Positions 1 through 64,000 of a stretch of 64,000 nt of DNA are shown in pieces. Source of the stretch: a virus (lineage: Duplodnaviria > Caudoviricetes). The number at the start of each line of letters is the position of its first letter. Positions within the stretch are counted from its first letter, which is position 1. The notes under the pieces are model-generated. The model saw only the letters and a program-made list of their open reading frames with translations, did no database searches and was not told the origin of the DNA. The position numbers were made by a program, and so were the translations under genes. The stretch is taken from positions 11,586-75,585 of IMG/VR virus record IMGVR_UViG_3300028832_000128, one strand, 5' to 3'.

Positions 1-645
1 TGTCTCGTATTCATAGGTTCCTTCAACAGCAAACTGTTCGGCTTTACCTGTTTCGGCGTTATAGGTAACCAAAATATCATATCCTTCAAAAATTTCATGA
101 CCTTTAAAATCGTCGGTGCCTGCTGCAACATCTGTGCTTTTGGAAAAATTTAAGCTCGCCGCTCCCAAAATTCTTGTTCCTGCAGAGCTTGAAAGATTAA
201 AACTTACTCCAAGTTCTTCATGACTTTTAACCGAATGGTTATACACGAACGCCGTTGTTGCTACTTTGTCGGATATATCGTCGTTATGTTGTGTAATTGC
301 CTCTGTTATACCTTCAAATCGCTTATTGCCCGTTATTACCTCGGTTCCTGTTATATGCACAATATTATCTTCAGGTTTTGTTTGTAACGACGAACCATCC
401 CAATAGTAATATACTCCGTCATACAAATAAGCTGTATTGTAGCTCGGATCTACTCCGCTGTCTTTTGTTGTTGTTGTAAGTGCGGTATAAATTTTTCCGT
501 CATAAAACCATTTGCTACCTCTTACATAGGGCGTTGACGGCTGGCTTCCTATAGCAATTAAAGTTACAACTCCTGCACGTCCACCACCGCCGCTTGCTCC
601 TACGGCTGCCCTTCCTGTATTAAATACTCCATCTGAATAACCCAT
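1..645 (-). CDS. Tail fibre/receptor-binding protein, 5' part (runs off the window); homolog of the DGR target at 35608-37449
   Basis: My translation from ATG at 645, MGYSDGVFNTGR...PYVRGSKWFYDGKIYTALTTTTKDSGVDP...VHITGTEVITGNK...DKVATTAFVYNH, aligns with the N-terminus of the 616-aa protein. Confidence 0.85.
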   Translation of the reverse strand, partial: MGYSDGVFNTGRAAVGASGGGGRAGVVTLIAIGSQPSTPYVRGSKWFYDGKIYTALTTTTKDSGVDPSYNTAYLYDGVYYYWDGSSLQTKPEDNIVHITGTEVITGNKRFEGITEAITQHNDDISDKVATTAFVYNHSVKSHEELGVSFNLSSSAGTRILGAASLNFSKSTDVAAGTDDFKGHEIFEGYDILVTYNAETGKAEQFAVEGTYEYET

Positions 646-691
646 TGTATCACCTCTCTAAAAAGCTTTAAGCTCATGATGAGCTTCAGGC

Positions 692-850
692 TCAAAATCG
701 CCAAGTAAGTTTTATGAATTTTCCGTCTATAAATTCATTGCTTATCGGCATATATAACCTGCTTGTAAATTCTATTTTCGGTATGTAAGGCGAATTTTTA
801 ACTTTATAATAAGCAATTCCTACCTTACCTATTTTCCATAACTTTTTAAT
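692..850 (-). CDS. Unannotated conserved 52-codon frame directly after the TGA of 851-1231 (possible readthrough extension)
   Basis: IKKLWKIGKVGIAYYKVKNSPYIPKIEFTSRLYMPISNEFIDGKFIKLTWRF; 44/52 identical to 37466-37624. Confidence 0.7.
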   Translation of the reverse strand: MKKLWKIGKVGIAYYKVKNSPYIPKIEFTSRLYMPISNEFIDGKFIKLTWRF

Positions 851-1231
851 TCACTTGTTTTCATCTTTACCGATATACTCTTCAATCATTTCTTTTGCGT
901 TTGCAAACTGAGCGTTATCGGCAATTTCTTTAATTAAAGTTTTTGCTTTTTCGAATGTAGAACTATCGGGCGTCTCTCCCTGTTCTTTCGTATAAGCTCT
1001 ATTAAATTCAGCCAAAACATTAGCTGTAAATTTCAACCAATTTATTTGTGTTTCTTCAGGTTTAGGAATAACCTGTAACGCCAACTTTACGGCTTTAATT
1101 ACATAGTTATCCACTATTTCATCATCTTTTTTTGTTTCCGTCTGTCTTATGATCCAAAGCACAACTCTAAACAAAATGTAAACTAAAATTATCCATCCAC
1201 CGTTTACAAATAAACTTTTTAAAAATTCCAT
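851..1231 (-). CDS. N-terminally membrane-anchored protein (holin- or spanin-like)
   Basis: Hydrophobic GGWIILVYILFRVVLWII followed by a helical soluble region; homolog at 37625-37999. Confidence 0.55.
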   Translation of the reverse strand: MEFLKSLFVNGGWIILVYILFRVVLWIIRQTETKKDDEIVDNYVIKAVKLALQVIPKPEETQINWLKFTANVLAEFNRAYTKEQGETPDSSTFEKAKTLIKEIADNAQFANAKEMIEEYIGKDENK

Positions 1232-1263
1232 ACTTTTTTGTCTCCGTTTTTTTTTATTTTTTA

Positions 1264-1542
1264 TTACAACTCGTTTTCCAAATCTTTTAACTCTTTCAAA
1301 CTTTTTACCTGCTCGATTTTACTTAAATCGCTTTTTAAAACTTTTATACTGTCAAACTCTACCGTCATCGTGTATCTGTCTCCGTTTGTTTCCTGATAAT
1401 GCGATACGCTTTTAACTCTGCCATACCCTTTTACTACCACCTTTTCGTTAACTTTAAATTCAGGTATGTTATTTACATCGTTACTGTCTAAATAAATTGA
1501 CTGTTTTGGTTTTTGTATATCTTCTACTTTGTTTTTAGCCAT
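1264..1542 (-). CDS. Hypothetical protein, 92 aa, probably virion/morphogenesis
   Basis: Directly downstream of capsid gene; homolog at 38035-38316. Confidence 0.7.
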   Translation of the reverse strand: MAKNKVEDIQKPKQSIYLDSNDVNNIPEFKVNEKVVVKGYGRVKSVSHYQETNGDRYTMTVEFDSIKVLKSDLSKIEQVKSLKELKDLENEL

Positions 1543-1562
1543 TTTTATCCTCTTTAAATTTG

Positions 1563-1595
1563 AAAAAGAGCAAGGGAAAAAATCCCTTGCTCTTT
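1563..1595 (-). terminator. Rho-independent terminator after major capsid gene
   Basis: aaagagcaaggga/tcccttgctcttt inverted repeat with T-run on the minus strand. Confidence 0.8.
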
Positions 1596-1601
1596 ATATA
1601 C

Positions 1602-2765
1602 TTAGGCAGTTGCACCGCAAAGGATATTAACACCGAACACGCCGTTCAATGTCTTTGCCACAAAAGGCACTTTATACCCTACGGTTCCTGTCATTTCCAA
1701 AGGTTGTGCTAAATCTTGCGGATTTTTAACAATGATTTTCTTTTTAACTCCGTCAAGATCAACAACGCCGAACGCTTCTCTTCCCAAAAGAGTTATTACA
1801 TGCACAGCACCTGTTTCGCTTGCTACGCCTGCAACGCTTTCTCTATACACTTCGGTTGCCGAAACAAATCTTATTCCATACCATTCGCCGATTTCGCCTT
1901 CGTATATATCTTTTTTATCTTGATACTTCTTTACGTCTTTCCATTCGGAATCATTCATAAAGTCGTATTCTGTATCAGGATCAACGATACATACATATTT
2001 TCCATCTTCAAACGGCATAGCTTTTGCTCTCTTAAGATCTCTTCTTGCAAGTTTAATTGCAGCAGAAGAAAGAACGTCGGTCGCAGCAATACCGGTTCCT
2101 ACAACAACTCTGAAAGCTGCTCCCGAAGGCACAGCTACAGGCAAAGCGTCAACAGTTAAAGTATCTGTTGCAGCGTCAAAATCGGTAACTTTTGTAGTAA
2201 TACCGTAATTTGGTTTTGTAGGATCAGTAAACGTTATATATCCGCCGTTCCAATGATCGTTGTTTTGTGTTAATCCGGAACATGTTACAGCTGTTTTTGT
2301 TCCTGCTGCACTTGTTACACCGTCATACTGATATGTAGAATCGGCGTCTGCTCTTCTTCTGATAAAACCTGTTCCGATACAATCGTTAATTAACGAATTG
2401 ACTGTTTCACCGCAAGCATTTGCAACAATATCAACTTTCTCTTTTACACCTTTATCAAGTGCGGTAAGAGAAGCTATTTCGGATATTTCTACAACATCAC
2501 CATACCAATCGATGGTTGCTGAAATTTCCTGTTGTTGTAATGCTTTATTTGTTACTCCGCCGGTTGCAGATTCTGTTAAAGGAGTTTTGTTTTTAGGTAA
2601 AGGTTGGTAACGAGTAAAATAAATCGTTTTACCTTTTCCTTGTTCCAATGTTCTTTTTTGTGCAAATTGCTCGGCTACCATTAAAGGTTTTGCCATAAGC
2701 AACAATCTTTTGTCATAATAAGCCTGCACAAAAGGGCTTAAGTTGGATGTAGTTGTAACTGACAT
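1602..2765 (-). CDS. Major capsid protein, N4-gp56-like, with an internal insertion
   Basis: YYDKRLL...FAQKRTL..GKGKTIYFTRYQPL N-terminus and DPLxQ/GYK-like C-terminus; follows the scaffold gene. Confidence 0.85.
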   Translation of the reverse strand: MSVTTTSNLSPFVQAYYDKRLLLMAKPLMVAEQFAQKRTLEQGKGKTIYFTRYQPLPKNKTPLTESATGGVTNKALQQQEISATIDWYGDVVEISEIASLTALDKGVKEKVDIVANACGETVNSLINDCIGTGFIRRRADADSTYQYDGVTSAAGTKTAVTCSGLTQNNDHWNGGYITFTDPTKPNYGITTKVTDFDAATDTLTVDALPVAVPSGAAFRVVVGTGIAATDVLSSAAIKLARRDLKRAKAMPFEDGKYVCIVDPDTEYDFMNDSEWKDVKKYQDKKDIYEGEIGEWYGIRFVSATEVYRESVAGVASETGAVHVITLLGREAFGVVDLDGVKKKIIVKNPQDLAQPLEMTGTVGYKVPFVAKTLNGVFGVNILCGATA

Positions 2766-2972
2766 GATAAAAACCTCCGTTTTTTCAAATTTTTTGCAAA
2801 TCTTAAACTTTTGCTTCTTTACTTCCTTACTTCTTTGCTCAATTTAAGATTGTTCTGAAAAAATCAGAGGTCTTTTATTTTTGAGTTTTTATTTTTATTT
2901 TTTTATTTAACCTTAAAGATTATCTGCTTTCGCAAGGTCTTTGTGTTAAATAAAAAAGAAAAAATATCTGTT

Positions 2973-3983
2973 TTATTTCATCTTGTTTTCAAGTTCCTTC
3001 AATTCTTTTAAATTTTTAACATTGTTAATTTTTTTAATCATATCGTCATCGTTCGTAGTCGTTTTAGTAGGTGCGGCTGAAGCAGCAGCTTGTTTTTGTT
3101 TATTCTTTTTTTCCTGCTCTGCTGCAAGTATTCTTTCTTCTCTTGCTCTGCGTGCTTCGGCAATATCTCTTATAACATATAACGACGTTATTTCCGGATG
3201 TTCGACTGTTATCTTTTTAAATTCTTTAGCAAGACTTTCTTTTTCTTCTTTGCTCATACCTTCGGTTATATCATCCCATTCGGCTTGAGCTTGCTTTTCA
3301 AGTTCTTTTCTTTGTTCTTCTATTTTTTCTTGCTTGCTTTTATCATTATTTTTAGGTTCTGTTTTGCCTGTAAATTTTTCTATAACATTTTCTATAGCTT
3401 TAATAGGATCATTCATAAATTCTTCGTTAAATTTATCAATCATCTCTTGTTTTTCTTCTTTGGTCGGCTCATTCTGTTTTTCTTTTACATTTTTAACATC
3501 CTGCTCCAACTGTTCAAGTCTTTGTTTTAACTTATCGTTTTCGGTTTTAATATTGTTGCGTTCGGCAAGTGCAGACGATTTACTTTTCTCGGCTTGTCTG
3601 CCCCATTCAACAACATCTTCAACATATTTAAACTTATCCGGAATATTGTATTTTTTCCTTAACTCATCAGTTACAGGCGTTTTTTGTTTTTTATTTACTT
3701 TATCATTTCCGGTATCATTATCATCATTATCATTATTATCTGCGTTGTTATCTTTATTATGTTCATCACTGTTATCATCGCCATCATCGTTATTGTTATC
3801 TGTATCATTGTTTTCATCGTTGTTTTCTGTGTTATTATTTTGGTTATCATCGTTGTTGTTGTCATTATTATTGTTGTTATCGTTGTTTTTATCATCAACT
3901 TTTTCATCTTTTATTTGTGTTTCCATTTGTTCTAATTCTTCAATACTTTTTACACTGTTAATTTTATTTTCCAAATCAGCCAT
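2973..3983 (-). CDS. Capsid scaffolding protein
   Basis: Acidic, Asn/Asp low-complexity and coiled-coil protein immediately upstream of the capsid gene. Confidence 0.7.
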   Translation of the reverse strand: MADLENKINSVKSIEELEQMETQIKDEKVDDKNNDNNNNNDNNNDDNQNNNTENNDENNDTDNNNDDGDDNSDEHNKDNNADNNDNDDNDTGNDKVNKKQKTPVTDELRKKYNIPDKFKYVEDVVEWGRQAEKSKSSALAERNNIKTENDKLKQRLEQLEQDVKNVKEKQNEPTKEEKQEMIDKFNEEFMNDPIKAIENVIEKFTGKTEPKNNDKSKQEKIEEQRKELEKQAQAEWDDITEGMSKEEKESLAKEFKKITVEHPEITSLYVIRDIAEARRAREERILAAEQEKKNKQKQAAASAAPTKTTTNDDDMIKKINNVKNLKELKELENKMK

Positions 3984-4218
3984 TTTGTTCTGTCTCCTTT
4001 TCTGTTATATTTTTATACTCTTTAATAGTAGACAGCTCTACTATCAACTTTTTTATTGTTTTTGCTTTACTGTGTTCGGCAAAAATTTGTTCCGGTTTAT
4101 CAGTGTTTAACATTTCGTTTAAAGATTGTTCTTTTTTTTCTTCTAAAAAAGAAAATAAAATATCACCTTCCGGTTTATTTAACATCTCGCATAACAAAAC
4201 TCTTTGTTCGTCAGTCAT
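3976..4218 (-). CDS. Hypothetical protein
   Basis: Overlaps neighbouring genes; homolog at 40744-40992. Confidence 0.65.
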   Translation of the reverse strand: MTDEQRVLLCEMLNKPEGDILFSFLEEKKEQSLNEMLNTDKPEQIFAEHSKAKTIKKLIVELSTIKEYKNITEKETEQNG

Positions 4219-4468
4219 GTCTATGCTCCTGTTGTTTTATATCAGCAGACAACTGTTTAATCGCAACTGTCAATTCTTCGATATTTTTCCAACTGTTATT
4301 AACTAATTCCTGTTGTTTTGTAATAAAATTCATAAGCTCGGTTTTTTCGTTTTTTGCGTCTTGTCTAATGGAATCAATATAATTCATACCCCATTTTGCA
4401 ACTATTACAACAAGCATTGCAAAAATACCAACAACACCAAAATCTTTTAATAATGTTGTAAAATCCAT
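4211..4468 (-). CDS. Putative holin (single N-terminal TM plus coiled coil)
   Basis: DFGVVGIFAMLVVIVAKWGM hydrophobic helix; close to the endolysin. Confidence 0.6.
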   Translation of the reverse strand: MDFTTLLKDFGVVGIFAMLVVIVAKWGMNYIDSIRQDAKNEKTELMNFITKQQELVNNSWKNIEELTVAIKQLSADIKQQEHRHD

Positions 4469-4474
4469 TTTTAT

Positions 4475-4771
4475 TTAACCCCAAAACTCAATTAACACCG
4501 AACATTCTGCTTCGGCTTTTATTCTAAATGTTCTATCGGTTCCGTCTTGCAAAATCCTTGTTTCCAAAACGCCTGCTGCCGCAAATCCACCGGCAACCAA
4601 ATTATTATCGCCCGGCGTTCCCGGATCAGCATTTACATTAAAAAAAACATTTTCCGTTAGACTAAAAACTTTCACACCTTTTGCGTCATTTGGTATTTTT
4701 ATACTTCTTACCGTAGAGCTTGCTGCAAGATATCCAAAACTACATTTGGCGTTACTTAAATCTTTTATCAT
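4475..4771 (-). CDS. Hypothetical beta-rich protein, possibly virion
   Basis: Homolog at 41255-41551. Confidence 0.6.
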   Translation of the reverse strand: MIKDLSNAKCSFGYLAASSTVRSIKIPNDAKGVKVFSLTENVFFNVNADPGTPGDNNLVAGGFAAAGVLETRILQDGTDRTFRIKAEAECSVLIEFWG

Positions 4772-4795
4772 GTTTTTTACTCCTTAATATAAAAA

Positions 4796-5059
4796 TTAAT
4801 TTTCCCAATTCGTAGGAGCAAAACATACGGTGCATTCTTTTTTATTTTCAACAAGTTCCGCTCCGCACCTTGCACATTTTTTTGTTTCTTTTGTCGGTTT
4901 TTCTGTTGTTTCTGTTGTTTTTTCTGTGTTTTCTGTATCTTTTGTCGCTTCTTCTGTCGGTTTTTCTGTTGTTTCTGTTGTTTTTTCTGTGTTTTCTGTA
5001 TCTTTTGTCGCTTCTTCTGTCGGTTTTTCTTGTTTTAAATCTTTTTCTTTTTTAGTCAT
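4796..5059 (-). CDS. Small zinc-ribbon protein with Thr/Glu/Lys repeat
   Basis: C-terminal CARC...CTVC; homolog at 41578-41778. Confidence 0.65.
   Translation of the reverse strand: MTKKEKDLKQEKPTEEATKDTENTEKTTETTEKPTEEATKDTENTEKTTETTEKPTKETKKCARCGAELVENKKECTVCFAPTNWEN
4892..5030. repeat. 63-bp tandem repeat (2 copies plus a partial) encoding EKPTEEATKDTENTEKTTETT
   Basis: Units start at 4892 and 4955; absent from the unit B homolog. Confidence 0.85.
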
Positions 5060-5084
5060 AGTTTTGTTCTCCTTTTAAAAAAAA

Positions 5085-5489
5085 TTAAATTATTTCAATA
5101 TGTGGAATATCTGAAAAATTTTCGTCTTTTGTTTCGCCGTTTCTATTCCAATCTCCGCCCCATCTGAAATCAGATGTTATAAGTCCTAAACTTTTAAATC
5201 TTTCAGCTACTCCTAACCAATATCCGGCTAAATATGCAAACCTTTCTCTATTCTTCCAATCTATAGGATAAGGAGCAATATCAATAGCTTGCGAAGGAAC
5301 AAGTAAATGTTTGGAGTTCATCGTTTTGCTTTTACCTTCTTTAACATATTGTGCCTGCTGCTCTTTTGTTCTTATTGTAGATTCTAAAACAGTAAAATCT
5401 ATTTTTTCTATAACAGCCATAGCAACAACTTGTATATCTCTATGGCATTGTCTGAGCAACGAAAAACTTTTTTCTCCAAACTTTGGCAT
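5085..5489 (-). CDS. Endolysin, M15-family (L-Ala-D-Glu) peptidase
   Basis: RTKEQQ, SKH, AID, RWGGDW and D.PHIE motifs typical of T5-endolysin-like enzymes. Confidence 0.9.
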   Translation of the reverse strand: MPKFGEKSFSLLRQCHRDIQVVAMAVIEKIDFTVLESTIRTKEQQAQYVKEGKSKTMNSKHLLVPSQAIDIAPYPIDWKNRERFAYLAGYWLGVAERFKSLGLITSDFRWGGDWNRNGETKDENFSDIPHIEII

Positions 5490-5499
5490 TTTAATACCT

Positions 5500-5778
5500 C
5501 TATTTCATTCCTAAATAATCTATAACCGCTTTTGCTTCATCATCTATACTTAAAGGTCTTGTAAGAATTTTTCTTTGTAAAGCTGTTTTTGCTTTAGCTA
5601 TATATTGTTTTTTAGTCTCTCCGTTATCTCTATACTTACAACCTTTACAATCGGCTTTACTGTCAAGCCAAATTTTGTCATGGTTACAAAAATAATCACC
5701 TTCAAAAGTGTCAAACTGTCTAAAAATACAATCGTTTTCTTTTACTTCAATAATTGCGTATCTTTTCTCTTTAGCCAT
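5500..5778 (-). CDS. Cys-rich hypothetical protein
   Basis: Conserved C/CxxC pattern; homolog at 42202-42477. Confidence 0.6.
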   Translation of the reverse strand: MAKEKRYAIIEVKENDCIFRQFDTFEGDYFCNHDKIWLDSKADCKGCKYRDNGETKKQYIAKAKTALQRKILTRPLSIDDEAKAVIDYLGMK

Positions 5779-6361
5779 GTTTCACCTCTTGTAAAACATA
5801 ATACTTGTTACAGTTTCGGCATTTAAAAGTATATCCGTCAATTATTCTATCGATATAAATTTCTTTATGACAATCATCACATCTAAAAAAACGATCGTTT
5901 ACATTTGTTTTTTCATCAAACTTTACAATAGTGCATTTTTCTTTTACAAAAACTTCTTTTGTTGTTACATCGTCATTCAGTTTATCTTCGTGTTTTCCGC
6001 AACAACATAATCCTTCTTTGCCTTTTTCTGTCGCATTATCTGTAATATCTTGAGAAAAACAAGCTTCAAGTAAAATTAAATAATTAACAGTATCGCCTAT
6101 TTTTTCATCAAGTATATTTTGACTTGGCAAAATACCATGTTTTTCGTATTTTTCAACCATATCAACAACACTTACTAAGTGTTTGTTTAACATACCAAGT
6201 AAAGCGTATTCTTTTGTATTACATCTAAAAAAACTTTTTGCTTCGTTAAAATTATGCAACCTGTCGTTTTTACTTGCGTATTCTTTAGCTTTGTTGCCTA
6301 AAACTTTATTTATTTTTTCTATACGGCTTTTTAATACTTTTTCAAAATCTTCATTTGTCAT
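5771..6361 (-). CDS. MazG-like/nucleotide-modification-associated all-alpha protein with C-terminal zinc finger
   Basis: K..EYA...DRLHNF...GMLNKHLVSV.D...EKIGD.INY.LL pattern; two C-terminal CxxC. Confidence 0.5.
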   Translation of the reverse strand: MTNEDFEKVLKSRIEKINKVLGNKAKEYASKNDRLHNFNEAKSFFRCNTKEYALLGMLNKHLVSVVDMVEKYEKHGILPSQNILDEKIGDTVNYLILLEACFSQDITDNATEKGKEGLCCCGKHEDKLNDDVTTKEVFVKEKCTIVKFDEKTNVNDRFFRCDDCHKEIYIDRIIDGYTFKCRNCNKYYVLQEVKHG

Positions 6362-6603
6362 GCTTTTGTCTCCTTAAATTCAAATCCTAATAATTTACAA
6401 ATATTTTCTGCTGTTTCTTTTTTTACTTTTTCAAAATCACAAACTACAACAAACCTACCTTTTTCATATCTGTAAATTCCGCTCATGTTAAAATAAATAT
6501 TTTTCTTAAACAAAAACTGAGCGTTTATTTTTTTAATATAACATTCTCTATATCCGTTATCTTTGGCAACTTCTGCAATTTTTACAAACGTCTTAAAATT
6601 CAT
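6358..6603 (-). CDS. Hypothetical protein
   Basis: Nearly identical homolog at 43054-43296. Confidence 0.7.
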   Translation of the reverse strand: MNFKTFVKIAEVAKDNGYRECYIKKINAQFLFKKNIYFNMSGIYRYEKGRFVVVCDFEKVKKETAENICKLLGFEFKETKA

Positions 6604-6711
6604 ACTTTTTGCGTCTCCTTAATTATTCCTTTTTCTGCTATCTCTGCCGTTTCGGCTCCGGCAGAAAAAGTTAAAACCCCGGAGCCATGCTGTATTTTAA
6701 GGAGACAGCAT

Positions 6712-7101
6712 TTAAAACGGCGGTGTATCGTCATCTTCTATGGCTTTATTATCTTGTTGTTGTTCCGGTTGTGTATCAGAACTCTTTTTTTCAACAACAA
6801 TTCTTATAACTCTACTTGCTGAAATTTTAATGTAAGTTCTTTTTTCTCCGTTATACTCTTCGGTATTTGTTTCAAGTTTTCCGTAAACTATAACCGGTTC
6901 ACCTTTTTTTAATAACATTGGTTTCCAAAGAACACAATTAAAAAAATACGCTCTGTTTACCCATTCGCCTGTATTTTTGTTTTTATAATCATCATTACAA
7001 GCGATTGCAAAAGTTGTCAGCTCTTTTCCTGAATTAGTCATTCTTTGCACACTGTCGGCAGTAACTCTGCCTGAAAGCGTTACACTGTTTAAATCTACCA
7101 C
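6712..7101 (-). CDS. ssb: Single-stranded DNA-binding protein
   Basis: LNSVTLSGRVTAD N-terminus; acidic C-terminal DDDTPPF tail. Confidence 0.92.
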   Translation of the reverse strand: MVDLNSVTLSGRVTADSVQRMTNSGKELTTFAIACNDDYKNKNTGEWVNRAYFFNCVLWKPMLLKKGEPVIVYGKLETNTEEYNGEKRTYIKISASRVIRIVVEKKSSDTQPEQQQDNKAIEDDDTPPF

Positions 7102-7137
7102 TTTTTTCTGTCTCCTTATTTTTTAAAATTTTTGCAA

Positions 7138-7155
7138 ATTATCAATATTGATAAT
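7138..7155. promoter_or_regulatory. Isolated copy of the 18-bp origin palindrome ATTATCAATATTGATAAT
   Basis: Same palindrome as the iterons inside the initiator gene; conserved at 44274-44291. Confidence 0.6.
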
Positions 7156-7248
7156 CCGCCCGGCTTGAAAAAAAATTTTCAAAATCTACAACTAATAAAA
7201 AGCTTTTAATTTCTTAAAAAACTTTGCTTATCATTTTTGATAATTCTT

Positions 7249-7347
7249 CGCCATCTGTTTGATTCGAACAAACATCGCCATCTGTCTAAATCTATTATTT
7301 AATAGACTTAAAGTCGTTGGAATTTTAACCATTTAAACTAAGACAGC
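7249..7347 (-). ncRNA. tRNA-like RNA, 99 nt, with a long helix in place of the anticodon arm
   Basis: GCTGTCT/AGATGGC acceptor, D-arm with GG, GTTTG-TTCGAAT-CAAAC T-arm; compensatory changes vs 44392-44490. Confidence 0.8.
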
Positions 7348-7663
7348 AGTAAATTTATATCATCAATGATAAATCTTTTAAATTTTCCGTGTTTCCGTCA
7401 GCCAAATTCAATTTTAAACAATAATTCTGTCTGTCTAAAATCGTTTTGTAAAAAACTCTCTGTATGGCTGACATTTTTAAAAGGAGAGCGGCTGTCAGGA
7501 CCTACCCCCAACCGTGTCCGGACATCGAATCTTATATTATGTTAAGTTCGACCGCCTTTTTCCTTATTTTCTCGTCGATAAATTTGCTTTGTTTTACTTG
7601 TTTGTTTGTCTGCTTTGGCTTGCCCGGTTGCTTGTTTGTTTGGTTATCTGATCCAAACGCCTA

Positions 7664-7692
7664 TTGACATTTTAATACTTATCATGTAAAAT
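7664..7692 (+). promoter_or_regulatory. Sigma70-type promoter, antisense to the late operon
   Basis: TTGACA-17 bp-TAAAAT; conserved at 44807-44835. Confidence 0.65.
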
Positions 7693-7841
7693 ACATATAT
7701 GCACGATAAATATATTATTTATCACTTACCTACGCAGTTTAAAACAAGTCTAAAAAGGTCAAATTTTTCCCTTTAATTTCAACACGATAAAAACGGCTCA
7801 TATTCCGATAACTCACGTTATGTTAAGTTGCCAAAGACCAC

Positions 7842-8453
7842 CTAATTCATTAAATTTGATTGATTTTTCAATATATTTTTAATTAAAACTTTTGTAACTT
7901 TTGAATTATCTTCAGTTTTTTCGTTATTTTTTTCAAAATTAGCACTCTCAAAACTGCTTGAATTTTCAATACTTTTTGCATTTTTTGATTTTCCGTCAGT
8001 TAAAAGATCCAAAATTTCAGTTCTTGAAGTCATTTTTACGGTCTCGGTTCTTGAAGTAACTCCACCGGAAAGCAATTGTATCTTATCTACTGCTATAGCC
8101 ATCGCCATAGCTAATTGACTTAATGACGCTTTTTCTCTCTTCTTTTTAAGCCCCATTTCCGTCAATATCTCTTGCGTTATTTCTTGCAGATTTTCGACGG
8201 TCTTTGTAGCCCAATTCTTTGTTGTAGCAAGGACGGTATCTCGAATTTCCTTTTTTACCTGTCCTATTCTCTCCCCAAAGAGCCTGTTTATCTTAGTTAT
8301 TGTATCAGGCGACACTTTGTGTTTTTTTGCAATTTTGTCGTGCGAAACAAGCCCTATGCAAAGGTCAGAAACTATTGCATTGACTGTTGTTTCAGGGAGA
8401 TTAATTTTTTCTAAATTTTCAGTATTTTCCATATTATTTTTTATGCACGACAA
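7842..8453 (-). CDS. Putative terminase small subunit (HTH protein; start may be 8432)
   Basis: N-terminal HTH-like segment then LAMAMAIAVDKIQLLSGGVTSRTE, a pattern seen in putative TerS proteins; no other TerS candidate present. Confidence 0.5.
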   Translation of the reverse strand: MSCIKNNMENTENLEKINLPETTVNAIVSDLCIGLVSHDKIAKKHKVSPDTITKINRLFGERIGQVKKEIRDTVLATTKNWATKTVENLQEITQEILTEMGLKKKREKASLSQLAMAMAIAVDKIQLLSGGVTSRTETVKMTSRTEILDLLTDGKSKNAKSIENSSSFESANFEKNNEKTEDNSKVTKVLIKNILKNQSNLMN

Positions 8454-8525
8454 CCTAATATTTTTAACTTCTAAAATCTTAATTTTATAGACGATAAAAT
8501 CATTATACCGGTATCAAATACGGTA

Positions 8526-8870
8526 TTATTTAATTTCGCAAAGTAAAGCATATATCCGCCGTTCGCTTACACCTATCAACTTATGTATTTTTCGACGACC
8601 GTAACCAAGTTGAAAATGTAAAAAAATAACAAATCTTTCAATTTTGGTATATCGTCCTAAAGCGGTTATCTTTGCTTTTTTTTCAAATTTCAAATAGCTG
8701 TTATATTCTGTTGATCTTAATTTGCTTTTATAATTAACGGATATTTTCCGTTCTACATATTTTCGTCTAACAAACTTGTAAAACTTTTCATCCGGAATCA
8801 ATTTTATCTTTGGAGCTTTGCTTTTATATTCGTCTATATCAAACAACAAATTTTGTCTTTTTCTCGTCAT
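8526..8870 (-). CDS. HTH DNA-binding protein, putative late regulator
   Basis: C-terminal LGYGRRKIHKLIGVSERRIYALL helix-turn-helix. Confidence 0.6.
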   Translation of the reverse strand: MTRKRQNLLFDIDEYKSKAPKIKLIPDEKFYKFVRRKYVERKISVNYKSKLRSTEYNSYLKFEKKAKITALGRYTKIERFVIFLHFQLGYGRRKIHKLIGVSERRIYALLCEIK

Positions 8871-8875
8871 AAAAT

Positions 8876-8920
8876 AAAAAAGACGGCAATAAACAGAGTT
8901 TAACTCTGCTTATTACCGTC
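8876..8920 (-). terminator. Terminator/attenuator upstream of the HTH regulator
   Basis: GACGGTAATAAGCAGAG-TTAAA-CTCTGTTTATTGCCGTC followed by TTTTTT. Confidence 0.8.
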
Positions 8921-8936
8921 CATATTTGTTAAATTA

Positions 8937-8987
8937 TTATAACTGCAAATAAAAAAAGCCAAAGAAAAAAATGTCCTTCTTACCCAT
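8937..8987 (-). CDS. Putative 16-aa leader peptide MGKKDIFFFGFFYLQL
   Basis: Lies between promoter and terminator; start overlaps the ATGGGTAAGA antisense target. Confidence 0.45.
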   Translation of the reverse strand: MGKKDIFFFGFFYLQL

Positions 8988-9008
8988 TTTTTATCTTTCG
9001 CCGATTTG

Positions 9009-9037
9009 ATTTTAATATATTTTAAAAAAAATGTCAA
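9009..9037 (-). promoter_or_regulatory. Sigma70-type promoter
   Basis: TTGACA-17 bp-TAAAAT followed by CAAATC, as at the early promoter. Confidence 0.75.
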
Positions 9038-9045
9038 CATATTTT

Positions 9046-10218
9046 TTACCTATGCACGATAATTTTTAAAACTTGCACAAGTCTCGTAAGTTCTTGTTTC
9101 CAATTTTTTTTATATTCGTCTATATGTTTAAGTGCTTCAAATTGTCCGTATTTACTTTTTAAATCTGCCATCATTACATTAAAATTCACAGTCTTATATA
9201 CTATATCTTGTGTTTTGTTTTCTTTAATATCTATATGTTGTGTTTGTTCTTTTTGTTTTTCTTGTTCTTTTCTCTTATTTACTGCTGCAACACAAATTTG
9301 ATTACAGGATGTTTCTAATACTTCCAACGAAAATTTATTATATTGCCAAGCAGATTTATTCGTCGCAAGTTTAAAAAATTCTTTAATAATATAAGCCGCT
9401 TTAAGTTCTCCATAAGTTGTAAATATTCTGTTCATTATGCTCATATCTTTTTTAAAATTACATTTAAATTGATTATTAAATTCGGACTGAAACAACATAC
9501 ACCAATAACCTAAAAGTCTTTTACTTGCGTTATCAGAATTGATTAATGATTTTTTGTTATTAATATCTTCGATATTAATTTTAATATTATTTATATATAT
9601 ATTATTATAAAAACTTTTTTTTGTAATTTCGTATTCATTCAAATTTGCATTGATTTTTGAATTGATTTCTTGTTTATTATCAATATTGATAATTTCCTTA
9701 TTTTGTTGTAAATTATTATTGATTTTTAAGTCGTTTTTTGAATTTTCAAGCGTGTTATCAATATTGATAATTTGTTCTTTTTTTTCTTCGTTATTTAAAT
9801 TGTTATCAATATTGATAATTTTAACATCCTTTTTTTCTTGGTTATCGTCTATCTTTAAGCTATTTTTTTGATTTTTATTTGAATTTTCAACCGCATTATC
9901 AATATTGATAATTTGTTGCCACTTTTTCGTATTTTTTACAACCGTAAAATAGTTTTTTTTGCCTACTTTTTCTTTTATTATTATTCCCATATTCTGTAGG
10001 TTTTTTAAGCCTCTTAAAACATTTGTAACGCCTAATCCGGTAAGTTCCACAAACTCGATGTTTTCTATGCAATTTTTATTCATACCGTAGCCGTAAGTCT
10101 TAGCCAATATTACATATAACACCTGATGTGTTTCTCCTGCGATCCTAAGCCCTGCTAATCTTTCCCATATTTCAACATCGATTAAACCTTTTCTTTTATT
10201 TTCAAATAAATCATCCAT
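9046..10218 (-). CDS. Replication initiator, lambda O-like
   Basis: N-terminal winged helix (VLYVILAKTYGY...ELTGL...LQNMGII); internal IINIDN repeats from iterons. Confidence 0.8.
   Translation of the reverse strand: MDDLFENKRKGLIDVEIWERLAGLRIAGETHQVLYVILAKTYGYGMNKNCIENIEFVELTGLGVTNVLRGLKNLQNMGIIIKEKVGKKNYFTVVKNTKKWQQIINIDNAVENSNKNQKNSLKIDDNQEKKDVKIINIDNNLNNEEKKEQIINIDNTLENSKNDLKINNNLQQNKEIINIDNKQEINSKINANLNEYEITKKSFYNNIYINNIKINIEDINNKKSLINSDNASKRLLGYWCMLFQSEFNNQFKCNFKKDMSIMNRIFTTYGELKAAYIIKEFFKLATNKSAWQYNKFSLEVLETSCNQICVAAVNKRKEQEKQKEQTQHIDIKENKTQDIVYKTVNFNVMMADLKSKYGQFEALKHIDEYKKNWKQELTRLVQVLKIIVHR
9676..9912. repeat. Four palindromic iterons (a/g)TTATCAATATTGATAAT, putative origin
   Basis: Copies at 9676, 9754, 9802 and 9895 inside the O-like gene. 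Confidence 0.8.
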
Positions 10219-11557
10219 ATTGCTCGTTCTCCTTATTAAAAAATTTAGTTTGCGTTGCTTCGAATATTAAATCTATATCGCCACACGCACCGTTACGGTT
10301 TTTTCCTATTCGTATTTTGGCGTTTCTTTGCACCGTATCGTCGTTCGGTTTATAATATCCCTCACGCCACACAAACAAAACAACATCTGCGTCTTGTTCA
10401 ATCGCTCCGGAATCTCTTAAATCACTTAACACCGGAATAGAGTTTTTTACTCCCCTTTGTTCAGGAGCTCTTGAAAGCTGGCTTAAAACAATAACAGGCA
10501 CATCCAAATCCCTTGCCAAACTTTTTAATTGCCTCGAAATATCAGCTATTTGGTTGTTTTTATCTTTAATACTACTATCTCCTCTTAAAAGCTGTAAATA
10601 ATCAATTACAATCAAATCTAAATGCTTTCCTTTGGTTTTTAATTTATTTGCACAATTTCGGCTCTTGCTTCGAATATCAAAAGCCGTAGAATCGGCACTG
10701 TCGTCAATTAAAATATTCATACTTCCTAACGATTGAGCTGCATTAGATAATTCAGCCCATTCATTATCTGCAATATTTGCGTATTTCAGTTTACTTGCAC
10801 TCATACCGCTTACGGATGATAACAACCTTTGTATTAATAACTTACGGCTCATTTCTAAACTAAACACCGCAACCGCTTTACCTGATGTAGCCACATTTTC
10901 GGCAATATTCAACGCAAAAGCGGTCTTTCCCATGGACGGACGCCCTGCAATAATTATCAGTTCTCCGTTTTGAAATCCGCCAATCCTTTTGTCTAAGTCG
11001 ACAAATCCGCTTGCAAGCCCCGGCACAGCGGACCTGTTGCTATGCAAATATTCGATGTTTTGCACCGCCGAAACAATATCTTTATAAATCTCCGTCAAAC
11101 TATTATCTTTAACGTTTTCACTTGCAACGGCAAATAATTCTTGTTGTGCATTATCTAATATTTCTTTTGCAGTTTTGGTTTGTTCTGATACATCGTTTGC
11201 AATTTGCATTGCCGCTTTCAAAGTTGCTCTCAATATGCTTTTTTCTCGCACAATATCGATATAACTTCTATATCCCGCCGTAGTTTGGACGTTATTAATT
11301 AAATTAGTAAGCCAAACCGGACCGCCTTTTTCGGCGTAAATTTTATTGCTTTTTAATTCGTTGTTTACCGTAACAAGATCGACACTTTGCCCGTTTGTCC
11401 ATAGTTTTTTACATACATTAAATATGTCTGCGTGTATTCCCATATAAAAATCATTTTCGTTTAATCTCGAGCAAATTTCGCCGATAGTATCGGAATTTAT
11501 AACCATACAAGCTACTATAGCTCGTTCAGCGTTTAAATCTTGAGGAAATTCTTTCAT
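10211..11557 (-). CDS. dnaB: Replicative DNA helicase
   Basis: Walker A AGRPSMGKT; IVIDYLQL, SQLSR and LRDSGAIEQDAD motifs. Confidence 0.95.
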   Translation of the reverse strand: MKEFPQDLNAERAIVACMVINSDTIGEICSRLNENDFYMGIHADIFNVCKKLWTNGQSVDLVTVNNELKSNKIYAEKGGPVWLTNLINNVQTTAGYRSYIDIVREKSILRATLKAAMQIANDVSEQTKTAKEILDNAQQELFAVASENVKDNSLTEIYKDIVSAVQNIEYLHSNRSAVPGLASGFVDLDKRIGGFQNGELIIIAGRPSMGKTAFALNIAENVATSGKAVAVFSLEMSRKLLIQRLLSSVSGMSASKLKYANIADNEWAELSNAAQSLGSMNILIDDSADSTAFDIRSKSRNCANKLKTKGKHLDLIVIDYLQLLRGDSSIKDKNNQIADISRQLKSLARDLDVPVIVLSQLSRAPEQRGVKNSIPVLSDLRDSGAIEQDADVVLFVWREGYYKPNDDTVQRNAKIRIGKNRNGACGDIDLIFEATQTKFFNKENEQYG

Positions 11558-11566
11558 TTTGCACCC

Positions 11567-11764
11567 TTAAAATAATTTCATTTGTTTGTTTTCTCGTTGC
11601 TGCAAATCTTCATAATCTTTTAAAATCTCTTCGAATATTGCAACTTGTCTGTCTGCCTGAGTTTGTGTCATTCTTTTAGCTAAAACCAAATTAGGATATA
11701 CTTTTTTTCTAAATCCCAACTCTCTTTTTATTGCCTGAATTTTATCTCTTGTTGTTATCGACAT
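11567..11764 (-). CDS. Hypothetical protein
   Basis: ORF in tightly packed early operon. Confidence 0.6.
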   Translation of the reverse strand: MSITTRDKIQAIKRELGFRKKVYPNLVLAKRMTQTQADRQVAIFEEILKDYEDLQQRENKQMKLF

Positions 11765-12023
11765 CCGCTCTCTCCTTTTTCTTAAAATGTTTCATTACTC
11801 TGTTTATTGTTTCTTGTGATATTTCTTGAATATCATCCATGCAAAGCCAAAACTCTCTATTTAAAATTTTAAAATTCAAATCCCATGGAAACATTAAATT
11901 ACAAATTAATAAATCATCGTCGGTTTTGCGACATCCATCTTCACAGCCGTGTGTTTTTCTGTATTCCTTGCAGACCACTAATAATTCTTTCCTGCTAAAC
12001 TCAACAACTATCTTGTCGTCCAT
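11742..12023 (-). CDS. Hypothetical Cys-containing protein
   Basis: ORF in early operon. Confidence 0.5.
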   Translation of the reverse strand: MDDKIVVEFSRKELLVVCKEYRKTHGCEDGCRKTDDDLLICNLMFPWDLNFKILNREFWLCMDDIQEISQETINRVMKHFKKKERADVDNNKR

Positions 12024-12306
12024 TTAATTGTTTCCTTTGTAAAAATTTAACAAACAGATCTTTTTTCTTTTTTAATTGTTTTTCGAGTTCTCTTATTTCT
12101 CGTTTCATTTTTTCAATTTCGCTTTCCGGATCCATTACACTCCACACATGTTCTTTTCTTTCTCCCATATACACCGCTATCATTTCAGCACAATCAAACT
12201 TGTCCATTGTTCTAAAATCAAGTATTATTTGTCTGCAAACATCTCTAAATTGCTCTTCGTCTTTTTCGTAATGATATTTAATTAATCTAAGTATTGTATT
12301 AATCAT
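12001..12306 (-). CDS. Hypothetical protein
   Basis: ORF in early operon. Confidence 0.55.
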   Translation of the reverse strand: MINTILRLIKYHYEKDEEQFRDVCRQIILDFRTMDKFDCAEMIAVYMGERKEHVWSVMDPESEIEKMKREIRELEKQLKKKKDLFVKFLQRKQLNGRQDSC

Positions 12307-12471
12307 TTATTCGTCCTCTTTTTTCAGTGCGAAAAAAATCTGCAAAGTATGTCCTCTTCCTACACTAACCACAACCTGTCTGTTGTCTTTATGAATTACT
12401 TTCTGTATTATCCATTTTTTTCCATCGACTTCTTCTATTACTCTACCTACTTTGTAATCACTAATTTTCAT
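12307..12471 (-). CDS. Small unannotated ORF, 54 aa (MKISDYKVGRVIEEVDGKKW...)
   Basis: Exactly fills the gap between neighbours; below the ORF-track cutoff. Confidence 0.55.
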   Translation of the reverse strand: MKISDYKVGRVIEEVDGKKWIIQKVIHKDNRQVVVSVGRGHTLQIFFALKKEDE

Positions 12472-12472
12472 A

Positions 12473-12793
12473 TCAGCTATTTTCATTATTTATTCCCTCT
12501 TTGTCGCCAAATTTTGTTTTTATAAATTCAATTAAAAAATCTATTTCAGATATACAATGCCGCAACATTCTTACATGTTCTGTTTCTTCATGCATAAAAT
12601 CACGTTCAAAATGCAAATGCGGATAAAATATCTCTTTGTTTTTTTTAGCAATTTTTTCCCGTTCTTTTTCTTCTTTTTTTCTTCTGTCTTCTTCTTGTAA
12701 TGCTTTTGCTACATACTCCGCATGCAATTTTTCGATTCTGTTTTTTAAAAATTTTTTTCTATTTTCCAATTCTTTTAATGTTATATAACGCAT
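12473..12793 (-). CDS. Hypothetical coiled-coil protein
   Basis: ORF in early operon. Confidence 0.55.
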   Translation of the reverse strand: MRYITLKELENRKKFLKNRIEKLHAEYVAKALQEEDRRKKEEKEREKIAKKNKEIFYPHLHFERDFMHEETEHVRMLRHCISEIDFLIEFIKTKFGDKEGINNENS

Positions 12794-12797
12794 ATAT

Positions 12798-13055
12798 TTA
12801 ACCCTTTTTCTTTTTTATTCTGTTTATGAATTTCTTTAAGCCGATTCTTGCACCTTTTAACGTTTTGTAACAATAGTCGTTGTAAAACACTCGTCTAAAG
12901 TCGTCTAAATAATAAATAAATACAGTATTCCCTATTAATTCTCCTCTAACAACACGAATTGTGATTTTATCTATTGTCAGTTTATCGCCTAACCAATGTG
13001 TAACATAGACGGTATCTCCCTGTTTAAATTTGCTTTTTACCTGAAATTTACTCAT
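12798..13055 (-). CDS. Hypothetical protein
   Basis: ORF in early operon. Confidence 0.55.
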   Translation of the reverse strand: MSKFQVKSKFKQGDTVYVTHWLGDKLTIDKITIRVVRGELIGNTVFIYYLDDFRRVFYNDYCYKTLKGARIGLKKFINRIKKKKG

Positions 13056-13377
13056 TTTTTAATACCTTAAATTCAATATCAAAAACTTTTCCGTTATACT
13101 TTAAATCCGTATCTTTACCGTCAATAATTCTTGCTCTTTTTATAATCGCTTTTATTATTTTTTCTTTGTCGTTTTTCTTAGGATAACCTAAAGTAAAAAC
13201 AATGTTAGGATTAGGCGGAATATATACATAAGTTCCCAAGTTTAAATGCTTATATATTCTATTAATCCAATATTTATTCCAAATCCTATATTCGTGTGTT
13301 TTCTCTCCGGATTTTACCTTTTCAAACCACTCTTTCTTTAGATGAAACATTAACATTGTTTTGCTCCTGCGTTTCAA
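13048..13377 (-). CDS. ASCH/PUA-like domain protein
   Basis: LKKEWFEKVKSGEKTHEYR matches the ASCH GxKxxExR motif. Confidence 0.75.
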   Translation of the reverse strand: MKRRSKTMLMFHLKKEWFEKVKSGEKTHEYRIWNKYWINRIYKHLNLGTYVYIPPNPNIVFTLGYPKKNDKEKIIKAIIKRARIIDGKDTDLKYNGKVFDIEFKVLKNE

Positions 13378-13801
13378 ATTTTTTATATTCTCTAATAAAA
13401 ACAGTTAATGCAATAAAAAAATCTCCTATAACTGACACTTCTTCGGATGAAAAATTAAATTCTCTTTCACATAAATTAATCAATCCGAATCCAGTGTTAT
13501 TTGTTATTCTAATTATCATTAAATAAGTTTTCCCTTTGTTCCAAAGAGTGTTTCTGACTTCAAGAAAAACATTTATTCTATCGTTTTGAAAAATATATTC
13601 TCGTTTTGATAAGATTTCTCTGTTTCTTGACTCTATTTCTTTATAAATATTGTTTTTATCTATACATTTAAAGTTTAATTGTTTAAACAAACGACATATT
13701 ATGTCTATTTCGATTTCTATCATTTCAGAAAAATCCCTCATTCTTTGTTCTCCTTGCGTTTTAACAAACTTGTAAATTATATTTTCCGTATTTTTTAACA
13801 A
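13322..13801 (-). CDS. Hypothetical protein (start probably internal)
   Basis: ORF in early operon. Confidence 0.5.
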   Translation of the reverse strand: MLKNTENIIYKFVKTQGEQRMRDFSEMIEIEIDIICRLFKQLNFKCIDKNNIYKEIESRNREILSKREYIFQNDRINVFLEVRNTLWNKGKTYLMIIRITNNTGFGLINLCEREFNFSSEEVSVIGDFFIALTVFIREYKKFETQEQNNVNVSSKERVV

Positions 13802-14273
13802 AGTCTATATACTTAAAACTTCCGTCTATTTGTTGGTTTTTTATTTCAGTCTCTGTTGAATAATCGCAGTCGACATATAAATGACAACCGGATTCGTTTT
13901 TGTATTTAGCTAAATTAAGTTTTTTGTGCCAATAATCAAAATGTTGTCTATCTGATAAAACAAGTAGTTTAAAATCTTTTTTATCACAATTTAAGTTCGA
14001 ACCGAACTTAATACATTCATCTAAATTTTTACATCTTCGAATATAAACTTTCCAACCGTCATCAAAATGGACTCCGAAAGGGTTAGAAAAACTCGCTCCT
14101 TCTAAAGGTTTTAAACATTCTTTGCCTAATAAAAAATAAAGATGATCTAAAAGATTATCCTCTGTTTCAAAAACAGGATAACTTGTAGTTTTGTATAAGC
14201 TTTTAAAGATTGCTAAATATAAAGGTTTTTTATATTCTTTACAGAAAAAACGTCTAATCCAAAATGGAACCAT
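13761..14273 (-). CDS. Hypothetical protein
   Basis: RBS AAGGAGAC upstream. Confidence 0.6.
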   Translation of the reverse strand: MVPFWIRRFFCKEYKKPLYLAIFKSLYKTTSYPVFETEDNLLDHLYFLLGKECLKPLEGASFSNPFGVHFDDGWKVYIRRCKNLDECIKFGSNLNCDKKDFKLLVLSDRQHFDYWHKKLNLAKYKNESGCHLYVDCDYSTETEIKNQQIDGSFKYIDFVKKYGKYNLQVC

Positions 14274-14527
14274 TATTTTGTCTCCTTAAAATAAACATAT
14301 TTACCGTCTTTCCTTGCGAACGCTCCGCATGGCACCGCAGGACAATGAAACCTATTCAGGTTAAAAAAACACTTCTTACACTGCTCTTTAATACTGCTTT
14401 CAATTACTTCCAATTTAAATTTTCTAACGCCGTAATTACCATCTTCCCATTGATAAAATACAGGTAACTCCACAACTTCAACTACCATCTTCCTAAATGT
14501 ATCCTTGTTTTTAATTCGTTTCTCCAA
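14273..14527 (-). CDS. Hypothetical Cys-rich protein
   Basis: CKKCFF...CPAVPC...RKDGK pattern. Confidence 0.55.
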   Translation of the reverse strand: MEKRIKNKDTFRKMVVEVVELPVFYQWEDGNYGVRKFKLEVIESSIKEQCKKCFFNLNRFHCPAVPCGAFARKDGKYVYFKETK

Positions 14528-14679
14528 TAGCCGATCCGGTAATCATTAATCACGGAATTAACCACAAATAAAATCATAAATACTTTAAAATACCATGCAC
14601 AACTTAAACTACATACAAACCAAACCAACGCTGCCGGAATTAAAATTGTTCTTACTACAGCCCAAATCATTCTAAACAT
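14482..14679 (-). CDS. Small membrane protein
   Basis: Two hydrophobic segments. Confidence 0.5.
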   Translation of the reverse strand: MFRMIWAVVRTILIPAALVWFVCSLSCAWYFKVFMILFVVNSVINDYRIGYWRNELKTRIHLGRW

Positions 14680-14998
14680 GTTTTTCTTCTCCTTGATATT
14701 TTTTTATTACGTCTAATTTTGCTTTTGCAATATCAAAATCAAACTGATATGTTCCTACTACGTAACCCATACCACCGGCGTTGCTCATACCTACGCCGAT
14801 TTTTTCAGTTTTGTTTTTTGTGTATTGCAAATAAGCGTTATAAAGCTCTGTATTACCTTTTATTTTTTGAGTAACAATATAATTGCGGATAATCATACCG
14901 TCTAAATACGGAGTTCTTTTGATTTTTGTTTTGTGATAAGTAAACCTTAACACTCTCTCCAATAATTTCCCTACCTTATCAACCTGATAACCCTTCAT
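14672..14998 (-). CDS. Hypothetical protein
   Basis: Coupled to neighbouring genes. Confidence 0.55.
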   Translation of the reverse strand: MKGYQVDKVGKLLERVLRFTYHKTKIKRTPYLDGMIIRNYIVTQKIKGNTELYNAYLQYTKNKTEKIGVGMSNAGGMGYVVGTYQFDFDIAKAKLDVIKKYQGEEKHV

Positions 14999-15204
14999 TT
15001 GTCCAGCTCCTTTTTAATTTTATTTAAACTCCAATATTTACAACCGTTTCCGAATTTTTTACCTGCAATTCCCCAAATCTTCATACGATGATAAACTCCG
15101 TCTCTATCTTTTAAACCGAAAAATTGTCTCAAAAACTCCGCATTTACATATTTGTCGCCAAAAAGCTCCTTAACATCGGGCTTAATTTCATTTACTACTT
15201 GCAT
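14995..15204 (-). CDS. Excisionase/Cro-like small DNA-binding protein
   Basis: First gene of the early operon, divergent from the repressor; winged-helix-like 69 aa. Confidence 0.55.
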   Translation of the reverse strand: MQVVNEIKPDVKELFGDKYVNAEFLRQFFGLKDRDGVYHRMKIWGIAGKKFGNGCKYWSLNKIKKELDK

Positions 15205-15265
15205 ACAACCCCCTTAAAACCTTTTACAACCGTTGCAAAAACTACACAAAACGGCTATAATTAAT

Positions 15266-15357
15266 AAAAGGCTGTAGGATATGGGTAAGATAACCTACAG
15301 CCGGCTCATAGCTCTCTTTTGGCGAAAGATACAACAATATTATTGTTGTCGCTATGA
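15266..15357 (-). ncRNA. Structured antisense/attenuator RNA, P4 CI- or P1 C4-like
   Basis: TCATAGC/GCTATGA stem; ACAACAA/TTGTTGT hairpin; ATCTTTCGCC segment; GGCTGTAGG/CCTACAGCC hairpin with TCTTACCCAT in the loop, then TTTT. Confidence 0.65.
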
Positions 15358-15404
15358 TTTTTTATAAAAGTTTGTTGTGATAAGAAAAAAAGATTTTTAC
15401 CCAT
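15306..15404 (-). CDS. Putative 32-aa leader peptide MGKNLFFLSQQ...
   Basis: Start overlaps the ATGGGTAA target; frame runs through the structured RNA. Confidence 0.4.
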   Translation of the reverse strand: MGKNLFFLSQQTFIKNHSDNNNIVVSFAKREL

Positions 15405-15430
15405 TTTTTTACCTTTCGCCAATTTTTTGT

Positions 15431-15483
15431 TTTGATTTGATTGTAAAACTTTTGATTTGATTGTAAAACTTTTTTAAAAGTTT
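15431..15483. promoter_or_regulatory. Putative operators: 20-bp tandem repeat tttgatttgattgtaaaact x2 and inverted repeat aaactttt-tt-aaaagttt
   Basis: Overlap the early promoter between the divergent xis/cro and repressor genes. Confidence 0.6.
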
Positions 15484-15488
15484 GTCAA
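15460..15488 (-). promoter_or_regulatory. Early lytic promoter (PR-like)
   Basis: TTGACA-17 bp-TACAAT. Confidence 0.8.
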
Positions 15489-15504
15489 GTATTTTTTTAA
15501 AAGA

Positions 15505-15864
15505 ATGAAAATAACTAATTTAAAAAACAAAATTAAACATTTATTATTAGAGCAAGGTTTAAGTCAGAGCGACCTTGCAAAAAAGATTGGTGTGCATAGA
15601 CAAGTTTTAACAAATTGGCTAAGCGGAACAAGGAATCCTAAAATAGAAAATTTAGAAAAGATAGCAAAGGCACTAAATATATCTGTAGAGGATTTATTGA
15701 ATGATAATAAAAATTTTTCAGACGTCCAAATCAATATTAACTCCAAAGGCAAAGTAAATCAGACAATCCAAAAACAAGATCTAAAAGACAAGGAGATTGA
15801 ATTGCTTAAAAAAGAGATTGAATTGCTTAAAAAAGAATTAGAATTAAGGAGAAAACAAAAATGA
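15505..15864 (+). CDS. CI-like repressor (XRE HTH) with coiled-coil C-terminus
   Basis: LSQSDLAKKIGVHRQVLTNWLSGTRNPKIENLEKIAKAL; no S24 peptidase domain. Confidence 0.9.
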   Translation: MKITNLKNKIKHLLLEQGLSQSDLAKKIGVHRQVLTNWLSGTRNPKIENLEKIAKALNISVEDLLNDNKNFSDVQININSKGKVNQTIQKQDLKDKEIELLKKEIELLKKELELRRKQK

Positions 15865-16118
15865 AAAAAATTCTATTATGCTGTTTGTTTTTGATGATAC
15901 CAGCGTTATGTTTGGCGGATCAATATGTAAATGGTTATTATCGTAAAGATGGAACTTATGTAAATGGTTATTATAGGTCGTCTCCAAATAACACGTCAAG
16001 AGATAATTACTCTTATAAAGATAACTATAATCCCTATACAGGAGAAACAGGATCGAATTATTACAGAAACGACAGAACATCAGAATATTACAACGGTTAC
16101 GGTCAAGATAGAAGATAA
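15861..16118 (+). CDS. Small secreted Tyr/Asn-rich protein
   Basis: Signal peptide, YVNGYYR x2, NYNPYTGETG. Confidence 0.75.
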   Translation: MKKILLCCLFLMIPALCLADQYVNGYYRKDGTYVNGYYRSSPNNTSRDNYSYKDNYNPYTGETGSNYYRNDRTSEYYNGYGQDRR

Positions 16119-16120
16119 AA

Positions 16121-16324
16121 ATGCGAACAACAATAATTATTATTTTGGCTTTTGTTATAGGTTTTCTTGTCGGTCAAGCAACACATATCTATACTTTTAA
16201 CAACAGGGGAGATATTAGATTAAATACTATAACCGGAGATATTACAACTGTAGGAGATCTTCTAAGATCGAACTCTAAAAATAATAATCGATTAAATTTA
16301 TCCGGATTAAATTTGGAAAAATAA
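16121..16324 (+). CDS. Small membrane/exported protein ending in LNLSGLNLEK
   Basis: N-terminal hydrophobic helix; 2-nt gaps to both neighbours. Confidence 0.7.
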   Translation: MRTTIIIILAFVIGFLVGQATHIYTFNNRGDIRLNTITGDITTVGDLLRSNSKNNNRLNLSGLNLEK

Positions 16325-16326
16325 CA

Positions 16327-17430
16327 ATGCAAGAATTAGAAGAAAGAAACGGTAAATTCAGTTTTAGATACTTCGATGTTGACGGTCATTTTCGTCGTCA
16401 TACTTGCGTTAGTTTATTAAAAAGAGAAGCCGAGCTTGAGCAGGCACAATTTTTATTGGATCTAAAAAAATCAAAAGCAGATTATAACGGTAAATATAAT
16501 ATCGATTCTCTTTTATGGTCTCATTTTTGTCAACTTTATTACAACAATTATGTAATACCGAACGAAATCGAACCATCAGCGGTTAAAACAGTAATAAAAC
16601 AAATCGATGAAATTTTACATATAAAATATTTAAAAGAATTAGATAACGAAAATATAAATCGTTTTATTGCGGAACGCAGAAAAACAGTTGTTTCGTCCAC
16701 AACAAACAGACAACTACATGTAATTAAAAGCATGTGGACCTACGCTATTAATACTTTGGAGTTAAATATAAAAAGCCCGGCAAAACCTATAAAAGACGCT
16801 CCTGTAGAATTAATTAAAAATATAGAATTTTTTACAAACGATGAAAGAAAAAAAATATTAAACCAAATTCAACCGGCTCATATTAAAACAATATGCTGGC
16901 TTATGTTTAGTTTTGCTTTAAGAATTAAAGAAGCTGTGTCGGTTCAATGGCAGGATATTAATTTTAAAACAGGTAAAATTTTTATATATCCGTTCAAAAC
17001 AAAACGCACGGATCCAAACAGAATATCGCTTACCATGCCAACCGATTTTATTGCTTATATAAAAAAATTACCACGTAAATCAGATTTTATATGCGGTAAA
17101 GATTATACAAGCAAAAATGCACGCTCGGTTATTTCAAAACAAATAAAAAAACGATTTATAGAGATTATAGGCAAAGGCAGGTCTCACATGTGCAGACACA
17201 CTTTTGTCAGTCATGCAATAAATAATCCGGAAATAAAAGATAGGGATATAATGAAAGTAGCAAGGATAAAAAATCCTAAAGTATTAGAGATTTATGCTCA
17301 CTACACAAAGGAAAGAGAACAAACCATAGCAAATAATATATACAACATACATCAAATCACGCCTCAGGAAATCGATAAAAAGATAAAAGAATTGCTTGAA
17401 TTAAAGAGTAAATTAACCAAATCTAAATAA
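16327..17430 (+). CDS. int: Tyrosine integrase
   Basis: R (ALRIKE), HxxR (HMCRHTF) and Y (IYAHY) catalytic motifs; adjacent att site. Confidence 0.92.
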   Translation: MQELEERNGKFSFRYFDVDGHFRRHTCVSLLKREAELEQAQFLLDLKKSKADYNGKYNIDSLLWSHFCQLYYNNYVIPNEIEPSAVKTVIKQIDEILHIKYLKELDNENINRFIAERRKTVVSSTTNRQLHVIKSMWTYAINTLELNIKSPAKPIKDAPVELIKNIEFFTNDERKKILNQIQPAHIKTICWLMFSFALRIKEAVSVQWQDINFKTGKIFIYPFKTKRTDPNRISLTMPTDFIAYIKKLPRKSDFICGKDYTSKNARSVISKQIKKRFIEIIGKGRSHMCRHTFVSHAINNPEIKDRDIMKVARIKNPKVLEIYAHYTKEREQTIANNIYNIHQITPQEIDKKIKELLELKSKLTKSK

Positions 17431-17431
17431 T

Positions 17432-17632
17432 AAATTTACCCAAATTTTACCCATATAGACGAGAGATATTACCTTGAGAGGGCGATGTCCTAAACCGCTA
17501 GACGATGGCAGCAGTTCCACTCTTTTAATACTGTTTTACACGACTTTTTATTGATTTTTGAATAAATTTCAACCTTTTTCAACCTTTCCAAACCTTTCCA
17601 AAACGTTATAAAATTTACCCAAATTTTACCCA
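17432..17632. other. attP-form attachment site
   Basis: aaatttacccaaattttaccca at 17432 and 17611 flank the tRNA-derived core; three 10-bp aacctttYYM repeats at 17571-17600 (possible Xis sites). Confidence 0.75.
17472..17512 (-). pseudogene. 5' half of tRNA-Glu(CUC), att core
   Basis: GCTGCCATCGTCTAGCGGTTTAGGACATCGCCCTCTCAAGG; similarity stops 2 nt after the anticodon loop; no T-arm. Confidence 0.85.
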
Positions 17633-17662
17633 AATTAAATATCTTTAACTACCACAAAAAAT

Positions 17663-17691
17663 ATTATACACAAAAAAAAGACTATTGTAAA
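17663..17691 (-). promoter_or_regulatory. Promoter pointing at the tRNA half
   Basis: TTTACA-17 bp-TATAAT overlapping the terminator. Confidence 0.6.
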
Positions 17692-17710
17692 ACAAACAAT
17701 AGTCTTTTTT
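17672..17710. terminator. Bidirectional terminator at the end of the late operon
   Basis: aaaaaagactattgt/acaatagtctttttt. Confidence 0.8.
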
Positions 17711-17724
17711 ATATTCTTTTGTTT

Positions 17725-20700
17725 TTAAGCGGCTTTTTTTACCGCTTTTTTATACTTGCGTAGCATATTTACAATTTCGTTTTCCATTTGTATTTTTGTT
17801 TTTTCATTATCCTTTTGCTGTTTAAAGGTTAATTTTTTTCTGCTATCCGTAGAATTTTTAACAAACTTATTATACGCCGTTATTTTCTTGCTAATACCTT
17901 TTATATACGGAGAATGTAACCTTAAATAATTCAGCTCTTCAGATGTCAATTTTCTCAAACCTTCTTTATAAGATTTTTCCAAAGCCTCAAACCTTTCTCT
18001 TTCGTCATAAAATTGTTGCATTTCTCGCCCGTAAATAAAATAACTTTCTTGTAGCCACGGTATAACAGATTTTCTAAATGCCTTTTCTTTTTCCGAAACA
18101 TTACCGGTAACAAAATCGGCAAGGTCTGTTTGTGTTTTACCTGACAATTTATCAAAAATAAATTCAGCACCTTTTTCAAGAATACTCCCAACTTGCCCCG
18201 CTACATTATAAATATAATAATCTATTTTAATCGGAGCAATATTAAATTGCTTACCTAAAAACTTTGCAATGTTACTTGTTTTTTCGTCATACTGTAATGC
18301 TTTTTCTCTCTTTTGCAAATACTTCGGAACAATATCTTGCAACGTCGGATAAGTCTTTTTCCCGCCGCCAAGCATTAATCCTATTTTTACTATCTGCGGA
18401 AAATTTCTATACATCAATTGTTCCCATCCTGAATTATCTTTTTCAATTAAGGTTTTAAGTAAAGGAACAACAACGTTAAAATTATCCGGAATAACTCCGC
18501 CTGTTAAAGTTTCTGCGTATTCGCTCAATTTGTAATCATACTCGTTTTTAATTTCGTCATGAATCATTGCAGCTATAACAGCAGGAAAAGAATACAATTG
18601 CTCCCATGGCAACCTTAACAAATCCGTATTATTTAATCCAAACGGCAGATAAGCAAATCTCAAAAACTGAGCAGGATTTAACTGTTCTTTTAGATTTTTT
18701 CTTGTTTCATCCTTAATATTATCCCACCACAACGAAACAACAAACTGAAATATACCATAACCTATCATGGCAAACAATGTTTTTAAGAATTTATTTTTTT
18801 CTTTGTATTCATAAACACCTTTATTGTTTTGTTGTAAATTAACAACTTTACGTCTTTCTAATAAATTATTTCCTTTTGTTGTAAGCAAACTTCTTACACC
18901 TTGTCTTATTACCTGAAGAGAAGCGTTCATATATGGAACCGACCTTAATAAAGATCTGCCGAATCCGCCACCCCATAAACCTCTATCGCCAAACGGGACC
19001 GAAACTTCGTCAGCCATTCTTTTAGCCGTAATAATATCAAAGCCCGCCGCTCTTGCTTTTACATACTCCGTTCTTCTTGTAACAACTTCAGACAGATTCG
19101 GTAAAAACGATAATACTTTTCTTGCTCCGCCGAAAATTTTACTTAAAGTATTTGTTTTAAACGCTTCTGCTAAATCGTCCGGATTAACTTCATCCAAACT
19201 TGTAATAAGAGCTTTGTTATCTCCAAACAACTCGTTATATTCGTCATAATACTGTTTTAATTCAGGATTTTGTCTACATTTCACATAACTCATTAAAGGA
19301 GAAAAAAACGGAACATATCCCATATCAGAATTAACAGCTGCCGTTATCTGATCTCTTGCAAAGTTAGTTGTTGCAAAAACAGGATTTTCCGCTGTAGTCA
19401 TTAATGTAAAAAACTTTGCAGGAGCAACCATCAATTTTTCTATTAAGCTCATTTGATAATTATCAATCAAACTATCCCAAACCTTTTTAACAAACGGATC
19501 CATTTCTAAAGTTTGTTTAATATCTTTACCAGTTTGTCTGTTAGTTCCGACTACAACGAGCTTACTGTTATTTTTTTCGTCTCCTTTTGTATAAGGAACC
19601 TTTTGCATAAGGTCCGGATATAACTCGGCAATTTCGCCCATTCTGTTAGCTATCAACTGTTTATAACTTTTCTTATATGCTTCTTTCATTAGTTGTATCG
19701 AAGAGTATAACGGAGAAAGAATAGGCAACTCGCTACCTTCAATCTTTTTTAAGTTTTTAATATTCCAGTTCGAAGATACTATTTTTGGAATAACGTCGTT
19801 TTTTGCTCCGATTTTTTCAACAAACTCTTTACCATCCCCGGTAAGCTCATTATAAGCTACTCTGTTAAACGGAGCATAACCGTAATTAGCAACAAGCTCG
19901 TTATACATATCTTTATCAATTAACTTTGCTGTTCTTAATACGGTTAAATTACACTTCATTAAAAAGTCATATTTTTTTGCAAGTTCTCTGTTTTGTGTAT
20001 TATCTAAAAACTTATACGCCTCTTTAATTTTTTCTTCATTCTTTCCGCTTTTAGCAAGAATACTTTGCAACTCTTGCAACTTTGCACCGTCTTGTTCAAT
20101 CTTTTTTGTAAGTTTGTCAATTTCTCTTTTTAAATCTTGTTCCAATTGAAACGTTGTTTTTTGATCGTGTATGTTATAAAAATCCTGCTCTTTAATTTTT
20201 TTGCTTACTTCGTCATATCTTTTTTGCAGCTTCTTCAAATTGTTTCCACTAATCACAAGCCCGTTTGCAAGTTTATCTCGCATATCATACCAAGCCACAA
20301 AACGCCTTGCTACTAAATATCCGTTAAACTCACTTTGTGCTTTTTGCACATCTTCAATTAATGTTCTCCAATTAACAGTATCACTCACTTTTACCGGATT
20401 GCCGTGATTATCAATTATATACATCTTACCTTTTTTGTTGGTTAAATTGTTTTCTAATATACCTTTTAAAACGGTTCTATATCCTTTTGCTGTTAAATAC
20501 AAATCCTTGTCCAGCATTTTTAATACGGCTTCACTATCAAATAATTGACTATCGATTCTTACCCCAAGCGGAATTTTTGTTTTATCTTTTACTTTTTGAG
20601 CTTTATCATATATCTCGGTTGTAAGTTGTTCTACAGGATTTAAACTTTCATAATCAACAACAATTTGTCTTGCGTCATTTCTAAAAGATTGTAAAGTATC

Positions 20701-23700
20701 GTTACCCATAGCCCACTTATAAGCGTTAGGATATAAATTTTCTATCATATCCGGATTAATTATCGAATGTTGGATTATTGTAGCAAGTCCTTCAGCCAAT
20801 CTGTTTTTTACACTTTGTTTTGAAATATCTACAGGATATAAGTCTTTACATGCTTTCAATATTTCTGCAGCTGCTTTACCTTCAAAAGTGTTTATATCAG
20901 GCACAAAGGTCGTAAACGCTCTTTTGCCTTTATATGTTGTATTTGCTGTAAATCCTTTATCGTAAAGGTCTGTAATAATTTGTTGTTGGTCGTCAATAGC
21001 GTGCACAAGCTCATGAGCAACCACATCTACATTAAGTAAACTGTTTAAATAAATATTGCCTTTTCTGCTACCGTAATTATAATACACTCCCAAAGTATTT
21101 TTAGGTCTGTATTTGCTTTCGGCAATATTGCTTACCATATACTTTTTAGCCAAATCGTAAGTTCTTTGATACAATTTAAAATCTTTTTCTTTTGGTGTTT
21201 CGTTATTTTTTATTTTTACATCGGTTTTAAGTGCGGAACTATAAGCGGCTCTGCCTTTACCGCCTAAGGATAAATTTACAGAACCGTTTTCTTTTTCAAT
21301 TTCTTTTTTTACTTCGTCTGCTTTGTTTTTAATCGATTTAAGATTTTTGAATTTAGATAAATATTTTGCCTGTTCACTGGTAAATTCTCTTGCGGTATTT
21401 GCAAGGTTTTCTTGTTGAAAGAATTTGTCTATAAGAAGATTACCGAGCTTATTTTCAAGTTCGGTTAAAGTGTCGGCGGTTACTCTTCCCCGTAAAACTT
21501 CGCTCCCTGTGATTTCTCCAACGCTTTCCACTCTTCCATTTCTTTGTCCATCTCCATCGATTCTTGCGGTGTTATCAGCCTGTTCGGCTTGCTGGATAAG
21601 CTGTCGAGCTTGGAGCTCTGTAAGCTCTTCTGAGGATTCTGCGATATTGTTTTTTCTGACATAATCATCCACTGCCCCCTTACTAAACTTATTATACAAT
21701 ATTTTTGCGTTTTTGTCATCCCCTATATTTGCTCCGCCTTGTCCTGCTCCTAAACAACTCGTTGCTACAACGGTTCCGCCGTTTCTTTCAATATATTTTC
21801 TTAGCTCGTTTATATTTGCTCCCATTGTAAATATATCGTCCACTAAAATATATTGTAAATTAGGCACCACTTCGCCGCTAAACATTGCCTTGTCTACTAT
21901 TCTATACATCGCTCCCGAACCGGTATGATAAGTTTTGTTTATTTGTTTAATCTTATCGTATAATTTTAATCCTGTAATTCGTCTAATTTTACCGGCATAA
22001 GCTAAAGGAATTTTGTTTTTACCTGCTTTTTCTATGGACCATAACGGCACAATTACAGCATTAGGATATTTTTCTTTTAATGCTTTTAATTGTTCGATTT
22101 TGCCTTGTATATTTTTTGCTACACTTGCACTTTTGCCGTTAGTATCAAATATTTTGTCCACTAATTCGTAAGCACTTTTTAAATCTCCTGCTTTAGCTTT
22201 TTTATGTAAATCACTATATTTTATTACATTAGGCGTAATCGTTATTTGCACGGAATCAACAGGTTTTGTTATAGGGCAATTTATTTTTTGTAACGTATCA
22301 TTTTGTATTACACTGTCTTCGATGTTTTTTGTTGCCTTTATTTGTTCGTTGTTTGTTTTTCCGTCAACGGCAAGCCCTAAATCTTCATATTTGCCTACAA
22401 TTCTGTCGATACTTTCAAGTTCTTCCCAAATACTTGCGTTGTCGTTGCCTGTTGCTTCTTGCAAAGTATGCTCGGCTTGATCCCACGTATAACCTTTATT
22501 ATTTATAATACCATCTTTTTCGTCATAAAAAAATTCTCTTCTTATTCTCGGACTTAAATGTTCATACTCTCCATAATTTGGATCGCCCTTTTTAGGTCTT
22601 ACAATTCTACCGATACCCATATCTTTTAATCTTTGTTTTTCGCTTTTAATTGTAGGTATAGCTCCATCTTGTTTTAACTCTTCGATAATCATTTGTTCGT
22701 ATTCTTCTTTTGCTCTTGCCTCATCTTCCAATTGTTTGGCATAATTCTCATCCCACTCGGCAGGATTAAACGATGTATCGATATTACTATCGTCATTAAT
22801 AATACTGTCTGTTTGTTCTGTTTCTATGTTTTCAATAGGTTGTTCAATAACTTGCGGATAATTTGTTGACACATCCACCAACACATTATTCGGACTTATA
22901 TAATTTATACCGTTTCCGTAAGTAATAAACCCTAACAATCCGTTCTTTTCTCCTATATATATTCCGTAACTCGAATTATTTATTTTATAAATATTTCCTT
23001 TTACAGGTTCGAACTCTTTATTGTTTATATTGCTCGGCAAATTCTTCGATGTTTCTTCTGTAGGATTTTCAATTACATTTGCTAATCTTTGTCTTATAAT
23101 ACTTGCTTCTGTATTTTTTACTTGCTTTGTTATGTTTTCCAAAGTATCGTTATATTTAATGTTTACATCTGAATTAACCTTAACAATGTTTTTACCTGTT
23201 TCAATTCGCCCCGGTTCAATGTTTACATCTGTATTAATCGGTTTTTCTGCTTGCGGAATTTTTGCCATTTTGGTTTTGATATTTATTGCTACAGCGTCAT
23301 CCGGGCTTATATTTTTAGCTGCTTTATCTATAGCGGTTTTAAACTGTTTTTCCTGCTCCGGACTTACTTTGTAGCCTGCTTTCTTCAATTTGTCAATTGT
23401 GTTATTTGCTGCGTCAGATAACAAAGTTTTTTTAAACTTGTTTACACCAGCACCTATAACAGCGGTATCTCCTACAGCTTCCAATAAGCTCGCTCCGAGT
23501 TTTATGTATTCGTTAGTATCTTCAGGTAACGTTTCAGCCAACATTCTTATTTGCATAGGAGAATATTTTTCGCCTTTAGCTTTTGTTACTATCAAATTTT
23601 TTAACTGTTGCAACCCCGCAAACCCTGCCAAGGCAGTTACAGGCATTGCACCGGTTAAAGCAAGTGTAGGCAATTGTGCCGATAACACTGCAAAATCTTG

Positions 23701-24174
23701 TTTATCTTTTAATTTTTTTAACTCTTCGATGTTTTTAACACTGCCACCGGCAGAGGCGACAGCTATTTTATTTCCTAAAATATCAAAACTATCAGGCTCA
23801 TAAATTGTTTTAGCTTTATCGTCTTCGGCTGTTCTTGCTCTTAAAATAGGCTCTGTATTGTTATATTCTTTTACCATAGAACTGTTTGCGATATTTTTAA
23901 TAACATTAACAGGATTAACCGTATTTTTAATTGTATCTGTAACGGTATCGATATTTTTTGCAGCATTAACCGCAGGGCTTATAACTTTATTTACTCCGTC
24001 ATACAACTTACTGCCTGCAGCTTCTAATATATCGGTAACGGATTTTTTATCTTTTTCTAAACCAAGCCCGGATAAATCCATTTCGCTTTTATCTTCTTTC
24101 TCTAAGTTTAATCCGCTCAAATCTATTTTGTTTTTATCTTCTTTTTCTAAGTTTAATCCGCTCAAATCAAGCAT
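17725..24174 (-). CDS. Giant ejection/polyvalent protein, 2149 aa (PRTase-like domain, HExxH zincin-like motif, LPD-like C-terminus)
   Basis: ILVDDIFTMGA PRPP-loop motif; HELVH...E; last gene of the podovirus ejection cluster. Confidence 0.7.
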   Translation of the reverse strand: MLDLSGLNLEKEDKNKIDLSGLNLEKEDKSEMDLSGLGLEKDKKSVTDILEAAGSKLYDGVNKVISPAVNAAKNIDTVTDTIKNTVNPVNVIKNIANSSMVKEYNNTEPILRARTAEDDKAKTIYEPDSFDILGNKIAVASAGGSVKNIEELKKLKDKQDFAVLSAQLPTLALTGAMPVTALAGFAGLQQLKNLIVTKAKGEKYSPMQIRMLAETLPEDTNEYIKLGASLLEAVGDTAVIGAGVNKFKKTLLSDAANNTIDKLKKAGYKVSPEQEKQFKTAIDKAAKNISPDDAVAINIKTKMAKIPQAEKPINTDVNIEPGRIETGKNIVKVNSDVNIKYNDTLENITKQVKNTEASIIRQRLANVIENPTEETSKNLPSNINNKEFEPVKGNIYKINNSSYGIYIGEKNGLLGFITYGNGINYISPNNVLVDVSTNYPQVIEQPIENIETEQTDSIINDDSNIDTSFNPAEWDENYAKQLEDEARAKEEYEQMIIEELKQDGAIPTIKSEKQRLKDMGIGRIVRPKKGDPNYGEYEHLSPRIRREFFYDEKDGIINNKGYTWDQAEHTLQEATGNDNASIWEELESIDRIVGKYEDLGLAVDGKTNNEQIKATKNIEDSVIQNDTLQKINCPITKPVDSVQITITPNVIKYSDLHKKAKAGDLKSAYELVDKIFDTNGKSASVAKNIQGKIEQLKALKEKYPNAVIVPLWSIEKAGKNKIPLAYAGKIRRITGLKLYDKIKQINKTYHTGSGAMYRIVDKAMFSGEVVPNLQYILVDDIFTMGANINELRKYIERNGGTVVATSCLGAGQGGANIGDDKNAKILYNKFSKGAVDDYVRKNNIAESSEELTELQARQLIQQAEQADNTARIDGDGQRNGRVESVGEITGSEVLRGRVTADTLTELENKLGNLLIDKFFQQENLANTAREFTSEQAKYLSKFKNLKSIKNKADEVKKEIEKENGSVNLSLGGKGRAAYSSALKTDVKIKNNETPKEKDFKLYQRTYDLAKKYMVSNIAESKYRPKNTLGVYYNYGSRKGNIYLNSLLNVDVVAHELVHAIDDQQQIITDLYDKGFTANTTYKGKRAFTTFVPDINTFEGKAAAEILKACKDLYPVDISKQSVKNRLAEGLATIIQHSIINPDMIENLYPNAYKWAMGNDTLQSFRNDARQIVVDYESLNPVEQLTTEIYDKAQKVKDKTKIPLGVRIDSQLFDSEAVLKMLDKDLYLTAKGYRTVLKGILENNLTNKKGKMYIIDNHGNPVKVSDTVNWRTLIEDVQKAQSEFNGYLVARRFVAWYDMRDKLANGLVISGNNLKKLQKRYDEVSKKIKEQDFYNIHDQKTTFQLEQDLKREIDKLTKKIEQDGAKLQELQSILAKSGKNEEKIKEAYKFLDNTQNRELAKKYDFLMKCNLTVLRTAKLIDKDMYNELVANYGYAPFNRVAYNELTGDGKEFVEKIGAKNDVIPKIVSSNWNIKNLKKIEGSELPILSPLYSSIQLMKEAYKKSYKQLIANRMGEIAELYPDLMQKVPYTKGDEKNNSKLVVVGTNRQTGKDIKQTLEMDPFVKKVWDSLIDNYQMSLIEKLMVAPAKFFTLMTTAENPVFATTNFARDQITAAVNSDMGYVPFFSPLMSYVKCRQNPELKQYYDEYNELFGDNKALITSLDEVNPDDLAEAFKTNTLSKIFGGARKVLSFLPNLSEVVTRRTEYVKARAAGFDIITAKRMADEVSVPFGDRGLWGGGFGRSLLRSVPYMNASLQVIRQGVRSLLTTKGNNLLERRKVVNLQQNNKGVYEYKEKNKFLKTLFAMIGYGIFQFVVSLWWDNIKDETRKNLKEQLNPAQFLRFAYLPFGLNNTDLLRLPWEQLYSFPAVIAAMIHDEIKNEYDYKLSEYAETLTGGVIPDNFNVVVPLLKTLIEKDNSGWEQLMYRNFPQIVKIGLMLGGGKKTYPTLQDIVPKYLQKREKALQYDEKTSNIAKFLGKQFNIAPIKIDYYIYNVAGQVGSILEKGAEFIFDKLSGKTQTDLADFVTGNVSEKEKAFRKSVIPWLQESYFIYGREMQQFYDERERFEALEKSYKEGLRKLTSEELNYLRLHSPYIKGISKKITAYNKFVKNSTDSRKKLTFKQQKDNEKTKIQMENEIVNMLRKYKKAVKKAA

Positions 24175-24184
24175 AATAAACCTC

Positions 24185-25117
24185 TTATTTGTTTTTCTTT
24201 AAAACCGCAATAACTTTATTTATATTGTCTTCGGTAACTTTATAACCTTGTGCTTTTAATTGTTCAATTGCTTTTTGTCTTAAATCGTCGTTGTTGTTTG
24301 TTGTTTGTTTTTTCTCTTTTTTATTTCCAAACATCCTGCTCCAAAATCCGCCATCGTCTTCTTTGGTTCCTGTAGAATCTTGTCTGTTTTTGATTATCGT
24401 ATTATATTTTTTCAATACATCGTCATACAATCCGCTTGCTCTTAAATAACCGTTAGCAATCGAATCTTCTACCATACCAACTAAAACATCTTCGTCGCTT
24501 TTATTTCCGTATGGATCGAACCCTTTTCGCCATTTATTCAATTGATTCATTGCTTCCTTAGGCGTTATTACCCCGGCGTTTTCCTGTCTTCTTTGGTTAG
24601 TAGTTAAAGAGGATAGTCCGGATAATAAATTATAAGGCACTCTTTGCCCTGCTTTATATTTTGTATTGTAAACAGTATTTAAAATTTTTGCGGTTTGGTC
24701 GTCTAAGCTAACCATATAGTTACTTCCGCTTGTTACATCTTCTTTCGGCACATATCTTAAACCGTTGTTTCTTAACCTGCCGAAATCGCTTATATCTATC
24801 TTGTCTATTCTCTGTTGACTTTCTTGAGGTGTAGCAACCGTTGTAAAACTTTTTTTTGCAACTGTTTGTTCAGGTATAACTGTTTGCTCTCCTGCTACAA
24901 GATTATTCTCGTATAAATCCGCATTACCTTTTAAAGCGTTAGTCATCATACTTGTTACTATAGCGTCTTTTAATTTCTGTTCATAGGTCTTATCCTGATA
25001 CGCTCTGTCGTCAGCAACATTATCTCTATTTAATTGATTTTGTATAAATAAATTTAACATACCCGATAAATTTCTAAATGCTTTTGCAAAACCTAACTCG
25101 TTTGCATAATTAGACAT
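24185..25117 (-). CDS. Putative ejection protein
   Basis: Position between pilot-like and giant genes; helical; homolog at 61565-62500. Confidence 0.55.
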   Translation of the reverse strand: MSNYANELGFAKAFRNLSGMLNLFIQNQLNRDNVADDRAYQDKTYEQKLKDAIVTSMMTNALKGNADLYENNLVAGEQTVIPEQTVAKKSFTTVATPQESQQRIDKIDISDFGRLRNNGLRYVPKEDVTSGSNYMVSLDDQTAKILNTVYNTKYKAGQRVPYNLLSGLSSLTTNQRRQENAGVITPKEAMNQLNKWRKGFDPYGNKSDEDVLVGMVEDSIANGYLRASGLYDDVLKKYNTIIKNRQDSTGTKEDDGGFWSRMFGNKKEKKQTTNNNDDLRQKAIEQLKAQGYKVTEDNINKVIAVLKKNK

Positions 25118-25150
25118 ATTGCTCCCCCTGTTTATTCTTTTATATTATCC

Positions 25151-25648
25151 TTAAGCATATTGTGCTAATAACTCTTTTTGCCTCATACCGGCTTGCTGTT
25201 GATTCAACCAATCGCTTAAATTAAACTGATCTCTTATGTTAGCTGCATTTAAAGCTGTAGCCACATTTTGATCGCTTAATGCAAGTCGTTGACTTGCTAA
25301 ATCATTATTAAGTTTTTGTGTTGCTGCAATCTGTCCGCCTACGGTTCCGCCTCTGTTTGCCATAACCGTAGCAATAGACGAAGCTCCCTCTGCAGCTGCT
25401 CGGTTTAACTGATCTTCTTGTCCTTTTGTCAATGTTCCACTACCGTAAGTCGAAATCAAATTATTAAAAAAATCTTCATAAGGACTTGTATAACCTTCGT
25501 ATCCGTAATCTTCTAAATATCCTCTTGCTCTTGCGTCTTTTTTATCCTGCCTGTTATTAGCGTTGCTTTGTGCCTTACCGCTAAACATACCGTCAAGAAA
25601 ACCGCTTAAAGTATTTGCTGCTACTAATGCTGCTACTGGTAAAGCCAT
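25151..25648 (-). CDS. Putative DNA pilot/ejection protein
   Basis: Hydrophobic Ala/Gly N-terminus and Ala/Gln-rich helices. Confidence 0.55.
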   Translation of the reverse strand: MALPVAALVAANTLSGFLDGMFSGKAQSNANNRQDKKDARARGYLEDYGYEGYTSPYEDFFNNLISTYGSGTLTKGQEDQLNRAAAEGASSIATVMANRGGTVGGQIAATQKLNNDLASQRLALSDQNVATALNAANIRDQFNLSDWLNQQQAGMRQKELLAQYA

Positions 25649-25650
25649 AA

Positions 25651-25980
25651 TTACACCTCTCTTAATTTATTTATTTTTTCTATCAAATCATTTTTTTGTA
25701 TTTTCTTTTGTGCTAAATACCGCTTTGCTTCTTCTTTTCTTTCTGTCGTTTGTTCGTCGTCGTCAATAATTAATATATCTCTGAGCATATCTATATTTAT
25801 TTTTTCTATTTGTTTTTCTAATACTGCAATTTGTTCGTCTGCCGTAGGTTCGCTATTTCGCACAACTTCGTAATATTCGCCCTTATCTTCGATATGAGCA
25901 TTGTTTTCGTCGCACCATTTTGCTACGGTTGCATAATAAAAATTATCTTTTATAGGTTTTTGTATTTTTGTTCCTATCAT
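25651..25980 (-). CDS. Tail-fibre-associated/chaperone-like protein
   Basis: Directly follows the short fibre gene; WCDENNAHIEDKGEYYEVV. Confidence 0.5.
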   Translation of the reverse strand: MIGTKIQKPIKDNFYYATVAKWCDENNAHIEDKGEYYEVVRNSEPTADEQIAVLEKQIEKINIDMLRDILIIDDDEQTTERKEEAKRYLAQKKIQKNDLIEKINKLREV

Positions 25981-25992
25981 AACTTTTTCTCC

Positions 25993-26502
25993 TTAATAAC
26001 CGCAGGCATACCAATAACAACTTGCATTATAATCGTTTCCTATTTTAAAATCGGTTTTACTGTGGGTTCTAATATCTACCGCCTCATCGATACCTGTATT
26101 GATTAATGTTGCAACTATTGTGTAATCTGTTGTTGTAAAAGGCGTAGGAAAATTTCTTGTTGTGTTTGCTGTTGCTGTTCCGCCTTGTTCTTTCCATCCG
26201 TCCGAATAAACCCTATACCAATCTGTTCCGTTTCTATATGTTTGTGTTATATATGCTCTTGGTTCTATAGGTTCCACTTCTTGACTTATACTTCTTTTAT
26301 ATAAAACGCCATTAACATTTATACATATATAAATATTTCCATTAACATTATTAAATCCTACATTTCCGTTTTCCAAAACAGATAAAATTTCTTTATCGGT
26401 CTTATTATCAAATACTTTAAAATTTTTATCCTGTGCCTGATTAAACAGAATATTAAACAAAGTATTGATTTTATCGTCAGATACATTATAAGGTTTTTTC
26501 AT
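25993..26502 (-). CDS. Short tail fibre/tip protein (gp53-like C-terminus); start set at MKKPY
   Basis: WYRVYSDGWKEQGG...FPTPF...YWYACGY; start chosen by alignment with 63388-63915. Confidence 0.6.
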   Translation of the reverse strand: MKKPYNVSDDKINTLFNILFNQAQDKNFKVFDNKTDKEILSVLENGNVGFNNVNGNIYICINVNGVLYKRSISQEVEPIEPRAYITQTYRNGTDWYRVYSDGWKEQGGTATANTTRNFPTPFTTTDYTIVATLINTGIDEAVDIRTHSKTDFKIGNDYNASCYWYACGY

Positions 26503-26504
26503 AT

Positions 26505-29456
26505 TTACCCTCTGTTCAACTCTCTTAAAGTTTGCCAATACAAAACAATATCATGAATTTCTGTTTGATTTTCAGCTTGCCAACTAAATTTAAGTTTTAT
26601 TGTTTGTCCTCTTACGATACCCGTCAACGTCTTAATTATTTCCGTTAAAACATCTTTATAAGTTAAAACATAATTAACGTATTCTCCGTCGTTTACACTT
26701 ACTCCAACGGTTATATTTTGGCTTGCGATATATCTTGTTTTTATTTTTCTAAACAAGTTTTCAAAATCGCTTAAAGCAAACTTTTTTGTTACAAAATAAC
26801 TTATATAATTACTTTCGTCGTTTTTATATCCTGTTTCTTTTTTATAAACCTGTCCTTCTGTAGCACTTATTGCAAACAAATCGTCGTTACTTTTGCAATA
26901 ATCAAAATTATTTTCGTTATCTTTAATTGTCCAATATCCGGCTTTATCATAAACACATTCAATAGCGTTGTCGCTCGATTGTTTATCTTGCGGAATATTT
27001 AACCTGTATTTATCTTTATAAACAATCGCACATACTTTGGTTATGTTTTCGCTTGTGTAATATGTTACTTTTAAATCATTGACAAAATTATCACAAAGCT
27101 CAGGAAACGTTACTTTAAATTGAATATAAATATTAAGTGTAATATCATTCGGCACTTGTTCGCCGTTAGCTATTTCATACCAAGTAGCATTACTTAAATC
27201 TGTTAAATCTGCTCCGCTTCTCATATATACGGTTGCTACGCCTGAATAAAATCCTCTTTCTATTCTTGTAAATTCGCTTATTCCCCAAGCCTGAGGCGTT
27301 ACGGTATTTATTTTTATAGGTTCACTTATATAACTATAACTTCCGAGCGTCCAAAAAATAAACCATCTTAAACCGAAAAACCCTTTTGTAAACTCTATTT
27401 TATAACGAACGTATCTGTGAGCATTATTTATGTTTAAAGATATATCGGATAAATTTGTTATTGTATATTCTGTAATATAAGCACTGTCTATATCGCTCCA
27501 ATGTTCTACGCTTGTAGGATAATTCGCAACCGAAATTTTTATCGTATATCCGCTATAAGTATCGTCAGCCGCTAATTGTAATCTATTAATCGTAAATCCT
27601 GTTGCTCCGTAATCTATCTCGGCACTTTTATAAGTATAATCGGCTAAATCTATATTTGTGTTATACTTTAATAACGGGCTTTGATTTTGCAGTGTATCGG
27701 CATAATAACCGTCTCCGTTATGAGAATATGTTGCTAATTTTACAATAAATTGACATCCATATCCGCTAACTCTTTCACTTGCTCCGCCGTTACCGCATAC
27801 CCAATAAGTTGTATTAGCTTCCATAGCAACGTTATTGAAACTAAAGCTGTTGTAAGCATTAACAGATATAGAATCATACCCTTTGTTTGCTGTTGTGGCT
27901 ACAACTTGACCGTTATAACTTCCTTTTCTAAGTTGTAAAAACACATATCCGTCTTTTGTATTGTTGTTATAACTTTTAGATGTTATGTATATTTGCACAT
28001 CTTGCAAATTCCAATTTTTTATTTTAGGTTCGATTTTAAAACAAAAACCTCTTCTTATAACTTCACTACCTGTAGAGGTATAAGATAAAATATTTTTCGT
28101 ATCGCTGCTACTTGCAGTCGATTCAAAATCCGTTCTTATGCCGCAATTTAAAACAGTATCTGTTACATCCAAAAACTTACCGACGCTTTCTTTTTGCGTC
28201 CATACTCCGGTTTCGCTAAAATATACAGAGTTAGTTATTCTTCTTATTCCTTGCGGTAACAATGTAACAATACCGTTTGTAGTTGCTCCGGTATTATCCC
28301 AATTACTATTTTTCTTATAGCTTCTTTCAATTTGCGTTCCGGTTGCTACAGATATATTTTTTGTCTTATCCTGTATTTGTTCGTCTATTAATACGGCAGT
28401 ATTACCGTTTAATTGTGCTACTCCGTCAAGACTCAAATATGTTAAAAACCCGTTAAACAGTCTTATTGTCTCATGAGCTACGGTTCCGTAAGTTGTATCA
28501 ACTTTATTACTTGTCCACTGGTCTATATCTCCGTTTGTTAAATATCTGTAGACGTGATGTTGTTTAAATATGTATATGTAAGCACCGCCAAACGAAGCAC
28601 CGCCTGTAATCTTTTCTCCGTCGTCTTTACCCACAGTATCATAATTAAGCCCGTAAACAGGCGTCCATCTTACAGGATCATACGGTTGGCTCCAATATAC
28701 TCCGTTATCGTCTTCTATACTGCCAAGTCCAAACAGTCTCTCCTGATGTATAAAGCCGATTCTTAATCCTTGCGGAACATTATTATTTACACAATCAGAT
28801 GTTTCTGTTCTTGTATATGTTACTCCGCCGCTATCTGTTAAAGTTGTTCCGCTTACACTTGATACTGTATATTGTATTTTTGTTCTGTAAAGGTCGCTAA
28901 AAATAACGGCTCCGCTTGATGGATTATCACTTAAAGTATAATATACATTTCCGTCATTATTGCTTAACCAGCCGTAAAAATTATCTCTGTTTAAGTAAGT
29001 TGCTTTATTTCTGTAAATTACAAGTATGCAAGCGTTATTAAAATCTTCGTTTTCAATTACCGGATATTTTCCTGTAAACACAAATAAGCGGTCGTTGTAT
29101 TGAGCGAATCTCACTCTTACATTTTCGTCTATTAAAACATCTTCGTCGGTTCCGTTATTATTTATTTTAATTTTGTTAAAATTGTCTCTGTTTAGCGGAC
29201 TATACCATAAATATCCGCCGCAAGCCACAATTAGCAAACTGCCGTCAACTTTACTGTTGTAAATGGCACAACCCATACAGCTTTTATTATCAAGTAAAGT
29301 GCCGTTTACTTTAATTTTACCTTTAATGCTTTTCGGTAAATAGTTGTCCGACAAATCTATATTACAACAATCACTAAAAGCATTGTCGCTTATTTTGTCA
29401 GCCGGTAACCTTGAAATAAGCCCTTTTGAAAAATTATCAATAACTTTAGTTTCCAT
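26505..29456 (-). CDS. Tail tubular/nozzle protein (P22 gp10- or T7 gp12-like)
   Basis: NFSKGL N-terminus, beta-propeller-like repeats, position after the adaptor. Confidence 0.65.
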   Translation of the reverse strand: METKVIDNFSKGLISRLPADKISDNAFSDCCNIDLSDNYLPKSIKGKIKVNGTLLDNKSCMGCAIYNSKVDGSLLIVACGGYLWYSPLNRDNFNKIKINNNGTDEDVLIDENVRVRFAQYNDRLFVFTGKYPVIENEDFNNACILVIYRNKATYLNRDNFYGWLSNNDGNVYYTLSDNPSSGAVIFSDLYRTKIQYTVSSVSGTTLTDSGGVTYTRTETSDCVNNNVPQGLRIGFIHQERLFGLGSIEDDNGVYWSQPYDPVRWTPVYGLNYDTVGKDDGEKITGGASFGGAYIYIFKQHHVYRYLTNGDIDQWTSNKVDTTYGTVAHETIRLFNGFLTYLSLDGVAQLNGNTAVLIDEQIQDKTKNISVATGTQIERSYKKNSNWDNTGATTNGIVTLLPQGIRRITNSVYFSETGVWTQKESVGKFLDVTDTVLNCGIRTDFESTASSSDTKNILSYTSTGSEVIRRGFCFKIEPKIKNWNLQDVQIYITSKSYNNNTKDGYVFLQLRKGSYNGQVVATTANKGYDSISVNAYNSFSFNNVAMEANTTYWVCGNGGASERVSGYGCQFIVKLATYSHNGDGYYADTLQNQSPLLKYNTNIDLADYTYKSAEIDYGATGFTINRLQLAADDTYSGYTIKISVANYPTSVEHWSDIDSAYITEYTITNLSDISLNINNAHRYVRYKIEFTKGFFGLRWFIFWTLGSYSYISEPIKINTVTPQAWGISEFTRIERGFYSGVATVYMRSGADLTDLSNATWYEIANGEQVPNDITLNIYIQFKVTFPELCDNFVNDLKVTYYTSENITKVCAIVYKDKYRLNIPQDKQSSDNAIECVYDKAGYWTIKDNENNFDYCKSNDDLFAISATEGQVYKKETGYKNDESNYISYFVTKKFALSDFENLFRKIKTRYIASQNITVGVSVNDGEYVNYVLTYKDVLTEIIKTLTGIVRGQTIKLKFSWQAENQTEIHDIVLYWQTLRELNRG

Positions 29457-29459
29457 TTT

Positions 29460-30098
29460 TTAACCTCTCGGTCTTGCAATAGTAAATTCGGTTACTGCGT
29501 CAATCTTAAATTTTAAATCTTTAATATCTTTTAAATCTTGCAAATATAAACTGTTATATCTGTCGCTAAGTGCAATATTACCGTCTTCAAGCATACATCT
29601 GTAAATTACTCCGTCAATAATCGCTTGCGAAGCACTTTGTAATTGTTCCGTATTATTAAACGGTTTATCTGTAGAATCAACCATATTATCGGCAACACCT
29701 ATATAATGTAACGTTATATCGCTTGCCGCTTGAGGTTTCGGCACTAAATTTATAACATTAAATTCTTGATAATATGCTTTAGGTTCGCCTGTTTCTTCTC
29801 TCCATACTTTTGAATTAAATATACACATATCGTCAAGCTGTTGTGCTGTAGTTCCCATAAGTCTTTTATTTTCATACACAACGGCAACCACTTTTAAACA
29901 ATCTGCAGGAATAGAATAGTTTTCGGCTATAGCGTTAAAACTTACCGTATTTGTTTTTAATAACAATTCTGTTTTTCTGCAAATATCGGCTTGTATTAAA
30001 TTAGCTCTTCTTAAAAGTTCGCTATCTGTCCAATGTCCGCCTGTTTCAGGTTCTTTTAAACTTCTTTTTATTTCTGCTAAAATTTCGCTCCATTGCAT
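29460..30098 (-). CDS. Head-tail adaptor
   Basis: WTDSELLRRAN motif; directly after the portal. Confidence 0.65.
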   Translation of the reverse strand: MQWSEILAEIKRSLKEPETGGHWTDSELLRRANLIQADICRKTELLLKTNTVSFNAIAENYSIPADCLKVVAVVYENKRLMGTTAQQLDDMCIFNSKVWREETGEPKAYYQEFNVINLVPKPQAASDITLHYIGVADNMVDSTDKPFNNTEQLQSASQAIIDGVIYRCMLEDGNIALSDRYNSLYLQDLKDIKDLKFKIDAVTEFTIARPRG

Positions 30099-30109
30099 AC
30101 ATTATCTCC

Positions 30110-32200
30110 TTACTGTAAACTTACCGGAGTTTCTACCATGCCCGGCACTTGTGCGGCTTGCTCTTCCGTCATACCTTTAGGAGCAAAATTAGGTTGCTCC
30201 TGCGGTGGTAACCCTGCCTGTTGCGGCTTTTGTGCGCCCATCAACTGTCTTAATATTTCCTGTTGCATAAGTTGTTGTTGCTGCTGTTGTTGCAACTGCA
30301 AATATCTTACATGCTCCTCAATATGTTTTTGTCTTATCGGTTCGTAAGCGGGATTAAGCTCAACTGCTTCATGTGCCTGAATATGAGCAACGTGATTTTC
30401 TTGCTGTTTTGCAAACGGTGTTTCTCCTTGACTCATTAAAATATTTTCGTCTTGCGGACTTACAAGTTGGCTATCAACTTCTTTTGAAATAATAGAAAGG
30501 TCGCCGTCATTTAATATTTCGGCAATCTTTTTGGCAAGCTCTGTAATATTCCAAATACCGCCCGGACTTTTAATTGCCATATTGTAAAGGTTCATTAACT
30601 GTTGCCCTTTTACAACTTTATTTTCTGTCTCGCTTACCGAAAGTGGTATAAAATCAAAATCGCTCATTAACACCTTACTTAAATCGTAATCGTCATTAAT
30701 CTTAATATTCATTGCAGCAACATAAGCCCCAAACGCTTCGGCTCCTATTATCTTTTTTACGTCGTTTGTGCTCATAAATTGCAAATTATAGCCGTATGCT
30801 TTTCGTAAATACGCTTTTATAACTTCGTCTTCGAATGTTCTGAGTTTTGTAAATATTTCTCTTTGCGAAGAATTATTTATTGCGTTAGCTTCCGTTGCCG
30901 TTGTATCATATCTTGCAGGCAATCCTTGTAAATTTGCAGAAGCTCCCGTAACTGTCATAATATCGTTTTTGGTTAGCTGTATTCCTCTTAACGCAGCCTC
31001 GGACACATTCGGCGGTCTTACAAATGTTACGCCGTCTTTACCTGTTTGACTGTGCATAATACCTCTCGGTCTTGATTTTAATTCCGATTCAGGTATTCCT
31101 GCCTGAGCGTCCACAACCATCATACAATCAAGTATCATAGTCAAATCGTCCATAAATTGATTCATAAAATCATTTAATGCGAGTTGACTTTCTTTTGCAA
31201 GCTCGGGCACGCCCATCCCTATACTTTCGGCTTTTTTAATATCTTCCCACTTAAAAAGCACATAAGGCTTTTCCTGAATATCATAAGGATTTAATTCACA
31301 TCTTATTACCTGTTTTTTATCTATAACGGTTATAATACATTCTTCTTCTATACCGTCGTCGTCAATATCAAAATTACACCAACATTCAAGCAACTCATGT
31401 CTTTTTTTATCGACTCTCATTGTGTCGCCCGTTCCTACACTGGCAGCGGTATGAGCATAATTTTCAGTAACGTCAGGCTCTGTAATACCGGCTTCATGGC
31501 GTTGTAAATACTCTTCAACTCCAAAATAACTGTCGTTACCTTTAGCCATAATTCTTAAATCGCTTTCGCTTACATTCGGTATTTTTTCAATAATAGCTTC
31601 CTGTTCTTCCCATTTTCTGTAAAAATCCCAAAACACATTTTCAAGTTCAAGCACGCTAAAATCTATATTATCGTAAATAGGAACACTATCTTTTTTAACT
31701 TTCGGTATAAAAAACTCGCCTGTTCCTATACTTTTAATAATACCCATAATACCTTTTCTGTCTTCTATATTTTTTAATACATACTTCTTTTTTTGCACCC
31801 AGCTCACTTTAGCTATTGCCGTTCCGTTAATAATTGCTGTTTCTAAAAAACGTCTTACTTTTGTTCTAAAGTTTATTTTCTGTTGCTGTAAATTTAAAAT
31901 TTTTGTATTTATTTCGGCTTTCTTTTCGTCATTCGGTCCGCCTACACCTTGCAACTTAAAGTTAGGTTTTTTTGCAAACAAACATTCGTCGCAAAAATTC
32001 AATAAAGTTCTTACCGCTTTTCTTGTTTCGGGCACAAACAAGTTGGCTACACCGTTGACATAAGTTTTTTTAGAATATTTATTGTTATATAGCTTATCGT
32101 AATCAATCCACTTTTGTTCGGTTTCTGATCTTTCAGAATACCTTGAAAAAGTAGTTAAAACAAAATTCAAAGCCTTTTGGTGTAATTTTTCTTTATTCAT
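30110..32200 (-). CDS. Portal protein (podovirus-type)
   Basis: Follows TerL; NGTAIAKVSW, ELNPY..KPY, GMGVPEL, TATEA motifs; Gln-rich tail. Confidence 0.85.
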   Translation of the reverse strand: MNKEKLHQKALNFVLTTFSRYSERSETEQKWIDYDKLYNNKYSKKTYVNGVANLFVPETRKAVRTLLNFCDECLFAKKPNFKLQGVGGPNDEKKAEINTKILNLQQQKINFRTKVRRFLETAIINGTAIAKVSWVQKKKYVLKNIEDRKGIMGIIKSIGTGEFFIPKVKKDSVPIYDNIDFSVLELENVFWDFYRKWEEQEAIIEKIPNVSESDLRIMAKGNDSYFGVEEYLQRHEAGITEPDVTENYAHTAASVGTGDTMRVDKKRHELLECWCNFDIDDDGIEEECIITVIDKKQVIRCELNPYDIQEKPYVLFKWEDIKKAESIGMGVPELAKESQLALNDFMNQFMDDLTMILDCMMVVDAQAGIPESELKSRPRGIMHSQTGKDGVTFVRPPNVSEAALRGIQLTKNDIMTVTGASANLQGLPARYDTTATEANAINNSSQREIFTKLRTFEDEVIKAYLRKAYGYNLQFMSTNDVKKIIGAEAFGAYVAAMNIKINDDYDLSKVLMSDFDFIPLSVSETENKVVKGQQLMNLYNMAIKSPGGIWNITELAKKIAEILNDGDLSIISKEVDSQLVSPQDENILMSQGETPFAKQQENHVAHIQAHEAVELNPAYEPIRQKHIEEHVRYLQLQQQQQQQLMQQEILRQLMGAQKPQQAGLPPQEQPNFAPKGMTEEQAAQVPGMVETPVSLQ

Positions 32201-32212
32201 GTTTTTTTCTCC

Positions 32213-33709
32213 TTATTGTCCTAACCCGTAACCGGTAACACTACCCGAATTATAAACATAATTATCTTGCTCAATAGCTCTAAACGCTTTACCGTGTTTA
32301 TATTTAATTTTCAATACAAGTGCATATCTTAAAGCGTCAGGCAAATCGTCATAAACTTTTTTAGGTCTTTCTTTAATTGCCGTTTGTCTGTTCGGTTCGC
32401 TCCATACATATTTACCCATACAACTTATAAGTTGTTTGCATTTATCTCCGAAAAAATACATATTCGGTTCGCCGTTAGCGTTTATATGCAAATATTCACA
32501 TACCGCATTTTTACCTACAACGAAATTTTTTGTAGAAGATCTAAACACAAGGTTCCATTTTAATCTTAGTCCTTCAGCTCCAAACTCTCTCTGTGCGTTT
32601 CTTCCCGATATTCTGTCAGGTGTTGCTGAAATAGAATCAATAAATCTATACTCGGCAGGTCCGCCTGTTTCTTGTTCTTTGGCTACAATTTTCTCGGCAA
32701 TCTCTTTAACCGTTCCGCCTGTAACAAGTTCATCGTAAACAAACGCCCTGTCTTTTTCGTCAATTGCTACCCACACAACAACACAATCTTTTTGGCTATG
32801 ATAATCCATAGCACAAATTCTTACCCAATTTTCAGGTATATCAAAACTTTTCATTATATGTTTGGCACAAAACTCTTTATAAACAAGCCCGGACAAATGT
32901 TTAAATTTGCCGTAAACTCTTGCTTCTCTTTCTTCTTCCGGTATTTGGCTTATAAAAAATTCTCTTGCTTTATCTGTCAAATAAATATTGTCAAACAACG
33001 AAAATTCAAACACATCGGTATCTTTGTCGCCATGCAAACCTTTTAAATAAATCTCGTCATATATCCAAGGTTCATTTAAAGGAGTTGCCGTAATCCATAC
33101 CTTTCCGTCAAATCTCATTAAACCCCTTATTGTAGCCGTATATTTATCCTGTGGCGGCGGTTCGTCAAAATGACATCCGTGTCCTGTCCAACCTTCATAT
33201 AAATCGGTTTCTTGTTCATAACTCATAAGTTCGATAGTAGAACCGTTTTTAAAATATATCTTCTTCCATTGTCCGCCCGAATACTTTGCAGGTCTTCCTT
33301 TTAATGTTTCGGGCGGAATCAATTTTTGATATTTACTTACAATAACTTCTTGAATACCTTTGTCTAAATCGTTCGCACATACTCTTAATTTATATGGCGG
33401 TCTGCACTTCATTTTTTCAATTGTATTACCAAGTCCTAACGCAATTCTTATATCTTCGGCACATCCGCATTCTGTTTTACCTGTCTGATTGCCACCTAAA
33501 GCAAGTCTCACTTTTTTAAAACTGTTATGAAACTTTTGCTGATACGGTTGCGGACGGTAATAACATATTCCGTAGTTTTTTTCTCTGTCTTCAAGTTCAT
33601 ATTTATAATTAAGCAAAGCATTCAGCTTATCAAGCGATAAACTTTCCAAGTCAATATTATTCGCTTTTACAAACTCGTCAAATCTGATAGGTTCTATATT
33701 TTCAAACAT
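32213..33709 (-). CDS. terL: Terminase large subunit
   Basis: Walker A GGNQTGKT, Walker B HFDEPP, nuclease AMDYH and DDLPDALRY. Confidence 0.92.
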   Translation of the reverse strand: MFENIEPIRFDEFVKANNIDLESLSLDKLNALLNYKYELEDREKNYGICYYRPQPYQQKFHNSFKKVRLALGGNQTGKTECGCAEDIRIALGLGNTIEKMKCRPPYKLRVCANDLDKGIQEVIVSKYQKLIPPETLKGRPAKYSGGQWKKIYFKNGSTIELMSYEQETDLYEGWTGHGCHFDEPPPQDKYTATIRGLMRFDGKVWITATPLNEPWIYDEIYLKGLHGDKDTDVFEFSLFDNIYLTDKAREFFISQIPEEEREARVYGKFKHLSGLVYKEFCAKHIMKSFDIPENWVRICAMDYHSQKDCVVVWVAIDEKDRAFVYDELVTGGTVKEIAEKIVAKEQETGGPAEYRFIDSISATPDRISGRNAQREFGAEGLRLKWNLVFRSSTKNFVVGKNAVCEYLHINANGEPNMYFFGDKCKQLISCMGKYVWSEPNRQTAIKERPKKVYDDLPDALRYALVLKIKYKHGKAFRAIEQDNYVYNSGSVTGYGLGQ

Positions 33710-34185
33710 TATGCTCCTATTTTCGGAATACTTGTTGAAAATTCTACGGCTTCAATTTGTTCAATTGTTGTGCATTGTTCCAAAGCATTTATTGCGGTTC
33801 TCCATGCGGCTCTTGCCTGTGCAAGTGCTGCATACTGCTCTTGGCTTATTACGCCCTCGCCATACTTAATTGCTTCATAATCGGTCGCCTCAAGCAACTT
33901 TTTTAATCTGTTTATTTTTAATTCTTTGTTTGCAATTACATCGGCTTCAATTGCCTTGTTCCAATAATAATCAAAATGAGCAACAATACTCTCTTTTGTT
34001 ATATTTGCAACTTTCGGATATATCAATCTTACTGCGTCAACTTCATATACGGTTTTATTTTGTCCGTTTTCGGTTTCAACGGTTTTTTCAACCGCATTTT
34101 TAAACAACAAAACTTCCGTAAATCTATCTGTTTGTCTAACATCAACATTATCTTGTGGCACTACATCAACCGTTATTTTGCTCAT
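33709..34185 (-). CDS. Tail-fibre chaperone-like protein downstream of RT
   Basis: LKKLLEATDY.AIK..EG...Y....QARAAWR..IN.LE pattern of fibre-associated proteins. Confidence 0.45.
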   Translation of the reverse strand: MSKITVDVVPQDNVDVRQTDRFTEVLLFKNAVEKTVETENGQNKTVYEVDAVRLIYPKVANITKESIVAHFDYYWNKAIEADVIANKELKINRLKKLLEATDYEAIKYGEGVISQEQYAALAQARAAWRTAINALEQCTTIEQIEAVEFSTSIPKIGA

Positions 34186-35198
34186 TTACACAACCCCCTT
34201 AATTGACTATAATTTATTTTTGAATTTATGTAATTTTCCAACTTAAAACTGCTAAACCATTTTAATCCGCCAAGTCTGCAACTTAATCTTGTAGCCCAAT
34301 ATTTACACGGTTTTTTAACATAATGTTTTAATGTTCTGTATAATCCGTATAAATTTCTTTTTCTAAGTAAAACATAATTATAAAAGAACCTGTAACCGAG
34401 CATATCAATCCCTCTTACTTTGGTTCTGAAAATTTGCCAATTTTGTTTAAGTTTTAATTCTGCTTTTTGTAATATTTCCACTATGGTAGGTAATAATCTG
34501 CGTAATTTTCTTTTATTGCTTGAAAGCACAATAAAATCGTCAACGTATCTCAAATAATAATTAATTCCGTCCGATTGTCTTATTGTTGTATCTAATTTTA
34601 ATAACAAAAGATTCTCAAACCATGCACTTGTGTAATTTCCAAGCGGTAAACTTTTCATACTAAATGCTACTGTTTGTAACAGTTTTAAATATTTTTTATC
34701 TTTTATAAAACGTTTAAAGCACTCTACAACATACTGCGGTTTTATATTGTCGTAACATTTTTTAATATCACATTTAAGGCACCACTTCGTTCCTTTTTTG
34801 TCGGTATTAAGCCATCTTGTAATTGCTTTGTAACCGTAATGAATACCACGCCCCGGAATTGAAGCAATAGCGTATGGATCCAATCTTTTCAACAATCTGT
34901 CATACACCAAATCAATTAACAGATGGTGTATACACTGGTCCGGATAAAATACAGGTTTGTGTAATACTCTACGCTTGCCTGACGGTTGGTCGACTATATT
35001 ACATACGGTATAAGGCGACGGTTTATATGTTTGTGTTAAAACCATCTCTTTTAATTCTTCCGCATAAAAATCAATATTGTTTAAAACTTTTTTAACACTG
35101 TTTCTTTTAGTTTTAAACTTTGCGGCTTTTAAAATTATCCGTTTACAATACTCTGTTGTAATTTTCTCGTTGGTAATCAAATTTCCAACTCTTTTCAT
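34182..35198 (-). CDS. DGR reverse transcriptase
   Basis: YPDQCIHH, IPGRGIH, LKCDIKKCY, LPLGNYTSAWF, YYLRYVDDF, GIDMLGY motifs; adjacent TR/VR pair. Confidence 0.95.
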   Translation of the reverse strand: MKRVGNLITNEKITTEYCKRIILKAAKFKTKRNSVKKVLNNIDFYAEELKEMVLTQTYKPSPYTVCNIVDQPSGKRRVLHKPVFYPDQCIHHLLIDLVYDRLLKRLDPYAIASIPGRGIHYGYKAITRWLNTDKKGTKWCLKCDIKKCYDNIKPQYVVECFKRFIKDKKYLKLLQTVAFSMKSLPLGNYTSAWFENLLLLKLDTTIRQSDGINYYLRYVDDFIVLSSNKRKLRRLLPTIVEILQKAELKLKQNWQIFRTKVRGIDMLGYRFFYNYVLLRKRNLYGLYRTLKHYVKKPCKYWATRLSCRLGGLKWFSSFKLENYINSKINYSQLRGLCK

Positions 35199-35380
35199 TT
35201 CGTTTTATTTCCTGTTTTTTTATCTTTTTTTACACTTCTTATAGTGTTTATATCTTTCAGAGTTTTCTATTCGTTAAAAACGAAATACTAACCCTGCCTT
35301 TTGTTGTCTTATTTTCACCAAGTGGTGCGGATTATACAAACAATAGAAAATATTTTTACTCCAAGTTTTTAAGATATTAA

Positions 35381-35482
35381 CTCAGCGGGCACCGTTATTC
35401 CGCCTCGCATTGTCAAGCCCGTTGTTCAAATTCCAGTAGAAAGCCCCGTAATTCGCCCCGTTGTTGCAATTGCCGCCATTTT
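35381..35482 (-). repeat. DGR template repeat (TR)
   Basis: 11 AAY codons in the VR frame; 102-nt alignment with VR. Confidence 0.95.
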
Positions 35483-35549
35483 GTATAACCCGTAGGGATT
35501 AATCCCTGTTTTACCTCTATTTAAAGAACAAGTTTTTATTTCTTTAGCT

Positions 35550-35588
35550 TTAAGGGAAAAGGCGGCACTGCGTGCCTTTTTCCCTTAA
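35550..35588. other. Hairpin/cruciform downstream of VR (IMH-associated)
   Basis: ttaagggaaaa...ggcac-tgc-gtgcc-tttttcccttaa, about 20 nt after the target stop. Confidence 0.65.
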
Positions 35589-35607
35589 CAACCCTTTTCT
35601 AAAAGGC

Positions 35608-37449
35608 TCACTGTAAAACACAGCGGGCACCGTAATACCGCCTCGCATAGTCAAGCCCGTCGACCAAATGCCAAGAGAAAGCCCCGCAAAGCGCCCCGTA
35701 GCTGCAATAGCCGCCATACCAAGCCGACTTTTGTCCTGCTGACGCTGTTAAATAACTGTAGTCGTCGGTTAAATATTTTACGTTTTGCACTCTTGTAACA
35801 CCGGTATTCGATGGCAAGAAAGCAAATAAAGCAAGGCTGCTTAAAGCTACAAACTTTTTATCCCATCCCTCGCTTGTTCCTATATTTCCTACAGCTGTCC
35901 AATTTTTATTGTTTGCCGTATTTGTGTAAGCGTAATCGCTGTTATTTGGTTTTGGATTAACATATACCGTAGCCACTCCGTCAGCAACAATGTTTTCCAT
36001 ACCGCCCACGGCTTTGTTTTCGTTAGCATACCACTCACATATACCCATAACTTTCATAGGTCTTCTTGTTGTTGTGGTTATTGCTCCGTTTGCCGTATAA
36101 TATCCGTCGTCGCCGAGTATTGCGTCTGCTCCGCCGGAAGCCCTTAATCCTAAATATATTGTTTGGTTTACCGTAGTAGTAATTTCGGTATCGATATTTA
36201 TTTTTTTACAAGCTGTTTCAACGCCGTCTATTGTTTCGGTAACATCTTCTACACTCGAAATTTTATATCCTGTTGACGACGTATTCACATAAACAATATT
36301 ATTTGTAATATCTTGTTCCAAACTTGCAACCCAATTTGTAGCCAAAATTATTATGCTGTTTTCATTACTCTGAGCAACGGCAACTTTTGTTTCTTTCCAT
36401 CCCTCGCTTATACCTTGTCCTACGGAATATTGCCAATTCAAACTTGCATATTTAACTATACCAAGTAATTGTATGGCGGTTATTTCGTTTAGGTTCATAA
36501 GTCTTTGCGTTTTTGCTCTGAGCAACGCCTCAAACTGTTGGTTTGTTTTATAAGTTAAAGGAATACAATCTTTTCTTACGCAACAACCATTGTCGTCTGC
36601 TCCCTCGGGATAACATACCTCATACTTGCCGTAATAGATATATTCTTTTAAATTTCCGTCGTCGTCTTTAAACCCCGGAGCTACTTCATAACCTTGCTCA
36701 GGCGAATCACTAAGCCATATTTCAATACCGTCGTCGGTAATTTGGCTTTTGTGCCAAAATATTCTTTTAGCAACAAATCTATCCCATCCCTCGCTATTTT
36801 TGTATTGTTCAAACTCATAGGTTCCCTCTACATACATTGTTCTTACTTGTGTCTGAGGATTATAATTAACAATACAATCAAATTTGCTGTAAATAGGATG
36901 ATCTTTAAAATCGTCTGTTCCTGCTTCTGTATCGGATGAAGGGCTAAAATCCATACTTGTAGCACCGCCAAGTCTTGTGATAGTTCCATCGTATTTAATC
37001 AATACACCCAACTTTGTAGCACTTTTATATACTTGTTCTATATGATTAAACACAAAAGCCGTCGTTGCTACTTTTCTGCTAATATCGTCCATCGGCTGAG
37101 TTACCGCTTTTAATTCTCCTGAAAAATCTTTGTTACCTGTTATCTCTTCGGTGCCTGTAATATGCACAAGGTTTGTTTCAGGTTGTCCTTGTAATTCTTC
37201 GCCGTTCCAATAATAGTAAGTTCCGTTATACAAGTATGCTATTCTGCTGTCAGGATCAACTCCGCTGTCTTTTGTTGTTGTTGTAAGTGCAGTATATATT
37301 TTATCGTTATAAAACCATTTGCTGCCTCTTACATACGGTGTTGACGGTTCTTCGCCCATTGCAATTAAAGCAACAACTCCTACGTTTCCGCCGTTATTGC
37401 CGCCTACTCTTGTTCTTCCTGTATTTCTTACTCCGTCTTCATAACCCAT
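35608..37449 (-). CDS. DGR target: tail fibre/receptor-binding protein with C-type-lectin-like variable C-terminus (start at MGYEDG)
   Basis: VHITGTEEITGNK and VATTAFV fibre motifs; C-terminal GG....G...GAF.W......A....GAR VR. Confidence 0.88.
   Translation of the reverse strand: MGYEDGVRNTGRTRVGGNNGGNVGVVALIAMGEEPSTPYVRGSKWFYNDKIYTALTTTTKDSGVDPDSRIAYLYNGTYYYWNGEELQGQPETNLVHITGTEEITGNKDFSGELKAVTQPMDDISRKVATTAFVFNHIEQVYKSATKLGVLIKYDGTITRLGGATSMDFSPSSDTEAGTDDFKDHPIYSKFDCIVNYNPQTQVRTMYVEGTYEFEQYKNSEGWDRFVAKRIFWHKSQITDDGIEIWLSDSPEQGYEVAPGFKDDDGNLKEYIYYGKYEVCYPEGADDNGCCVRKDCIPLTYKTNQQFEALLRAKTQRLMNLNEITAIQLLGIVKYASLNWQYSVGQGISEGWKETKVAVAQSNENSIIILATNWVASLEQDITNNIVYVNTSSTGYKISSVEDVTETIDGVETACKKINIDTEITTTVNQTIYLGLRASGGADAILGDDGYYTANGAITTTTRRPMKVMGICEWYANENKAVGGMENIVADGVATVYVNPKPNNSDYAYTNTANNKNWTAVGNIGTSEGWDKKFVALSSLALFAFLPSNTGVTRVQNVKYLTDDYSYLTASAGQKSAWYGGYCSYGALCGAFSWHLVDGLDYARRYYGARCVLQ
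35619..35720 (-). repeat. DGR variable repeat (VR)
   Basis: 19 mismatches to TR, 18 at TR adenines. Confidence 0.95.
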
Positions 37450-37465
37450 TGTAACCACCTCTTTT

Positions 37466-37624
37466 TTAAAATCGCCAAGTAAGTTTTATGAATTTCCCGT
37501 CTATAAACTCGTTACTTATTGGCATATATAACCTGCTTGTAAATTCTATTTTTGGCATATACGGACTGTTTTTGATTTTGTAATAACAAATTCCTGCTTT
37601 ACCTACTTTCCACAACCTAAACAG
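37466..37624 (-). CDS. Conserved 52-codon frame directly after the TGA of 37625-37999
   Basis: LFRLWKVGKAGICYYKIKNSPYMPKIEFTSRLYMPISNEFIDGKFIKLTWRF. Confidence 0.7.
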   Translation of the reverse strand: MFRLWKVGKAGICYYKIKNSPYMPKIEFTSRLYMPISNEFIDGKFIKLTWRF

Positions 37625-37999
37625 TCATTTAAAATCTTCATTGTTTTTGTATTGATCTAACACATCTTTAATATTTTTAAGTTCAATATTATCTGCAATT
37701 TCTTCTATAAGTTTTTTAGCTTTTTCAATTGTTGTAATGTCCGGAGCGTCTCCTTGTTCTTTTGTGTATGCTTCGTTAAATTTTCCAAGTGCATTACCAA
37801 CAAACTTAACCCAATTTACATTTGAGTTTTGCGGTATGATTTTTAACGCAAAACTGACAGCCTGATTAACATATTTATCCAATATAACATCGTCTGTCTT
37901 TGTTTCTGTTTTTCTTACAATCCAAATTCCGATTCTAACCAAACAATAAAATAAAATTACCCATCCGCCATTTATAAAAATCTGTTTTAAAAATTCCAT
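37625..37999 (-). CDS. Membrane-anchored protein (holin- or spanin-like)
   Basis: Homolog of 851-1231. Confidence 0.55.
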   Translation of the reverse strand: MEFLKQIFINGGWVILFYCLVRIGIWIVRKTETKTDDVILDKYVNQAVSFALKIIPQNSNVNWVKFVGNALGKFNEAYTKEQGDAPDITTIEKAKKLIEEIADNIELKNIKDVLDQYKNNEDFK

Positions 38000-38034
38000 A
38001 TCTTTACTTGTCTCCTTTTTTATTTTTTTTATTT

Positions 38035-38316
38035 CTACATTTCTTGTTCTAATTGTTTTAATTCTTTCAAACTTTTTACTTGCTCGATTTTACTTAAATC
38101 ACTTTTTAAAACTTTTATGTCGTCAAACTCTACCGTCATTGTGTATCTGTCTCCGTCTTCTTCCTGATAATGCGAAACGCTTTTAACTCTGCCATACCCT
38201 TTTACAACTACTTTTTCATTAACTTTAAAATCGGGTATATTTTCTACTTCTTTGTTGTCTAAATAAATACTTTGTTTTGGTTTTTCTATTTCTGCTATCT
38301 TTTTGTCTTTTGACAT
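38035..38316 (-). CDS. Hypothetical protein, 93 aa
   Basis: Homolog of 1264-1542. Confidence 0.7.
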   Translation of the reverse strand: MSKDKKIAEIEKPKQSIYLDNKEVENIPDFKVNEKVVVKGYGRVKSVSHYQEEDGDRYTMTVEFDDIKVLKSDLSKIEQVKSLKELKQLEQEM

Positions 38317-38338
38317 CTGTTTACATCTCCTTTATTTG

Positions 38339-38373
38339 TAAAAGAGCAAGAGAGAAAATCTCCCTTGCTCTTT
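38339..38373 (-). terminator. Terminator after major capsid gene
   Basis: aaagagcaag.gaga/tctc.cttgctcttt. Confidence 0.7.
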
Positions 38374-38380
38374 GTTATGT

Positions 38381-39544
38381 TTAGGCAGTTGCACCGCAAA
38401 GGATGTTTACACCAAACACGCCGTTCAATGTCTTTGCCACAAACGGAACTTTATAACCTACCGTTCCGGTCATTTCCAAAGGTTGTGCCAAATCTTGAGG
38501 ATTTTTAACAATGATTTTTCTCTTTACTCCGTCAAGATCTACAACGCCGAATGCTTCTCTTCCTAAAAGTGTGATTACGTGCACAGCACCTGTTTCACTT
38601 GCTACGCCCGCAACTGATTCTCTATACACTTCTGTTGCAGAAACAAACCTTATTCCATACCATTCGCCGAGTTCGCCTTCGTATATATCTTTTTTATCCT
38701 GATACTTCTTAACATCTTTCCATTCGGAATCGTTCATAAAATCGTATTCCGTGTCAGGATCAACAATACATACATATTTTCCATCTTCGAACGGCATAGC
38801 TTTTGCTCTTTTGAGATCTCTTCTTGCAAGTTTAATTGCGGTAGAAGAAAGCACATCGGTTGCAGCAATACCTGTTCCTACAACAACTCTAAACGAAGCA
38901 CCGGAAGGAACGGCTACAGGCAAAGCGTCAACGGTTAAAGTATCTGTTGAAGCGTCAAAGTCTGTAACTTTTACGGTAATACCGTAGTTCGGCTTTGTAG
39001 GATCTGTAAATGTTACATATCCGCCGTTCCAGTGATCATTTGATTCGGTTAAAGAAGAAGAAATAATTGTTGTTTTTGTTCCTGCTGCAGTAGAAACAAC
39101 ATCTTTTTGATATGTTCCGTCTGCGTCGGCTCTTCTTCTGATAAAACCTGTTCCGATTTCGTCATTGATTAAACTATTGATTGTTTCGCCGCATGCGTTT
39201 GCCACAATATCAACTTTCTCTTTTACACCTTTATCGAGTGCGGTAAGAGAAGCGATTTCGGAAATTTCAACAACATCGCCATACCAGTTAATATTTGCAG
39301 ATATTTCCTGCTGTTGTAGGGCTTTGTTGGTTATTCCGCCTGTTGCCGATTCCTGAAGAGGAGTTTTGTTTTTAGGTAAAGGTTGGTAACGAGTAAAATA
39401 TATCGTTTTACCTTTTCCTTGTTCGAGTGTTCTTTTTTGTGCAAATTGCTCAGCTACCATTAAAGGTTTTGCCATAAGCAACAATCTTTTGTCATAATAA
39501 GCCTGCACAAAAGGGCTTAAGTTGGATGTAGTTGTTACTGACAT
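38381..39544 (-). CDS. Major capsid protein, N4-gp56-like (387 aa from ATG at 39544)
   Basis: GGAGG RBS before MSVTTTS; close homolog of 1602-2765. Confidence 0.85.
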   Translation of the reverse strand: MSVTTTSNLSPFVQAYYDKRLLLMAKPLMVAEQFAQKRTLEQGKGKTIYFTRYQPLPKNKTPLQESATGGITNKALQQQEISANINWYGDVVEISEIASLTALDKGVKEKVDIVANACGETINSLINDEIGTGFIRRRADADGTYQKDVVSTAAGTKTTIISSSLTESNDHWNGGYVTFTDPTKPNYGITVKVTDFDASTDTLTVDALPVAVPSGASFRVVVGTGIAATDVLSSTAIKLARRDLKRAKAMPFEDGKYVCIVDPDTEYDFMNDSEWKDVKKYQDKKDIYEGELGEWYGIRFVSATEVYRESVAGVASETGAVHVITLLGREAFGVVDLDGVKRKIIVKNPQDLAQPLEMTGTVGYKVPFVAKTLNGVFGVNILCGATA

Positions 39545-39752
39545 GATAAAATCCCTCCGTTTAATTTTTTTTGCAATTCTTAAAATCTTGCTTTTACTGC
39601 TTACTTCTTCGCTCAATTTAAGATTGTTCTGTAAAATAAACAGAGGTCTTTTATTTTTGAGTTTTTATTTTAAATTTTTGTTAGCAGTTTAAAGGATTAT
39701 CTGTAAGCAAACTTACAAGGTCCCGCTATCTGCCAAACAAATTTTTAAATTT

Positions 39753-40757
39753 CTAATTCATACTTTTTTCAAGTTCTTCTAATTCTTTTTTGTTTTTAAC
39801 TTTATTAATCTTTTCAATTATATCGTTCTCGTTCGTAGTCGTTTTAGTTGGTGCCGCTGCTGCTGCCGCAACTTTTTGTTTGTTTTTCTTTTCTTGCTCT
39901 ATTTTAAGTATTCTTTCTTCTTCAGCTTTACGTCCTTTTAAAATATCCTTTACTATATACAAAGATGTTATTTCCGGATATTCGTCAGTTATTTTTTTAC
40001 AGTCTTTTGCAAACTCTTCTTTTTCTTCTTGGCTCATACCTTTGGTTATATCATCCCATTCGGCTTGAGCTTTTTTTTCAAAAGCAACTTTTTGTTTTTC
40101 AATCTCTGCTTTTTCGTCTTTATTATCTTTTGGTTTAACGTCAATTTGAAGTTTTTTAACAATATTTTCAATAGCCTCGATAGGATTATTCATAAATTCT
40201 TCGTTAAACTTATCAATCATTTTTTGTTTTTCTTCTTCAGTCGGTTCATTCTGTTTGTCTTCCACTTTTTTAACAGCTTGCTCCAACTGCTCAAGTCTTT
40301 GTTTTAACTTATCGTTTTCAGCTTTTACATCGTTTCTTTCTGTCAACGCCGAAGATTTACTTTTTTCAGCCTGCCTACCCCATTCAACCACATCTTCGAT
40401 ATATTTAAACTTTTCCGGTATGTTATATTTTTTTCTTATATCATCCGTAATAGGAGTTTTCTTTTTTGTTTTTTCGTTGTTTTTATTATCACTATTGTCG
40501 GCATTATCCTCATTATTGTCAGTATTATCATTGTCGTTATTTTCGCTACCGTCTTGATTGTCTTCGTTATTATCTTCGTTATTGTCTTCTGTGTCGTTGT
40601 TATTTGCATTGTTGTCAACATTATCATTATTATCAGCGTTTGGCGGCGTATCATTGCTACCGCCGTTATCTTTATTTTCTTCTGTTATTTGTGTTTCAAG
40701 CTGTTCAAGTTCTTCAACACTTTTTGCTTTACTTATTTGGTTTTCAATTCCCGGCAT
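39753..40757 (-). CDS. Capsid scaffolding protein (start at MPGIEN)
   Basis: RBS AAGGAGACAG; homolog of 2973-3983. Confidence 0.7.
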   Translation of the reverse strand: MPGIENQISKAKSVEELEQLETQITEENKDNGGSNDTPPNADNNDNVDNNANNNDTEDNNEDNNEDNQDGSENNDNDNTDNNEDNADNSDNKNNEKTKKKTPITDDIRKKYNIPEKFKYIEDVVEWGRQAEKSKSSALTERNDVKAENDKLKQRLEQLEQAVKKVEDKQNEPTEEEKQKMIDKFNEEFMNNPIEAIENIVKKLQIDVKPKDNKDEKAEIEKQKVAFEKKAQAEWDDITKGMSQEEKEEFAKDCKKITDEYPEITSLYIVKDILKGRKAEEERILKIEQEKKNKQKVAAAAAAPTKTTTNENDIIEKINKVKNKKELEELEKSMN

Positions 40758-40992
40758 TTTCTGTCTCCTTTGATTCATTATTTAAATTTTTAATACTTAA
40801 AAGCTCAAGTATTAACAAGTTATAACTTTTAACTTTGCTATACTCGGCAAAAATTTTATTACTATCTTCATAACTTAACATTTTGTTTAAACATTGCTGT
40901 TTTTTTTCTTCTAAAAAAGAAATTAAAACAGTTCCTTCTTCTTTGTTTAATATCTCATGTAAAACAACTCTTTTTCTGTCTTTTTCTGTCAT
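40744..40992 (-). CDS. Hypothetical protein
   Basis: Homolog of 3976-4218. Confidence 0.6.
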   Translation of the reverse strand: MTEKDRKRVVLHEILNKEEGTVLISFLEEKKQQCLNKMLSYEDSNKIFAEYSKVKSYNLLILELLSIKNLNNESKETENAGN

Positions 40993-41246
40993 TGTTGTTT
41001 ATGCTCCTGTGCTTTTATATCAGCTGACAATTGTTTAATTGCAACTGTCAATTCTTCAATGTTTTTCCAACTGTTATTAACTAATTCCTGTTGCTTTGTT
41101 ATAAAATTCATAAGCTCGGTTTTTTCGTTTTTTGCGTCTTGTCTAATGGAATCAATGTAATTCATACCCCATTTTGCAACCGCCACAACAAGCATTGCAA
41201 AAATACCAACAACACCAAAATCTTTTAATAATGTTGTAAAATCCAT
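40989..41246 (-). CDS. Putative holin (start at MDFTT)
   Basis: Near-identical to 4211-4468. Confidence 0.6.
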   Translation of the reverse strand: MDFTTLLKDFGVVGIFAMLVVAVAKWGMNYIDSIRQDAKNEKTELMNFITKQQELVNNSWKNIEELTVAIKQLSADIKAQEHKQQ

Positions 41247-41254
41247 TTTTTTAT

Positions 41255-41551
41255 TTATCCCCAAAACTCAATTAATACAGAACATGTATTTGCAGCTTTT
41301 ATCCTAAATGTTCTATCAACTCCGTCTTGCAAAATTCTCGGCTCCAATATTCCGGCAACAGCAAATCCGCCTGCGGTCAAAGTATTGTCTCCCGGTGTTC
41401 CCGGATCAGCGTCTACATTAAAAAAAACCGTATCCGTTTCGCAAAAAACTTTTACACCTTTTGCGTCATTAGGGATTTTTATACTTCTGATAGCAGTGCT
41501 TGCCTCAAAATATCCAAAACTACATTTAGCATTACTTAAATCTCTTATCAT
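41255..41551 (-). CDS. Hypothetical beta-rich protein
   Basis: Homolog of 4475-4771. Confidence 0.6.
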   Translation of the reverse strand: MIRDLSNAKCSFGYFEASTAIRSIKIPNDAKGVKVFCETDTVFFNVDADPGTPGDNTLTAGGFAVAGILEPRILQDGVDRTFRIKAANTCSVLIEFWG

Positions 41552-41577
41552 TGTGTTTTACTCCTTAAATAAAAATT

Positions 41578-41778
41578 TTATCTTTCCCAATTTACAGGAG
41601 CTAAACATACGGGACATTCTGTTTTACCGCTAATAAGTTCGGCTCCACATCTTCCACATTTTTTTTGCGTCTCTTTTGTTTTAGGTTTTTCTTGCTCAAT
41701 ATCGTTTGTTGGATTTACTCCGACCTCTTCCATTACTGTTTTTTCTTCTTGTTTTTGCTCTTCTTTTTTCTTTGCCAT
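41578..41778 (-). CDS. Small zinc-ribbon protein (start at MAKKK)
   Basis: CGRC...CPVC; homolog of 4796-5059. Confidence 0.6.
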   Translation of the reverse strand: MAKKKEEQKQEEKTVMEEVGVNPTNDIEQEKPKTKETQKKCGRCGAELISGKTECPVCLAPVNWER

Positions 41779-41792
41779 AGTTTTTTTCTCCT

Positions 41793-42197
41793 TTATATAA
41801 TTTCTATATGAGGAATATCTGAAAATTTTTCGTCTTTTGTTTCTCCGTTTCTGTTCCAATCTCCGCCCCATCTGAAATTTGACGTTATAAGTCCTAAGCT
41901 TTTAAATCTTTCAGCTACTCCTAACCAATATCCAGCTAAATATGCAAACCTTTCTCTATTCTTCCAATCAATCGGATAAGGAGCAATATCAATCGCCTGT
42001 GATGGAACAAGTAAATGTTTAGAGTTCATTGTTTTACTTTTACCTTCTTTTACATACTGTGCCTGTTGTTCTTTTGTTCTTATAGTAGAAGATAAAATAG
42101 TAAAATCTATTTTTTCTATAACAACCATAGCAACAACTTGTATATCTCTATGGCATTGTCTAAGCAACGAAAAACTTTGTTCTGAAAACTTTGGCAT
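41793..42197 (-). CDS. Endolysin, M15 family (start at MPKFS)
   Basis: Near-identical to 5085-5489. Confidence 0.9.
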   Translation of the reverse strand: MPKFSEQSFSLLRQCHRDIQVVAMVVIEKIDFTILSSTIRTKEQQAQYVKEGKSKTMNSKHLLVPSQAIDIAPYPIDWKNRERFAYLAGYWLGVAERFKSLGLITSNFRWGGDWNRNGETKDEKFSDIPHIEII

Positions 42198-42201
42198 AAT
42201 A

Positions 42202-42477
42202 TTATTCCTTTGTTCCCACAAAATTCATAACGGCATTTACCGCCGTTTTTATCTGTTCAAAACTAAAAATTTTTTCTCTCATTAAAGCCGTTTTTATTTT
42301 ACTTTTAATTTGTTTTGCGGTTTCTCCGCAATCTTTATATTTACATCCTTTACAATCGTTTTTACTGTCAAGCCACACTTTATCATGATTGCAAAAATAA
42401 TCTCCCTCAAAAGTGTCAAATTGTCTAAATATACAGTCTCCTTGTTTTACTTCTACAACAGCATATTTTTTAACCAT
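42202..42477 (-). CDS. Cys-rich hypothetical protein
   Basis: Homolog of 5500-5778. Confidence 0.6.
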   Translation of the reverse strand: MVKKYAVVEVKQGDCIFRQFDTFEGDYFCNHDKVWLDSKNDCKGCKYKDCGETAKQIKSKIKTALMREKIFSFEQIKTAVNAVMNFVGTKE

Positions 42478-43054
42478 TTTTATCCTCTTGTAAAATAAAA
42501 TGTTGCTTGCATTTTTGACATTGAAAAATATATCCGTGCACTACTTTATCAATATAAAATTCATTGCCACACTGACACTTAAGCGGCTGATTTATATTTG
42601 TTTTATCATTAAACCTTACAACTATACATTTTTCTCTTACAAAGACTTCTTTTGTTTCTACATCGTCGTTCGGCTTATCTTCGTGTTTTCCGCAATGACA
42701 CGTTCCGTTCGTATTTTTTTCTGTTGCATTATTTAAAATATCTTCCAAAAATAAAGCCTCAAGTAAAATCGAATAATTGATAGTGTCGCCTATTTTTTCG
42801 TCAACCATACTTACGCTTGGTAAAATACCGTATTTTTCCCATTTTTCAATCATATCAACAACGCTTACCAAATGTTTGTTTAGCATACCGAGTAAAGCGT
42901 ATTCTTTTGTCTCACATCTAAAAATCTTTCTTGCTTCGTTAAAATTATGCAATCTGTCAATTCTGCTTGCATATTCTTCGGCTTTATTACCTAAAACATT
43001 TTTTATTTTTTCTATACGATTTTTTACTACTTGTTCAAATTTTTCGTCTGTCAT
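42470..43054 (-). CDS. MazG-like/nucleotide-modification-associated protein with zinc finger
   Basis: Homolog of 5771-6361. Confidence 0.5.
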   Translation of the reverse strand: MTDEKFEQVVKNRIEKIKNVLGNKAEEYASRIDRLHNFNEARKIFRCETKEYALLGMLNKHLVSVVDMIEKWEKYGILPSVSMVDEKIGDTINYSILLEALFLEDILNNATEKNTNGTCHCGKHEDKPNDDVETKEVFVREKCIVVRFNDKTNINQPLKCQCGNEFYIDKVVHGYIFQCQKCKQHFILQEDKNG

Positions 43055-43296
43055 TATTTTGTCTCCTTAAATTCAAACCCTAATAATTTACAAATATTTT
43101 CTGCTGTTTCTTTTTTTACTTTTTCAAAATCACAAACTACAACAAACCTGCCTTTTTCATATCTGTAAATTCCGCTCATGTTAAAATAAATATTTTTCTT
43201 AAACAAAAAAGAAGCATTTATTTTTTTAATATAACACTCTCTATATCCGTTATCTTTTGCAACTTCGGCAATTTTTACAAACTGTTTAAAAGTCAT
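43054..43296 (-). CDS. Hypothetical protein
   Basis: Homolog of 6358-6603. Confidence 0.7.
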   Translation of the reverse strand: MTFKQFVKIAEVAKDNGYRECYIKKINASFLFKKNIYFNMSGIYRYEKGRFVVVCDFEKVKKETAENICKLLGFEFKETK

Positions 43297-43397
43297 TATT
43301 TTAATATCCTCTTATTTTTTATTTTTCTGCCTGCCGTTTTGGCTCCGCCAGAAAAAGTTAAAATAACGGAGCCATGCTGTATTTTAAGGAGACAGCA

Positions 43398-43796
43398 TTA
43401 AAACGGCGGTATATCGTCTTCCTCAACGGCTCTGTTATCTTGCTGTTGCGTGTCAGACTGTGCCGTATTTTCGGAGTTTTTCTTTTCAACAATAACTTTC
43501 ATAACCCTGTTTGCCGAAATTTTAATATACGTCCTTTTTTCTCCGTTATACTCTTCAGTATTTGTTTCAAGTTTTCCTGTAACAATAACCGGTTCTCCTT
43601 TTTTTAATACTATCGGTTTCCAAATAACACAATTAAAAAAATAAGCTCTGTTTACCCATTCGCCCGTATTTTTGTTTTTGTAATCGTCATTACAAGCTAT
43701 CGCAAAACTTGTAAGCTCTTTTCCTGAGTTAGTCATTCTTTGCACACTATCGGCAGTAACTCTGCCTGATAATGTTACACTGTTTAAATCAACCAT
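43398..43796 (-). CDS. ssb: Single-stranded DNA-binding protein
   Basis: OB-fold motifs; EDDIPPF tail. Confidence 0.92.
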   Translation of the reverse strand: MVDLNSVTLSGRVTADSVQRMTNSGKELTSFAIACNDDYKNKNTGEWVNRAYFFNCVIWKPIVLKKGEPVIVTGKLETNTEEYNGEKRTYIKISANRVMKVIVEKKNSENTAQSDTQQQDNRAVEEDDIPPF

Positions 43797-43840
43797 TTTG
43801 TTTCTGTCTCCTTTTTTTAAAAAACTTTTTCTATGTTTTT

Positions 43841-43916
43841 CGCTTTCTGTAGGATTCGAACCTACACTCCCAAATACACCGGTTCTTTGGTGTTCTTCCG
43901 TCTAAACTAAGAAAGC
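43841..43916 (-). ncRNA. tRNA-like RNA, 76 nt, with an 11-nt loop in place of the anticodon loop
   Basis: GCTTTCT TA GTTT AGACGGAA GAAC A CCAAA-GAACCGGTGTA-TTTGG GAGT GTAGG TTCGAAT CCTAC AGAAAGC G; no encoded CCA. Confidence 0.75.
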
Positions 43917-43917
43917 A

Positions 43918-44175
43918 TTATATCGGCAACAAATTATTTTGTATAAAAGCGTATAACCTGTTATAACTCCACCCGAATTTATCGGCAATCTGTTTTGTTG
44001 TATATTTCTTATACAATCTCATATACAAATCAATATGTTTGTCTTTTAAATTTGCCTTTTTATCCATACACCGCCTAAACGGTCTATCTATTTTCTTTCT
44101 TAATTTTGCACAATAAAAGTAAGTTCCTTTTTTACTATCTTCCACAGTGGCAAAATTACAATCAATACAATTCAT
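43918..44175 (-). CDS. Cys-rich plus HTH small protein, unit-B-specific
   Basis: CIDC...C...C then TTKQIADKFGWSYNRLY; absent at the equivalent site in unit A. Confidence 0.6.
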   Translation of the reverse strand: MNCIDCNFATVEDSKKGTYFYCAKLRKKIDRPFRRCMDKKANLKDKHIDLYMRLYKKYTTKQIADKFGWSYNRLYAFIQNNLLPI

Positions 44176-44273
44176 CTGCTTATCCTTTTAAGTTGCTTTT
44201 TAAGCCGAGAAAAAAAGAAAAAATATATTTTATCGTCGTAAATTTAAGTTGCTGGCAAGTTGCTTTTTTGCAA

Positions 44274-44291
44274 ATTATCAATATTGATAAT
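44274..44291. promoter_or_regulatory. Isolated origin palindrome copy
   Basis: ATTATCAATATTGATAAT. Confidence 0.6.
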
Positions 44292-44391
44292 CCGCCCGGC
44301 TTTAAAAAAAATTTTTTCAAAATCTACCACTTAATAAAAGGCTTTTAATTTCTTAAAAACTCGAAATTATCAAAACTGATAAAATTAAAAA

Positions 44392-44490
44392 CGCCGTTGG
44401 TTTGATTCGAACAAACATCGTCAATTGTCTAAATCTATCGGTGGACAGATTTAAAGTCATTGAAATTTTAACCGCTTAAACTACAACAGC
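44392..44490 (-). ncRNA. tRNA-like RNA, 99 nt, extended anticodon-arm helix
   Basis: GCTGTTG/CAACGGC acceptor; same architecture and length as 7249-7347. Confidence 0.8.
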
Positions 44491-44806
44491 ATTAATTTAT
44501 ACCAACAAAGATAAATCTCTTAAAATTTCAGCCTTTCCGTTAGCCCAAAACAAAATTAAATTGTTTTTATTACCTTATTATCTCGCTTTTTATAAAAAAC
44601 TCTCTGTAAGGCTGACATTTTATAAGCCGGAGCCGCTGTCGGGACCTACCGGCAACCGTGTCCGGTGCCGAACTTGATATTATGTTAAGTTCAGGCGTCA
44701 AATTCTTTGTTTTATCGTCGGAAACTTTGCTTTATTTTTGCTTGTTTGTGTGTCTGATATGGCTTGTGCGATTGTTTGTTTTGTCTGATCCTGATACAGA
44801 CATCTA

Positions 44807-44835
44807 TTGACATTTTAAAACTTATCATGTAAAAT
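44807..44835 (+). promoter_or_regulatory. Antisense sigma70-type promoter
   Basis: TTGACA-17 bp-TAAAAT. Confidence 0.65.
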
Positions 44836-44984
44836 ACATATATGCACGATAAATTTACTTTTTATCACACGCCAAATCAGTTTAAAACATTCCTTAAAAG
44901 GTCAAATTCAACCCTTTAAAATAACTACCGCAAAAACGAGCTTTGTTCCTATAACTCACGTTATGTTAAGTTGCCAAAGACCAC

Positions 44985-45596
44985 CTAATTCATTAAATTT
45001 GATTCATTTTTCAATATATTTTTAATTAAAACTTTTGTAACTTTTGAATTATCTTCGTTTTTTTCGTTATTTTTTTCAAAATTAGCACTCTCAAAACTTG
45101 TTGAATTTTCAATACTTTTTTGGTTTTGTCGTTTTCCGTCGGTTAAAATATCTATAATTTCGGCTTTACTTGTCATTTTTACGGTCTCAGTGCGTTGCGT
45201 TACTCCGCCTGAAAGCAATTGAATTTTATCTATTGCTATAGCCATCGCCATAGCTAATTGACTTAATGAGGCTTTTTCTCTCTTCTTTTTAAGCCCTATT
45301 TCCGTCAATATATCCTTTGTTATATCTTGCAGACTCTCGACGGTCTTTGTCGCCCAATTTTTTGTTGTAGCAAGGACGGTGTCTCGAATTTCCTTTTTTA
45401 CCTGTCCTATTCTCTCCCCAAAGAGCCTGTTTATCTTAGTTATTGTATCAGGCGACACTTTGTGTTTTTTTGCAATTTTGTCGTGCGAAACAAGCCCTAT
45501 GCAAAGGTCAGAAACTATTGCATTGACTGTTGTTTCAGGGAGATTAATTTTTTCTAAATTTTCAGTATTTTCCATATTATTTTTTATGCACGACAA
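44985..45596 (-). CDS. Putative terminase small subunit
   Basis: 5' half identical to, 3' half diverged from, 7842-8453. Confidence 0.5.
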   Translation of the reverse strand: MSCIKNNMENTENLEKINLPETTVNAIVSDLCIGLVSHDKIAKKHKVSPDTITKINRLFGERIGQVKKEIRDTVLATTKNWATKTVESLQDITKDILTEIGLKKKREKASLSQLAMAMAIAIDKIQLLSGGVTQRTETVKMTSKAEIIDILTDGKRQNQKSIENSTSFESANFEKNNEKNEDNSKVTKVLIKNILKNESNLMN

Positions 45597-45668
45597 CCTA
45601 ATATTTTTAACTTCTAAAATCTTAATTTTATAGACGATAAAATCATTATACCGGTATCAAATACGGTA

Positions 45669-46013
45669 TTATTTAATTTCGCAAAGTAAAGCATATATCC
45701 GCCGTTCGCTTACACCTATCAACTTATGTATTTTTCGACGACCGTAACCAAGTTGAAAATGTAAAAAAATAACAAATCTTTCAATTTTGGTATATCGTCC
45801 TAAAGCGGTTATCTTTGCTTTTTTTTCAAATTTCAAATAGCTGTTATATTCTGTTGATCTTAATTTGCTTTTATAATTAACGGATATTTTCCGTTCTACA
45901 TATTTTCGTCTAACAAACTTGTAAAACTTTTCATCCGGAATCAATTTTATCTTTGGAGCTTTGCTTTTATATTCGTCTATATCAAACAACAAATTTTGTC
46001 TTTTTCTCGTCAT
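45669..46013 (-). CDS. HTH regulator
   Basis: Identical to 8526-8870. Confidence 0.6.
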   Translation of the reverse strand: MTRKRQNLLFDIDEYKSKAPKIKLIPDEKFYKFVRRKYVERKISVNYKSKLRSTEYNSYLKFEKKAKITALGRYTKIERFVIFLHFQLGYGRRKIHKLIGVSERRIYALLCEIK

Positions 46014-46018
46014 AAAAT

Positions 46019-46063
46019 AAAAAAGACGGCAATAAACAGAGTTTAACTCTGCTTATTACCGTC
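46019..46063 (-). terminator. Terminator/attenuator
   Basis: Identical to 8876-8920. Confidence 0.8.
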
Positions 46064-46151
46064 CATATTTGTTAAATTATTATAACTGCAAATAAAAAAA
46101 GCCAAAGAAAAAAATGTCCTTCTTACCCATTTTTTATCTTTCGCCGATTTG

Positions 46152-46180
46152 ATTTTAATATATTTTAAAAAAAATGTCAA
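46152..46180 (-). promoter_or_regulatory. Sigma70-type promoter
   Basis: Identical to 9009-9037. Confidence 0.75.
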
Positions 46181-46188
46181 CATATTTT

Positions 46189-47361
46189 TTACCTATGCAC
46201 GATAATTTTTAAAACTTGCACAAGTCTCGTAAGTTCTTGTTTCCAATTTTTTTTATATTCGTCTATATGTTTAAGTGCTTCAAATTGTCCGTATTTACTT
46301 TTTAAATCTGCCATCATTACATTAAAATTCACAGTCTTATATACTATATCTTGTGTTTTGTTTTCTTTAATATCTATATGTTGTGTTTGTTCTTTTTGTT
46401 TTTCTTGTTCTTTTCTCTTATTTACTGCTGCAACACAAATTTGATTACAGGATGTTTCTAATACTTCCAACGAAAATTTATTATATTGCCAAGCAGATTT
46501 ATTCGTCGCAAGTTTAAAAAATTCTTTAATAATATAAGCCGCTTTAAGTTCTCCATAAGTTGTAAATATTCTGTTCATTATGCTCATATCTTTTTTAAAA
46601 TTACATTTAAATTGATTATTAAATTCGGACTGAAACAACATACACCAATAACCTAAAAGTCTTTTACTTGCGTTATCAGAATTGATTAATGATTTTTTGT
46701 TATTAATATCTTCGATATTAATTTTAATATTATTTATATATATATTATTATAAAAACTTTTTTTTGTAATTTCGTATTCATTCAAATTTGCATTGATTTT
46801 TGAATTGATTTCTTGTTTATTATCAATATTGATAATTTCCTTATTTTGTTGTAAATTATTATTGATTTTTAAGTCGTTTTTTGAATTTTCAAGCGTGTTA
46901 TCAATATTGATAATTTGTTCTTTTTTTTCTTCGTTATTTAAATTGTTATCAATATTGATAATTTTAACATCCTTTTTTTCTTGGTTATCGTCTATCTTTA
47001 AGCTATTTTTTTGATTTTTATTTGAATTTTCAACCGCATTATCAATATTGATAATTTGTTGCCACTTTTTCGTATTTTTTACAACCGTAAAATAGTTTTT
47101 TTTGCCTACTTTTTCTTTTATTATTATTCCCATATTCTGTAGGTTTTTTAAGCCTCTTAAAACATTTGTAACGCCTAATCCGGTAAGTTCCACAAACTCG
47201 ATGTTTTCTATGCAATTTTTATTCATACCGTAGCCGTAAGTCTTAGCCAATATTACATATAACACCTGATGTGTTTCTCCTGCGATCCTAAGCCCTGCTA
47301 ATCTTTCCCATATTTCAACATCGATTAAACCTTTTCTTTTATTTTCAAATAAATCATCCAT
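46189..47361 (-). CDS. Replication initiator, lambda O-like
   Basis: Identical to 9046-10218. Confidence 0.8.
   Translation of the reverse strand: MDDLFENKRKGLIDVEIWERLAGLRIAGETHQVLYVILAKTYGYGMNKNCIENIEFVELTGLGVTNVLRGLKNLQNMGIIIKEKVGKKNYFTVVKNTKKWQQIINIDNAVENSNKNQKNSLKIDDNQEKKDVKIINIDNNLNNEEKKEQIINIDNTLENSKNDLKINNNLQQNKEIINIDNKQEINSKINANLNEYEITKKSFYNNIYINNIKINIEDINNKKSLINSDNASKRLLGYWCMLFQSEFNNQFKCNFKKDMSIMNRIFTTYGELKAAYIIKEFFKLATNKSAWQYNKFSLEVLETSCNQICVAAVNKRKEQEKQKEQTQHIDIKENKTQDIVYKTVNFNVMMADLKSKYGQFEALKHIDEYKKNWKQELTRLVQVLKIIVHR
46819..47055. repeat. Four palindromic iterons
   Basis: Identical to 9676-9912. Confidence 0.8.
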
Positions 47362-48700
47362 ATTGCTCGTTCTCCTTATTAAAAAATTTAGTTTGCGTTG
47401 CTTCGAATATTAAATCTATATCGCCACACGCACCGTTACGGTTTTTTCCTATTCGTATTTTGGCGTTTCTTTGCACCGTATCGTCGTTCGGTTTATAATA
47501 TCCCTCACGCCACACAAACAAAACAACATCTGCGTCTTGTTCAATCGCTCCGGAATCTCTTAAATCACTTAACACCGGAATAGAGTTTTTTACTCCCCTT
47601 TGTTCAGGAGCTCTTGAAAGCTGGCTTAAAACAATAACAGGCACATCCAAATCCCTTGCCAAACTTTTTAATTGCCTCGAAATATCAGCTATTTGGTTGT
47701 TTTTATCTTTAATACTACTATCTCCTCTTAAAAGCTGTAAATAATCAATTACAATCAAATCTAAATGCTTTCCTTTGGTTTTTAATTTATTTGCACAATT
47801 TCGGCTCTTGCTTCGAATATCAAAAGCCGTAGAATCGGCACTGTCGTCAATTAAAATATTCATACTTCCTAACGATTGAGCTGCATTAGATAATTCAGCC
47901 CATTCATTATCTGCAATATTTGCGTATTTCAGTTTACTTGCACTCATACCGCTTACGGATGATAACAACCTTTGTATTAATAACTTACGGCTCATTTCTA
48001 AACTAAACACCGCAACCGCTTTACCTGATGTAGCCACATTTTCGGCAATATTCAACGCAAAAGCGGTCTTTCCCATGGACGGACGCCCTGCAATAATTAT
48101 CAGTTCTCCGTTTTGAAATCCGCCAATCCTTTTGTCTAAGTCGACAAATCCGCTTGCAAGCCCCGGCACAGCGGACCTGTTGCTATGCAAATATTCGATG
48201 TTTTGCACCGCCGAAACAATATCTTTATAAATCTCCGTCAAACTATTATCTTTAACGTTTTCACTTGCAACGGCAAATAATTCTTGTTGTGCATTATCTA
48301 ATATTTCTTTTGCAGTTTTGGTTTGTTCTGATACATCGTTTGCAATTTGCATTGCCGCTTTCAAAGTTGCTCTCAATATGCTTTTTTCTCGCACAATATC
48401 GATATAACTTCTATATCCCGCCGTAGTTTGGACGTTATTAATTAAATTAGTAAGCCAAACCGGACCGCCTTTTTCGGCGTAAATTTTATTGCTTTTTAAT
48501 TCGTTGTTTACCGTAACAAGATCGACACTTTGCCCGTTTGTCCATAGTTTTTTACATACATTAAATATGTCTGCGTGTATTCCCATATAAAAATCATTTT
48601 CGTTTAATCTCGAGCAAATTTCGCCGATAGTATCGGAATTTATAACCATACAAGCTACTATAGCTCGTTCAGCGTTTAAATCTTGAGGAAATTCTTTCAT
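47354..48700 (-). CDS. dnaB: Replicative DNA helicase
   Basis: Identical to 10211-11557. Confidence 0.95.
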   Translation of the reverse strand: MKEFPQDLNAERAIVACMVINSDTIGEICSRLNENDFYMGIHADIFNVCKKLWTNGQSVDLVTVNNELKSNKIYAEKGGPVWLTNLINNVQTTAGYRSYIDIVREKSILRATLKAAMQIANDVSEQTKTAKEILDNAQQELFAVASENVKDNSLTEIYKDIVSAVQNIEYLHSNRSAVPGLASGFVDLDKRIGGFQNGELIIIAGRPSMGKTAFALNIAENVATSGKAVAVFSLEMSRKLLIQRLLSSVSGMSASKLKYANIADNEWAELSNAAQSLGSMNILIDDSADSTAFDIRSKSRNCANKLKTKGKHLDLIVIDYLQLLRGDSSIKDKNNQIADISRQLKSLARDLDVPVIVLSQLSRAPEQRGVKNSIPVLSDLRDSGAIEQDADVVLFVWREGYYKPNDDTVQRNAKIRIGKNRNGACGDIDLIFEATQTKFFNKENEQYG

Positions 48701-48709
48701 TTTGCACCC

Positions 48710-48907
48710 TTAAAATAATTTCATTTGTTTGTTTTCTCGTTGCTGCAAATCTTCATAATCTTTTAAAATCTCTTCGAATATTGCAACTTGTCTGTCTGCC
48801 TGAGTTTGTGTCATTCTTTTAGCTAAAACCAAATTAGGATATACTTTTTTTCTAAATCCCAACTCTCTTTTTATTGCCTGAATTTTATCTCTTGTTGTTA
48901 TCGACAT
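48710..48907 (-). CDS. Hypothetical protein
   Basis: Identical to 11567-11764. Confidence 0.6.
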   Translation of the reverse strand: MSITTRDKIQAIKRELGFRKKVYPNLVLAKRMTQTQADRQVAIFEEILKDYEDLQQRENKQMKLF

Positions 48908-49166
48908 CCGCTCTCTCCTTTTTCTTAAAATGTTTCATTACTCTGTTTATTGTTTCTTGTGATATTTCTTGAATATCATCCATGCAAAGCCAAAACTCTC
49001 TATTTAAAATTTTAAAATTCAAATCCCATGGAAACATTAAATTACAAATTAATAAATCATCGTCGGTTTTGCGACATCCATCTTCACAGCCGTGTGTTTT
49101 TCTGTATTCCTTGCAGACCACTAATAATTCTTTCCTGCTAAACTCAACAACTATCTTGTCGTCCAT
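48885..49166 (-). CDS. Hypothetical protein
   Basis: Identical to 11742-12023. Confidence 0.5.
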   Translation of the reverse strand: MDDKIVVEFSRKELLVVCKEYRKTHGCEDGCRKTDDDLLICNLMFPWDLNFKILNREFWLCMDDIQEISQETINRVMKHFKKKERADVDNNKR

Positions 49167-49449
49167 TTAATTGTTTCCTTTGTAAAAATTTAACAAACAG
49201 ATCTTTTTTCTTTTTTAATTGTTTTTCGAGTTCTCTTATTTCTCGTTTCATTTTTTCAATTTCGCTTTCCGGATCCATTACACTCCACACATGTTCTTTT
49301 CTTTCTCCCATATACACCGCTATCATTTCAGCACAATCAAACTTGTCCATTGTTCTAAAATCAAGTATTATTTGTCTGCAAACATCTCTAAATTGCTCTT
49401 CGTCTTTTTCGTAATGATATTTAATTAATCTAAGTATTGTATTAATCAT
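49144..49449 (-). CDS. Hypothetical protein
   Basis: Identical to 12001-12306. Confidence 0.55.
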   Translation of the reverse strand: MINTILRLIKYHYEKDEEQFRDVCRQIILDFRTMDKFDCAEMIAVYMGERKEHVWSVMDPESEIEKMKREIRELEKQLKKKKDLFVKFLQRKQLNGRQDSC

Positions 49450-49614
49450 TTATTCGTCCTCTTTTTTCAGTGCGAAAAAAATCTGCAAAGTATGTCCTCT
49501 TCCTACACTAACCACAACCTGTCTGTTGTCTTTATGAATTACTTTCTGTATTATCCATTTTTTTCCATCGACTTCTTCTATTACTCTACCTACTTTGTAA
49601 TCACTAATTTTCAT
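49450..49614 (-). CDS. Small unannotated ORF, 54 aa
   Basis: Copy of 12307-12471. Confidence 0.55.
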   Translation of the reverse strand: MKISDYKVGRVIEEVDGKKWIIQKVIHKDNRQVVVSVGRGHTLQIFFALKKEDE

Positions 49615-49615
49615 A

Positions 49616-49936
49616 TCAGCTATTTTCATTATTTATTCCCTCTTTGTCGCCAAATTTTGTTTTTATAAATTCAATTAAAAAATCTATTTCAGATATACAA
49701 TGCCGCAACATTCTTACATGTTCTGTTTCTTCATGCATAAAATCACGTTCAAAATGCAAATGCGGATAAAATATCTCTTTGTTTTTTTTAGCAATTTTTT
49801 CCCGTTCTTTTTCTTCTTTTTTTCTTCTGTCTTCTTCTTGTAATGCTTTTGCTACATACTCCGCATGCAATTTTTCGATTCTGTTTTTTAAAAATTTTTT
49901 TCTATTTTCCAATTCTTTTAATGTTATATAACGCAT
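49616..49936 (-). CDS. Hypothetical protein
   Basis: Identical to 12473-12793. Confidence 0.55.
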   Translation of the reverse strand: MRYITLKELENRKKFLKNRIEKLHAEYVAKALQEEDRRKKEEKEREKIAKKNKEIFYPHLHFERDFMHEETEHVRMLRHCISEIDFLIEFIKTKFGDKEGINNENS

Positions 49937-49940
49937 ATAT

Positions 49941-50198
49941 TTAACCCTTTTTCTTTTTTATTCTGTTTATGAATTTCTTTAAGCCGATTCTTGCACCTTT
50001 TAACGTTTTGTAACAATAGTCGTTGTAAAACACTCGTCTAAAGTCGTCTAAATAATAAATAAATACAGTATTCCCTATTAATTCTCCTCTAACAACACGA
50101 ATTGTGATTTTATCTATTGTCAGTTTATCGCCTAACCAATGTGTAACATAGACGGTATCTCCCTGTTTAAATTTGCTTTTTACCTGAAATTTACTCAT
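49941..50198 (-). CDS. Hypothetical protein
   Basis: Identical to 12798-13055. Confidence 0.55.
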   Translation of the reverse strand: MSKFQVKSKFKQGDTVYVTHWLGDKLTIDKITIRVVRGELIGNTVFIYYLDDFRRVFYNDYCYKTLKGARIGLKKFINRIKKKKG

Positions 50199-50520
50199 TT
50201 TTTAATACCTTAAATTCAATATCAAAAACTTTTCCGTTATACTTTAAATCCGTATCTTTACCGTCAATAATTCTTGCTCTTTTTATAATCGCTTTTATTA
50301 TTTTTTCTTTGTCGTTTTTCTTAGGATAACCTAAAGTAAAAACAATGTTAGGATTAGGCGGAATATATACATAAGTTCCCAAGTTTAAATGCTTATATAT
50401 TCTATTAATCCAATATTTATTCCAAATCCTATATTCGTGTGTTTTCTCTCCGGATTTTACCTTTTCAAACCACTCTTTCTTTAGATGAAACATTAACATT
50501 GTTTTGCTCCTGCGTTTCAA
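50191..50520 (-). CDS. ASCH/PUA-like protein
   Basis: Identical to 13048-13377. Confidence 0.75.
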   Translation of the reverse strand: MKRRSKTMLMFHLKKEWFEKVKSGEKTHEYRIWNKYWINRIYKHLNLGTYVYIPPNPNIVFTLGYPKKNDKEKIIKAIIKRARIIDGKDTDLKYNGKVFDIEFKVLKNE

Positions 50521-50944
50521 ATTTTTTATATTCTCTAATAAAAACAGTTAATGCAATAAAAAAATCTCCTATAACTGACACTTCTTCGGATGAAAAATTA
50601 AATTCTCTTTCACATAAATTAATCAATCCGAATCCAGTGTTATTTGTTATTCTAATTATCATTAAATAAGTTTTCCCTTTGTTCCAAAGAGTGTTTCTGA
50701 CTTCAAGAAAAACATTTATTCTATCGTTTTGAAAAATATATTCTCGTTTTGATAAGATTTCTCTGTTTCTTGACTCTATTTCTTTATAAATATTGTTTTT
50801 ATCTATACATTTAAAGTTTAATTGTTTAAACAAACGACATATTATGTCTATTTCGATTTCTATCATTTCAGAAAAATCCCTCATTCTTTGTTCTCCTTGC
50901 GTTTTAACAAACTTGTAAATTATATTTTCCGTATTTTTTAACAA
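50465..50944 (-). CDS. Hypothetical protein
   Basis: Identical to 13322-13801. Confidence 0.5.
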   Translation of the reverse strand: MLKNTENIIYKFVKTQGEQRMRDFSEMIEIEIDIICRLFKQLNFKCIDKNNIYKEIESRNREILSKREYIFQNDRINVFLEVRNTLWNKGKTYLMIIRITNNTGFGLINLCEREFNFSSEEVSVIGDFFIALTVFIREYKKFETQEQNNVNVSSKERVV

Positions 50945-51416
50945 AGTCTATATACTTAAAACTTCCGTCTATTTGTTGGTTTTTTATTTCAGTCTCTGTT
51001 GAATAATCGCAGTCGACATATAAATGACAACCGGATTCGTTTTTGTATTTAGCTAAATTAAGTTTTTTGTGCCAATAATCAAAATGTTGTCTATCTGATA
51101 AAACAAGTAGTTTAAAATCTTTTTTATCACAATTTAAGTTCGAACCGAACTTAATACATTCATCTAAATTTTTACATCTTCGAATATAAACTTTCCAACC
51201 GTCATCAAAATGGACTCCGAAAGGGTTAGAAAAACTCGCTCCTTCTAAAGGTTTTAAACATTCTTTGCCTAATAAAAAATAAAGATGATCTAAAAGATTA
51301 TCCTCTGTTTCAAAAACAGGATAACTTGTAGTTTTGTATAAGCTTTTAAAGATTGCTAAATATAAAGGTTTTTTATATTCTTTACAGAAAAAACGTCTAA
51401 TCCAAAATGGAACCAT
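50904..51416 (-). CDS. Hypothetical protein
   Basis: Identical to 13761-14273. Confidence 0.6.
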   Translation of the reverse strand: MVPFWIRRFFCKEYKKPLYLAIFKSLYKTTSYPVFETEDNLLDHLYFLLGKECLKPLEGASFSNPFGVHFDDGWKVYIRRCKNLDECIKFGSNLNCDKKDFKLLVLSDRQHFDYWHKKLNLAKYKNESGCHLYVDCDYSTETEIKNQQIDGSFKYIDFVKKYGKYNLQVC

Positions 51417-51670
51417 TATTTTGTCTCCTTAAAATAAACATATTTACCGTCTTTCCTTGCGAACGCTCCGCATGGCACCGCAGGACAATGAAACCTATTC
51501 AGGTTAAAAAAACACTTCTTACACTGCTCTTTAATACTGCTTTCAATTACTTCCAATTTAAATTTTCTAACGCCGTAATTACCATCTTCCCATTGATAAA
51601 ATACAGGTAACTCCACAACTTCAACTACCATCTTCCTAAATGTATCCTTGTTTTTAATTCGTTTCTCCAA
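51416..51670 (-). CDS. Hypothetical Cys-rich protein
   Basis: Identical to 14273-14527. Confidence 0.55.
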   Translation of the reverse strand: MEKRIKNKDTFRKMVVEVVELPVFYQWEDGNYGVRKFKLEVIESSIKEQCKKCFFNLNRFHCPAVPCGAFARKDGKYVYFKETK

Positions 51671-51822
51671 TAGCCGATCCGGTAATCATTAATCACGGAA
51701 TTAACCACAAATAAAATCATAAATACTTTAAAATACCATGCACAACTTAAACTACATACAAACCAAACCAACGCTGCCGGAATTAAAATTGTTCTTACTA
51801 CAGCCCAAATCATTCTAAACAT
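51625..51822 (-). CDS. Small membrane protein
   Basis: Identical to 14482-14679. Confidence 0.5.
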   Translation of the reverse strand: MFRMIWAVVRTILIPAALVWFVCSLSCAWYFKVFMILFVVNSVINDYRIGYWRNELKTRIHLGRW

Positions 51823-52141
51823 GTTTTTCTTCTCCTTGATATTTTTTTATTACGTCTAATTTTGCTTTTGCAATATCAAAATCAAACTGATATGTTCCTA
51901 CTACGTAACCCATACCACCGGCGTTGCTCATACCTACGCCGATTTTTTCAGTTTTGTTTTTTGTGTATTGCAAATAAGCGTTATAAAGCTCTGTATTACC
52001 TTTTATTTTTTGAGTAACAATATAATTGCGGATAATCATACCGTCTAAATACGGAGTTCTTTTGATTTTTGTTTTGTGATAAGTAAACCTTAACACTCTC
52101 TCCAATAATTTCCCTACCTTATCAACCTGATAACCCTTCAT
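51815..52141 (-). CDS. Hypothetical protein
   Basis: Identical to 14672-14998. Confidence 0.55.
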   Translation of the reverse strand: MKGYQVDKVGKLLERVLRFTYHKTKIKRTPYLDGMIIRNYIVTQKIKGNTELYNAYLQYTKNKTEKIGVGMSNAGGMGYVVGTYQFDFDIAKAKLDVIKKYQGEEKHV

Positions 52142-52347
52142 TTGTCCAGCTCCTTTTTAATTTTATTTAAACTCCAATATTTACAACCGTTTCCGAATTT
52201 TTTACCTGCAATTCCCCAAATCTTCATACGATGATAAACTCCGTCTCTATCTTTTAAACCGAAAAATTGTCTCAAAAACTCCGCATTTACATATTTGTCG
52301 CCAAAAAGCTCCTTAACATCGGGCTTAATTTCATTTACTACTTGCAT
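52138..52347 (-). CDS. Excisionase/Cro-like protein
   Basis: Identical to 14995-15204. Confidence 0.55.
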   Translation of the reverse strand: MQVVNEIKPDVKELFGDKYVNAEFLRQFFGLKDRDGVYHRMKIWGIAGKKFGNGCKYWSLNKIKKELDK

Positions 52348-52408
52348 ACAACCCCCTTAAAACCTTTTACAACCGTTGCAAAAACTACACAAAACGGCTA
52401 TAATTAAT

Positions 52409-52500
52409 AAAAGGCTGTAGGATATGGGTAAGATAACCTACAGCCGGCTCATAGCTCTCTTTTGGCGAAAGATACAACAATATTATTGTTGTCGCTATGA
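52409..52500 (-). ncRNA. Structured antisense/attenuator RNA (copy)
   Basis: Identical to 15266-15357. Confidence 0.65.
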
Positions 52501-52602
52501 TTTTTTATAAAAGTTTGTTGTGATAAGAAAAAAAGATTTTTACCCATTTTTTTACCTTTCGCCAATTTTTTGTTTTGATTTGATTGTAAAACTTTTGATT
52601 TG

Positions 52603-52631
52603 ATTGTAAAACTTTTTTAAAAGTTTGTCAA
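52603..52631 (-). promoter_or_regulatory. Early lytic promoter
   Basis: TTGACA-17 bp-TACAAT. Confidence 0.8.
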
Positions 52632-52647
52632 GTATTTTTTTAAAAGA

Positions 52648-53007
52648 ATGAAAATAACTAATTTAAAAAACAAAATTAAACATTTATTATTAGAGCAAGG
52701 TTTAAGTCAGAGCGACCTTGCAAAAAAGATTGGTGTGCATAGACAAGTTTTAACAAATTGGCTAAGCGGAACAAGGAATCCTAAAATAGAAAATTTAGAA
52801 AAGATAGCAAAGGCACTAAATATATCTGTAGAGGATTTATTGAATGATAATAAAAATTTTTCAGACGTCCAAATCAATATTAACTCCAAAGGCAAAGTAA
52901 ATCAGACAATCCAAAAACAAGATCTAAAAGACAAGGAGATTGAATTGCTTAAAAAAGAGATTGAATTGCTTAAAAAAGAATTAGAATTAAGGAGAAAACA
53001 AAAATGA
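52648..53007 (+). CDS. CI-like repressor
   Basis: Identical to 15505-15864. Confidence 0.9.
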   Translation: MKITNLKNKIKHLLLEQGLSQSDLAKKIGVHRQVLTNWLSGTRNPKIENLEKIAKALNISVEDLLNDNKNFSDVQININSKGKVNQTIQKQDLKDKEIELLKKEIELLKKELELRRKQK

Positions 53008-53261
53008 AAAAAATTCTATTATGCTGTTTGTTTTTGATGATACCAGCGTTATGTTTGGCGGATCAATATGTAAATGGTTATTATCGTAAAGATGGAACTT
53101 ATGTAAATGGTTATTATAGGTCGTCTCCAAATAACACGTCAAGAGATAATTACTCTTATAAAGATAACTATAATCCCTATACAGGAGAAACAGGATCGAA
53201 TTATTACAGAAACGACAGAACATCAGAATATTACAACGGTTACGGTCAAGATAGAAGATAA
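53004..53261 (+). CDS. Small secreted Tyr/Asn-rich protein
   Basis: Identical to 15861-16118. Confidence 0.75.
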   Translation: MKKILLCCLFLMIPALCLADQYVNGYYRKDGTYVNGYYRSSPNNTSRDNYSYKDNYNPYTGETGSNYYRNDRTSEYYNGYGQDRR

Positions 53262-53263
53262 AA

Positions 53264-53467
53264 ATGCGAACAACAATAATTATTATTTTGGCTTTTGTTA
53301 TAGGTTTTCTTGTCGGTCAAGCAACACATATCTATACTTTTAACAACAGGGGAGATATTAGATTAAATACTATAACCGGAGATATTACAACTGTAGGAGA
53401 TCTTCTAAGATCGAACTCTAAAAATAATAATCGATTAAATTTATCCGGATTAAATTTGGAAAAATAA
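53264..53467 (+). CDS. Small membrane protein ending in LNLSGLNLEK
   Basis: Identical to 16121-16324. Confidence 0.7.
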   Translation: MRTTIIIILAFVIGFLVGQATHIYTFNNRGDIRLNTITGDITTVGDLLRSNSKNNNRLNLSGLNLEK

Positions 53468-53469
53468 CA

Positions 53470-54573
53470 ATGCAAGAATTAGAAGAAAGAAACGGTAAAT
53501 TCAGTTTTAGATACTTCGATGTTGACGGTCATTTTCGTCGTCATACTTGCGTTAGTTTATTAAAAAGAGAAGCCGAGCTTGAGCAGGCACAATTTTTATT
53601 GGATCTAAAAAAATCAAAAGCAGATTATAACGGTAAATATAATATCGATTCTCTTTTATGGTCTCATTTTTGTCAACTTTATTACAACAATTATGTAATA
53701 CCGAACGAAATCGAACCATCAGCGGTTAAAACAGTAATAAAACAAATCGATGAAATTTTACATATAAAATATTTAAAAGAATTAGATAACGAAAATATAA
53801 ATCGTTTTATTGCGGAACGCAGAAAAACAGTTGTTTCGTCCACAACAAACAGACAACTACATGTAATTAAAAGCATGTGGACCTACGCTATTAATACTTT
53901 GGAGTTAAATATAAAAAGCCCGGCAAAACCTATAAAAGACGCTCCTGTAGAATTAATTAAAAATATAGAATTTTTTACAAACGATGAAAGAAAAAAAATA
54001 TTAAACCAAATTCAACCGGCTCATATTAAAACAATATGCTGGCTTATGTTTAGTTTTGCTTTAAGAATTAAAGAAGCTGTGTCGGTTCAATGGCAGGATA
54101 TTAATTTTAAAACAGGTAAAATTTTTATATATCCGTTCAAAACAAAACGCACGGATCCAAACAGAATATCGCTTACCATGCCAACCGATTTTATTGCTTA
54201 TATAAAAAAATTACCACGTAAATCAGATTTTATATGCGGTAAAGATTATACAAGCAAAAATGCACGCTCGGTTATTTCAAAACAAATAAAAAAACGATTT
54301 ATAGAGATTATAGGCAAAGGCAGGTCTCACATGTGCAGACACACTTTTGTCAGTCATGCAATAAATAATCCGGAAATAAAAGATAGGGATATAATGAAAG
54401 TAGCAAGGATAAAAAATCCTAAAGTATTAGAGATTTATGCTCACTACACAAAGGAAAGAGAACAAACCATAGCAAATAATATATACAACATACATCAAAT
54501 CACGCCTCAGGAAATCGATAAAAAGATAAAAGAATTGCTTGAATTAAAGAGTAAATTAACCAAATCTAAATAA
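53470..54573 (+). CDS. int: Tyrosine integrase
   Basis: Identical to 16327-17430. Confidence 0.92.
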   Translation: MQELEERNGKFSFRYFDVDGHFRRHTCVSLLKREAELEQAQFLLDLKKSKADYNGKYNIDSLLWSHFCQLYYNNYVIPNEIEPSAVKTVIKQIDEILHIKYLKELDNENINRFIAERRKTVVSSTTNRQLHVIKSMWTYAINTLELNIKSPAKPIKDAPVELIKNIEFFTNDERKKILNQIQPAHIKTICWLMFSFALRIKEAVSVQWQDINFKTGKIFIYPFKTKRTDPNRISLTMPTDFIAYIKKLPRKSDFICGKDYTSKNARSVISKQIKKRFIEIIGKGRSHMCRHTFVSHAINNPEIKDRDIMKVARIKNPKVLEIYAHYTKEREQTIANNIYNIHQITPQEIDKKIKELLELKSKLTKSK

Positions 54574-54574
54574 T

Positions 54575-54775
54575 AAATTTACCCAAATTTTACCCATATA
54601 GACGAGAGATATTACCTTGAGAGGGCGATGTCCTAAACCGCTAGACGATGGCAGCAGTTCCACTCTTTTAATACTGTTTTACACGACTTTTTATTGATTT
54701 TTGAATAAATTTCAACCTTTTTCAACCTTTCCAAACCTTTCCAAAACGTTATAAAATTTACCCAAATTTTACCCA
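54575..54775. other. attP-form attachment site (second junction)
   Basis: Identical to 17432-17632. Confidence 0.75.
54615..54655 (-). pseudogene. 5' half of tRNA-Glu(CUC), att core
   Basis: Identical to 17472-17512. Confidence 0.85.
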
Positions 54776-54799
54776 AACTTAAATCTATTATATTACTAT

Positions 54800-55006
54800 T
54801 TATATTTTTCCAAATCTTTTTTCTGCTTCTTGTCTTATTTGCTGATACCGAAAATCAATTCTCTTTTTATTATCTTCGTATTCTCTTTCCCATCTTTTGT
54901 GTTCGTTTATTGTGTCAATAATCTCTAAACCCTGATTTATTATCATAGCATTTAACTGCCATTTTAAGTTAAGCACTTGAGCATAAATATTTAAAATATT
55001 TTCCAT
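54800..55006 (-). CDS. Moron-like small protein, 68 aa from MENILNIY, unit-C-specific
   Basis: GAGGGAG RBS before ATG at 55006; own promoter; absent at 17635-17720. Confidence 0.6.
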   Translation of the reverse strand: MENILNIYAQVLNLKWQLNAMIINQGLEIIDTINEHKRWEREYEDNKKRIDFRYQQIRQEAEKRFGKI

Positions 55007-55024
55007 TGTCTCCCTCTTTTTGAA

Positions 55025-55053
55025 ATTATACAACAAAAAAAAGACTATTGCAA
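55025..55053 (-). promoter_or_regulatory. Promoter overlapping the late terminator
   Basis: TTGCAA-17 bp-TATAAT. Confidence 0.65.
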
Positions 55054-55070
55054 AATACAATAGTCTTTTT
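55035..55070. terminator. Bidirectional terminator
   Basis: aaaaagactattg/caatagtcttttt. Confidence 0.8.
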
Positions 55071-55088
55071 AATTGTTACAAATTATAA

Positions 55089-58000
55089 TTAAGCTGCTTT
55101 TTTAACCGCTCTTTTCCACTTGCGCAACAAATCTATAATCTGATTTTCCATATTGATTTTAGTTTGTTCATTTTCTTTTTGTTGTTTAAACGTTAAATTT
55201 TTTCTGTTATCGGTAGCGTTTTTAACAAACTTGTTATAATCTTTTATTCTTTTACTGATAGTTCTTATATGCGGAGCATTAGCCGATAAATATTTTAACT
55301 CTTCGGAATTTAATTTTCTTAATCCTTCTTTATGAGATTTTTCCAACGCTTCGAACTTTTCTTTTTCATCATAAAACTGTTGCATTTCTCTACCGTAAAT
55401 AAAATAACTTTCCTGTAACCATGGCATTACGGTCTTTCTAAATGCTTTTTCTTTTTCCGTAACATTTCCGGTAATAAAATCAGTAAGCCCTGTTTCTGTT
55501 TTTCCGGACAATTTATCAATAATAAATTCAGCACCTTTTTCAAACATACTGCCAACTTGCCCGGCTACATTGTAAAGATAATAATCTAATTTTATAGGAG
55601 CAATATTAAACTGTTTGCCTAAAAACTTCGCAAGGTCGCTTGTTTTTTCATCATACTGCATAGCTTTTTCTCGTTTCTGCAAATACTTCGGAACAATATC
55701 TTGTAACGTCGGATAGGTCTTTTTTCCACCGCCAAGCATTAACCCTATTTTTACTATTTGCGGAAAATCTCTATACATCAACTGTTCCCATCCTGAATTA
55801 TCTTTTTCAGCTAAAGTTTTAATCAAAGGAACAATAACATTAAAGTTATCCGGAATAACTCCACCGGTTAAAACTTCCGCATATTCGCTTAATTTATAAT
55901 CGTAATCATTTTTAAGTTCATCATGTATCATCGCACCTATTACAGCAGGAAAAGAATACAACTGTTCCCATGGTAACCTTAATAAATCCGTATCATTAAA
56001 TCCCCATGGCAAATAAGCAAATCTTATAAACTGAGCAGGATTTAACTGTTCTTTTAGATTCTTTCTTGTTTTATCGTCTATATAATCCCACCACAACGAA
56101 ACAGCTGTCTGAATTACACCTAATCCCATCATAGCAAACAAGGTTTTTAAAAATTTATTTTTTTCTTTATATTCATAAACACCGTTACTGTTTTGTTGCA
56201 AATTGACAATCTTTGGATTTTCTAATAAATTATTTCCTTTTGTTGTCAATAAACTTCTTATACCTTGTCTTACTACCTGAAGCCCTGCATTCATGTAAGG
56301 AACCGACCTTAACAACGATCTTCCGAAACCACCGCCCCACATTCCTCTATCACCAAACGGAACAGAAACTTCGTCAGCCATTCTTTTAGCTGTAATAATA
56401 TCAAATCCAGCTCCTCTTGCTTTTACATACTCGGTTCTTCTTGTTACAACTTCAGATAAGTTCGGTAAAAACGATAATATTTTTTTACCATATCCAAATA
56501 TTTTATATAACGCATTAGTTTTAAATGCTTGTGCTAAATCGTCCGGATTAACTTCATCCAAATTTGAAAGAAAAGTATTACTCTCACCAAATAACTCATT
56601 GTATTCATCAAAATATTGTCTTAATTCAGGATTTTGTCTGCATTTAACATAAGTCATTATAGGAGTAAAAAACGGAACATATCCCATATCTGAATTAACG
56701 CTTGCTGTTATCTGATCCCTCGCAAAGTTTGTTATTGCAAAAATAGGATTTTCTGCCGTTGTCATCAATGTAAAAAACTTTGCCGGAGCAACCATCATTT
56801 TTTCTACAACGCTCATTTTGTAGTTATCAATCAAACTATCCCAAACCTTTTTAACAAATGGATCCATTTCTAAAGTCTGTTTTATTTCTTTGCCTGTAGC
56901 TCTGTCTGTTCCAACTATAACAAGTTTACTGTTATTTTTTTCATCTCCTGTTTTATACGGAACCTTTTGCATAAGCTCCGGATATAACTCGGCAATCTCG
57001 CCCATTCTATTAGCTACAATTTGTTTATAACTTTTCTTATACGCTTCTTTCATTAATTGTATTGAAGAGTATAATGGAGATAAAATCGGCAATTGGCTAC
57101 CTTCGATTTTTTTCAAGTTTTTAATATTCCAATTCGAAGATACTATTTTCGGTATAACATCGTTTTTTGCTCCAAACTGTTCAACAAACTCTTTACCATC
57201 TCCGGTAAGCTCGTTATAAGCTACTCTGTTAAACGGAGCATATCCGTAATTAGCAACAAGCTCATTATACATTTCTTTATCAATCAGCTTTGCTGTTCTT
57301 AATACGGTTAAATTACATCTCATTAAAAAATCATATTTTTTGGCAAGCTCTCTGTTTTGTGCGTTATCCAAAAACTTATAAGCGTCTTTTATATTCTGCT
57401 CATTTTTGCCGTTCTTTTCAAGAATACTTTGCAAATTCTGCAACTTCTCGCCTTCTTGCTTAATCTGTCTTGTAAGTTTATCAATTTCAATCCTTAAACT
57501 TCTTTCCAAATCGTAAGCCGCTTTCTGATCGTGTATATTATAAAAATCATCTTTCTTGATTTTCTCGCTTACTTCGTTATATTTTTGCTGCAACTTTTTT
57601 AAATTATTTCCTAAAACTTCAATTCCGTTTGCTATTTTATCACGGTTTTCATACCATGTAACAAATCTTCTTGCTACCAAATATCCGTTAAATTCACTTT
57701 GTGCCTTTTGCACATCTTCAATTAAAGTTCTCCAATTTACATTGTCGCTTACTTTTACCGGATTGCCACGACTATCAATTATATACATCTTACCGTCTTT
57801 ATTAGTTAAATTATTTTCTAATATACCTTTTAAAACGGTTCTATATCCTTTTGCTGTTAAATACAAGTCTTTATCCAACATTTTTAATACAGCTTCACTA
57901 TCAAACAACTGACTATCGATTCTTACACCAAGCGGAATTTTTGTTTTTGCTTGCACTTTTTGAGCTTTATCGTAAATTTCAGTTGTCAGTTTTTCTACAG

Positions 58001-61000
58001 GATTTAAACTTTCATAATCGACAATAATCTGTCTTGCGTCATCTCTAAACGATTGTAACGTTTCATTACTCATAGCCCATTTATACGCATTACCGTAAAA
58101 ATTTTCTATCATATCCGGATTAATTATCGAATGTTGAATTAACGTAGCAAGTCCTTCAGCTAATCTGCTTTTTACACTTTGTTTTGAAATATCTGTAGGA
58201 TATAAATCTTTAGCCGCTTTTAACAATTCATCAGCTGCTTTTCCTTCAGGAATGCTTATATCAGGAATAAACGTTGTTATAGCTTTTTTACCTTTAAACG
58301 TTGTTACTGCTTTAAATCCTTTCTCGTAAAGGTCATTTATAATTTGCAACTTATCATCAATAGCATGCACCAACTCATGAGCTACCACATCCACATTAAG
58401 CAAACTGTTTAAATAAATATTGCCTTTTCTGCTACCATAATTATAATACACGCCTAAAGTGTTTCTCGGTCTGTATTTGCTTTCAGCAATATTATTAACC
58501 ATGTATTTTGTAGCCAAATCATAAGTTCTTTGATATAACTTAAAATCACTCATTTTTGGCTTTTCGTTACTATTGATTTTTACATCGGTTTTAAGTGCAG
58601 AACTATAAGCCGGTCTTGTTTTACTACTTAAAGACAAATCTATAGAGTTATTATTTTCGTCTTCAAGTTTTAATTTGTTTTTTACATCGTCGGCTTTTGT
58701 TTTTACGGATTCAAGATTTTTAAATTTAGATAAATATTTTGCTTGTTCTGTAGTAAATTCCGCTGCACTGTTGGCAAGATTTTCTTTTTGAAAAAAACTG
58801 TCTACAAGGAAATTACCGAACTTATCTTTAAGCTCGGTTAAAGTTTTTTCGGTTACTCTTCCCCGTAAAACTTGATCCCATCCGCTTCGCAATCCTTCTT
58901 CCATTCTTCCATTTCGTTGTCCATTTCCACTGCTTCCTGCGGAGTTATCAACCTGCTCGGCTTGTTGGATAAGCTGTCGAGCTTGGAGCTCTGTAAGTTC
59001 TTCTGAGGATCCTGCGATATTGTTTTTTCTGACATAATCATCTACTGCCCCCTTACTGAACTTATTATACAATATTTTTGCGTTTTTGTCATCACCTATA
59101 TTTGCTCCGCCTTTTCCTGCACCTAAACAACTTGTTGCTACAACCTTACCGCCGTTTCTTTCAATATACTTTCTTAACTCATTAATATTTGCACCCATTG
59201 TAAATATATCATCCACTATAATATATTCTAATTCAGGCACTACCTCGCCGCTAAATACCGCTTTATCAACAATTCTATCCATCGCTCCGGCACCGGTATG
59301 ATGAGTTTTATTTATTTGTTTAATTTTACCATAAGGTTTTAATCCTGTGATTTTCGCAACCTTTTTAGCATAAGCAAAAGGAATTTTGTTTTTACCTGCT
59401 TTTTCTATGGACCATAACGGCACAATTACAGCATTAGGATATTTTTCTTTCAACGCTTTTAATGCTTCAATTTTGTTTTGTATGTTTTTTCTTACGCTTG
59501 CACTTTTGCCGTTTGTGTCAAATATTTTATCTACCAGCTCATAAGCACTTTTAAGGTCTCCTGCTTTAGCTTTTTGATGTAACTGTTTATCTTTTATTAC
59601 ACTGCTTGTAATGGTTATCTGCACAGAATCAACCGGTCTTGTTATCGGACAATTTTGTTCTTGCAATGTTTCATTGTGTATTACAGCGTTTCCTATATTC
59701 TCTGTTGCTTTTATTTTTTTATCATTATCCTTGCCGACCGCAAGCCCTAAATCTTCATATCTGCTTACATTTCTTTCAATATCTTCAAGTTCTTCCCAAA
59801 TACTTGCGTTATCGTTTCCGGTTACTTCCTGTAAAGTATGCTCGGCTTGATCCCATGTATATCCTTTAGAATTTACAAGCCTGTCTTTTTCATCATAAAA
59901 AAACTCTCTTCTTATTCTCGGACTTAAATGCTCATACTCTCCATAATTCGGATCACCTTTTTTAGGTCTTACTATCCTACCAATTCCCATATCTCTTAAT
60001 CTTTGCTTCTCGCTTTTAATTGTAGGTATAGCACCGCTTTCTTTTAGCTCTTCAATCATCATTTTTTCGTATTGTTCTTGAGCTACAGCTTCATCTTCCA
60101 ACTGTTTAGCAAAATTCTCATCCCATTCAGCCGGATTAAAAGATGTATCGATGTTTTCGTTGTTATCAATAATTGCGTCGCTTTCTGCGTTTTCGCTTTG
60201 CAAAATATCGTTTTGAATTTCCGGATTTTTGATTTCCGGATAATTACTTGAAACATCGATTAACACATTGTTTGGACTTATATAGTTTATATTGTTTCCT
60301 GATCCAATAAATCCTAATAATCCGTTCTCTTTATTTTCTCCGACATATATCCCATAACTCGAATTATTTATTTTATAAATATTTCCTTTTACAAGTTCAA
60401 AATCACCTTTTACGTTATTAGGAAAATTTTTAATTGTTTCTTCTGTAGGATTTTCAACTACATTTTCTAATCTTTGTTTAACAATATTTGTTTTTGTGTT
60501 TTCAATTTGTTTGGTTATAGTTTTTAAATCTTTTTCATAATTTATTTTAATATTATCGTCGGTATTAACAATATCTTGCTCCATACCAATTCTTTTTGGT
60601 TCAACTTCGATGTTTGCTTTTTCTGTAGCTTTAGGCACTTTTGCCATTTTTGTTTTTATATTTATTGCTACAGCGTCATCCGGACTTATACTTTCAACTC
60701 TTTTATCTACAGCCGTTTTAAATCGTTGCTCTTGCTCCGAGGTTATTTTATACCCTGCTTTTTTAAGCTTATCAATTGTGTTGTTTGCTGCGTCTGTCAA
60801 CAATGTTTTTTTAAATTTGTTTACTCCTGCACCTATAACAGCAGTATCTCCAATCGCTTCCAATAAACTTGCTCCGAGTTTTACATATTCGTTAGTATCT
60901 TCCGGTAACATTTCAGCTAACATTTTTATTTGCATAGGAGAATATTTTTCTCCTTTAGCTTTTGTTACTATCAAATTTTTTAATTGTTGTAACCCTGCAA

Positions 61001-61550
61001 ATCCTGCCAACGCAGTAACAGGCATTGCACCGGTTAAAGCAAGTGTAGGTAGTTGTGCAGATAAAACAGCAAAAGTTTGTTTGTCTTTTAGCTTTTTTAA
61101 CTCTTCGATGTTTTTTACACTACCACCGGCAGAAGCAACGGCTATTTTATTTCCTAAAATATCAAAGCTATCAGGTTCATAAATAACCTTTGCGTTATCA
61201 TCTTGTTTTGTTCTTGCTCTTAAACTTGGTTCGATATTGTTGTATTCTTTTACCGTTGAATTATTAGCTATATTTTTTACTATATTTACAGGATTAACAG
61301 TATTTTTAATCACATCAGTAACAGCATTTATGTTTTTAGCCGTATCAATAGCAGGTTTTGTAATTTTGTTTATACCGTCATAAATTTTACTTCCTGCGTT
61401 TTCAAGCGTTTTGATAATAGGATTTTTCTCTTTCTCTAATTCAAGTTTGCTTAAATCAATTGTATTGTCGTTTTTTTCTAATTCCAATCCGCTCAAATCT
61501 ACTTTGTTTTTATTTTCTTTTTCTAAATCTAATCCGGACAAATCAAGCAT
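55089..61550 (-). CDS. Giant ejection/polyvalent protein, 2153 aa
   Basis: Diverged homolog of 17725-24174; IIVDDIFTMGA and HELVH conserved. Confidence 0.7.
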   Translation of the reverse strand: MLDLSGLDLEKENKNKVDLSGLELEKNDNTIDLSKLELEKEKNPIIKTLENAGSKIYDGINKITKPAIDTAKNINAVTDVIKNTVNPVNIVKNIANNSTVKEYNNIEPSLRARTKQDDNAKVIYEPDSFDILGNKIAVASAGGSVKNIEELKKLKDKQTFAVLSAQLPTLALTGAMPVTALAGFAGLQQLKNLIVTKAKGEKYSPMQIKMLAEMLPEDTNEYVKLGASLLEAIGDTAVIGAGVNKFKKTLLTDAANNTIDKLKKAGYKITSEQEQRFKTAVDKRVESISPDDAVAINIKTKMAKVPKATEKANIEVEPKRIGMEQDIVNTDDNIKINYEKDLKTITKQIENTKTNIVKQRLENVVENPTEETIKNFPNNVKGDFELVKGNIYKINNSSYGIYVGENKENGLLGFIGSGNNINYISPNNVLIDVSSNYPEIKNPEIQNDILQSENAESDAIIDNNENIDTSFNPAEWDENFAKQLEDEAVAQEQYEKMMIEELKESGAIPTIKSEKQRLRDMGIGRIVRPKKGDPNYGEYEHLSPRIRREFFYDEKDRLVNSKGYTWDQAEHTLQEVTGNDNASIWEELEDIERNVSRYEDLGLAVGKDNDKKIKATENIGNAVIHNETLQEQNCPITRPVDSVQITITSSVIKDKQLHQKAKAGDLKSAYELVDKIFDTNGKSASVRKNIQNKIEALKALKEKYPNAVIVPLWSIEKAGKNKIPFAYAKKVAKITGLKPYGKIKQINKTHHTGAGAMDRIVDKAVFSGEVVPELEYIIVDDIFTMGANINELRKYIERNGGKVVATSCLGAGKGGANIGDDKNAKILYNKFSKGAVDDYVRKNNIAGSSEELTELQARQLIQQAEQVDNSAGSSGNGQRNGRMEEGLRSGWDQVLRGRVTEKTLTELKDKFGNFLVDSFFQKENLANSAAEFTTEQAKYLSKFKNLESVKTKADDVKNKLKLEDENNNSIDLSLSSKTRPAYSSALKTDVKINSNEKPKMSDFKLYQRTYDLATKYMVNNIAESKYRPRNTLGVYYNYGSRKGNIYLNSLLNVDVVAHELVHAIDDKLQIINDLYEKGFKAVTTFKGKKAITTFIPDISIPEGKAADELLKAAKDLYPTDISKQSVKSRLAEGLATLIQHSIINPDMIENFYGNAYKWAMSNETLQSFRDDARQIIVDYESLNPVEKLTTEIYDKAQKVQAKTKIPLGVRIDSQLFDSEAVLKMLDKDLYLTAKGYRTVLKGILENNLTNKDGKMYIIDSRGNPVKVSDNVNWRTLIEDVQKAQSEFNGYLVARRFVTWYENRDKIANGIEVLGNNLKKLQQKYNEVSEKIKKDDFYNIHDQKAAYDLERSLRIEIDKLTRQIKQEGEKLQNLQSILEKNGKNEQNIKDAYKFLDNAQNRELAKKYDFLMRCNLTVLRTAKLIDKEMYNELVANYGYAPFNRVAYNELTGDGKEFVEQFGAKNDVIPKIVSSNWNIKNLKKIEGSQLPILSPLYSSIQLMKEAYKKSYKQIVANRMGEIAELYPELMQKVPYKTGDEKNNSKLVIVGTDRATGKEIKQTLEMDPFVKKVWDSLIDNYKMSVVEKMMVAPAKFFTLMTTAENPIFAITNFARDQITASVNSDMGYVPFFTPIMTYVKCRQNPELRQYFDEYNELFGESNTFLSNLDEVNPDDLAQAFKTNALYKIFGYGKKILSFLPNLSEVVTRRTEYVKARGAGFDIITAKRMADEVSVPFGDRGMWGGGFGRSLLRSVPYMNAGLQVVRQGIRSLLTTKGNNLLENPKIVNLQQNSNGVYEYKEKNKFLKTLFAMMGLGVIQTAVSLWWDYIDDKTRKNLKEQLNPAQFIRFAYLPWGFNDTDLLRLPWEQLYSFPAVIGAMIHDELKNDYDYKLSEYAEVLTGGVIPDNFNVIVPLIKTLAEKDNSGWEQLMYRDFPQIVKIGLMLGGGKKTYPTLQDIVPKYLQKREKAMQYDEKTSDLAKFLGKQFNIAPIKLDYYLYNVAGQVGSMFEKGAEFIIDKLSGKTETGLTDFITGNVTEKEKAFRKTVMPWLQESYFIYGREMQQFYDEKEKFEALEKSHKEGLRKLNSEELKYLSANAPHIRTISKRIKDYNKFVKNATDNRKNLTFKQQKENEQTKINMENQIIDLLRKWKRAVKKAA

Positions 61551-61564
61551 AATAAAACCTCTTA

Positions 61565-62500
61565 TTATTTTTTCTTTAAAAGTGCAACAACTTTTTTAAT
61601 GTTGTCTTCGGTAACCTTATAACCTTGTTGTTTTAACTGCTCTATAGCTTGTTGTCTTAATGTATTTTCATTGTTTGTTGGTTCGGTTTTTGTTTGTTTT
61701 TTATTACCAAGCAATCTGCTCCAAAAACCGCCATCATTATTATCATCGGTAGTATCTTGTTTTCTTTTTACGGCTTCTTTGTATTTTTTCAATACATCGT
61801 CATATAATCCGCTTTTTTGCAAATATCCGTTAGCTATCGGATCTTCTACCATACCAATTAACATATCATCATCGTTTTTGTTTCCGTAAGGATCAAACGA
61901 TTTTCTCCACTTATTCAATTGGTTCATAGCTTCTTTGGGCGTTATTACTCCGGCGTTTTCCTGTCTTCTTTGGTTTGTAGTTAAAGATGATAATCCGGAT
62001 AACAAATTATAAGGCACTCTTTGCCCTGCTGTATACTTTGTGTTATATACGCTATTTAAAATCTTTGCTGTTTGGTCGTCTAACATAACAGTATAATCTG
62101 TTTTACCGCCTGCAATATCAGTTCTCGGCACATATCGTATACTATTGTTTCTTAATCTACCGAAATCACCAGCATTAATTTTTGTTATTCTGTCTTCAGT
62201 TTCAATCGGCGTTGCAGCTGAAGAAACAGTTTTACCCATAACCGTTTGCGGCGTAATCGTTCTTGCTGCTCCTTGTCCTGTTAAACTTGTTTCGTATAAA
62301 TCAGCATTACCTTTTATAGCGTTATTCATCATACTTGTTACTATAGCGTCTTTCAATTTTTTTTCGTAAGTCTCGTCTTGATATTTTCTATCATCTTCAA
62401 TGTTACTTCTATTCATCTGATTTTGTAAAAACATATTCAATATACCGGTCAAATTGTTAAAAGCTCCTGCAAAACCCCTGCTATTTGCATAATTAGCCAT
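61565..62500 (-). CDS. Putative ejection protein
   Basis: Homolog of 24185-25117. Confidence 0.55.
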   Translation of the reverse strand: MANYANSRGFAGAFNNLTGILNMFLQNQMNRSNIEDDRKYQDETYEKKLKDAIVTSMMNNAIKGNADLYETSLTGQGAARTITPQTVMGKTVSSAATPIETEDRITKINAGDFGRLRNNSIRYVPRTDIAGGKTDYTVMLDDQTAKILNSVYNTKYTAGQRVPYNLLSGLSSLTTNQRRQENAGVITPKEAMNQLNKWRKSFDPYGNKNDDDMLIGMVEDPIANGYLQKSGLYDDVLKKYKEAVKRKQDTTDDNNDGGFWSRLLGNKKQTKTEPTNNENTLRQQAIEQLKQQGYKVTEDNIKKVVALLKKK

Positions 62501-62541
62501 ATAAGCCCCCTGTATTTATTCTTTTAAATGTTTTTAATATA

Positions 62542-63042
62542 TTAAGAATATTGTGCTAATAACTCTTTTTGTCTCATTCCTGCTTGTTGTCCCGTCAACC
62601 AATCACTTAAATTAAACTGATCTCTTGCAGCAGCTGCCGACAAAGCAGTATTTACATTTTGATCGCTTAACGCAAGTCTCTGACTTGCCAAATCTTTATT
62701 AAGCTTTTGAGTTGCTGCAATTTGTCCGCCTATGGTTCCGCCCCTGTTTGCCATAATTGTAGCAATAGAAGAAGCTCCTTCGTTTGCGGCTTGATTTAAT
62801 TGATCTTCTTGACCTTTTGTCAATGTTCCGCTACCGTAAGTTGAAATTAAATTATTAAAAAAATCTTCGTATGGACTTTGGTAATTTTCATATCCGTAAT
62901 CGCTTAGATAACTTCTCGCTAATGCTTTACTTCTGTCTTCTCTTTTTCTTTCCGCAGCTGCCTCATTTGCTCCGAACATGTTACCCAAAAAACTACTTAA
63001 AACACTTGCACCGCCTAAAGCCACCATTGCCGGAATTGCCAT
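62542..63042 (-). CDS. Putative pilot/ejection protein
   Basis: Homolog of 25151-25648. Confidence 0.55.
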   Translation of the reverse strand: MAIPAMVALGGASVLSSFLGNMFGANEAAAERKREDRSKALARSYLSDYGYENYQSPYEDFFNNLISTYGSGTLTKGQEDQLNQAANEGASSIATIMANRGGTIGGQIAATQKLNKDLASQRLALSDQNVNTALSAAAARDQFNLSDWLTGQQAGMRQKELLAQYS

Positions 63043-63043
63043 T

Positions 63044-63376
63044 TTATTCCACCTCTCTTAATTTATTTATTTGTTCTATCAATTCATTTTTTTGTAATTT
63101 TTTTTGTGCTAAATATTGTTTTGCTTCTTGTTTTTTTTCTGCTGTTTGCTCGTCATCATCAATAATTAATATATCTCTAAGCATATCTATATTTATTTTT
63201 TCTATTTGTTTTTCTAATACAGCAATTTGTTCATCTGTAGTAGGTTCGCTATTTTGCACAACTTCGTAATAATCGCCTTTGTCTTCAATACTTGCATTAT
63301 TTGCATTGCACCAAACAGCCGTATTTGCATAATCTTCATAATTTTTAATTGGTTTATAAATTTTTTTACCTAACAT
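63044..63376 (-). CDS. Tail-fibre-associated/chaperone-like protein
   Basis: Homolog of 25651-25980. Confidence 0.5.
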   Translation of the reverse strand: MLGKKIYKPIKNYEDYANTAVWCNANNASIEDKGDYYEVVQNSEPTTDEQIAVLEKQIEKINIDMLRDILIIDDDEQTAEKKQEAKQYLAQKKLQKNELIEQINKLREVE

Positions 63377-63387
63377 ATAAAAACCTC

Positions 63388-63915
63388 TTAAGCTTTATAA
63401 CCACAAACATACCATATAGGAGCACTATAATCGTGTCCTATTGCTATTTTTGTAGAACTTATAATATAAGCGTCTCTTTGATCTCCGGCAGAACTACTCC
63501 TGTTATTACAATTTAATAAACAGTAATTACTGTCATTCATAGGTATTGCTAAAGTAACTTCTTTAAAACCATAAGATCCTTGATAATCGTATCTTCCGCC
63601 TTGCTCTACCCATCCATTCGAATATATCCTATACCAAGTTGTTCCGTTTTTGTAAGTTTGAGTTATATAAGATTGTGGCACCGCAGGTTCATTTTCGCTT
63701 ATACTTCTTTTATATAAAACACCGTCGATATTTATACATAAAAAAATATTTCCGTTAGCATTATTAAATCCTATATTTCCGTTTTGTAAAACAGATAATA
63801 TTTCTTTATCTGTCTGATTATCGAACACTTTAAAGTTTTTATCTTGTGCCTGTTGAAATAAAATGTTAAACAAAGTATTAATTTTATCATCAGACACATT
63901 ATAAGGTTTTTTCAT
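63388..63915 (-). CDS. Short tail fibre/tip protein
   Basis: Homolog of 25993-26502 with a different C-terminal tip. Confidence 0.6.
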   Translation of the reverse strand: MKKPYNVSDDKINTLFNILFQQAQDKNFKVFDNQTDKEILSVLQNGNIGFNNANGNIFLCINIDGVLYKRSISENEPAVPQSYITQTYKNGTTWYRIYSNGWVEQGGRYDYQGSYGFKEVTLAIPMNDSNYCLLNCNNRSSSAGDQRDAYIISSTKIAIGHDYSAPIWYVCGYKA

Positions 63916-63918
63916 TTT

Positions 63919-64000
63919 TTATCCTCTGTGCAATTCTCTTAAAGTCTGCCAATATAAAACAATATCATGTATTTCTGTTTGGTTTTCTGCCTGCCAACTG
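63919..64000 (-). CDS. 3' end of tail tubular protein (partial)
   Basis: SWQAENQTEIHDIVLYWQTLRELHRG* matches the end of 26505-29456. Confidence 0.8.
   Translation of the reverse strand, partial: SWQAENQTEIHDIVLYWQTLRELHRG

Follow-up and report, generated by a model that had tools for sequence, protein, structure and literature searches.

Programmed stop-codon readthrough is textbook knowledge for RNA viruses and for phage Q-beta. Q-beta (Allolevivirus) carries a leaky, context-dependent UGA, and its coat/A1 readthrough, by a minority of ribosomes, adds a C-terminal domain to some copies of an abundant protein with no elaborate RNA stimulator. The lysis genes of lambda (S105/S107) and phage 21 (S68/S71) each give two isoforms from one gene at a set ratio, and in lambda S a charged cytoplasmic C-terminal tail regulates timing. 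T4 RIII, a cytoplasmic antiholin, and phiKT gp28, the 'disruptin', are small lysis-cassette proteins that act on the cytoplasmic part of the holin or on membranes. Dual starts have been described for holin/antiholin pairs, and the phage tail assembly chaperones G/GT (E/E+E' in P2) are produced by a conserved programmed -1 frameshift (PMC3091744). According to the accessible part of a large recoding review (PMC5009743), the tau and gamma products of dnaX depend on a -1 frameshift in E. coli and on slippage at a 9-nt homopolymer in Thermus, and bacterial transcription slips efficiently on 9-nt runs of A or T; that part of the review does not mention holins. Full-text literature searches found no described case of stop readthrough in a dsDNA phage lysis gene.

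Here we analyse a holin-like membrane gene of a phage whose TGA stop is followed directly and in frame by a conserved 52-codon extension (the tail). The locus would resemble Q-beta in that a phage gene appears to allow minority readthrough of a UGA and thereby to place a C-terminal domain on a fraction of its protein. Q-beta, however, is a single-stranded RNA phage and its readthrough product a capsid component, whereas the gene studied here belongs to a dsDNA temperate phage and encodes a membrane protein with a probable part in lysis. Unlike the lambda and phage 21 pairs, whose members differ N-terminally through dual starts, the two forms proposed here would differ C-terminally through recoding of a stop; there is no sequence similarity to those holins, and the protein has one transmembrane (TM) segment where they have two or three. 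The likeness to dnaX would lie in a product pair reached by different recoding routes in different lineages, with a run of nine A or T residues as a slippage site; dnaX, in contrast, is a cellular replication gene whose recoding yields the shorter product, while readthrough and A9 slippage would here yield the longer one. As in G/GT, one start would give a short and a C-terminally extended protein, but G/GT uses a slippery-heptamer frameshift in tail morphogenesis and involves neither stop readthrough nor a membrane protein. The tail is basic and falls in the size class of T4 RIII and phiKT gp28 (~50-80 aa). Those two, in contrast, are separate genes with their own starts and share no sequence or fold similarity with the tail, which leaves a functional analogy only.

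The window, a 64,000-nucleotide stretch of a 75.6-kb IMG/VR virus record, contains two tandem, related prophage units (A and B) of ~37 kb each, transcribed mostly from the minus strand. Each unit comprises an integrase, an early region, a scaffold-like acidic protein, a major capsid protein (phrog_1357), a 92/93-aa protein, the membrane gene with its 52-codon frame, a DGR (a target protein with a 101-nt VR, a TR and a reverse transcriptase), terminase, portal and tail genes, and a 2,150-aa protein. The module formed by the membrane gene and the tail lies between the capsid gene and the DGR target, ahead of the DGR and terminase genes. The sole endolysin-like ORF of the window (41793-42221), identified by a weak Peptidase_M15_4 match below the cut-off, lies ~4 kb from the module. 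A blastn search of the region against 50,697 phage records returned no match, and Pfam and PHROGs held no family for the membrane protein (of the kind called type 1 below), the tail or the 92-aa upstream protein. The features of the two junctions are the following.

854..1231, minus strand: unit A holin-like membrane protein ORF, 126 aa, with a GGAGA Shine-Dalgarno (SD) at 1241-1245 (from the ORF)
851..853, minus strand: unit A TGA stop followed by A (TGA-A), the proposed readthrough site (from the sequence)
695..850, minus strand: unit A 52-codon in-frame extension, net charge +8 (from the translation)
704..778, minus strand: part of the unit A extension coding for a predicted beta-hairpin, codons 25-49 (from the alignment)
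692..694, minus strand: terminal TGA of the unit A extension, acting as a stop (from the sequence)
37628..37999, minus strand: unit B holin-like membrane protein ORF, 124 aa, 54% identical to that of A (from the ORF)
37625..37627, minus strand: unit B TGA stop followed by C (TGA-C) (from the sequence)
37469..37624, minus strand: unit B 52-codon extension with TTG at codon 4, net charge +7 (from the translation)
37478..37552, minus strand: part of the unit B extension coding for a predicted beta-hairpin, codons 25-49 (from the AF2 model and alignment)
37466..37468, minus strand: TAA stop of the unit B extension (from the sequence)

The unit A membrane protein consists of a short N-terminal tail, one TM segment (~residues 7-28) with an invariant Arg inside it and a helical domain of ~95 aa. 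The original prediction had claimed that exactly 52 sense codons follow the TGA in frame in both units and that they are under protein-level selection, and a codon-by-codon comparison bore this out. Forty-four of the 52 residues are identical between A and B, with 8 nonsynonymous and 13 synonymous codon differences overall, and the final 29 codons carry 6 synonymous and 0 nonsynonymous changes, as originally counted. Nei-Gojobori estimates for the extension are dS 0.79, dN 0.117 and omega 0.15, and the remaining two frames across it are full of stops. Elsewhere in the record the open run past a stop in the same frame has a median of 7 codons, and the longer runs are all ordinary downstream genes with an ATG and an SD. 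The low omega, the single open frame and the short median run elsewhere therefore mark the feature as real and well beyond chance: the 52-codon frame after the TGA is confirmed as a frame under protein-level purifying selection. Past the terminal TGA of the unit A extension the frame reaches a TAA after 7 more codons, a stretch that is not conserved in B.

The record contains three further gene pairs that stand in frame with each other by chance, and the in-frame relation alone is thus no evidence.

That the tail might be a decaying remnant, or a frame left open unexpressed by chance or by selection at the DNA or RNA level, could be argued from the gene callers, which mostly miss it, and from its having no matches in Pfam, PHROGs or the PDB. 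The omega of 0.15 at a dS of 0.79, the persistence of the frame in more than 30 clusters, a confident AF2 model and the lack of conserved RNA structure all speak against it, and we regard this reading as scarcely credible. The most conserved part of the whole family is the beta-hairpin block (LYMPIS ... KFIKLTW).

How translation reaches the tail is less obvious from its start signals. The unit A extension has no ATG, GTG or TTG in its first 12 codons (codon 4 is TTA), its earliest such codon being the ATG at codon 34. It opens ATT..TTA where the unit B extension opens CTG..TTG, and the first ATG common to both is again codon 34; the earlier claim that no start is shared near the opening was therefore correct. 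The claim that no clear ribosome-binding site is present also held: no SD core (GGAG, GAGG, AGGA or GGGG) precedes codon 1 or codon 4 in either unit, although such a core is present at 46 of the 62 ORFs of at least 100 aa in the record (74%).

Homologues of the membrane protein were found in metagenomes and in one sheep-rumen Elusimicrobia MAG and nowhere else. Contigs were collected through the membrane protein and then by a further search with the tail itself, which together yielded 22 distinct in-frame junctions at the DNA level, from rumen phages and the Elusimicrobia MAG, plus 17 further protein clusters. The tail frame is kept in more than 30 clusters, at identities down to ~57%. A scan of viral contigs with the membrane-protein alignment gave nothing, whereas the tail alignment did recover loci. 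At the in-frame junctions the tail always stands directly 3' of a single-TM membrane gene, of which there are two types. Type 1, to which the window's genes belong, is 124-159 aa long with a helical C-terminal domain; type 2 is 66-100 aa long. The two have in common only the TM segment and a subsequent T-x-T-x-KDD motif (hhalign probability 60%). In both types, numerous members have a signal-peptide-like N-terminus, in which MKK and a hydrophobic stretch lead to VFA|D/E ahead of the conserved TM segment, and their genes are preceded by strong SDs.

Three relatives depart from this architecture. L008 is the sole membrane-protein homologue without a tail; it ends in TAA and is followed by a gene with an SD and an ATG whose product is u-spanin-like, with a lipoprotein-type signal, a coiled coil and a C-terminal TM segment. 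L016 carries a free-standing tail copy with the strong SD AAGGGGG and an ATG. L017 has a hairpin-only copy with its start at an internal ATG; the gene upstream is in a different frame and gives only a poor profile match to the membrane protein (hhalign probability 3%). The original prediction had named homologues with an ATG and a ribosome-binding site, or with the extension out of frame, as evidence against readthrough; independent copies of this kind do exist, in the distant relatives L016 and L017 only.

The stop was TGA in all 22 distinct in-frame junctions. As a control within the same alignment, 18 of 19 conserved Lys/Glu columns were A/G polymorphic at the wobble base, and none was all-G. 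The divergence is considerable, with dS at 0.6-0.8 within clades and saturated between them, and ORFs of at least 100 aa in the record end in TAA in 66% of cases and in TGA in 24% (15 of 62). Given the scrambled A/G synonymous sites, the saturated dS and the TAA-rich record, the constancy of the TGA is not a matter of inertia. The base following the TGA (+4) is A or C in every TGA-junction locus, and the TGAC of unit B is unique among the record's 15 TGA-terminated ORFs. Poole et al. in 1995 are said to have found A and C to give the two weakest UGA contexts in E. coli. That the fourth base matters for the stop signal is documented (PMC5373646).

Another reading would be that TGA is a sense codon, through genetic code 4 or 25, a suppressor tRNA or selenocysteine, so that membrane protein and tail form a single ORF of 177-179 aa. 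In its favour, public pipelines have produced 17 fusions with W at the junction, and some short contigs were called with TGA as W. Every one of these 17 long database proteins shows W at the junction, frequently with another W where the tail itself ends in TGA; near-identical loci were available as DNA for three of the 17, and in those three the junction proved to be TGA. The whole set is consistent with gene calling under code 4, as the DNA shows for those three. TGA, moreover, terminates 15 of the 62 ORFs of the record, and the tail of unit A and those of many homologues end in it too. In the related Elusimicrobia MAG prfB scored 513 bits, above the cut-off, and no SelB was found above the cut-off. 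RNAalifold on 15 sequences from -12 to +90 around the TGA gave no conserved pairs, and hence no SECIS-like or stimulator hairpin. We therefore consider decoding of TGA as sense highly improbable.

The only tRNA that ARAGORN found in the record is a tRNA-Pro(CGG). With introns allowed, it also reported elements at 7248-7348 and 44391-44491 as 'tRNA-Ser(aga) with a 26-nt intron'; these tRNA-like elements lack a normal anticodon loop and were rejected as UGA decoders.

A tail-profile search of 1.84 billion representatives gave 6 matches, with no fusion to the membrane protein among them, and no sense-codon fusion of the two parts was found either in these representatives or in a longer-protein search. 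That no such fusion was found implies that the stop is always kept, that two products are made and that the short form is needed.

The alternative that has to be weighed most carefully is initiation of the tail as a separate small gene, giving a basic peptide of 49-52 aa that starts beside the upstream stop, with no fusion. Ribosomes would restart at codon 4 where this is TTG, ATG or GTG, and otherwise at the near-cognate codon 1 (AUA, AUU, AUC or CUG); the peptide would then work in trans, perhaps as an antiholin-like partner that meets the membrane protein in the cytoplasm. In all these versions we judge a separate peptide rather unlikely, although several observations favour it. Ten of 18 distinct sequences have TTG, ATG or GTG as codon 4, and in four lineages this codon is ATG. 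TTG makes up ~22% of the Leu codons of the record, and set against this figure the 10 of 18 suggests that internal initiation has been selected in some lineages. In sequenced DNA, codon 1 invariably differs from ATG by a single base (ATA, ATT, ATC or CTG), and it is Met, presumably ATG, in two clusters known as protein only. The B clade has kept CTG at codon 1 although CTT is ten times commoner than CTG in the record. The free-standing L016 and the ATG-started, hairpin-only L017 show that the domain can be encoded on its own. No TGA-junction locus has an SD ahead of the tail, but an absent SD is normal for tightly coupled genes.

Other features of the same codons fit a separate peptide poorly. 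Reinitiation has no known need for TGA, yet the TGA does not vary even where divergence is saturated. Seven distinct sequences (A, L013, L014, L034, L036, L038 and L041) have no ATG, GTG or TTG within the first 12 codons, with L014 ending at a contig edge after codon 10. The remaining codon-4 variants are TTA, CTA, GTT, CTT, GTA and ATA. In three close pairs the codon-4 start was lost independently, by change of TTG to TTA or CTA (A, L013 and L014), and the L029, L033, L034 and L041 clades lack a canonical start at this position altogether, whole clades having GTT, CTT, GTA or ATA. No canonical start, with or without an SD, is conserved near the upstream stop, as translational coupling would ask. 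Bacteria initiate very poorly at AUA or CUG, and GTG and TTG, which work best among the non-ATG starts, are never seen at codon 1 even though the residues that they encode would be acceptable there.

The residues ahead of codon 4 are conserved as amino acids. Codons 1-3 encode I/L, mostly L, and K/R, and do so through synonymous codons: the codon 2 Leu is spelled TTG, TTA, CTA or CTG and the codon 3 Arg AGG, CGG or CGT. In the AF2 model of the unit B tail (pLDDT 87.7), which consists of a helix (residues 2-19) and a beta-hairpin (25-34/39-49), the residues right after the stop lie inside a confident helix (pLDDT 84-88). The synonymous variation in codons 1-3 and their placement in the helix indicate that translation appears to cover the codons abutting the stop.

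The original prediction also asked whether related phages keep the in-frame TGA and its phase. They do in 22 of 22 in-frame junctions, but not in a sister clade. In L037 and in L039/L040 the G of the TGA is missing (TGAATA having become TAATA or TAATT), a TAA at the corresponding point closes the membrane ORF, and the tail lies in the -1 frame. In these sequences an A9 run precedes the TAA by 3 nt, and the -1 frame is open into the tail, which in L039/L040 has no start codon in its frame. An A10 version of L037, L039 or L040 is colinear with the TGA types, with Leu in place of the stop. Contigs from four runs in four studies show no indel across the A9 stretch, and with four independent assemblies in agreement the run is real. 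Among the TGA-type sequences seen, no run of A exceeds 6.

The two A9 lineages group as a single clade, with weak support and long branches, and the A9 event therefore probably occurred once and was then maintained. The chance that six AAA Lys codons all stay AAA is ~0.14, and in this comparison of sequences the retention of A9 supports recoding without being decisive. TAATA or TAATT keeps the stop and a putative near-cognate start overlapping, so that the clade is also compatible with reinitiation; for a separate peptide, this overlap means that a single-base deletion would leave the coupling intact.

The membrane protein contains a single hydrophobic segment (KD19 1.85-2.11), and its C-terminal domain is charged. 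These are features expected of a holin, a small phage membrane protein with at least one TM segment and a charged hydrophilic C-terminus. Type 1 has no match to a described holin family in Pfam or PHROGs, and type 2 matches phrog_9685, a family of unknown function. A protein-language-model neighbour annotated 'putative phage holin' scored 0.84, which is a lead only. In relatives, the module adjoins or lies near a Peptidase_M15_3 / phrog_894 endolysin (L006, L008, L010, L034 and L041), adjoins DUF5675 proteins (L005, L029, L033 and L037) or, in L017, has an NLPC_P60 gene downstream, and its upstream neighbours are XhlA-like, holin-like or Rz-like small coiled-coil proteins. Judged by these neighbours, the module sits in lysis cassettes in the relatives.

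A signal-peptide-like N-terminus ahead of the conserved TM segment would place the region past that segment, including the tail, in the cytoplasm; we infer an N-out/C-in topology with a cytoplasmic tail. Structure prediction of the whole fusion, one of the checks originally proposed, was carried out with AF2, but its low confidence (pLDDT 61, pTM 0.36) makes it too poor for docking claims. A complex prediction with four tail copies scored 0.06 and gave no answer either way. A Foldseek search with the tail model against the PDB found nothing at E <= 0.001.

This topology bears on the function first proposed for the long form, that of an envelope-spanning, spanin-like protein from one gene whose tail reaches or inserts into the outer membrane by means of a C-terminal beta-signal. 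The tail does end in a strand of alternating hydrophobic and polar residues with a terminal aromatic in most members, its language-model neighbours are the C-termini of outer-membrane barrels (PagL, DUF1302, SlipAM and Phage_OMP; scores of 0.85-0.89, which fall below the tool's line of 0.9 and count as leads only), the hosts are diderm, and the module occurs in lysis cassettes. The homologues with signal-peptide-like N-termini and strong SDs, however, place the region after the TM segment in the cytoplasm, and neither the tail nor the free-standing L016 has a lipobox or an export signal. The terminal Phe on which the beta-signal reading relied is replaced by Leu in L006 and L010, and with no export route that reading was not supported. 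The separate u-spanin-like gene of L008 indicates that spanin function is supplied otherwise in the family. With the tail on the cytoplasmic side, as the topology inferred above has it, the envelope-bridging role finds no support, and we regard it as very unlikely.

Taken as a whole, the comparative data point, with moderate confidence, to programmed recoding, by which the holin-like protein would be made in a short form and, as a minor product, a long one. The membrane gene and the 52-codon frame would then be one recoded gene of a phage lysis module. Most ribosomes would stop at the UGA and release the short single-TM holin-like protein of 14 kDa, while a minority would read on through the weak UGA-A or UGA-C, presumably by accepting near-cognate tRNA-Trp at that codon. 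The resulting long isoform of ~20 kDa would carry a cytoplasmic, C-terminal basic module (+7/+8) made of an amphipathic helix and a beta-hairpin. In the sister clade, the A9 run would give the same long product by polymerase slippage (an A10 mRNA) or by a -1 ribosomal shift. Lambda S, with its charged cytoplasmic C-terminal tail, and the isoform pairs of holins and antiholins suggest by analogy that the long form may modulate holin assembly or triggering, and that its proportion to the short form may tune the timing of hole formation in the membrane.

Recoding is favoured by the invariant TGA, the A or C at +4, the missing SD, the seven startless homologues, the conserved residues after the stop and the A9 clade, and also by L016, in which the separately encoded tail domain has normal signals (AAGGGGG and ATG). 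Counted against it are the enrichment of starts at codon 4, the near-ATG codon 1, the CTG kept in the B clade, the probable single origin of the A9 clade, the lack of RNA structure, the free-standing copies in L016 and L017 and the poor AF2 model of the fusion. We rank recoding above reinitiation because the latter leaves unexplained the invariant TGA, the absence of GTG and TTG from codon 1 and the repeated loss of the codon-4 start. The readthrough originally predicted thus emerges as the best single explanation of the comparative data, with the reservation that some distant relatives have the arrangements that were held to speak against it. Recoding and separate initiation could both operate in some lineages.

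The finding has a practical side. The wrong assignment of code 4 to contigs is an annotation pitfall in rumen viromes, and the long isoform, if real, would explain a conserved segment that is missed by gene callers or rescued by the wrong genetic code 4. The junction also offers a clean bacterial test bed for UGA-A and UGA-C context effects. If the tail is instead a separate peptide, it would be initiated next to a stop, without an SD, on AUA or CUG, itself unusual for bacteria.

If the long isoform is real, it would represent a new route to holin isoforms, by C-terminal recoding as opposed to N-terminal dual starts, and a natural example of one product that either readthrough or homopolymer slippage can deliver. 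We tentatively suggest, as a possibility that still looks doubtful, that this holin-like family sets its lysis clock by recoding its own stop, the tethered cationic module serving as a built-in antiholin or trigger on the cytoplasmic side of the membrane. The fraction of molecules bearing the module would be set by the leakiness of the UGA or, in the sister clade, by slippage on A9. Since termination at UGA depends on RF2 and on the state of translation, the timing of lysis would then track host physiology.

Public gene calls of the module, that is, the membrane gene and its conserved 52-codon tail, often read TGA as Trp on short contigs (protein clusters P0014, P0015 and P0023-P0039; homologous locus L016). 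Such calls give artificial fusions as well as run-ons beyond the tail's own TGA, and one of them carries the name 'RatA toxin' in its source. These fusions and run-ons are an annotation artefact set off by the in-frame TGA.

In unit B, the next element downstream, immediately after the tail, is a complete diversity-generating retroelement (DGR; window 34182-37458), with no Avd-like ORF seen between its parts. Its VR and TR are 84% identical across 101 nt. The DGR parts and other features of the two units are as follows.

Features of units A and B (window positions)
1-645, running on past the window start: DGR target, unit A
Within 34182-37458: DGR target, unit B, a 616-aa tail protein (phrog_5302)
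35617-35717: VR, unit B, 101 nt
35379-35479: TR, unit B, 101 nt
34182-35198: reverse transcriptase, unit B (RVT_1)
7248-7348 and 44391-44491, minus strand: tRNA-like element, one per unit, conserved in both
43840-43917, minus strand: tRNA-Pro(CGG), unit B only
17725-24174 and 55089-61550: large protein, one per unit, 2,149/2,153 aa

The spacer between the tail stop and the Shine-Dalgarno sequence of the DGR target gene holds a 17-nt palindrome, AAGCTCAT-G-ATGAGCTT, at 670-686 in unit A alone; in unit B the Shine-Dalgarno sequence comes immediately after the tail's TAA, without a palindrome.

ARAGORN called the tRNA-like elements only when introns were permitted, and then as tRNA-Ser(aga) carrying a 26-nt insert. 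Where the anticodon loop belongs they have a long hairpin, so a role as UGA suppressor is not plausible. The unit A site matching tRNA-Pro(CGG) is occupied by an ORF (6712-7101). At homologous locus L006, the stretch beyond the tail (3535-3766), which falls in a gap of 388 nt where no genes are called, might from its look hold a tRNA gene. The large protein, unusually large for a 37-kb phage, combines an LPD38 'large polyvalent protein' domain with a phrog_22413 segment.

The family's clearest lysis-cassette setting is L008. Of the membrane-protein homologues, the one at this locus is the most divergent, at 45% identity; it ends in TAA and lacks the tail. This homologue is followed by a u-spanin-like ORF, with a lipoprotein-type signal, a coiled coil and a C-terminal TM, and by a Peptidase_M15-like endolysin (802-1455 for the region).

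Like the window's record, the 54.8-kb contig IMGVR_UViG_3300028832_000177 has two module copies (loci L033 and L040). One is type 1 (membrane gene of 124-159 aa) with the in-frame TGA proposed for readthrough; the other is type 2 (66-100 aa) with TAA and A9, the junction proposed for slippage into the -1 frame. A single contig therefore carries both proposed recoding styles.

Follow-up and report, generated by a model that had tools for sequence, protein, structure and literature searches.

Does one structured RNA from the early leader of a phage pair with, and control, two leaders that lie kilobases apart? The window analysed here (the whole 64,000-nt stretch of an IMG/VR record) consists of two tandem phage units, each ~37 kb and identical across the studied region, of a temperate phage of rumen Elusimicrobia. 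Because the copy in unit B (offset +37143) is 100% identical to the first over ~8300-17500, it adds no independent evidence. Comparisons were made with relatives drawn from rumen and gut metagenomes, plus one Elusimicrobia MAG prophage. Phages of this group are highly mosaic.

The initial annotation had proposed that a structured early-leader RNA carries two boxes pairing with bipartite targets at both leaders. This proposal is supported, and the promoters, targets and RNA boxes all lie on the minus strand at the positions it gave, confirmed base for base (Table 1). The distal boxes a and b are complementary to a' and b' at 10/10 and 10/10 positions, and the proximal boxes at 9 positions plus one G-U pair for a and 8 positions for b. 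Exact copies of a' and b' were found nowhere beyond the sites noted, and a search of the window for the bipartite target pattern gave 4 occurrences (2 sites per phage unit), against 0.00 expected in shuffles. Within 8500-15900, P_early and the distal promoter are the top two sigma-70-like matches (11/12 each), with their elements placed as claimed; the common tail AATCAAATC also ascribed to them is not general, since relatives with other cI/operator types retain the same distal promoter regardless of their cI type. As had been described, leader open reading frames of 32 and 16 codons are both present and a 19-bp terminator (8921-8881) precedes the first real gene after the distal leader, encoding 114 aa, beyond which follow SSB and then capsid genes. 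The label 'xis/cro' for the 69-aa early product finds no support in Pfam or PHROGs. For the 114-aa product, the best PDB matches are to sigma region 4 (E 0.2-0.5), a weak lead only towards a sigma-70 region-4-like HTH.

Table 1. Positions of the features of the early and distal leaders and their surroundings in the window.
Feature	Position	Strand	Remarks
Integrase gene	16327-17430	+	phrog_1 2e-38; small ORFs between cI-like gene and integrase
cI-like HTH repressor gene, 119 aa	15505-15864	+	HTH_3 6e-19
Early promoter P_early, TTGACA-17-TACAAT	15460-15488	-	11/12 match; divergent from cI-like gene
Tandem 20-nt repeats, AGTTTTACAATCAAATCAAA x2	15431-15470	-	span P_early -10/+1 region; candidate operators
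Proximal box a, GGCGAAAGGT	15411-15420	-	SD-like part of leader ORF start region
Proximal box b, ATGGGTAA	15397-15404	-	start codon of proximal leader ORF
Proximal leader ORF, 32 codons + TGA	15306-15404	-	crosses P1, H1, H2; stop 3 nt before H3
Structured RNA core, ~95 nt	15262-15356	-	fold z-score -5.5
Helix P1	15356-15351 / 15312-15307	-	compensatory changes at 2/6 pairs
Helix H1	15349-15331	-	compensatory changes at 5/7 pairs
Helix H2, holds a'	15329-15315	-	varies together with a' type
Box a', ATCTTTCGCC	15321-15330	-	5' arm and loop of H2
Helix H3, b' in loop	15302-15270	-	compensatory changes at 7/9 pairs
Box b', TCTTACCCAT	15281-15290	-	within 15-nt loop of H3
U-rich tail of RNA core	15269-15263	-	
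Candidate convergent promoter P_as, TTGCAA-17-TATAAT	15233-15261	+	10/12 match
First early gene, 69 aa	14995-15204	-	no family (Pfam, PHROGs)
Distal promoter, TTGACA-17-TAAAAT	9009-9037	-	11/12 match; directly after O-like replication gene
Distal box a, GGCGAAAGAT	9002-8993	-	
Distal box b, ATGGGTAAGA	8987-8978	-	
Distal 5' hairpin	8958-9002	-	all variants within -11 to -15 kcal/mol
U7 after 5' hairpin, terminator-like 't1'	8951-8957	-	invariant across all distal variants
Distal leader ORF, 16 codons in window phage	8937-8987	-	frame not conserved among types
Strong intrinsic terminator t2, 19-bp stem (8921-8881) + U-tract	8871-8921	-	immediately before 114-aa ORF
First gene after distal leader, 114 aa	8526-8870	-	HTH_23 E 0.007
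Second copy, RNA core + proximal target	52405-52563	-	unit B, identical (+37143)
Second copy, distal target	46121-46145	-	unit B, identical

A four-helix minimum-energy fold of the RNA core is common to 9/9 distinct sequences, and its G-U pairs are consistent with transcription from the minus strand. H3 forms a 9-bp hairpin with a 15-nt loop, followed by TTTTATT; this U-tract lies over the -10/+1 region of a plus-strand promoter that is itself conserved, and one specificity type, T2, has a degenerate version of it (UCCUAUU), so that termination at H3 is not assured. When compared to Rfam, including C4 (RF01695), the core matched no family, which bears out the earlier statement that its sequence is unrelated to C4 and CI.

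Six specificity types were counted, each defined by an RNA and a distal leader on one contig: T1 (the window, L185, L188, L189, L191), T2 (L178, L183), T3 (L184), T4 (L194), T5 (MAG G001, L169+L170) and T6 (L199); as all relatives come from one phage group, these types do not represent many independent lineages. Upon checking for covariation, complementarity was found to be kept in 6/6 types, distant target included: a' and b' are complementary to the distal a and b of the same phage, 5.7-7 kb off, and the proximal a and b also match them, slightly less well, with proximal box a covarying with a'. The distal sequence around the boxes is ~90-100% conserved among types, with the changes concentrated in the boxes themselves. 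A duplex-energy matrix of T1-T5 placed the cognate pair best in 5/5 rows, for distal and proximal targets alike, and across the six types the distal duplexes (-29 to -34 kcal/mol) were predicted to be equal to or better than the proximal ones (-27 to -30 kcal/mol). Where the two targets differ (T1, T2, T4, T5 and T6), b' has the distal-pairing base each time and is thus tuned to the distant site. Covariation across six types, including the distal target, argues strongly for real RNA-RNA pairing in trans; base pairing being symmetric, it cannot tell the regulator from the target RNA.

By analogy with P4 CI and P1 c4, whose mechanisms are as described (PMC4825925, PMC8198154), we lean, with slightly better than even confidence, towards a model in which the ~95-nt early-leader RNA pairs through a' and b' with two bipartite targets and exerts negative control. 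We infer that this RNA is made, where it ends, and both the direction and the sign of its control. The bipartite target combines an SD-like box a, followed by an A-run, with a box b that includes the start codon, and is present in two copies. The cis copy lies ~90 nt upstream, within the early leader itself, as the start region of the 32-codon reading frame; the trans copy is the 5' hairpin belonging to a second leader, which has its own promoter 6.3 kb downstream and precedes a strong terminator and, after it, the next gene block (middle/late). With a and b free, ribosomes would translate the early leader, melt P1, H1 and H2 and cover H3 on its 5' arm, and polymerase would read into the early genes. 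With a and b occupied, whether by the a' and b' of their own transcript or by free RNA, H3 would form and the transcript would end as a small RNA; this may accumulate and also bind the distal leader, to which it is better matched, and so keep the block downstream switched off.

Blocking of leader translation combined with attenuation, as put forward in the initial annotation, fared differently at the two leaders. The proximal reading frame measures 32-34 codons in T1-T5, with differing peptides, and in 10/11 sequences it reaches its stop at -6 to +3 nt relative to the H3 stem, an abutment that fits translation-coupled attenuation. Across types, the distal frame spans 13-28 codons, the start of its stop codon is at -25, -19, -8 or +18 relative to the t2 stem, and T5 offers only GTG and no ATG; with neither frame nor stop conserved, 'blocking leader translation' is doubtful at the distal leader. 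There, box a and the A-run pair with a U-run and CTTTGGC, box b lies in and beside the loop, and the hairpin covaries, its 3' strand changing with the a type; together with the following U7 it may act as a terminator, t1. We looked for an antiterminator structure joining distal a and b to t2 and found none.

These features of the distal leader could also be read with the roles reversed, a reading we consider unlikely overall: the distal promoter would make a short trans-acting RNA (an anti-sRNA or sponge), formed by the a/b hairpin and U7 (~55 nt), or ~125 nt if ending at t2. As a perfect match to a' and b', this RNA would outcompete the imperfect cis pairing, free the early ribosome site and raise read-through, or would simply titrate the leader RNA. 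An 11/12 promoter, a covarying hairpin, an invariant U7 and a second strong terminator form a typical small-RNA gene layout; the promoter is the same across cI types and thus probably not cI-controlled; the reading frame is not conserved; and distal boxes that match a' and b' as well as or better than the proximal ones would be expected of a trans competitor of an intramolecular pairing. However, with an 11-nt loop on a stem made up largely of A-U pairs, t1 may terminate poorly, and a promoter-consensus scan found no further recognisable promoter for the 114-aa gene and the following block, which makes the distal leader most likely the leader of that block. Moreover, it is a stable, covarying RNA that exposes a' and b' in its loops, in the manner of known regulator RNAs, and a constitutive activator of early genes would oppose lysogeny.

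Less probable still is that the active trans RNA is read from the plus strand, as the 5' UTR of the cI-integrase operon. P_as, a putative working promoter facing P_early, has a predicted start at ~15268, and its transcript would be antisense to the whole RNA and leader and run onward into the cI-like gene; the initial annotation did not consider this conserved promoter. Its hexamers are invariant in 11 relatives (one has TACAAT), with variation confined to the spacer and just outside the -35, and on the plus strand upstream of cI no other promoter match of at least 9/12 was found. Similar face-to-face promoter geometry is known from coliphages 186 and P2. The complement of the proximal a-A-run-b would provide near-continuous antisense to the distal leader, with a predicted duplex of -32 to -47 kcal/mol, equal to or better than a' plus b', and the lysogeny transcript, a natural source of regulator in lysogens, would itself silence both leaders. 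Against this, neither the existence of a' and b' nor the match of b' to the distal over the proximal target in five types is explained, the G-U pairs of H1, H3 and a:a' become A-C mismatches on the plus strand, and P_as is only a consensus match. Such a transcript could in any case coexist with the early-leader RNA and need not replace it.

We give little credence to a purely cis-acting arrangement, in which a:a' and b:b' serve as long-range contacts within an attenuator of the early leader, while the distal a and b belong to a paralogous leader whose similarity is maintained by recombination or gene conversion and make no RNA-RNA contact of their own. The minimum-energy fold of the whole early leader does pair a with a' in cis, both leaders have the layout a, A-run, b, U-run, and these phages are highly mosaic; but in 5/6 types proximal and distal boxes are not the same, and there the distal version is the one perfectly complementary to a' and b', the distal changes are concentrated in the boxes between conserved flanks, and gene conversion from the proximal copy would yield the proximal sequence, not a better complement. 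Finally, it is hardly credible that a protein recognises the boxes as operator half-sites in DNA, with direct orientation at both promoters and inverted orientation in between. The same short motifs do recur near two promoters, and an HTH repressor gene lies nearby, but their spacing is unequal (a to b 5-6 nt, b' to a' 30 nt), they lie in loops of hairpins with covarying stems, G-U pairs are tolerated and box type is uncoupled from cI type.

Returning to the favoured model of an early-leader RNA pairing with both leaders, the boxes behave as modules: 3 a types and 4 b types reassort, T6 shares its a box with T3 and its b box with T1, and L203 carries a distal-only combination, A5B1. The AGTTTTACAATCAAATCAAA repeats, candidate operators of the window's cI type, recur with the window's promoter in L183 and L194, there with other RNA types, while L178 has a T2 RNA with another cI; other cI types carry different repeats. 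To judge from these sequences, the a x b combination looks like a specificity code independent of cI/operator type and a second, RNA-based immunity determinant. Of the second immunity or attenuation layer originally suggested, structure and pairing are supported, whereas translation blocking at the distal leader is weakened and P_as complicates the picture. Since the cI-like repressor probably shuts P_early in lysogens, the RNA would also be off, which leaves a role in lysogen immunity less certain.

Among known systems, c4 targets a1/b1 (and a2/b2), and heteroimmune P1 and P7 differ through c4, much as relatives of the window phage differ in RNA type. Like the window RNA, c4 of P1/P7 (RF01695) is a small structured RNA inside an operon leader, which exposes boxes a' and b' for pairing with bipartite targets (PMC8198154, PMC2864571). 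As is proposed for the window RNA, one c4 target is upstream in the same transcript and the other over a ribosome-binding region, and c4 works beside a protein repressor, its RNA specificity forming a second immunity type. In contrast to c4, a Proteobacteria RNA whose second target is directly downstream, the window RNA matches the Rfam model in neither sequence nor structure, belongs to a phage of Elusimicrobia, has its second target 6.3 kb away with its own promoter, overlaps a leader reading frame, ends in a terminator-like hairpin and is overlapped by a convergent promoter.

In P4, termination is Rho-dependent, whereas in the window phage it is suggested at intrinsic-type hairpins. P4 CI derives from the early leader, and its seqB pairs with seqA and seqC in transcripts of the same promoter, leading to premature termination and immunity (PMC4825925). 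The window RNA is likewise an early-leader RNA with complementary sequences in same-promoter transcripts; unlike it, CI is unrelated in sequence, has both targets flanking it in one leader and belongs to a phage without a protein repressor, whereas the window phage has a cI-like gene. Plasmid attenuators (pT181, pIP501 and pCF10 Anti-Q) are alike in that an RNA pairs with the nascent leader from loop-loop contacts and decides whether a terminator forms, but theirs are countertranscripts of the target, while the window boxes are bipartite and encoded in trans on the same strand. From one promoter of the Gifsy-1 prophage, IsrK, described as a structural homologue of P4 seqA, arises in two isoforms, one short and terminated, the other produced by read-through, and the short form pairs with the long form in trans, controlling downstream phage regulators (PMC4825925). 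The window system resembles it in this proposed pair of isoforms and their pairing in trans, and differs in having a separate second target, and IsrK activates translation. By analogy, the window RNA looks like an immunity code of the P1/P4 kind, built from unrelated sequence.

The structured RNA of the early leader, the proximal leader stretch upstream of it and a distal leader behind the replication genes very probably belong to one genuine network of RNA-RNA pairing that carries a modular specificity code. The RNA core carries two recognition boxes (a' and b'), and their bipartite target (a/b) occurs as a proximal copy in the early leader and a distal copy in the second leader. All of these lie in the lysis/lysogeny control region of a temperate phage, and the coordinates in the initial annotation proved correct throughout. 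The window, part of a 75.6-kb IMG/VR virus record (GC 32%), holds two tandem related phage units, A and B, ~37.1 kb apart (offset 36.7-37.4 kb), which are 100% identical over ~8300-17500 and 73-93% identical elsewhere; because of this identity, the unit-B copies (+37143) are not independent evidence. The tandem units are either a true double lysogen whose control region was exchanged recently or the product of an assembly joining two strains via the shared stretch.

Features of the control region and neighboring sites in the window
Feature	Position	Strand	Remark
Integrase	16327-17430	+	
cI-like HTH gene	15505-15864	+	divergent from P_early
Early promoter (P_early)	15488-15460	-	
Proximal a/b copy	15420-15397	-	in early leader
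RNA core (a', b')	15356-15262	-	in early leader
Candidate plus-strand promoter	15233-15261	+	just 3' of H3
69-aa gene	15204-14995	-	first of early operon
DnaB-type helicase gene		-	early operon, between 69-aa and O-like genes
O-like replication initiator	10218-9046	-	end of early operon
Second (distal) promoter and leader	9037-9009 (promoter)	-	after O-like gene
Distal a/b copy	9002-8978	-	in second leader
Strong terminator (t2)	8921-8871	-	
114-aa gene	8870-8526	-	after second leader; then SSB; capsid genes next in relatives
Direct repeat GGGTAAAATTTGGGTAAATTT	17432-17452, 17611-17631	-	beside integrase stop
Terminator hairpin	~17710-17672		closes 2149-aa ORF
2149-aa ORF	17725-24174	-	just past integrase
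RT-17/RT-18 RNA matches	35244-35332	-	
tRNA gene	43841-43916	-	unit B only

The two minus-strand promoters are the best sigma-70-like matches in 8500-15900 (11/12 each), and the bipartite target GGCGAAAGRT / 4-8 nt / ATGGGTAA was found only at the two leader sites (expected in shuffles, 0.00). The exact a' and b' sequences are confined to the RNA and, in complementary form, to the distal leader. The interval from the RNA to the 69-aa gene is free of a/b copies, the minus strand before the RNA has no internal promoter of at least 10/12, and the position of the RNA fits an origin in the leader of the early promoter transcript. Both leaders are followed by predicted terminator-like hairpins, as had been claimed: a 19-bp terminator at the distal leader and, at the proximal leader, H3, a 9-bp hairpin followed by a U-rich tail. 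For the 69-aa and 114-aa products, close homologues turned up in metagenomes only. The predicted fold of the 114-aa protein (pLDDT 62) yielded no identification; its best PDB matches were to sigma region 4 (E 0.2-0.5), Atlas scores were below 0.9, and these sigma region-4-like leads are weak.

Several other elements were recorded in the window. The tRNA gene scores 51 bits, and its counterpart place in unit A is the SSB gene region. Matches to Rfam RT-17 and RT-18 RNAs, families that accompany reverse transcriptases, exceed the gathering score (45.4 and 44.1 bits); the giant ORF past the integrase carries Pfam LPD38 in relatives and is closed by a clear terminator hairpin. The two copies of the direct repeat, ~180 nt apart, flank a tRNA-like fragment and are candidate attachment-site core or arm sites. 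The repeat contains ATGGGTAAAA, exactly the proximal b box, without an a box; the corresponding third b-like site (17454-17445), part of this repeat adjoining the integrase and likewise lacking an a box, was rejected as a target.

The RNA core folds well (z -5.5), and all nine distinct homologues adopt the same four-helix minimum-energy structure. Helix P1 (CAUAGC/GCUAUG in the window) shows compensatory changes in two of six pairs, H1 (8 bp in the window) covaries in 5/7 pairs and H3 (9-10 bp) in 7/9, with b' displayed in a 13-15-nt loop (15 nt in the window). H2 (4-5 bp in the window) has arms that vary with a' type and a loop, CGCCA or UGACC, that is the seed for GGCG or GGUCA. G-U pairs in the core are few and lie on the minus strand. 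Helix tallies were made by script, since MAFFT alignments were structurally too inaccurate for pair counting. Two further pairings were discarded: that of GCUAUGA with UUAUAGC 3' of H3, as P1 with its two compensatory changes fits the data better, and a hairpin in the invariant block after H3, which is contradicted by non-compensating changes and reads better as a plus-strand promoter.

Relatives were gathered from contigs of 69-aa/114-aa homologues and from a pattern scan of GTDB genomes and another of JGI metagenomes. These gave many phage genomes of ~37-39 kb and, on a 146-kb contig of a sheep-rumen Elusimicrobia metagenome-assembled genome (MAG), a prophage; all belong to one phage group. 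IMG/VR searches seeded with the 69-aa and 114-aa products found no match, exact target patterns of three types found only chance SD/start look-alikes there, and the conserved 3' block found no additional IMG/VR record, matching one Elusimicrobia MAG and, among metagenome contigs, two relevant ones. When 401 Elusimicrobiota genomes were scanned with the 69-aa protein, just the same MAG and one weak match were recovered; the leader of that match has no a/b boxes and no other likeness to this RNA. The related phages also carry variable cargo at fixed slots (L181 2128-2550, L204 1827-2249, L199 8832-9413, L012 1151-1780): an Acb2/Tad1-hairpin family gene between a 196-aa gene and SSB, a SocA_Panacea-domain gene after the O-like gene, and a Gp49/HI1420 pair adjoining the integrase.

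Across the aligned early leaders, the box sequences vary, with a/a' and b/b' changing in step. The decisive observation concerns the distal leader: 5.7-7 kb away from the RNA, it too changes to match, so that the covariation that the initial annotation had called for was found in six types, counted where RNA and distal leader lie on the same contig. Flanks of the distal boxes are ~90-100% conserved, and the distal changes are therefore concentrated in the boxes. Among contigs with the distal leader alone, L203 adds a seventh combination, A5B1. Furthermore, a duplex-energy matrix over T1-T5 showed the cognate RNA to be the best partner for every target, distal and proximal.

Specificity types of the RNA and distal leader
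Type	Contigs	Distal a	Distal b	a'	b'
T1	window and four others	GGCGAAAGAT	ATGGGTAAGA	ATCTTTCGCC	TCTTACCCAT
T2	L178, L183	as T1	ATGCTTGG	as T1	CCAAGCAT
T3	L184	CGGTCAAGGT	ATGGTTAG	ACCTTGACCG	CTAACCAT
T4	L194	GGCGAAAGA	ATGAGTGAGA	ATCTTTCGCC	TCTCACTCAT
T5	MAG (L169/L170)	GGCGAGGA	GAGTGAGA	TCCTCGCC	TCTCACTC
T6	L199	as T3	as T1	as T3	as T1

As to what the network does, we favor with moderate confidence a negative control like that of P4 CI and P1 c4, its direction and sign being read across by analogy. Early leaders left untranslated would terminate at H3 and yield the RNA, which would block further leader translation and also bind the distal leader, to which it is better matched, so that the following gene block stays off; the outcome would be a second immunity determinant beside cI. 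At the proximal leader, a and b form the SD-like sequence and start codon of the leader ORF, ~90 nt upstream of the a'/b' boxes. This ORF spans 32-34 codons in T1-T5 despite differing peptides, and in 10 of 11 sequences its stop codon starts at -6 to +3 nt relative to the base that opens the H3 stem, a geometry that would be expected if a translating ribosome unfolds P1, H1 and H2 and blocks H3. Conserved ORF length with a stop at the terminator stem, the signature of translation-coupled attenuation, was found at the proximal leader and not at the distal one. One proximal variant has an A-run 1 nt shorter and a truncated ORF (the T3 variant in L012, ~3900-3960, compared with L179/L184, cut to 18 codons); homopolymer length varies at both leaders, naturally or by assembly error.

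Among natural variants, the small distal ORF beginning in b occurs in three frames, and in T5 it lacks an ATG, so the proposal that leader translation is the control point there is doubtful. Compensating indels were likewise dropped as proof of a kept distal frame, given these three frames and the one-T difference between L178 and L183, which lies in the U-run. The distal a box and A-run pair with the U-run and CUUUGGC into a 5' hairpin (-11 to -15 kcal/mol) that holds b in its loop, has a 3' strand that changes with a type, and is always followed by an invariant U7 (together, t1). Recognition here is likelier to be a b:b' loop-loop contact followed by a' invasion of the hairpin. A reversal of roles, with the short distal transcript as regulator or sponge, seems to us rather unlikely.

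The nearly invariant block just 3' of H3 reads TTGCAA-17-TATAAT on the plus strand (10/12 consensus match), its hexamers invariant in 11 relatives and its variation confined to the spacer and just outside the -35. Given this conserved match, and since the region upstream of cI has no further plus-strand match of 9/12 or better, the early leader is probably a ~186-nt predicted overlap of transcripts from face-to-face promoters. In coliphages 186 and P2, lytic and lysogenic promoters face each other with overlapping transcripts. The H3 U-tail overlaps the -10/+1 of this candidate promoter and is degenerate in T2, so the terminator role of H3 is not secure. A plus-strand transcript would be antisense to the whole RNA and, via its complement of the proximal a-b stretch, is predicted to be strongly antisense to the distal leader (-32 to -47 kcal/mol); that this cI 5' UTR is the trans antisense is improbable in our judgment.

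Distal boxes differ slightly from proximal ones in five of the six types, and it is without exception the distal box that complements b' perfectly. Such a pattern points to selection acting directly on the pairing of the a'/b' RNA with distal leader RNA, and speaks against a cis-only attenuator with a paralogous copy, which we consider very improbable. The a and b types reassort with each other and independently of cI/operator type (L183 and L194 have the window's promoter repeats yet other RNA types; L178 has another cI with T2), and that the boxes are DNA operators is scarcely credible.

A more far-reaching reading, to which we assign a rather low probability, is a switch of three RNAs addressed by a combinatorial code: a bistable toggle of RNA alone, set on top of a protein repressor and evolved independently of P1/P4 in an uncultivated phylum. 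Its partners would be the RNA of the early leader (a'/b'), the short transcript of the distal leader (a/b hairpin and U7) and the convergent cI-operon 5' UTR; these would compete with one another, pairing would switch the H3 and t1 terminator hairpins to read-through or the other way round, and the a and b boxes, in a 3 x 4 set, would provide a cI-independent immunity specificity exchanged between phages as modules.

What is known of RNA-based immunity in phages comes, to our knowledge, mainly from c4 of P1/P7, CI of P4 and proteobacterial relatives of these. The present system would be an analogue with no sequence relationship to them, carried by phages of a rumen phylum that has not been cultivated, with natural variation in six specificities serving as the equivalent of compensatory-mutation experiments. 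If so, bipartite antisense immunity evolved more than once, phages of one cI type could still be heteroimmune, and the modular a x b code is directly testable in reporters; the two loop seeds, leader targets and terminators also offer a compact programmable RNA-part pair from a new lineage. The proposed comparison with Rfam C4 gave no match at gathering score in the window or at E<=10 in 8600-15800, nor at E<=5 in five loci covering T2, T3 and T5; no Rfam family, C4 included, matches any type. In P4, the CI RNA derives from the early-promoter leader, and its pairing causes premature transcription termination. The P4 CI and P1 c4 mechanisms are summarized in PMC4825925 and PMC8198154. Although the C4 covariance model (RF01695) is not matched, the RNA resembles C4 in exposing two boxes (H2 and H3 loops) complementary to a bipartite a/b, one copy of which lies upstream in the same transcript. 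It differs in that the second target, which in C4 (a2/b2) lies directly downstream over the RBS of the next ORF, is here 6.3 kb downstream under its own promoter. C4 is processed by RNase P from a precursor to a ~77-nt species. Unlike P4 CI, whose targets flank the RNA on both sides in one leader and which confers immunity without a protein repressor, this phage has the upstream copy alone in the leader and the other distal, and a cI-like HTH gene divergent from the early promoter.

Follow-up and report, generated by a model that had tools for sequence, protein, structure and literature searches.

A short peptide that is repeated three times at the N-terminus of a giant phage protein also occurs on membrane proteins encoded between the repressor and the integrase of phages of the same group. 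Copies are present on two unrelated protein scaffolds, and selection at the protein level has kept them identical. Protein-level mimicry under selection is, in our estimate, very probable; that the copies act as decoys in the superinfection exclusion of related phages is a reading made from sequence, to which we give roughly even odds (about 0.5). The carrier is best explained as a temperate SU10-like short-tailed phage of rumen Elusimicrobia.

The window, that is, the whole stretch of 64,000 nucleotides analysed, starts within a 75.6-kb metagenomic virus record and comprises two related 37.1-kb units, preceded by a portion of another. The virion module lies on the minus strand in the order terminase, SU10-type portal, SU10-type adaptor, a 983-aa protein, a 181-aa protein with a fibre-like end, proteins of 109, 165 and 310 aa, and the giant. 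The repressor-integrase operon lies on the plus strand, behind a promoter-like site (15233-15261). Its first gene encodes a Cro/CI-type HTH repressor (15505-15864; Pfam HTH_3, 6.3e-19), followed by an 85-aa secreted-type moron protein whose translation contains YVNGYYR repeats (15861-16118; phrog_29674, 4e-17, function unknown), a 67-aa single-TM protein (P0001, 16121-16324) and, as the last gene, a tyrosine integrase (16327-17430; Pfam Phage_integrase, 1.1e-13; phrog_1, 1.9e-38). Gaps around the 67-aa gene are 2-3 nt, and no terminator is met until a bidirectional terminator-like hairpin (17674-17710, no strand assigned) that separates the integrase from the 3' end of the giant gene. The attP region is also located here, and in integrated forms the host serS abuts the giant gene. 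The operon is the same in both units (0 differences in 1926 nt), with second copies of the repressor at 52648-53007 and of P0001, identical, at 53264-53467. Genes of a repressor operon are expected to be active in lysogens rather than late in infection; among sequencing runs, no RNA run containing the stretch is listed. When the preliminary description called the 67-aa product a lysogen protein, the label followed, by inference, from gene order; a host-chromosome context is not part of it, the source being a virus record.

The giant is a 2149-aa LPD38 polyvalent protein (P0002; 17725-24174, minus strand), encoded in the virion module with portal and tail genes. Its LPD38 domain exceeds the Pfam threshold (PF18857, residues 1946-2006, 34.4 bits against a cut-off of 27). 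The sequence HELVH at 1054, a zincin-type HEXXH motif, gives a sub-threshold Peptidase_M4 match, residues 655-861 match phrog_22413 (function unknown), and a hydrophobic segment spans 1796-1815. Searches by sequence returned no relative in the PDB, one among GTDB representatives and one in IMG/VR; an AF2 model of residues 1-340 was uninformative (mean pLDDT 36.6). The protein starts exactly as first quoted, with MLDLSGLNLEK, IDLSGLNLEK and MDLSGLGLEK joined by EDKNK and EDKSE, which makes three 15-residue repeats xDLSGLxLEK (residues 2-41; 24052-24171, minus strand), hereafter the type-i cassette. The diverged motifs LDLSGLDLEK, VDLSGLELEK and IDLSKLELEK, also reported at the outset, are indeed present (61431-61547, minus strand) in the giant of the second unit (P0013, 2153 aa; 55089-61550, minus strand).

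This N-terminal peptide is a swappable cassette. Between P0014 and P0011, 14 of 42 N-terminal columns are identical, as against 64 of the next 65 and 97% thereafter. The giant of an Elusimicrobia prophage (G001) is far closer to that of the window over its first ~75 residues than over the rest (about 36%), the repeat block matching at 38 of 41 residues as counted on the alignment. A different, type-ii peptide, PEYND, was found solely in the giant gene of G002, so that the search turned up no mimic for the type-ii cassette. The phage group as a whole is highly mosaic, with breakpoints beside the cassette and in the slot between repressor and integrase.

Translation and hydropathy bear out the early account of P0001 as a protein with an N-terminal hydrophobic segment (residues 1-26, Kyte-Doolittle window) and the C-terminal tail LNLSGLNLEK (16292-16321, plus strand), a copy of the giant's N-terminal peptide. 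The 67-aa family is predicted to consist of inner-membrane proteins with one N-terminal segment, for which the positive-inside rule gives an ambiguous topology. A 68-aa homologue, P0007 (65% identity, dN/dS about 0.34 relative to P0001), ends in LDLSGLNLEKE, identical at 11 of 11 positions to giant residues 2-12; the linker ahead of the motif has diverged (pN 0.46) and the motif has been kept. A 56-aa homologue, P0025, is devoid of the tail motif. Relatives of the 67-aa protein were absent from the phage GenBank collection, IMG/VR, JGI metagenomes and 401 Elusimicrobiota genomes, while a HMMER search of 1.84 billion representatives returned only its own cluster and P0025; the ESM Atlas gave no usable lead.

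The second scaffold, P0029, occupies the same slot in a related phage (repressor end, 102 aa, P0029, a HigB/HigA-like pair, integrase) and is unrelated to P0001. Its three hydrophobic helices appear in the hydropathy profile as a 46-residue double segment and one more. P0029 carries NLEKEDKNKIDLSGLGLEKED, identical at 21 of 21 residues to positions 8-28 of the giant of the Elusimicrobia prophage; the Smith-Waterman score is 107 (shuffle maximum 59), and DNA similarity to the giant gene is confined to the peptide. All 8 of the 8 nucleotide differences over these 21 codons are synonymous (pS 0.80, pN 0, binomial P about 4e-7). On both scaffolds the copied peptide follows the last membrane helix. 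No relative of P0029 was found in 104 genomes of the order, and P0001, P0007, P0025 and P0029 belong to no Pfam, PHROG or PADLOC family. What stands of the mimicry initially proposed is a copy selected at the protein level and borne by lysogeny-operon membrane proteins of two unrelated kinds.

We propose the following mechanism. The giant LPD38 virion protein would start with a short tripled address peptide, xDLSGLxLEK, and the repressor-integrase operon of prophages would supply inner-membrane proteins bearing a copy of it on a flexible tail. This tail comes after the last membrane helix and, judging from hydropathy and charge, is probably on the periplasmic side, which the charge distribution of P0029 fits. 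The peptide may serve as a docking element while ejected proteins assemble the DNA-entry conduit, and membrane-tethered copies would compete for its partner, blocking DNA entry of phages with the same cassette. The leading candidate partner would be a helical hairpin at the C-terminus of the adjacent 310-aa virion-module protein, an element that is exchanged together with the peptide. The 310-aa protein is encoded directly upstream of the giant gene (24185-25117, minus strand), and its last ~35 residues, a C-terminal extension (NNDDLRQKAIEQLKAQGYKVTEDNINKVIAVLKKNK; 24188-24295, minus strand) delimited by alignment, vary together with the giant's cassette. AF2 predicts that the extension forms the hairpin (helices 275-290 and 296-308, pLDDT 72-77); mean pLDDT for the whole protein is 56, too low for a fold search of the model to be usable. 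The upstream protein of the type-ii kind lacks any C-terminal extension, and the joint exchange of hairpin and peptide may therefore be plain linkage. A weak likeness between the C-terminus of the 310-aa protein and residues 45-66 of the giant (E 0.12) is not claimed as a relation.

The distribution of copies and cassettes, a comparison called for at the outset, agrees with the decoy reading in part. The tailed small protein and a type-i giant are paired in all four genomes showing both (the window twice, L018 and L025), a count that is not independent since all 67-aa examples are near-identical. The sole complete phage with a type-ii cassette has no copy in its slot, as the decoy idea predicts. 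Against this, the Elusimicrobia prophage has the peptide in its giant and a different, 171-aa membrane protein in its slot, with no copy. Relatives are few, and the contigs of four sequencing runs, which are fragmentary, gave no further linked pairs. Loss of the motif from a homologue of the small protein while the giant keeps it had been named as evidence against mimicry; P0025 provides the first half of this pattern, being known without the giant type of its phage. Exclusion would not be absolute if the record is a real tandem lysogen, as two type-i phages with identical small proteins adjoin in it.

In an unlikely but serious alternative, the giant and the membrane proteins share the peptide for docking or localisation, and the membrane proteins have a task other than blocking entry: they might detect the incoming giant and set off abortive infection, or, after induction, keep the phage's own giant at the membrane. 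The peptide is under selection in both contexts, which establishes that it is functional but not what it does; P0029 adjoins the HigB/HigA-like pair, and the existence of the tail-less P0025 implies an independent role for the TM-plus-hairpin core. On the other hand, Pfam and PHROG searches reveal no effector domain in the 67-aa protein, the expected timing of the operon is that of the lysogen rather than of late infection, and the membrane proteins known from such slots act by blocking entry (PMC10883804).

It is improbable that the copies are relics of recombination, 5' pieces of the giant gene that mosaic exchange joined to slot genes, where they have no function. Breakpoints beside the cassette and in the slot would favour such fusions, and strong codon bias in a genome of 32% G+C keeps short DNA stretches alike. 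A relic is at odds, however, with exclusively synonymous change over 21 codons, with a motif conserved behind a diverged linker, with DNA similarity that stops at the peptide, and with the recurrence of the peptide after the last membrane helix of two unrelated scaffolds. The codons first cited as a sign of protein-level rather than DNA-level similarity (TTA TCC GGA TTA AAT TTG in the small gene, TTG AGC GGA TTA AAC TTA in the giant) were quoted correctly, and the serine codon alternates between AGC and TCC among peptide copies; the claim itself is borne out by P0029.

Chance resemblance between short, low-complexity L/E/K-rich peptides, in a proteome rich in K, E, N and L, is almost certainly wrong and is refuted for the three main matches (9/10, 11/11 and 21/21), none of which was reached by shuffles. 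The best 10-mer match of P0001 against 11,521 aa of unit-B ORFs is the 9/10 originally noticed, and 300 shuffles of P0001 gave a maximum of 8/10, reached twice. In a 2-Mb host-like Elusimicrobia MAG the peptide occurs as the giant's three repeats and nowhere outside the giant gene. DNA pattern scans of IMG/VR gave no true match: a first pattern, too narrow in that it missed the AGT and TCT serine codons, matched nothing, and a wider one gave 8 matches, all unrelated (terminase, out-of-frame). A weaker look-alike, a 132-aa TM protein of L023 co-linear with giant residues 29-69, is not significant (87 of 2000 shuffles reach its score) and is further weakened by other giant windows scoring nearly as high; the PYDIQE that it has in common with the portal (E 0.23) was treated as chance.

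HK97 gp15 and TP-J34 Ltp are small prophage proteins with a membrane or lipid anchor that halt DNA entry through the incoming tape measure protein; they are reported to bind this target by a folded domain, and they act on long-tailed phages. We know of no description, for either, of mimicry of the target's own sequence. Closer to the present case is P22 SieA, a prophage inner-membrane protein that acts at DNA entry of short-tailed phages, with its specificity mapped to ejection proteins (Leavitt et al. 2024, PMC10883804). Our proteins resemble SieA as predicted inner-membrane prophage proteins of a short-tailed phage; they differ in having no sequence relation to it (Pfam, PHROG, PADLOC) and in that their only recognisable feature is the copied peptide on a tether, no copying of an ejection-protein part being reported for SieA (PMC10883804). 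The giant, with LPD38, a zincin-type HEXXH and a virion-module gene, resembles the large polyvalent LPD38 proteins (PMC5512222; Iyer et al. 2017). One of these, gp47 of phi24B, has been found in virions and is a proposed ejection protein (bioRxiv 10.64898/2026.04.10.717836). That the giant is of a kind packaged by phi24B agrees with the early reading of it as an ejection-type protein, and by analogy the 2149-aa protein may be packaged and ejected. The accessible parts of both sources (PMC5512222; bioRxiv 10.64898/2026.04.10.717836) describe no N-terminal address peptide, swappable cassette or prophage copy, and an exclusion mechanism based on a copied peptide was not described in the published literature searched.

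As a tentative generalisation, possible rather than probable, giant ejected proteins would have exchangeable address peptides that pair with a neighbour's hairpin, and prophage copies would jam the conduit in a type-specific manner, selecting for cassette swaps in an arms race over peptides of 10-20 residues that would extend across unrelated phage groups. DNA-entry exclusion is known, but little has been learned of the way in which a resident protein recognises an incoming phage. The peptide (LDLSGLNLEKEDKNK, as one or three repeats) and the hairpin are of a size that permits direct tests of binding with no need to culture the host. If the decoy reading is true, the copied peptide would constitute a readable specificity code, from which the excluded phages could be predicted by sequence alone; it would also say what the short repeats at the N-termini of giant polyvalent proteins are for, and explain why these N-termini are swapped as cassettes between genes that are otherwise 97-98% identical.

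The 67-aa protein (16121-16324, + strand) carries a single, N-terminal hydrophobic segment and ends in LNLSGLNLEK, and the N-terminus of the 2149-aa LPD38 protein (17725-24174, - strand) consists of three 15-residue repeats of xDLSGLxLEK. The preliminary description had read both proteins, and the 9/10 match between them, correctly; this is the best 10-mer match of the 67-aa protein to the 11,521 residues of unit ORFs, and it was reached in 0 of 300 shuffles. The gene is real: its frame is intact in three sequence variants, with a dN/dS of about 0.34 against a 68-aa variant. It lies in an operon in the order repressor, 85-aa secreted-type protein, 67-aa protein and integrase, with gaps of 2-3 bases, a promoter-like site upstream and no terminator until a bidirectional hairpin at 17674-17710. 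The 85-aa protein (15861-16118 and 53004-53261), which accompanies the small membrane protein, has a signal-peptide-like start and YVNGYYRKDGTYVNGYYR repeats, and corresponds to phrog_29674, a PHROG annotation devoid of function. Charge distribution leaves the orientation of the 67-aa protein undecided.

HMMER, run in full against 1.84 billion representatives, recovered only the family's own cluster and one other. The 68-aa homolog P0007 (65% identical) ends in LDLSGLNLEKE, matching residues 2-12 of the giant protein at 11/11 positions, and the N/K-rich linker ahead of this conserved peptide has diverged. The 56-aa homolog P0025, known from contigs below 1 kb that do not reveal the giant gene type, keeps the membrane segment and an RLNTITGDITT core and ends before the linker; the tail is therefore an add-on to an older core. 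Retention of the motif among homologs, on which the proposal of mimicry had been staked, thus holds for P0007 but not for P0025.

Residues 1-45 of the giant protein, searched against all shorter proteins of a 5.8-billion collection, gave one match, a 214-aa protein (P0029). Its contig begins at the end of a repressor gene resembling the window's; next come the genes for a 102-aa membrane protein and P0029, then a HigB/HigA-like pair and an integrase belonging to the phage group, and the contig stops in the attachment region. The arrangement is that of the same slot, in a related phage. The pair (L046:1166-1795, between P0029 and integrase) comprises Gp49 (HigB-like) and HI1420 (HigA-like), and the integrase is interrupted, giving frames of 126 and 235 aa, owing either to a frameshift or to an error in sequencing. 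P0029, with three hydrophobic helices, shows no similarity to the 67-aa family; its charges fit a predicted topology in which the N-terminus and the central loop are cytoplasmic and the acidic tail is periplasmic. The last helix of P0029 is followed by NLEKEDKNKIDLSGLGLEKED, which matches the giant protein of G001, an Elusimicrobia prophage, at 21/21 positions (residues 8-28) and that of the window at 20/21. Over these 21 codons P0029 and the G001 gene differ at 8 positions, all synonymous (pS 0.80, pN 0; the chance of 8/8 random changes being silent is about 4e-7), and past the peptide no DNA similarity to the giant gene is found. On these grounds a recent DNA transfer without function is ruled out, and the comparison shows that selection keeps the peptide the same on two proteins, one a membrane protein and the other the giant protein. 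The earlier view that the similarity resides at the protein rather than the recent DNA level is thereby upheld.

P0029 also shares a C-terminal peptide (L046:973-1036), ERPYD(I/M)QEELNQSIP(S/L)RFR(H/N), with a 132-aa protein (L023:348-746), at 81% DNA identity over 116 bases. The latter contains SKLELE, which also occurs in repeat 3 of the giant protein of the second unit; this look-alike is not significant. On L024 (257-706) a membrane-protein frame of the 132-aa type runs past KSKLELE into sequence resembling, by eye, the exodeoxyribonuclease VII large subunit; the contig either spans a junction between prophage and host or is a chimera.

The N-terminal modules of giant proteins in the group are of two kinds, the DLSGL triplet and MNYIEF...YPEYND...FPEYND (type ii). 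The giant proteins P0014 and P0011 are identical at 14/42 N-terminal columns, then at 64/65, and at 97% beyond, which by sequence is a clean N-terminal swap in an otherwise near-identical gene. The first ~75 residues of the G001 protein are much closer to the window's protein than the remainder (38/41 identical in the repeat block, counted on alignment A5, versus about 36%). The swap extends across the boundary into the neighbouring gene: where the module is DLSGL, the 310-aa protein encoded directly upstream ends in a 35-residue extension, and where it is type ii the counterpart of that protein ends early in KKDPLGIR. AlphaFold predicts helices at 275-290 and 296-308 of the extension (pLDDT 72-77), after a disordered linker. 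Since the extension swaps together with the module and forms two helices in the model, this hairpin is a candidate for the peptide's partner; linkage alone accounts for the co-swap equally well. The type-ii cassette is itself a repeat (KYPEYNDMDD...KFPEYNDITFDD; L003:1126-1260, L021:9851-10000, L002:10001-10130) with no Pfam match, and PEYND has no second copy elsewhere in its own phage.

The slot between the repressor and integrase genes serves as a cargo site of variable content, mostly membrane proteins, none of which was assigned to a described family. It holds the 85-aa and 67-aa proteins (twice in the window, and in L018, L025 and L026), the 68-aa protein (L001), a 171-aa multi-TM protein (G001, L027, L029), an HTH protein with an 82-aa three-TM protein (G002), a 119-aa protein (L030, L031), proteins of 85, 56 and 132 aa (L023), or the 102-aa protein, P0029 and the toxin-antitoxin pair (L046). 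The co-variation of the two motifs suggested as a check is seen in part: a tailed small protein is paired with a DLSGL-type giant protein in 4/4 cases with both ends known, which are close relatives and not independent, and G002, the only complete type-ii phage, has no peptide copy, but neither does the DLSGL-type prophage G001. The pattern fits a decoy, but is thin.

The window covers bases 11586-75585 of a metagenomic virus record of 75.6 kb. Within it lie two related phage units at 37,143-base spacing, and part of another at the window's start. The units are 98% identical in the early and lysogeny region (7129-17640 versus 44265-54784) and about 80% elsewhere, with 0 differences in 1926 bases from repressor to integrase. 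The record (1-75585) amounts to about two 37.1-kb units together with an overlap of 1.2 kb at the ends (94.5% identity), late genes being ~80%, the early region 98% and the lysogeny operon 100% identical. Either it is a tandem lysogen or a concatemer, or the assembly passed through variants that co-exist; if the tandem is real, two DLSGL-type phages encoding an identical small protein would share one cell, so that exclusion would be leaky or the identity secondary. The virion module encodes an SU10-type portal and adaptor, large terminase, capsid protein, reverse transcriptase and M15-type peptidase. The reverse transcriptase (34182-35198; RVT_1, 6.4e-18), inside the late module, adjoins a 101-base imperfect repeat (35379-35479 versus 35617-35717, 84%), and the two probably form a diversity-generating retroelement. 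A tRNA-Pro (CGG) gene lies at 43840-43917, in the early region of unit B.

In integrated relatives host serS and tad-pilus genes adjoin the 3' end of the giant gene, which places the attachment site between integrase and giant gene. Contigs of two other runs match only the 38 bases at 17472-17509, then continue into unrelated sequence whose start resembles a tRNA T-arm, in keeping with a tRNA gene as the source of the attachment core. The sole named relative is the prophage of an Elusimicrobia genome assembled from sheep rumen, and ruminant gut metagenomes from 14 studies contain near-identical DNA; no RNA run was found to contain the stretch. The host is uncultured.

A degenerate DNA pattern for the peptide had no true match in IMG/VR, and its only matches in the 2-Mb Elusimicrobia genome are the three giant-gene repeats, so that no host protein of that genome is being imitated. 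Polyvalent proteins are predicted to be packaged and injected (PMC5512222), and virions of phi24B contained an LPD38 protein for which a role in ejection was proposed (bioRxiv 10.64898/2026.04.10.717836). Given this background, the peptide is best read as a docking element within the entry machinery, for whose partner the membrane-tethered copies displayed by the lysogen would compete. To functional, selected mimicry we give a probability of roughly 85%, and exclusion by such competition we rate an even bet. The main rival accepts the same docking element and puts it to other use, such as sensing. A function-less recombination relic is unlikely in view of the silent-only divergence and the presence of the peptide on two scaffolds, and chance similarity is unlikely for the same reasons. 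The literature searched contained no description of exclusion through a copied ejection-protein peptide.
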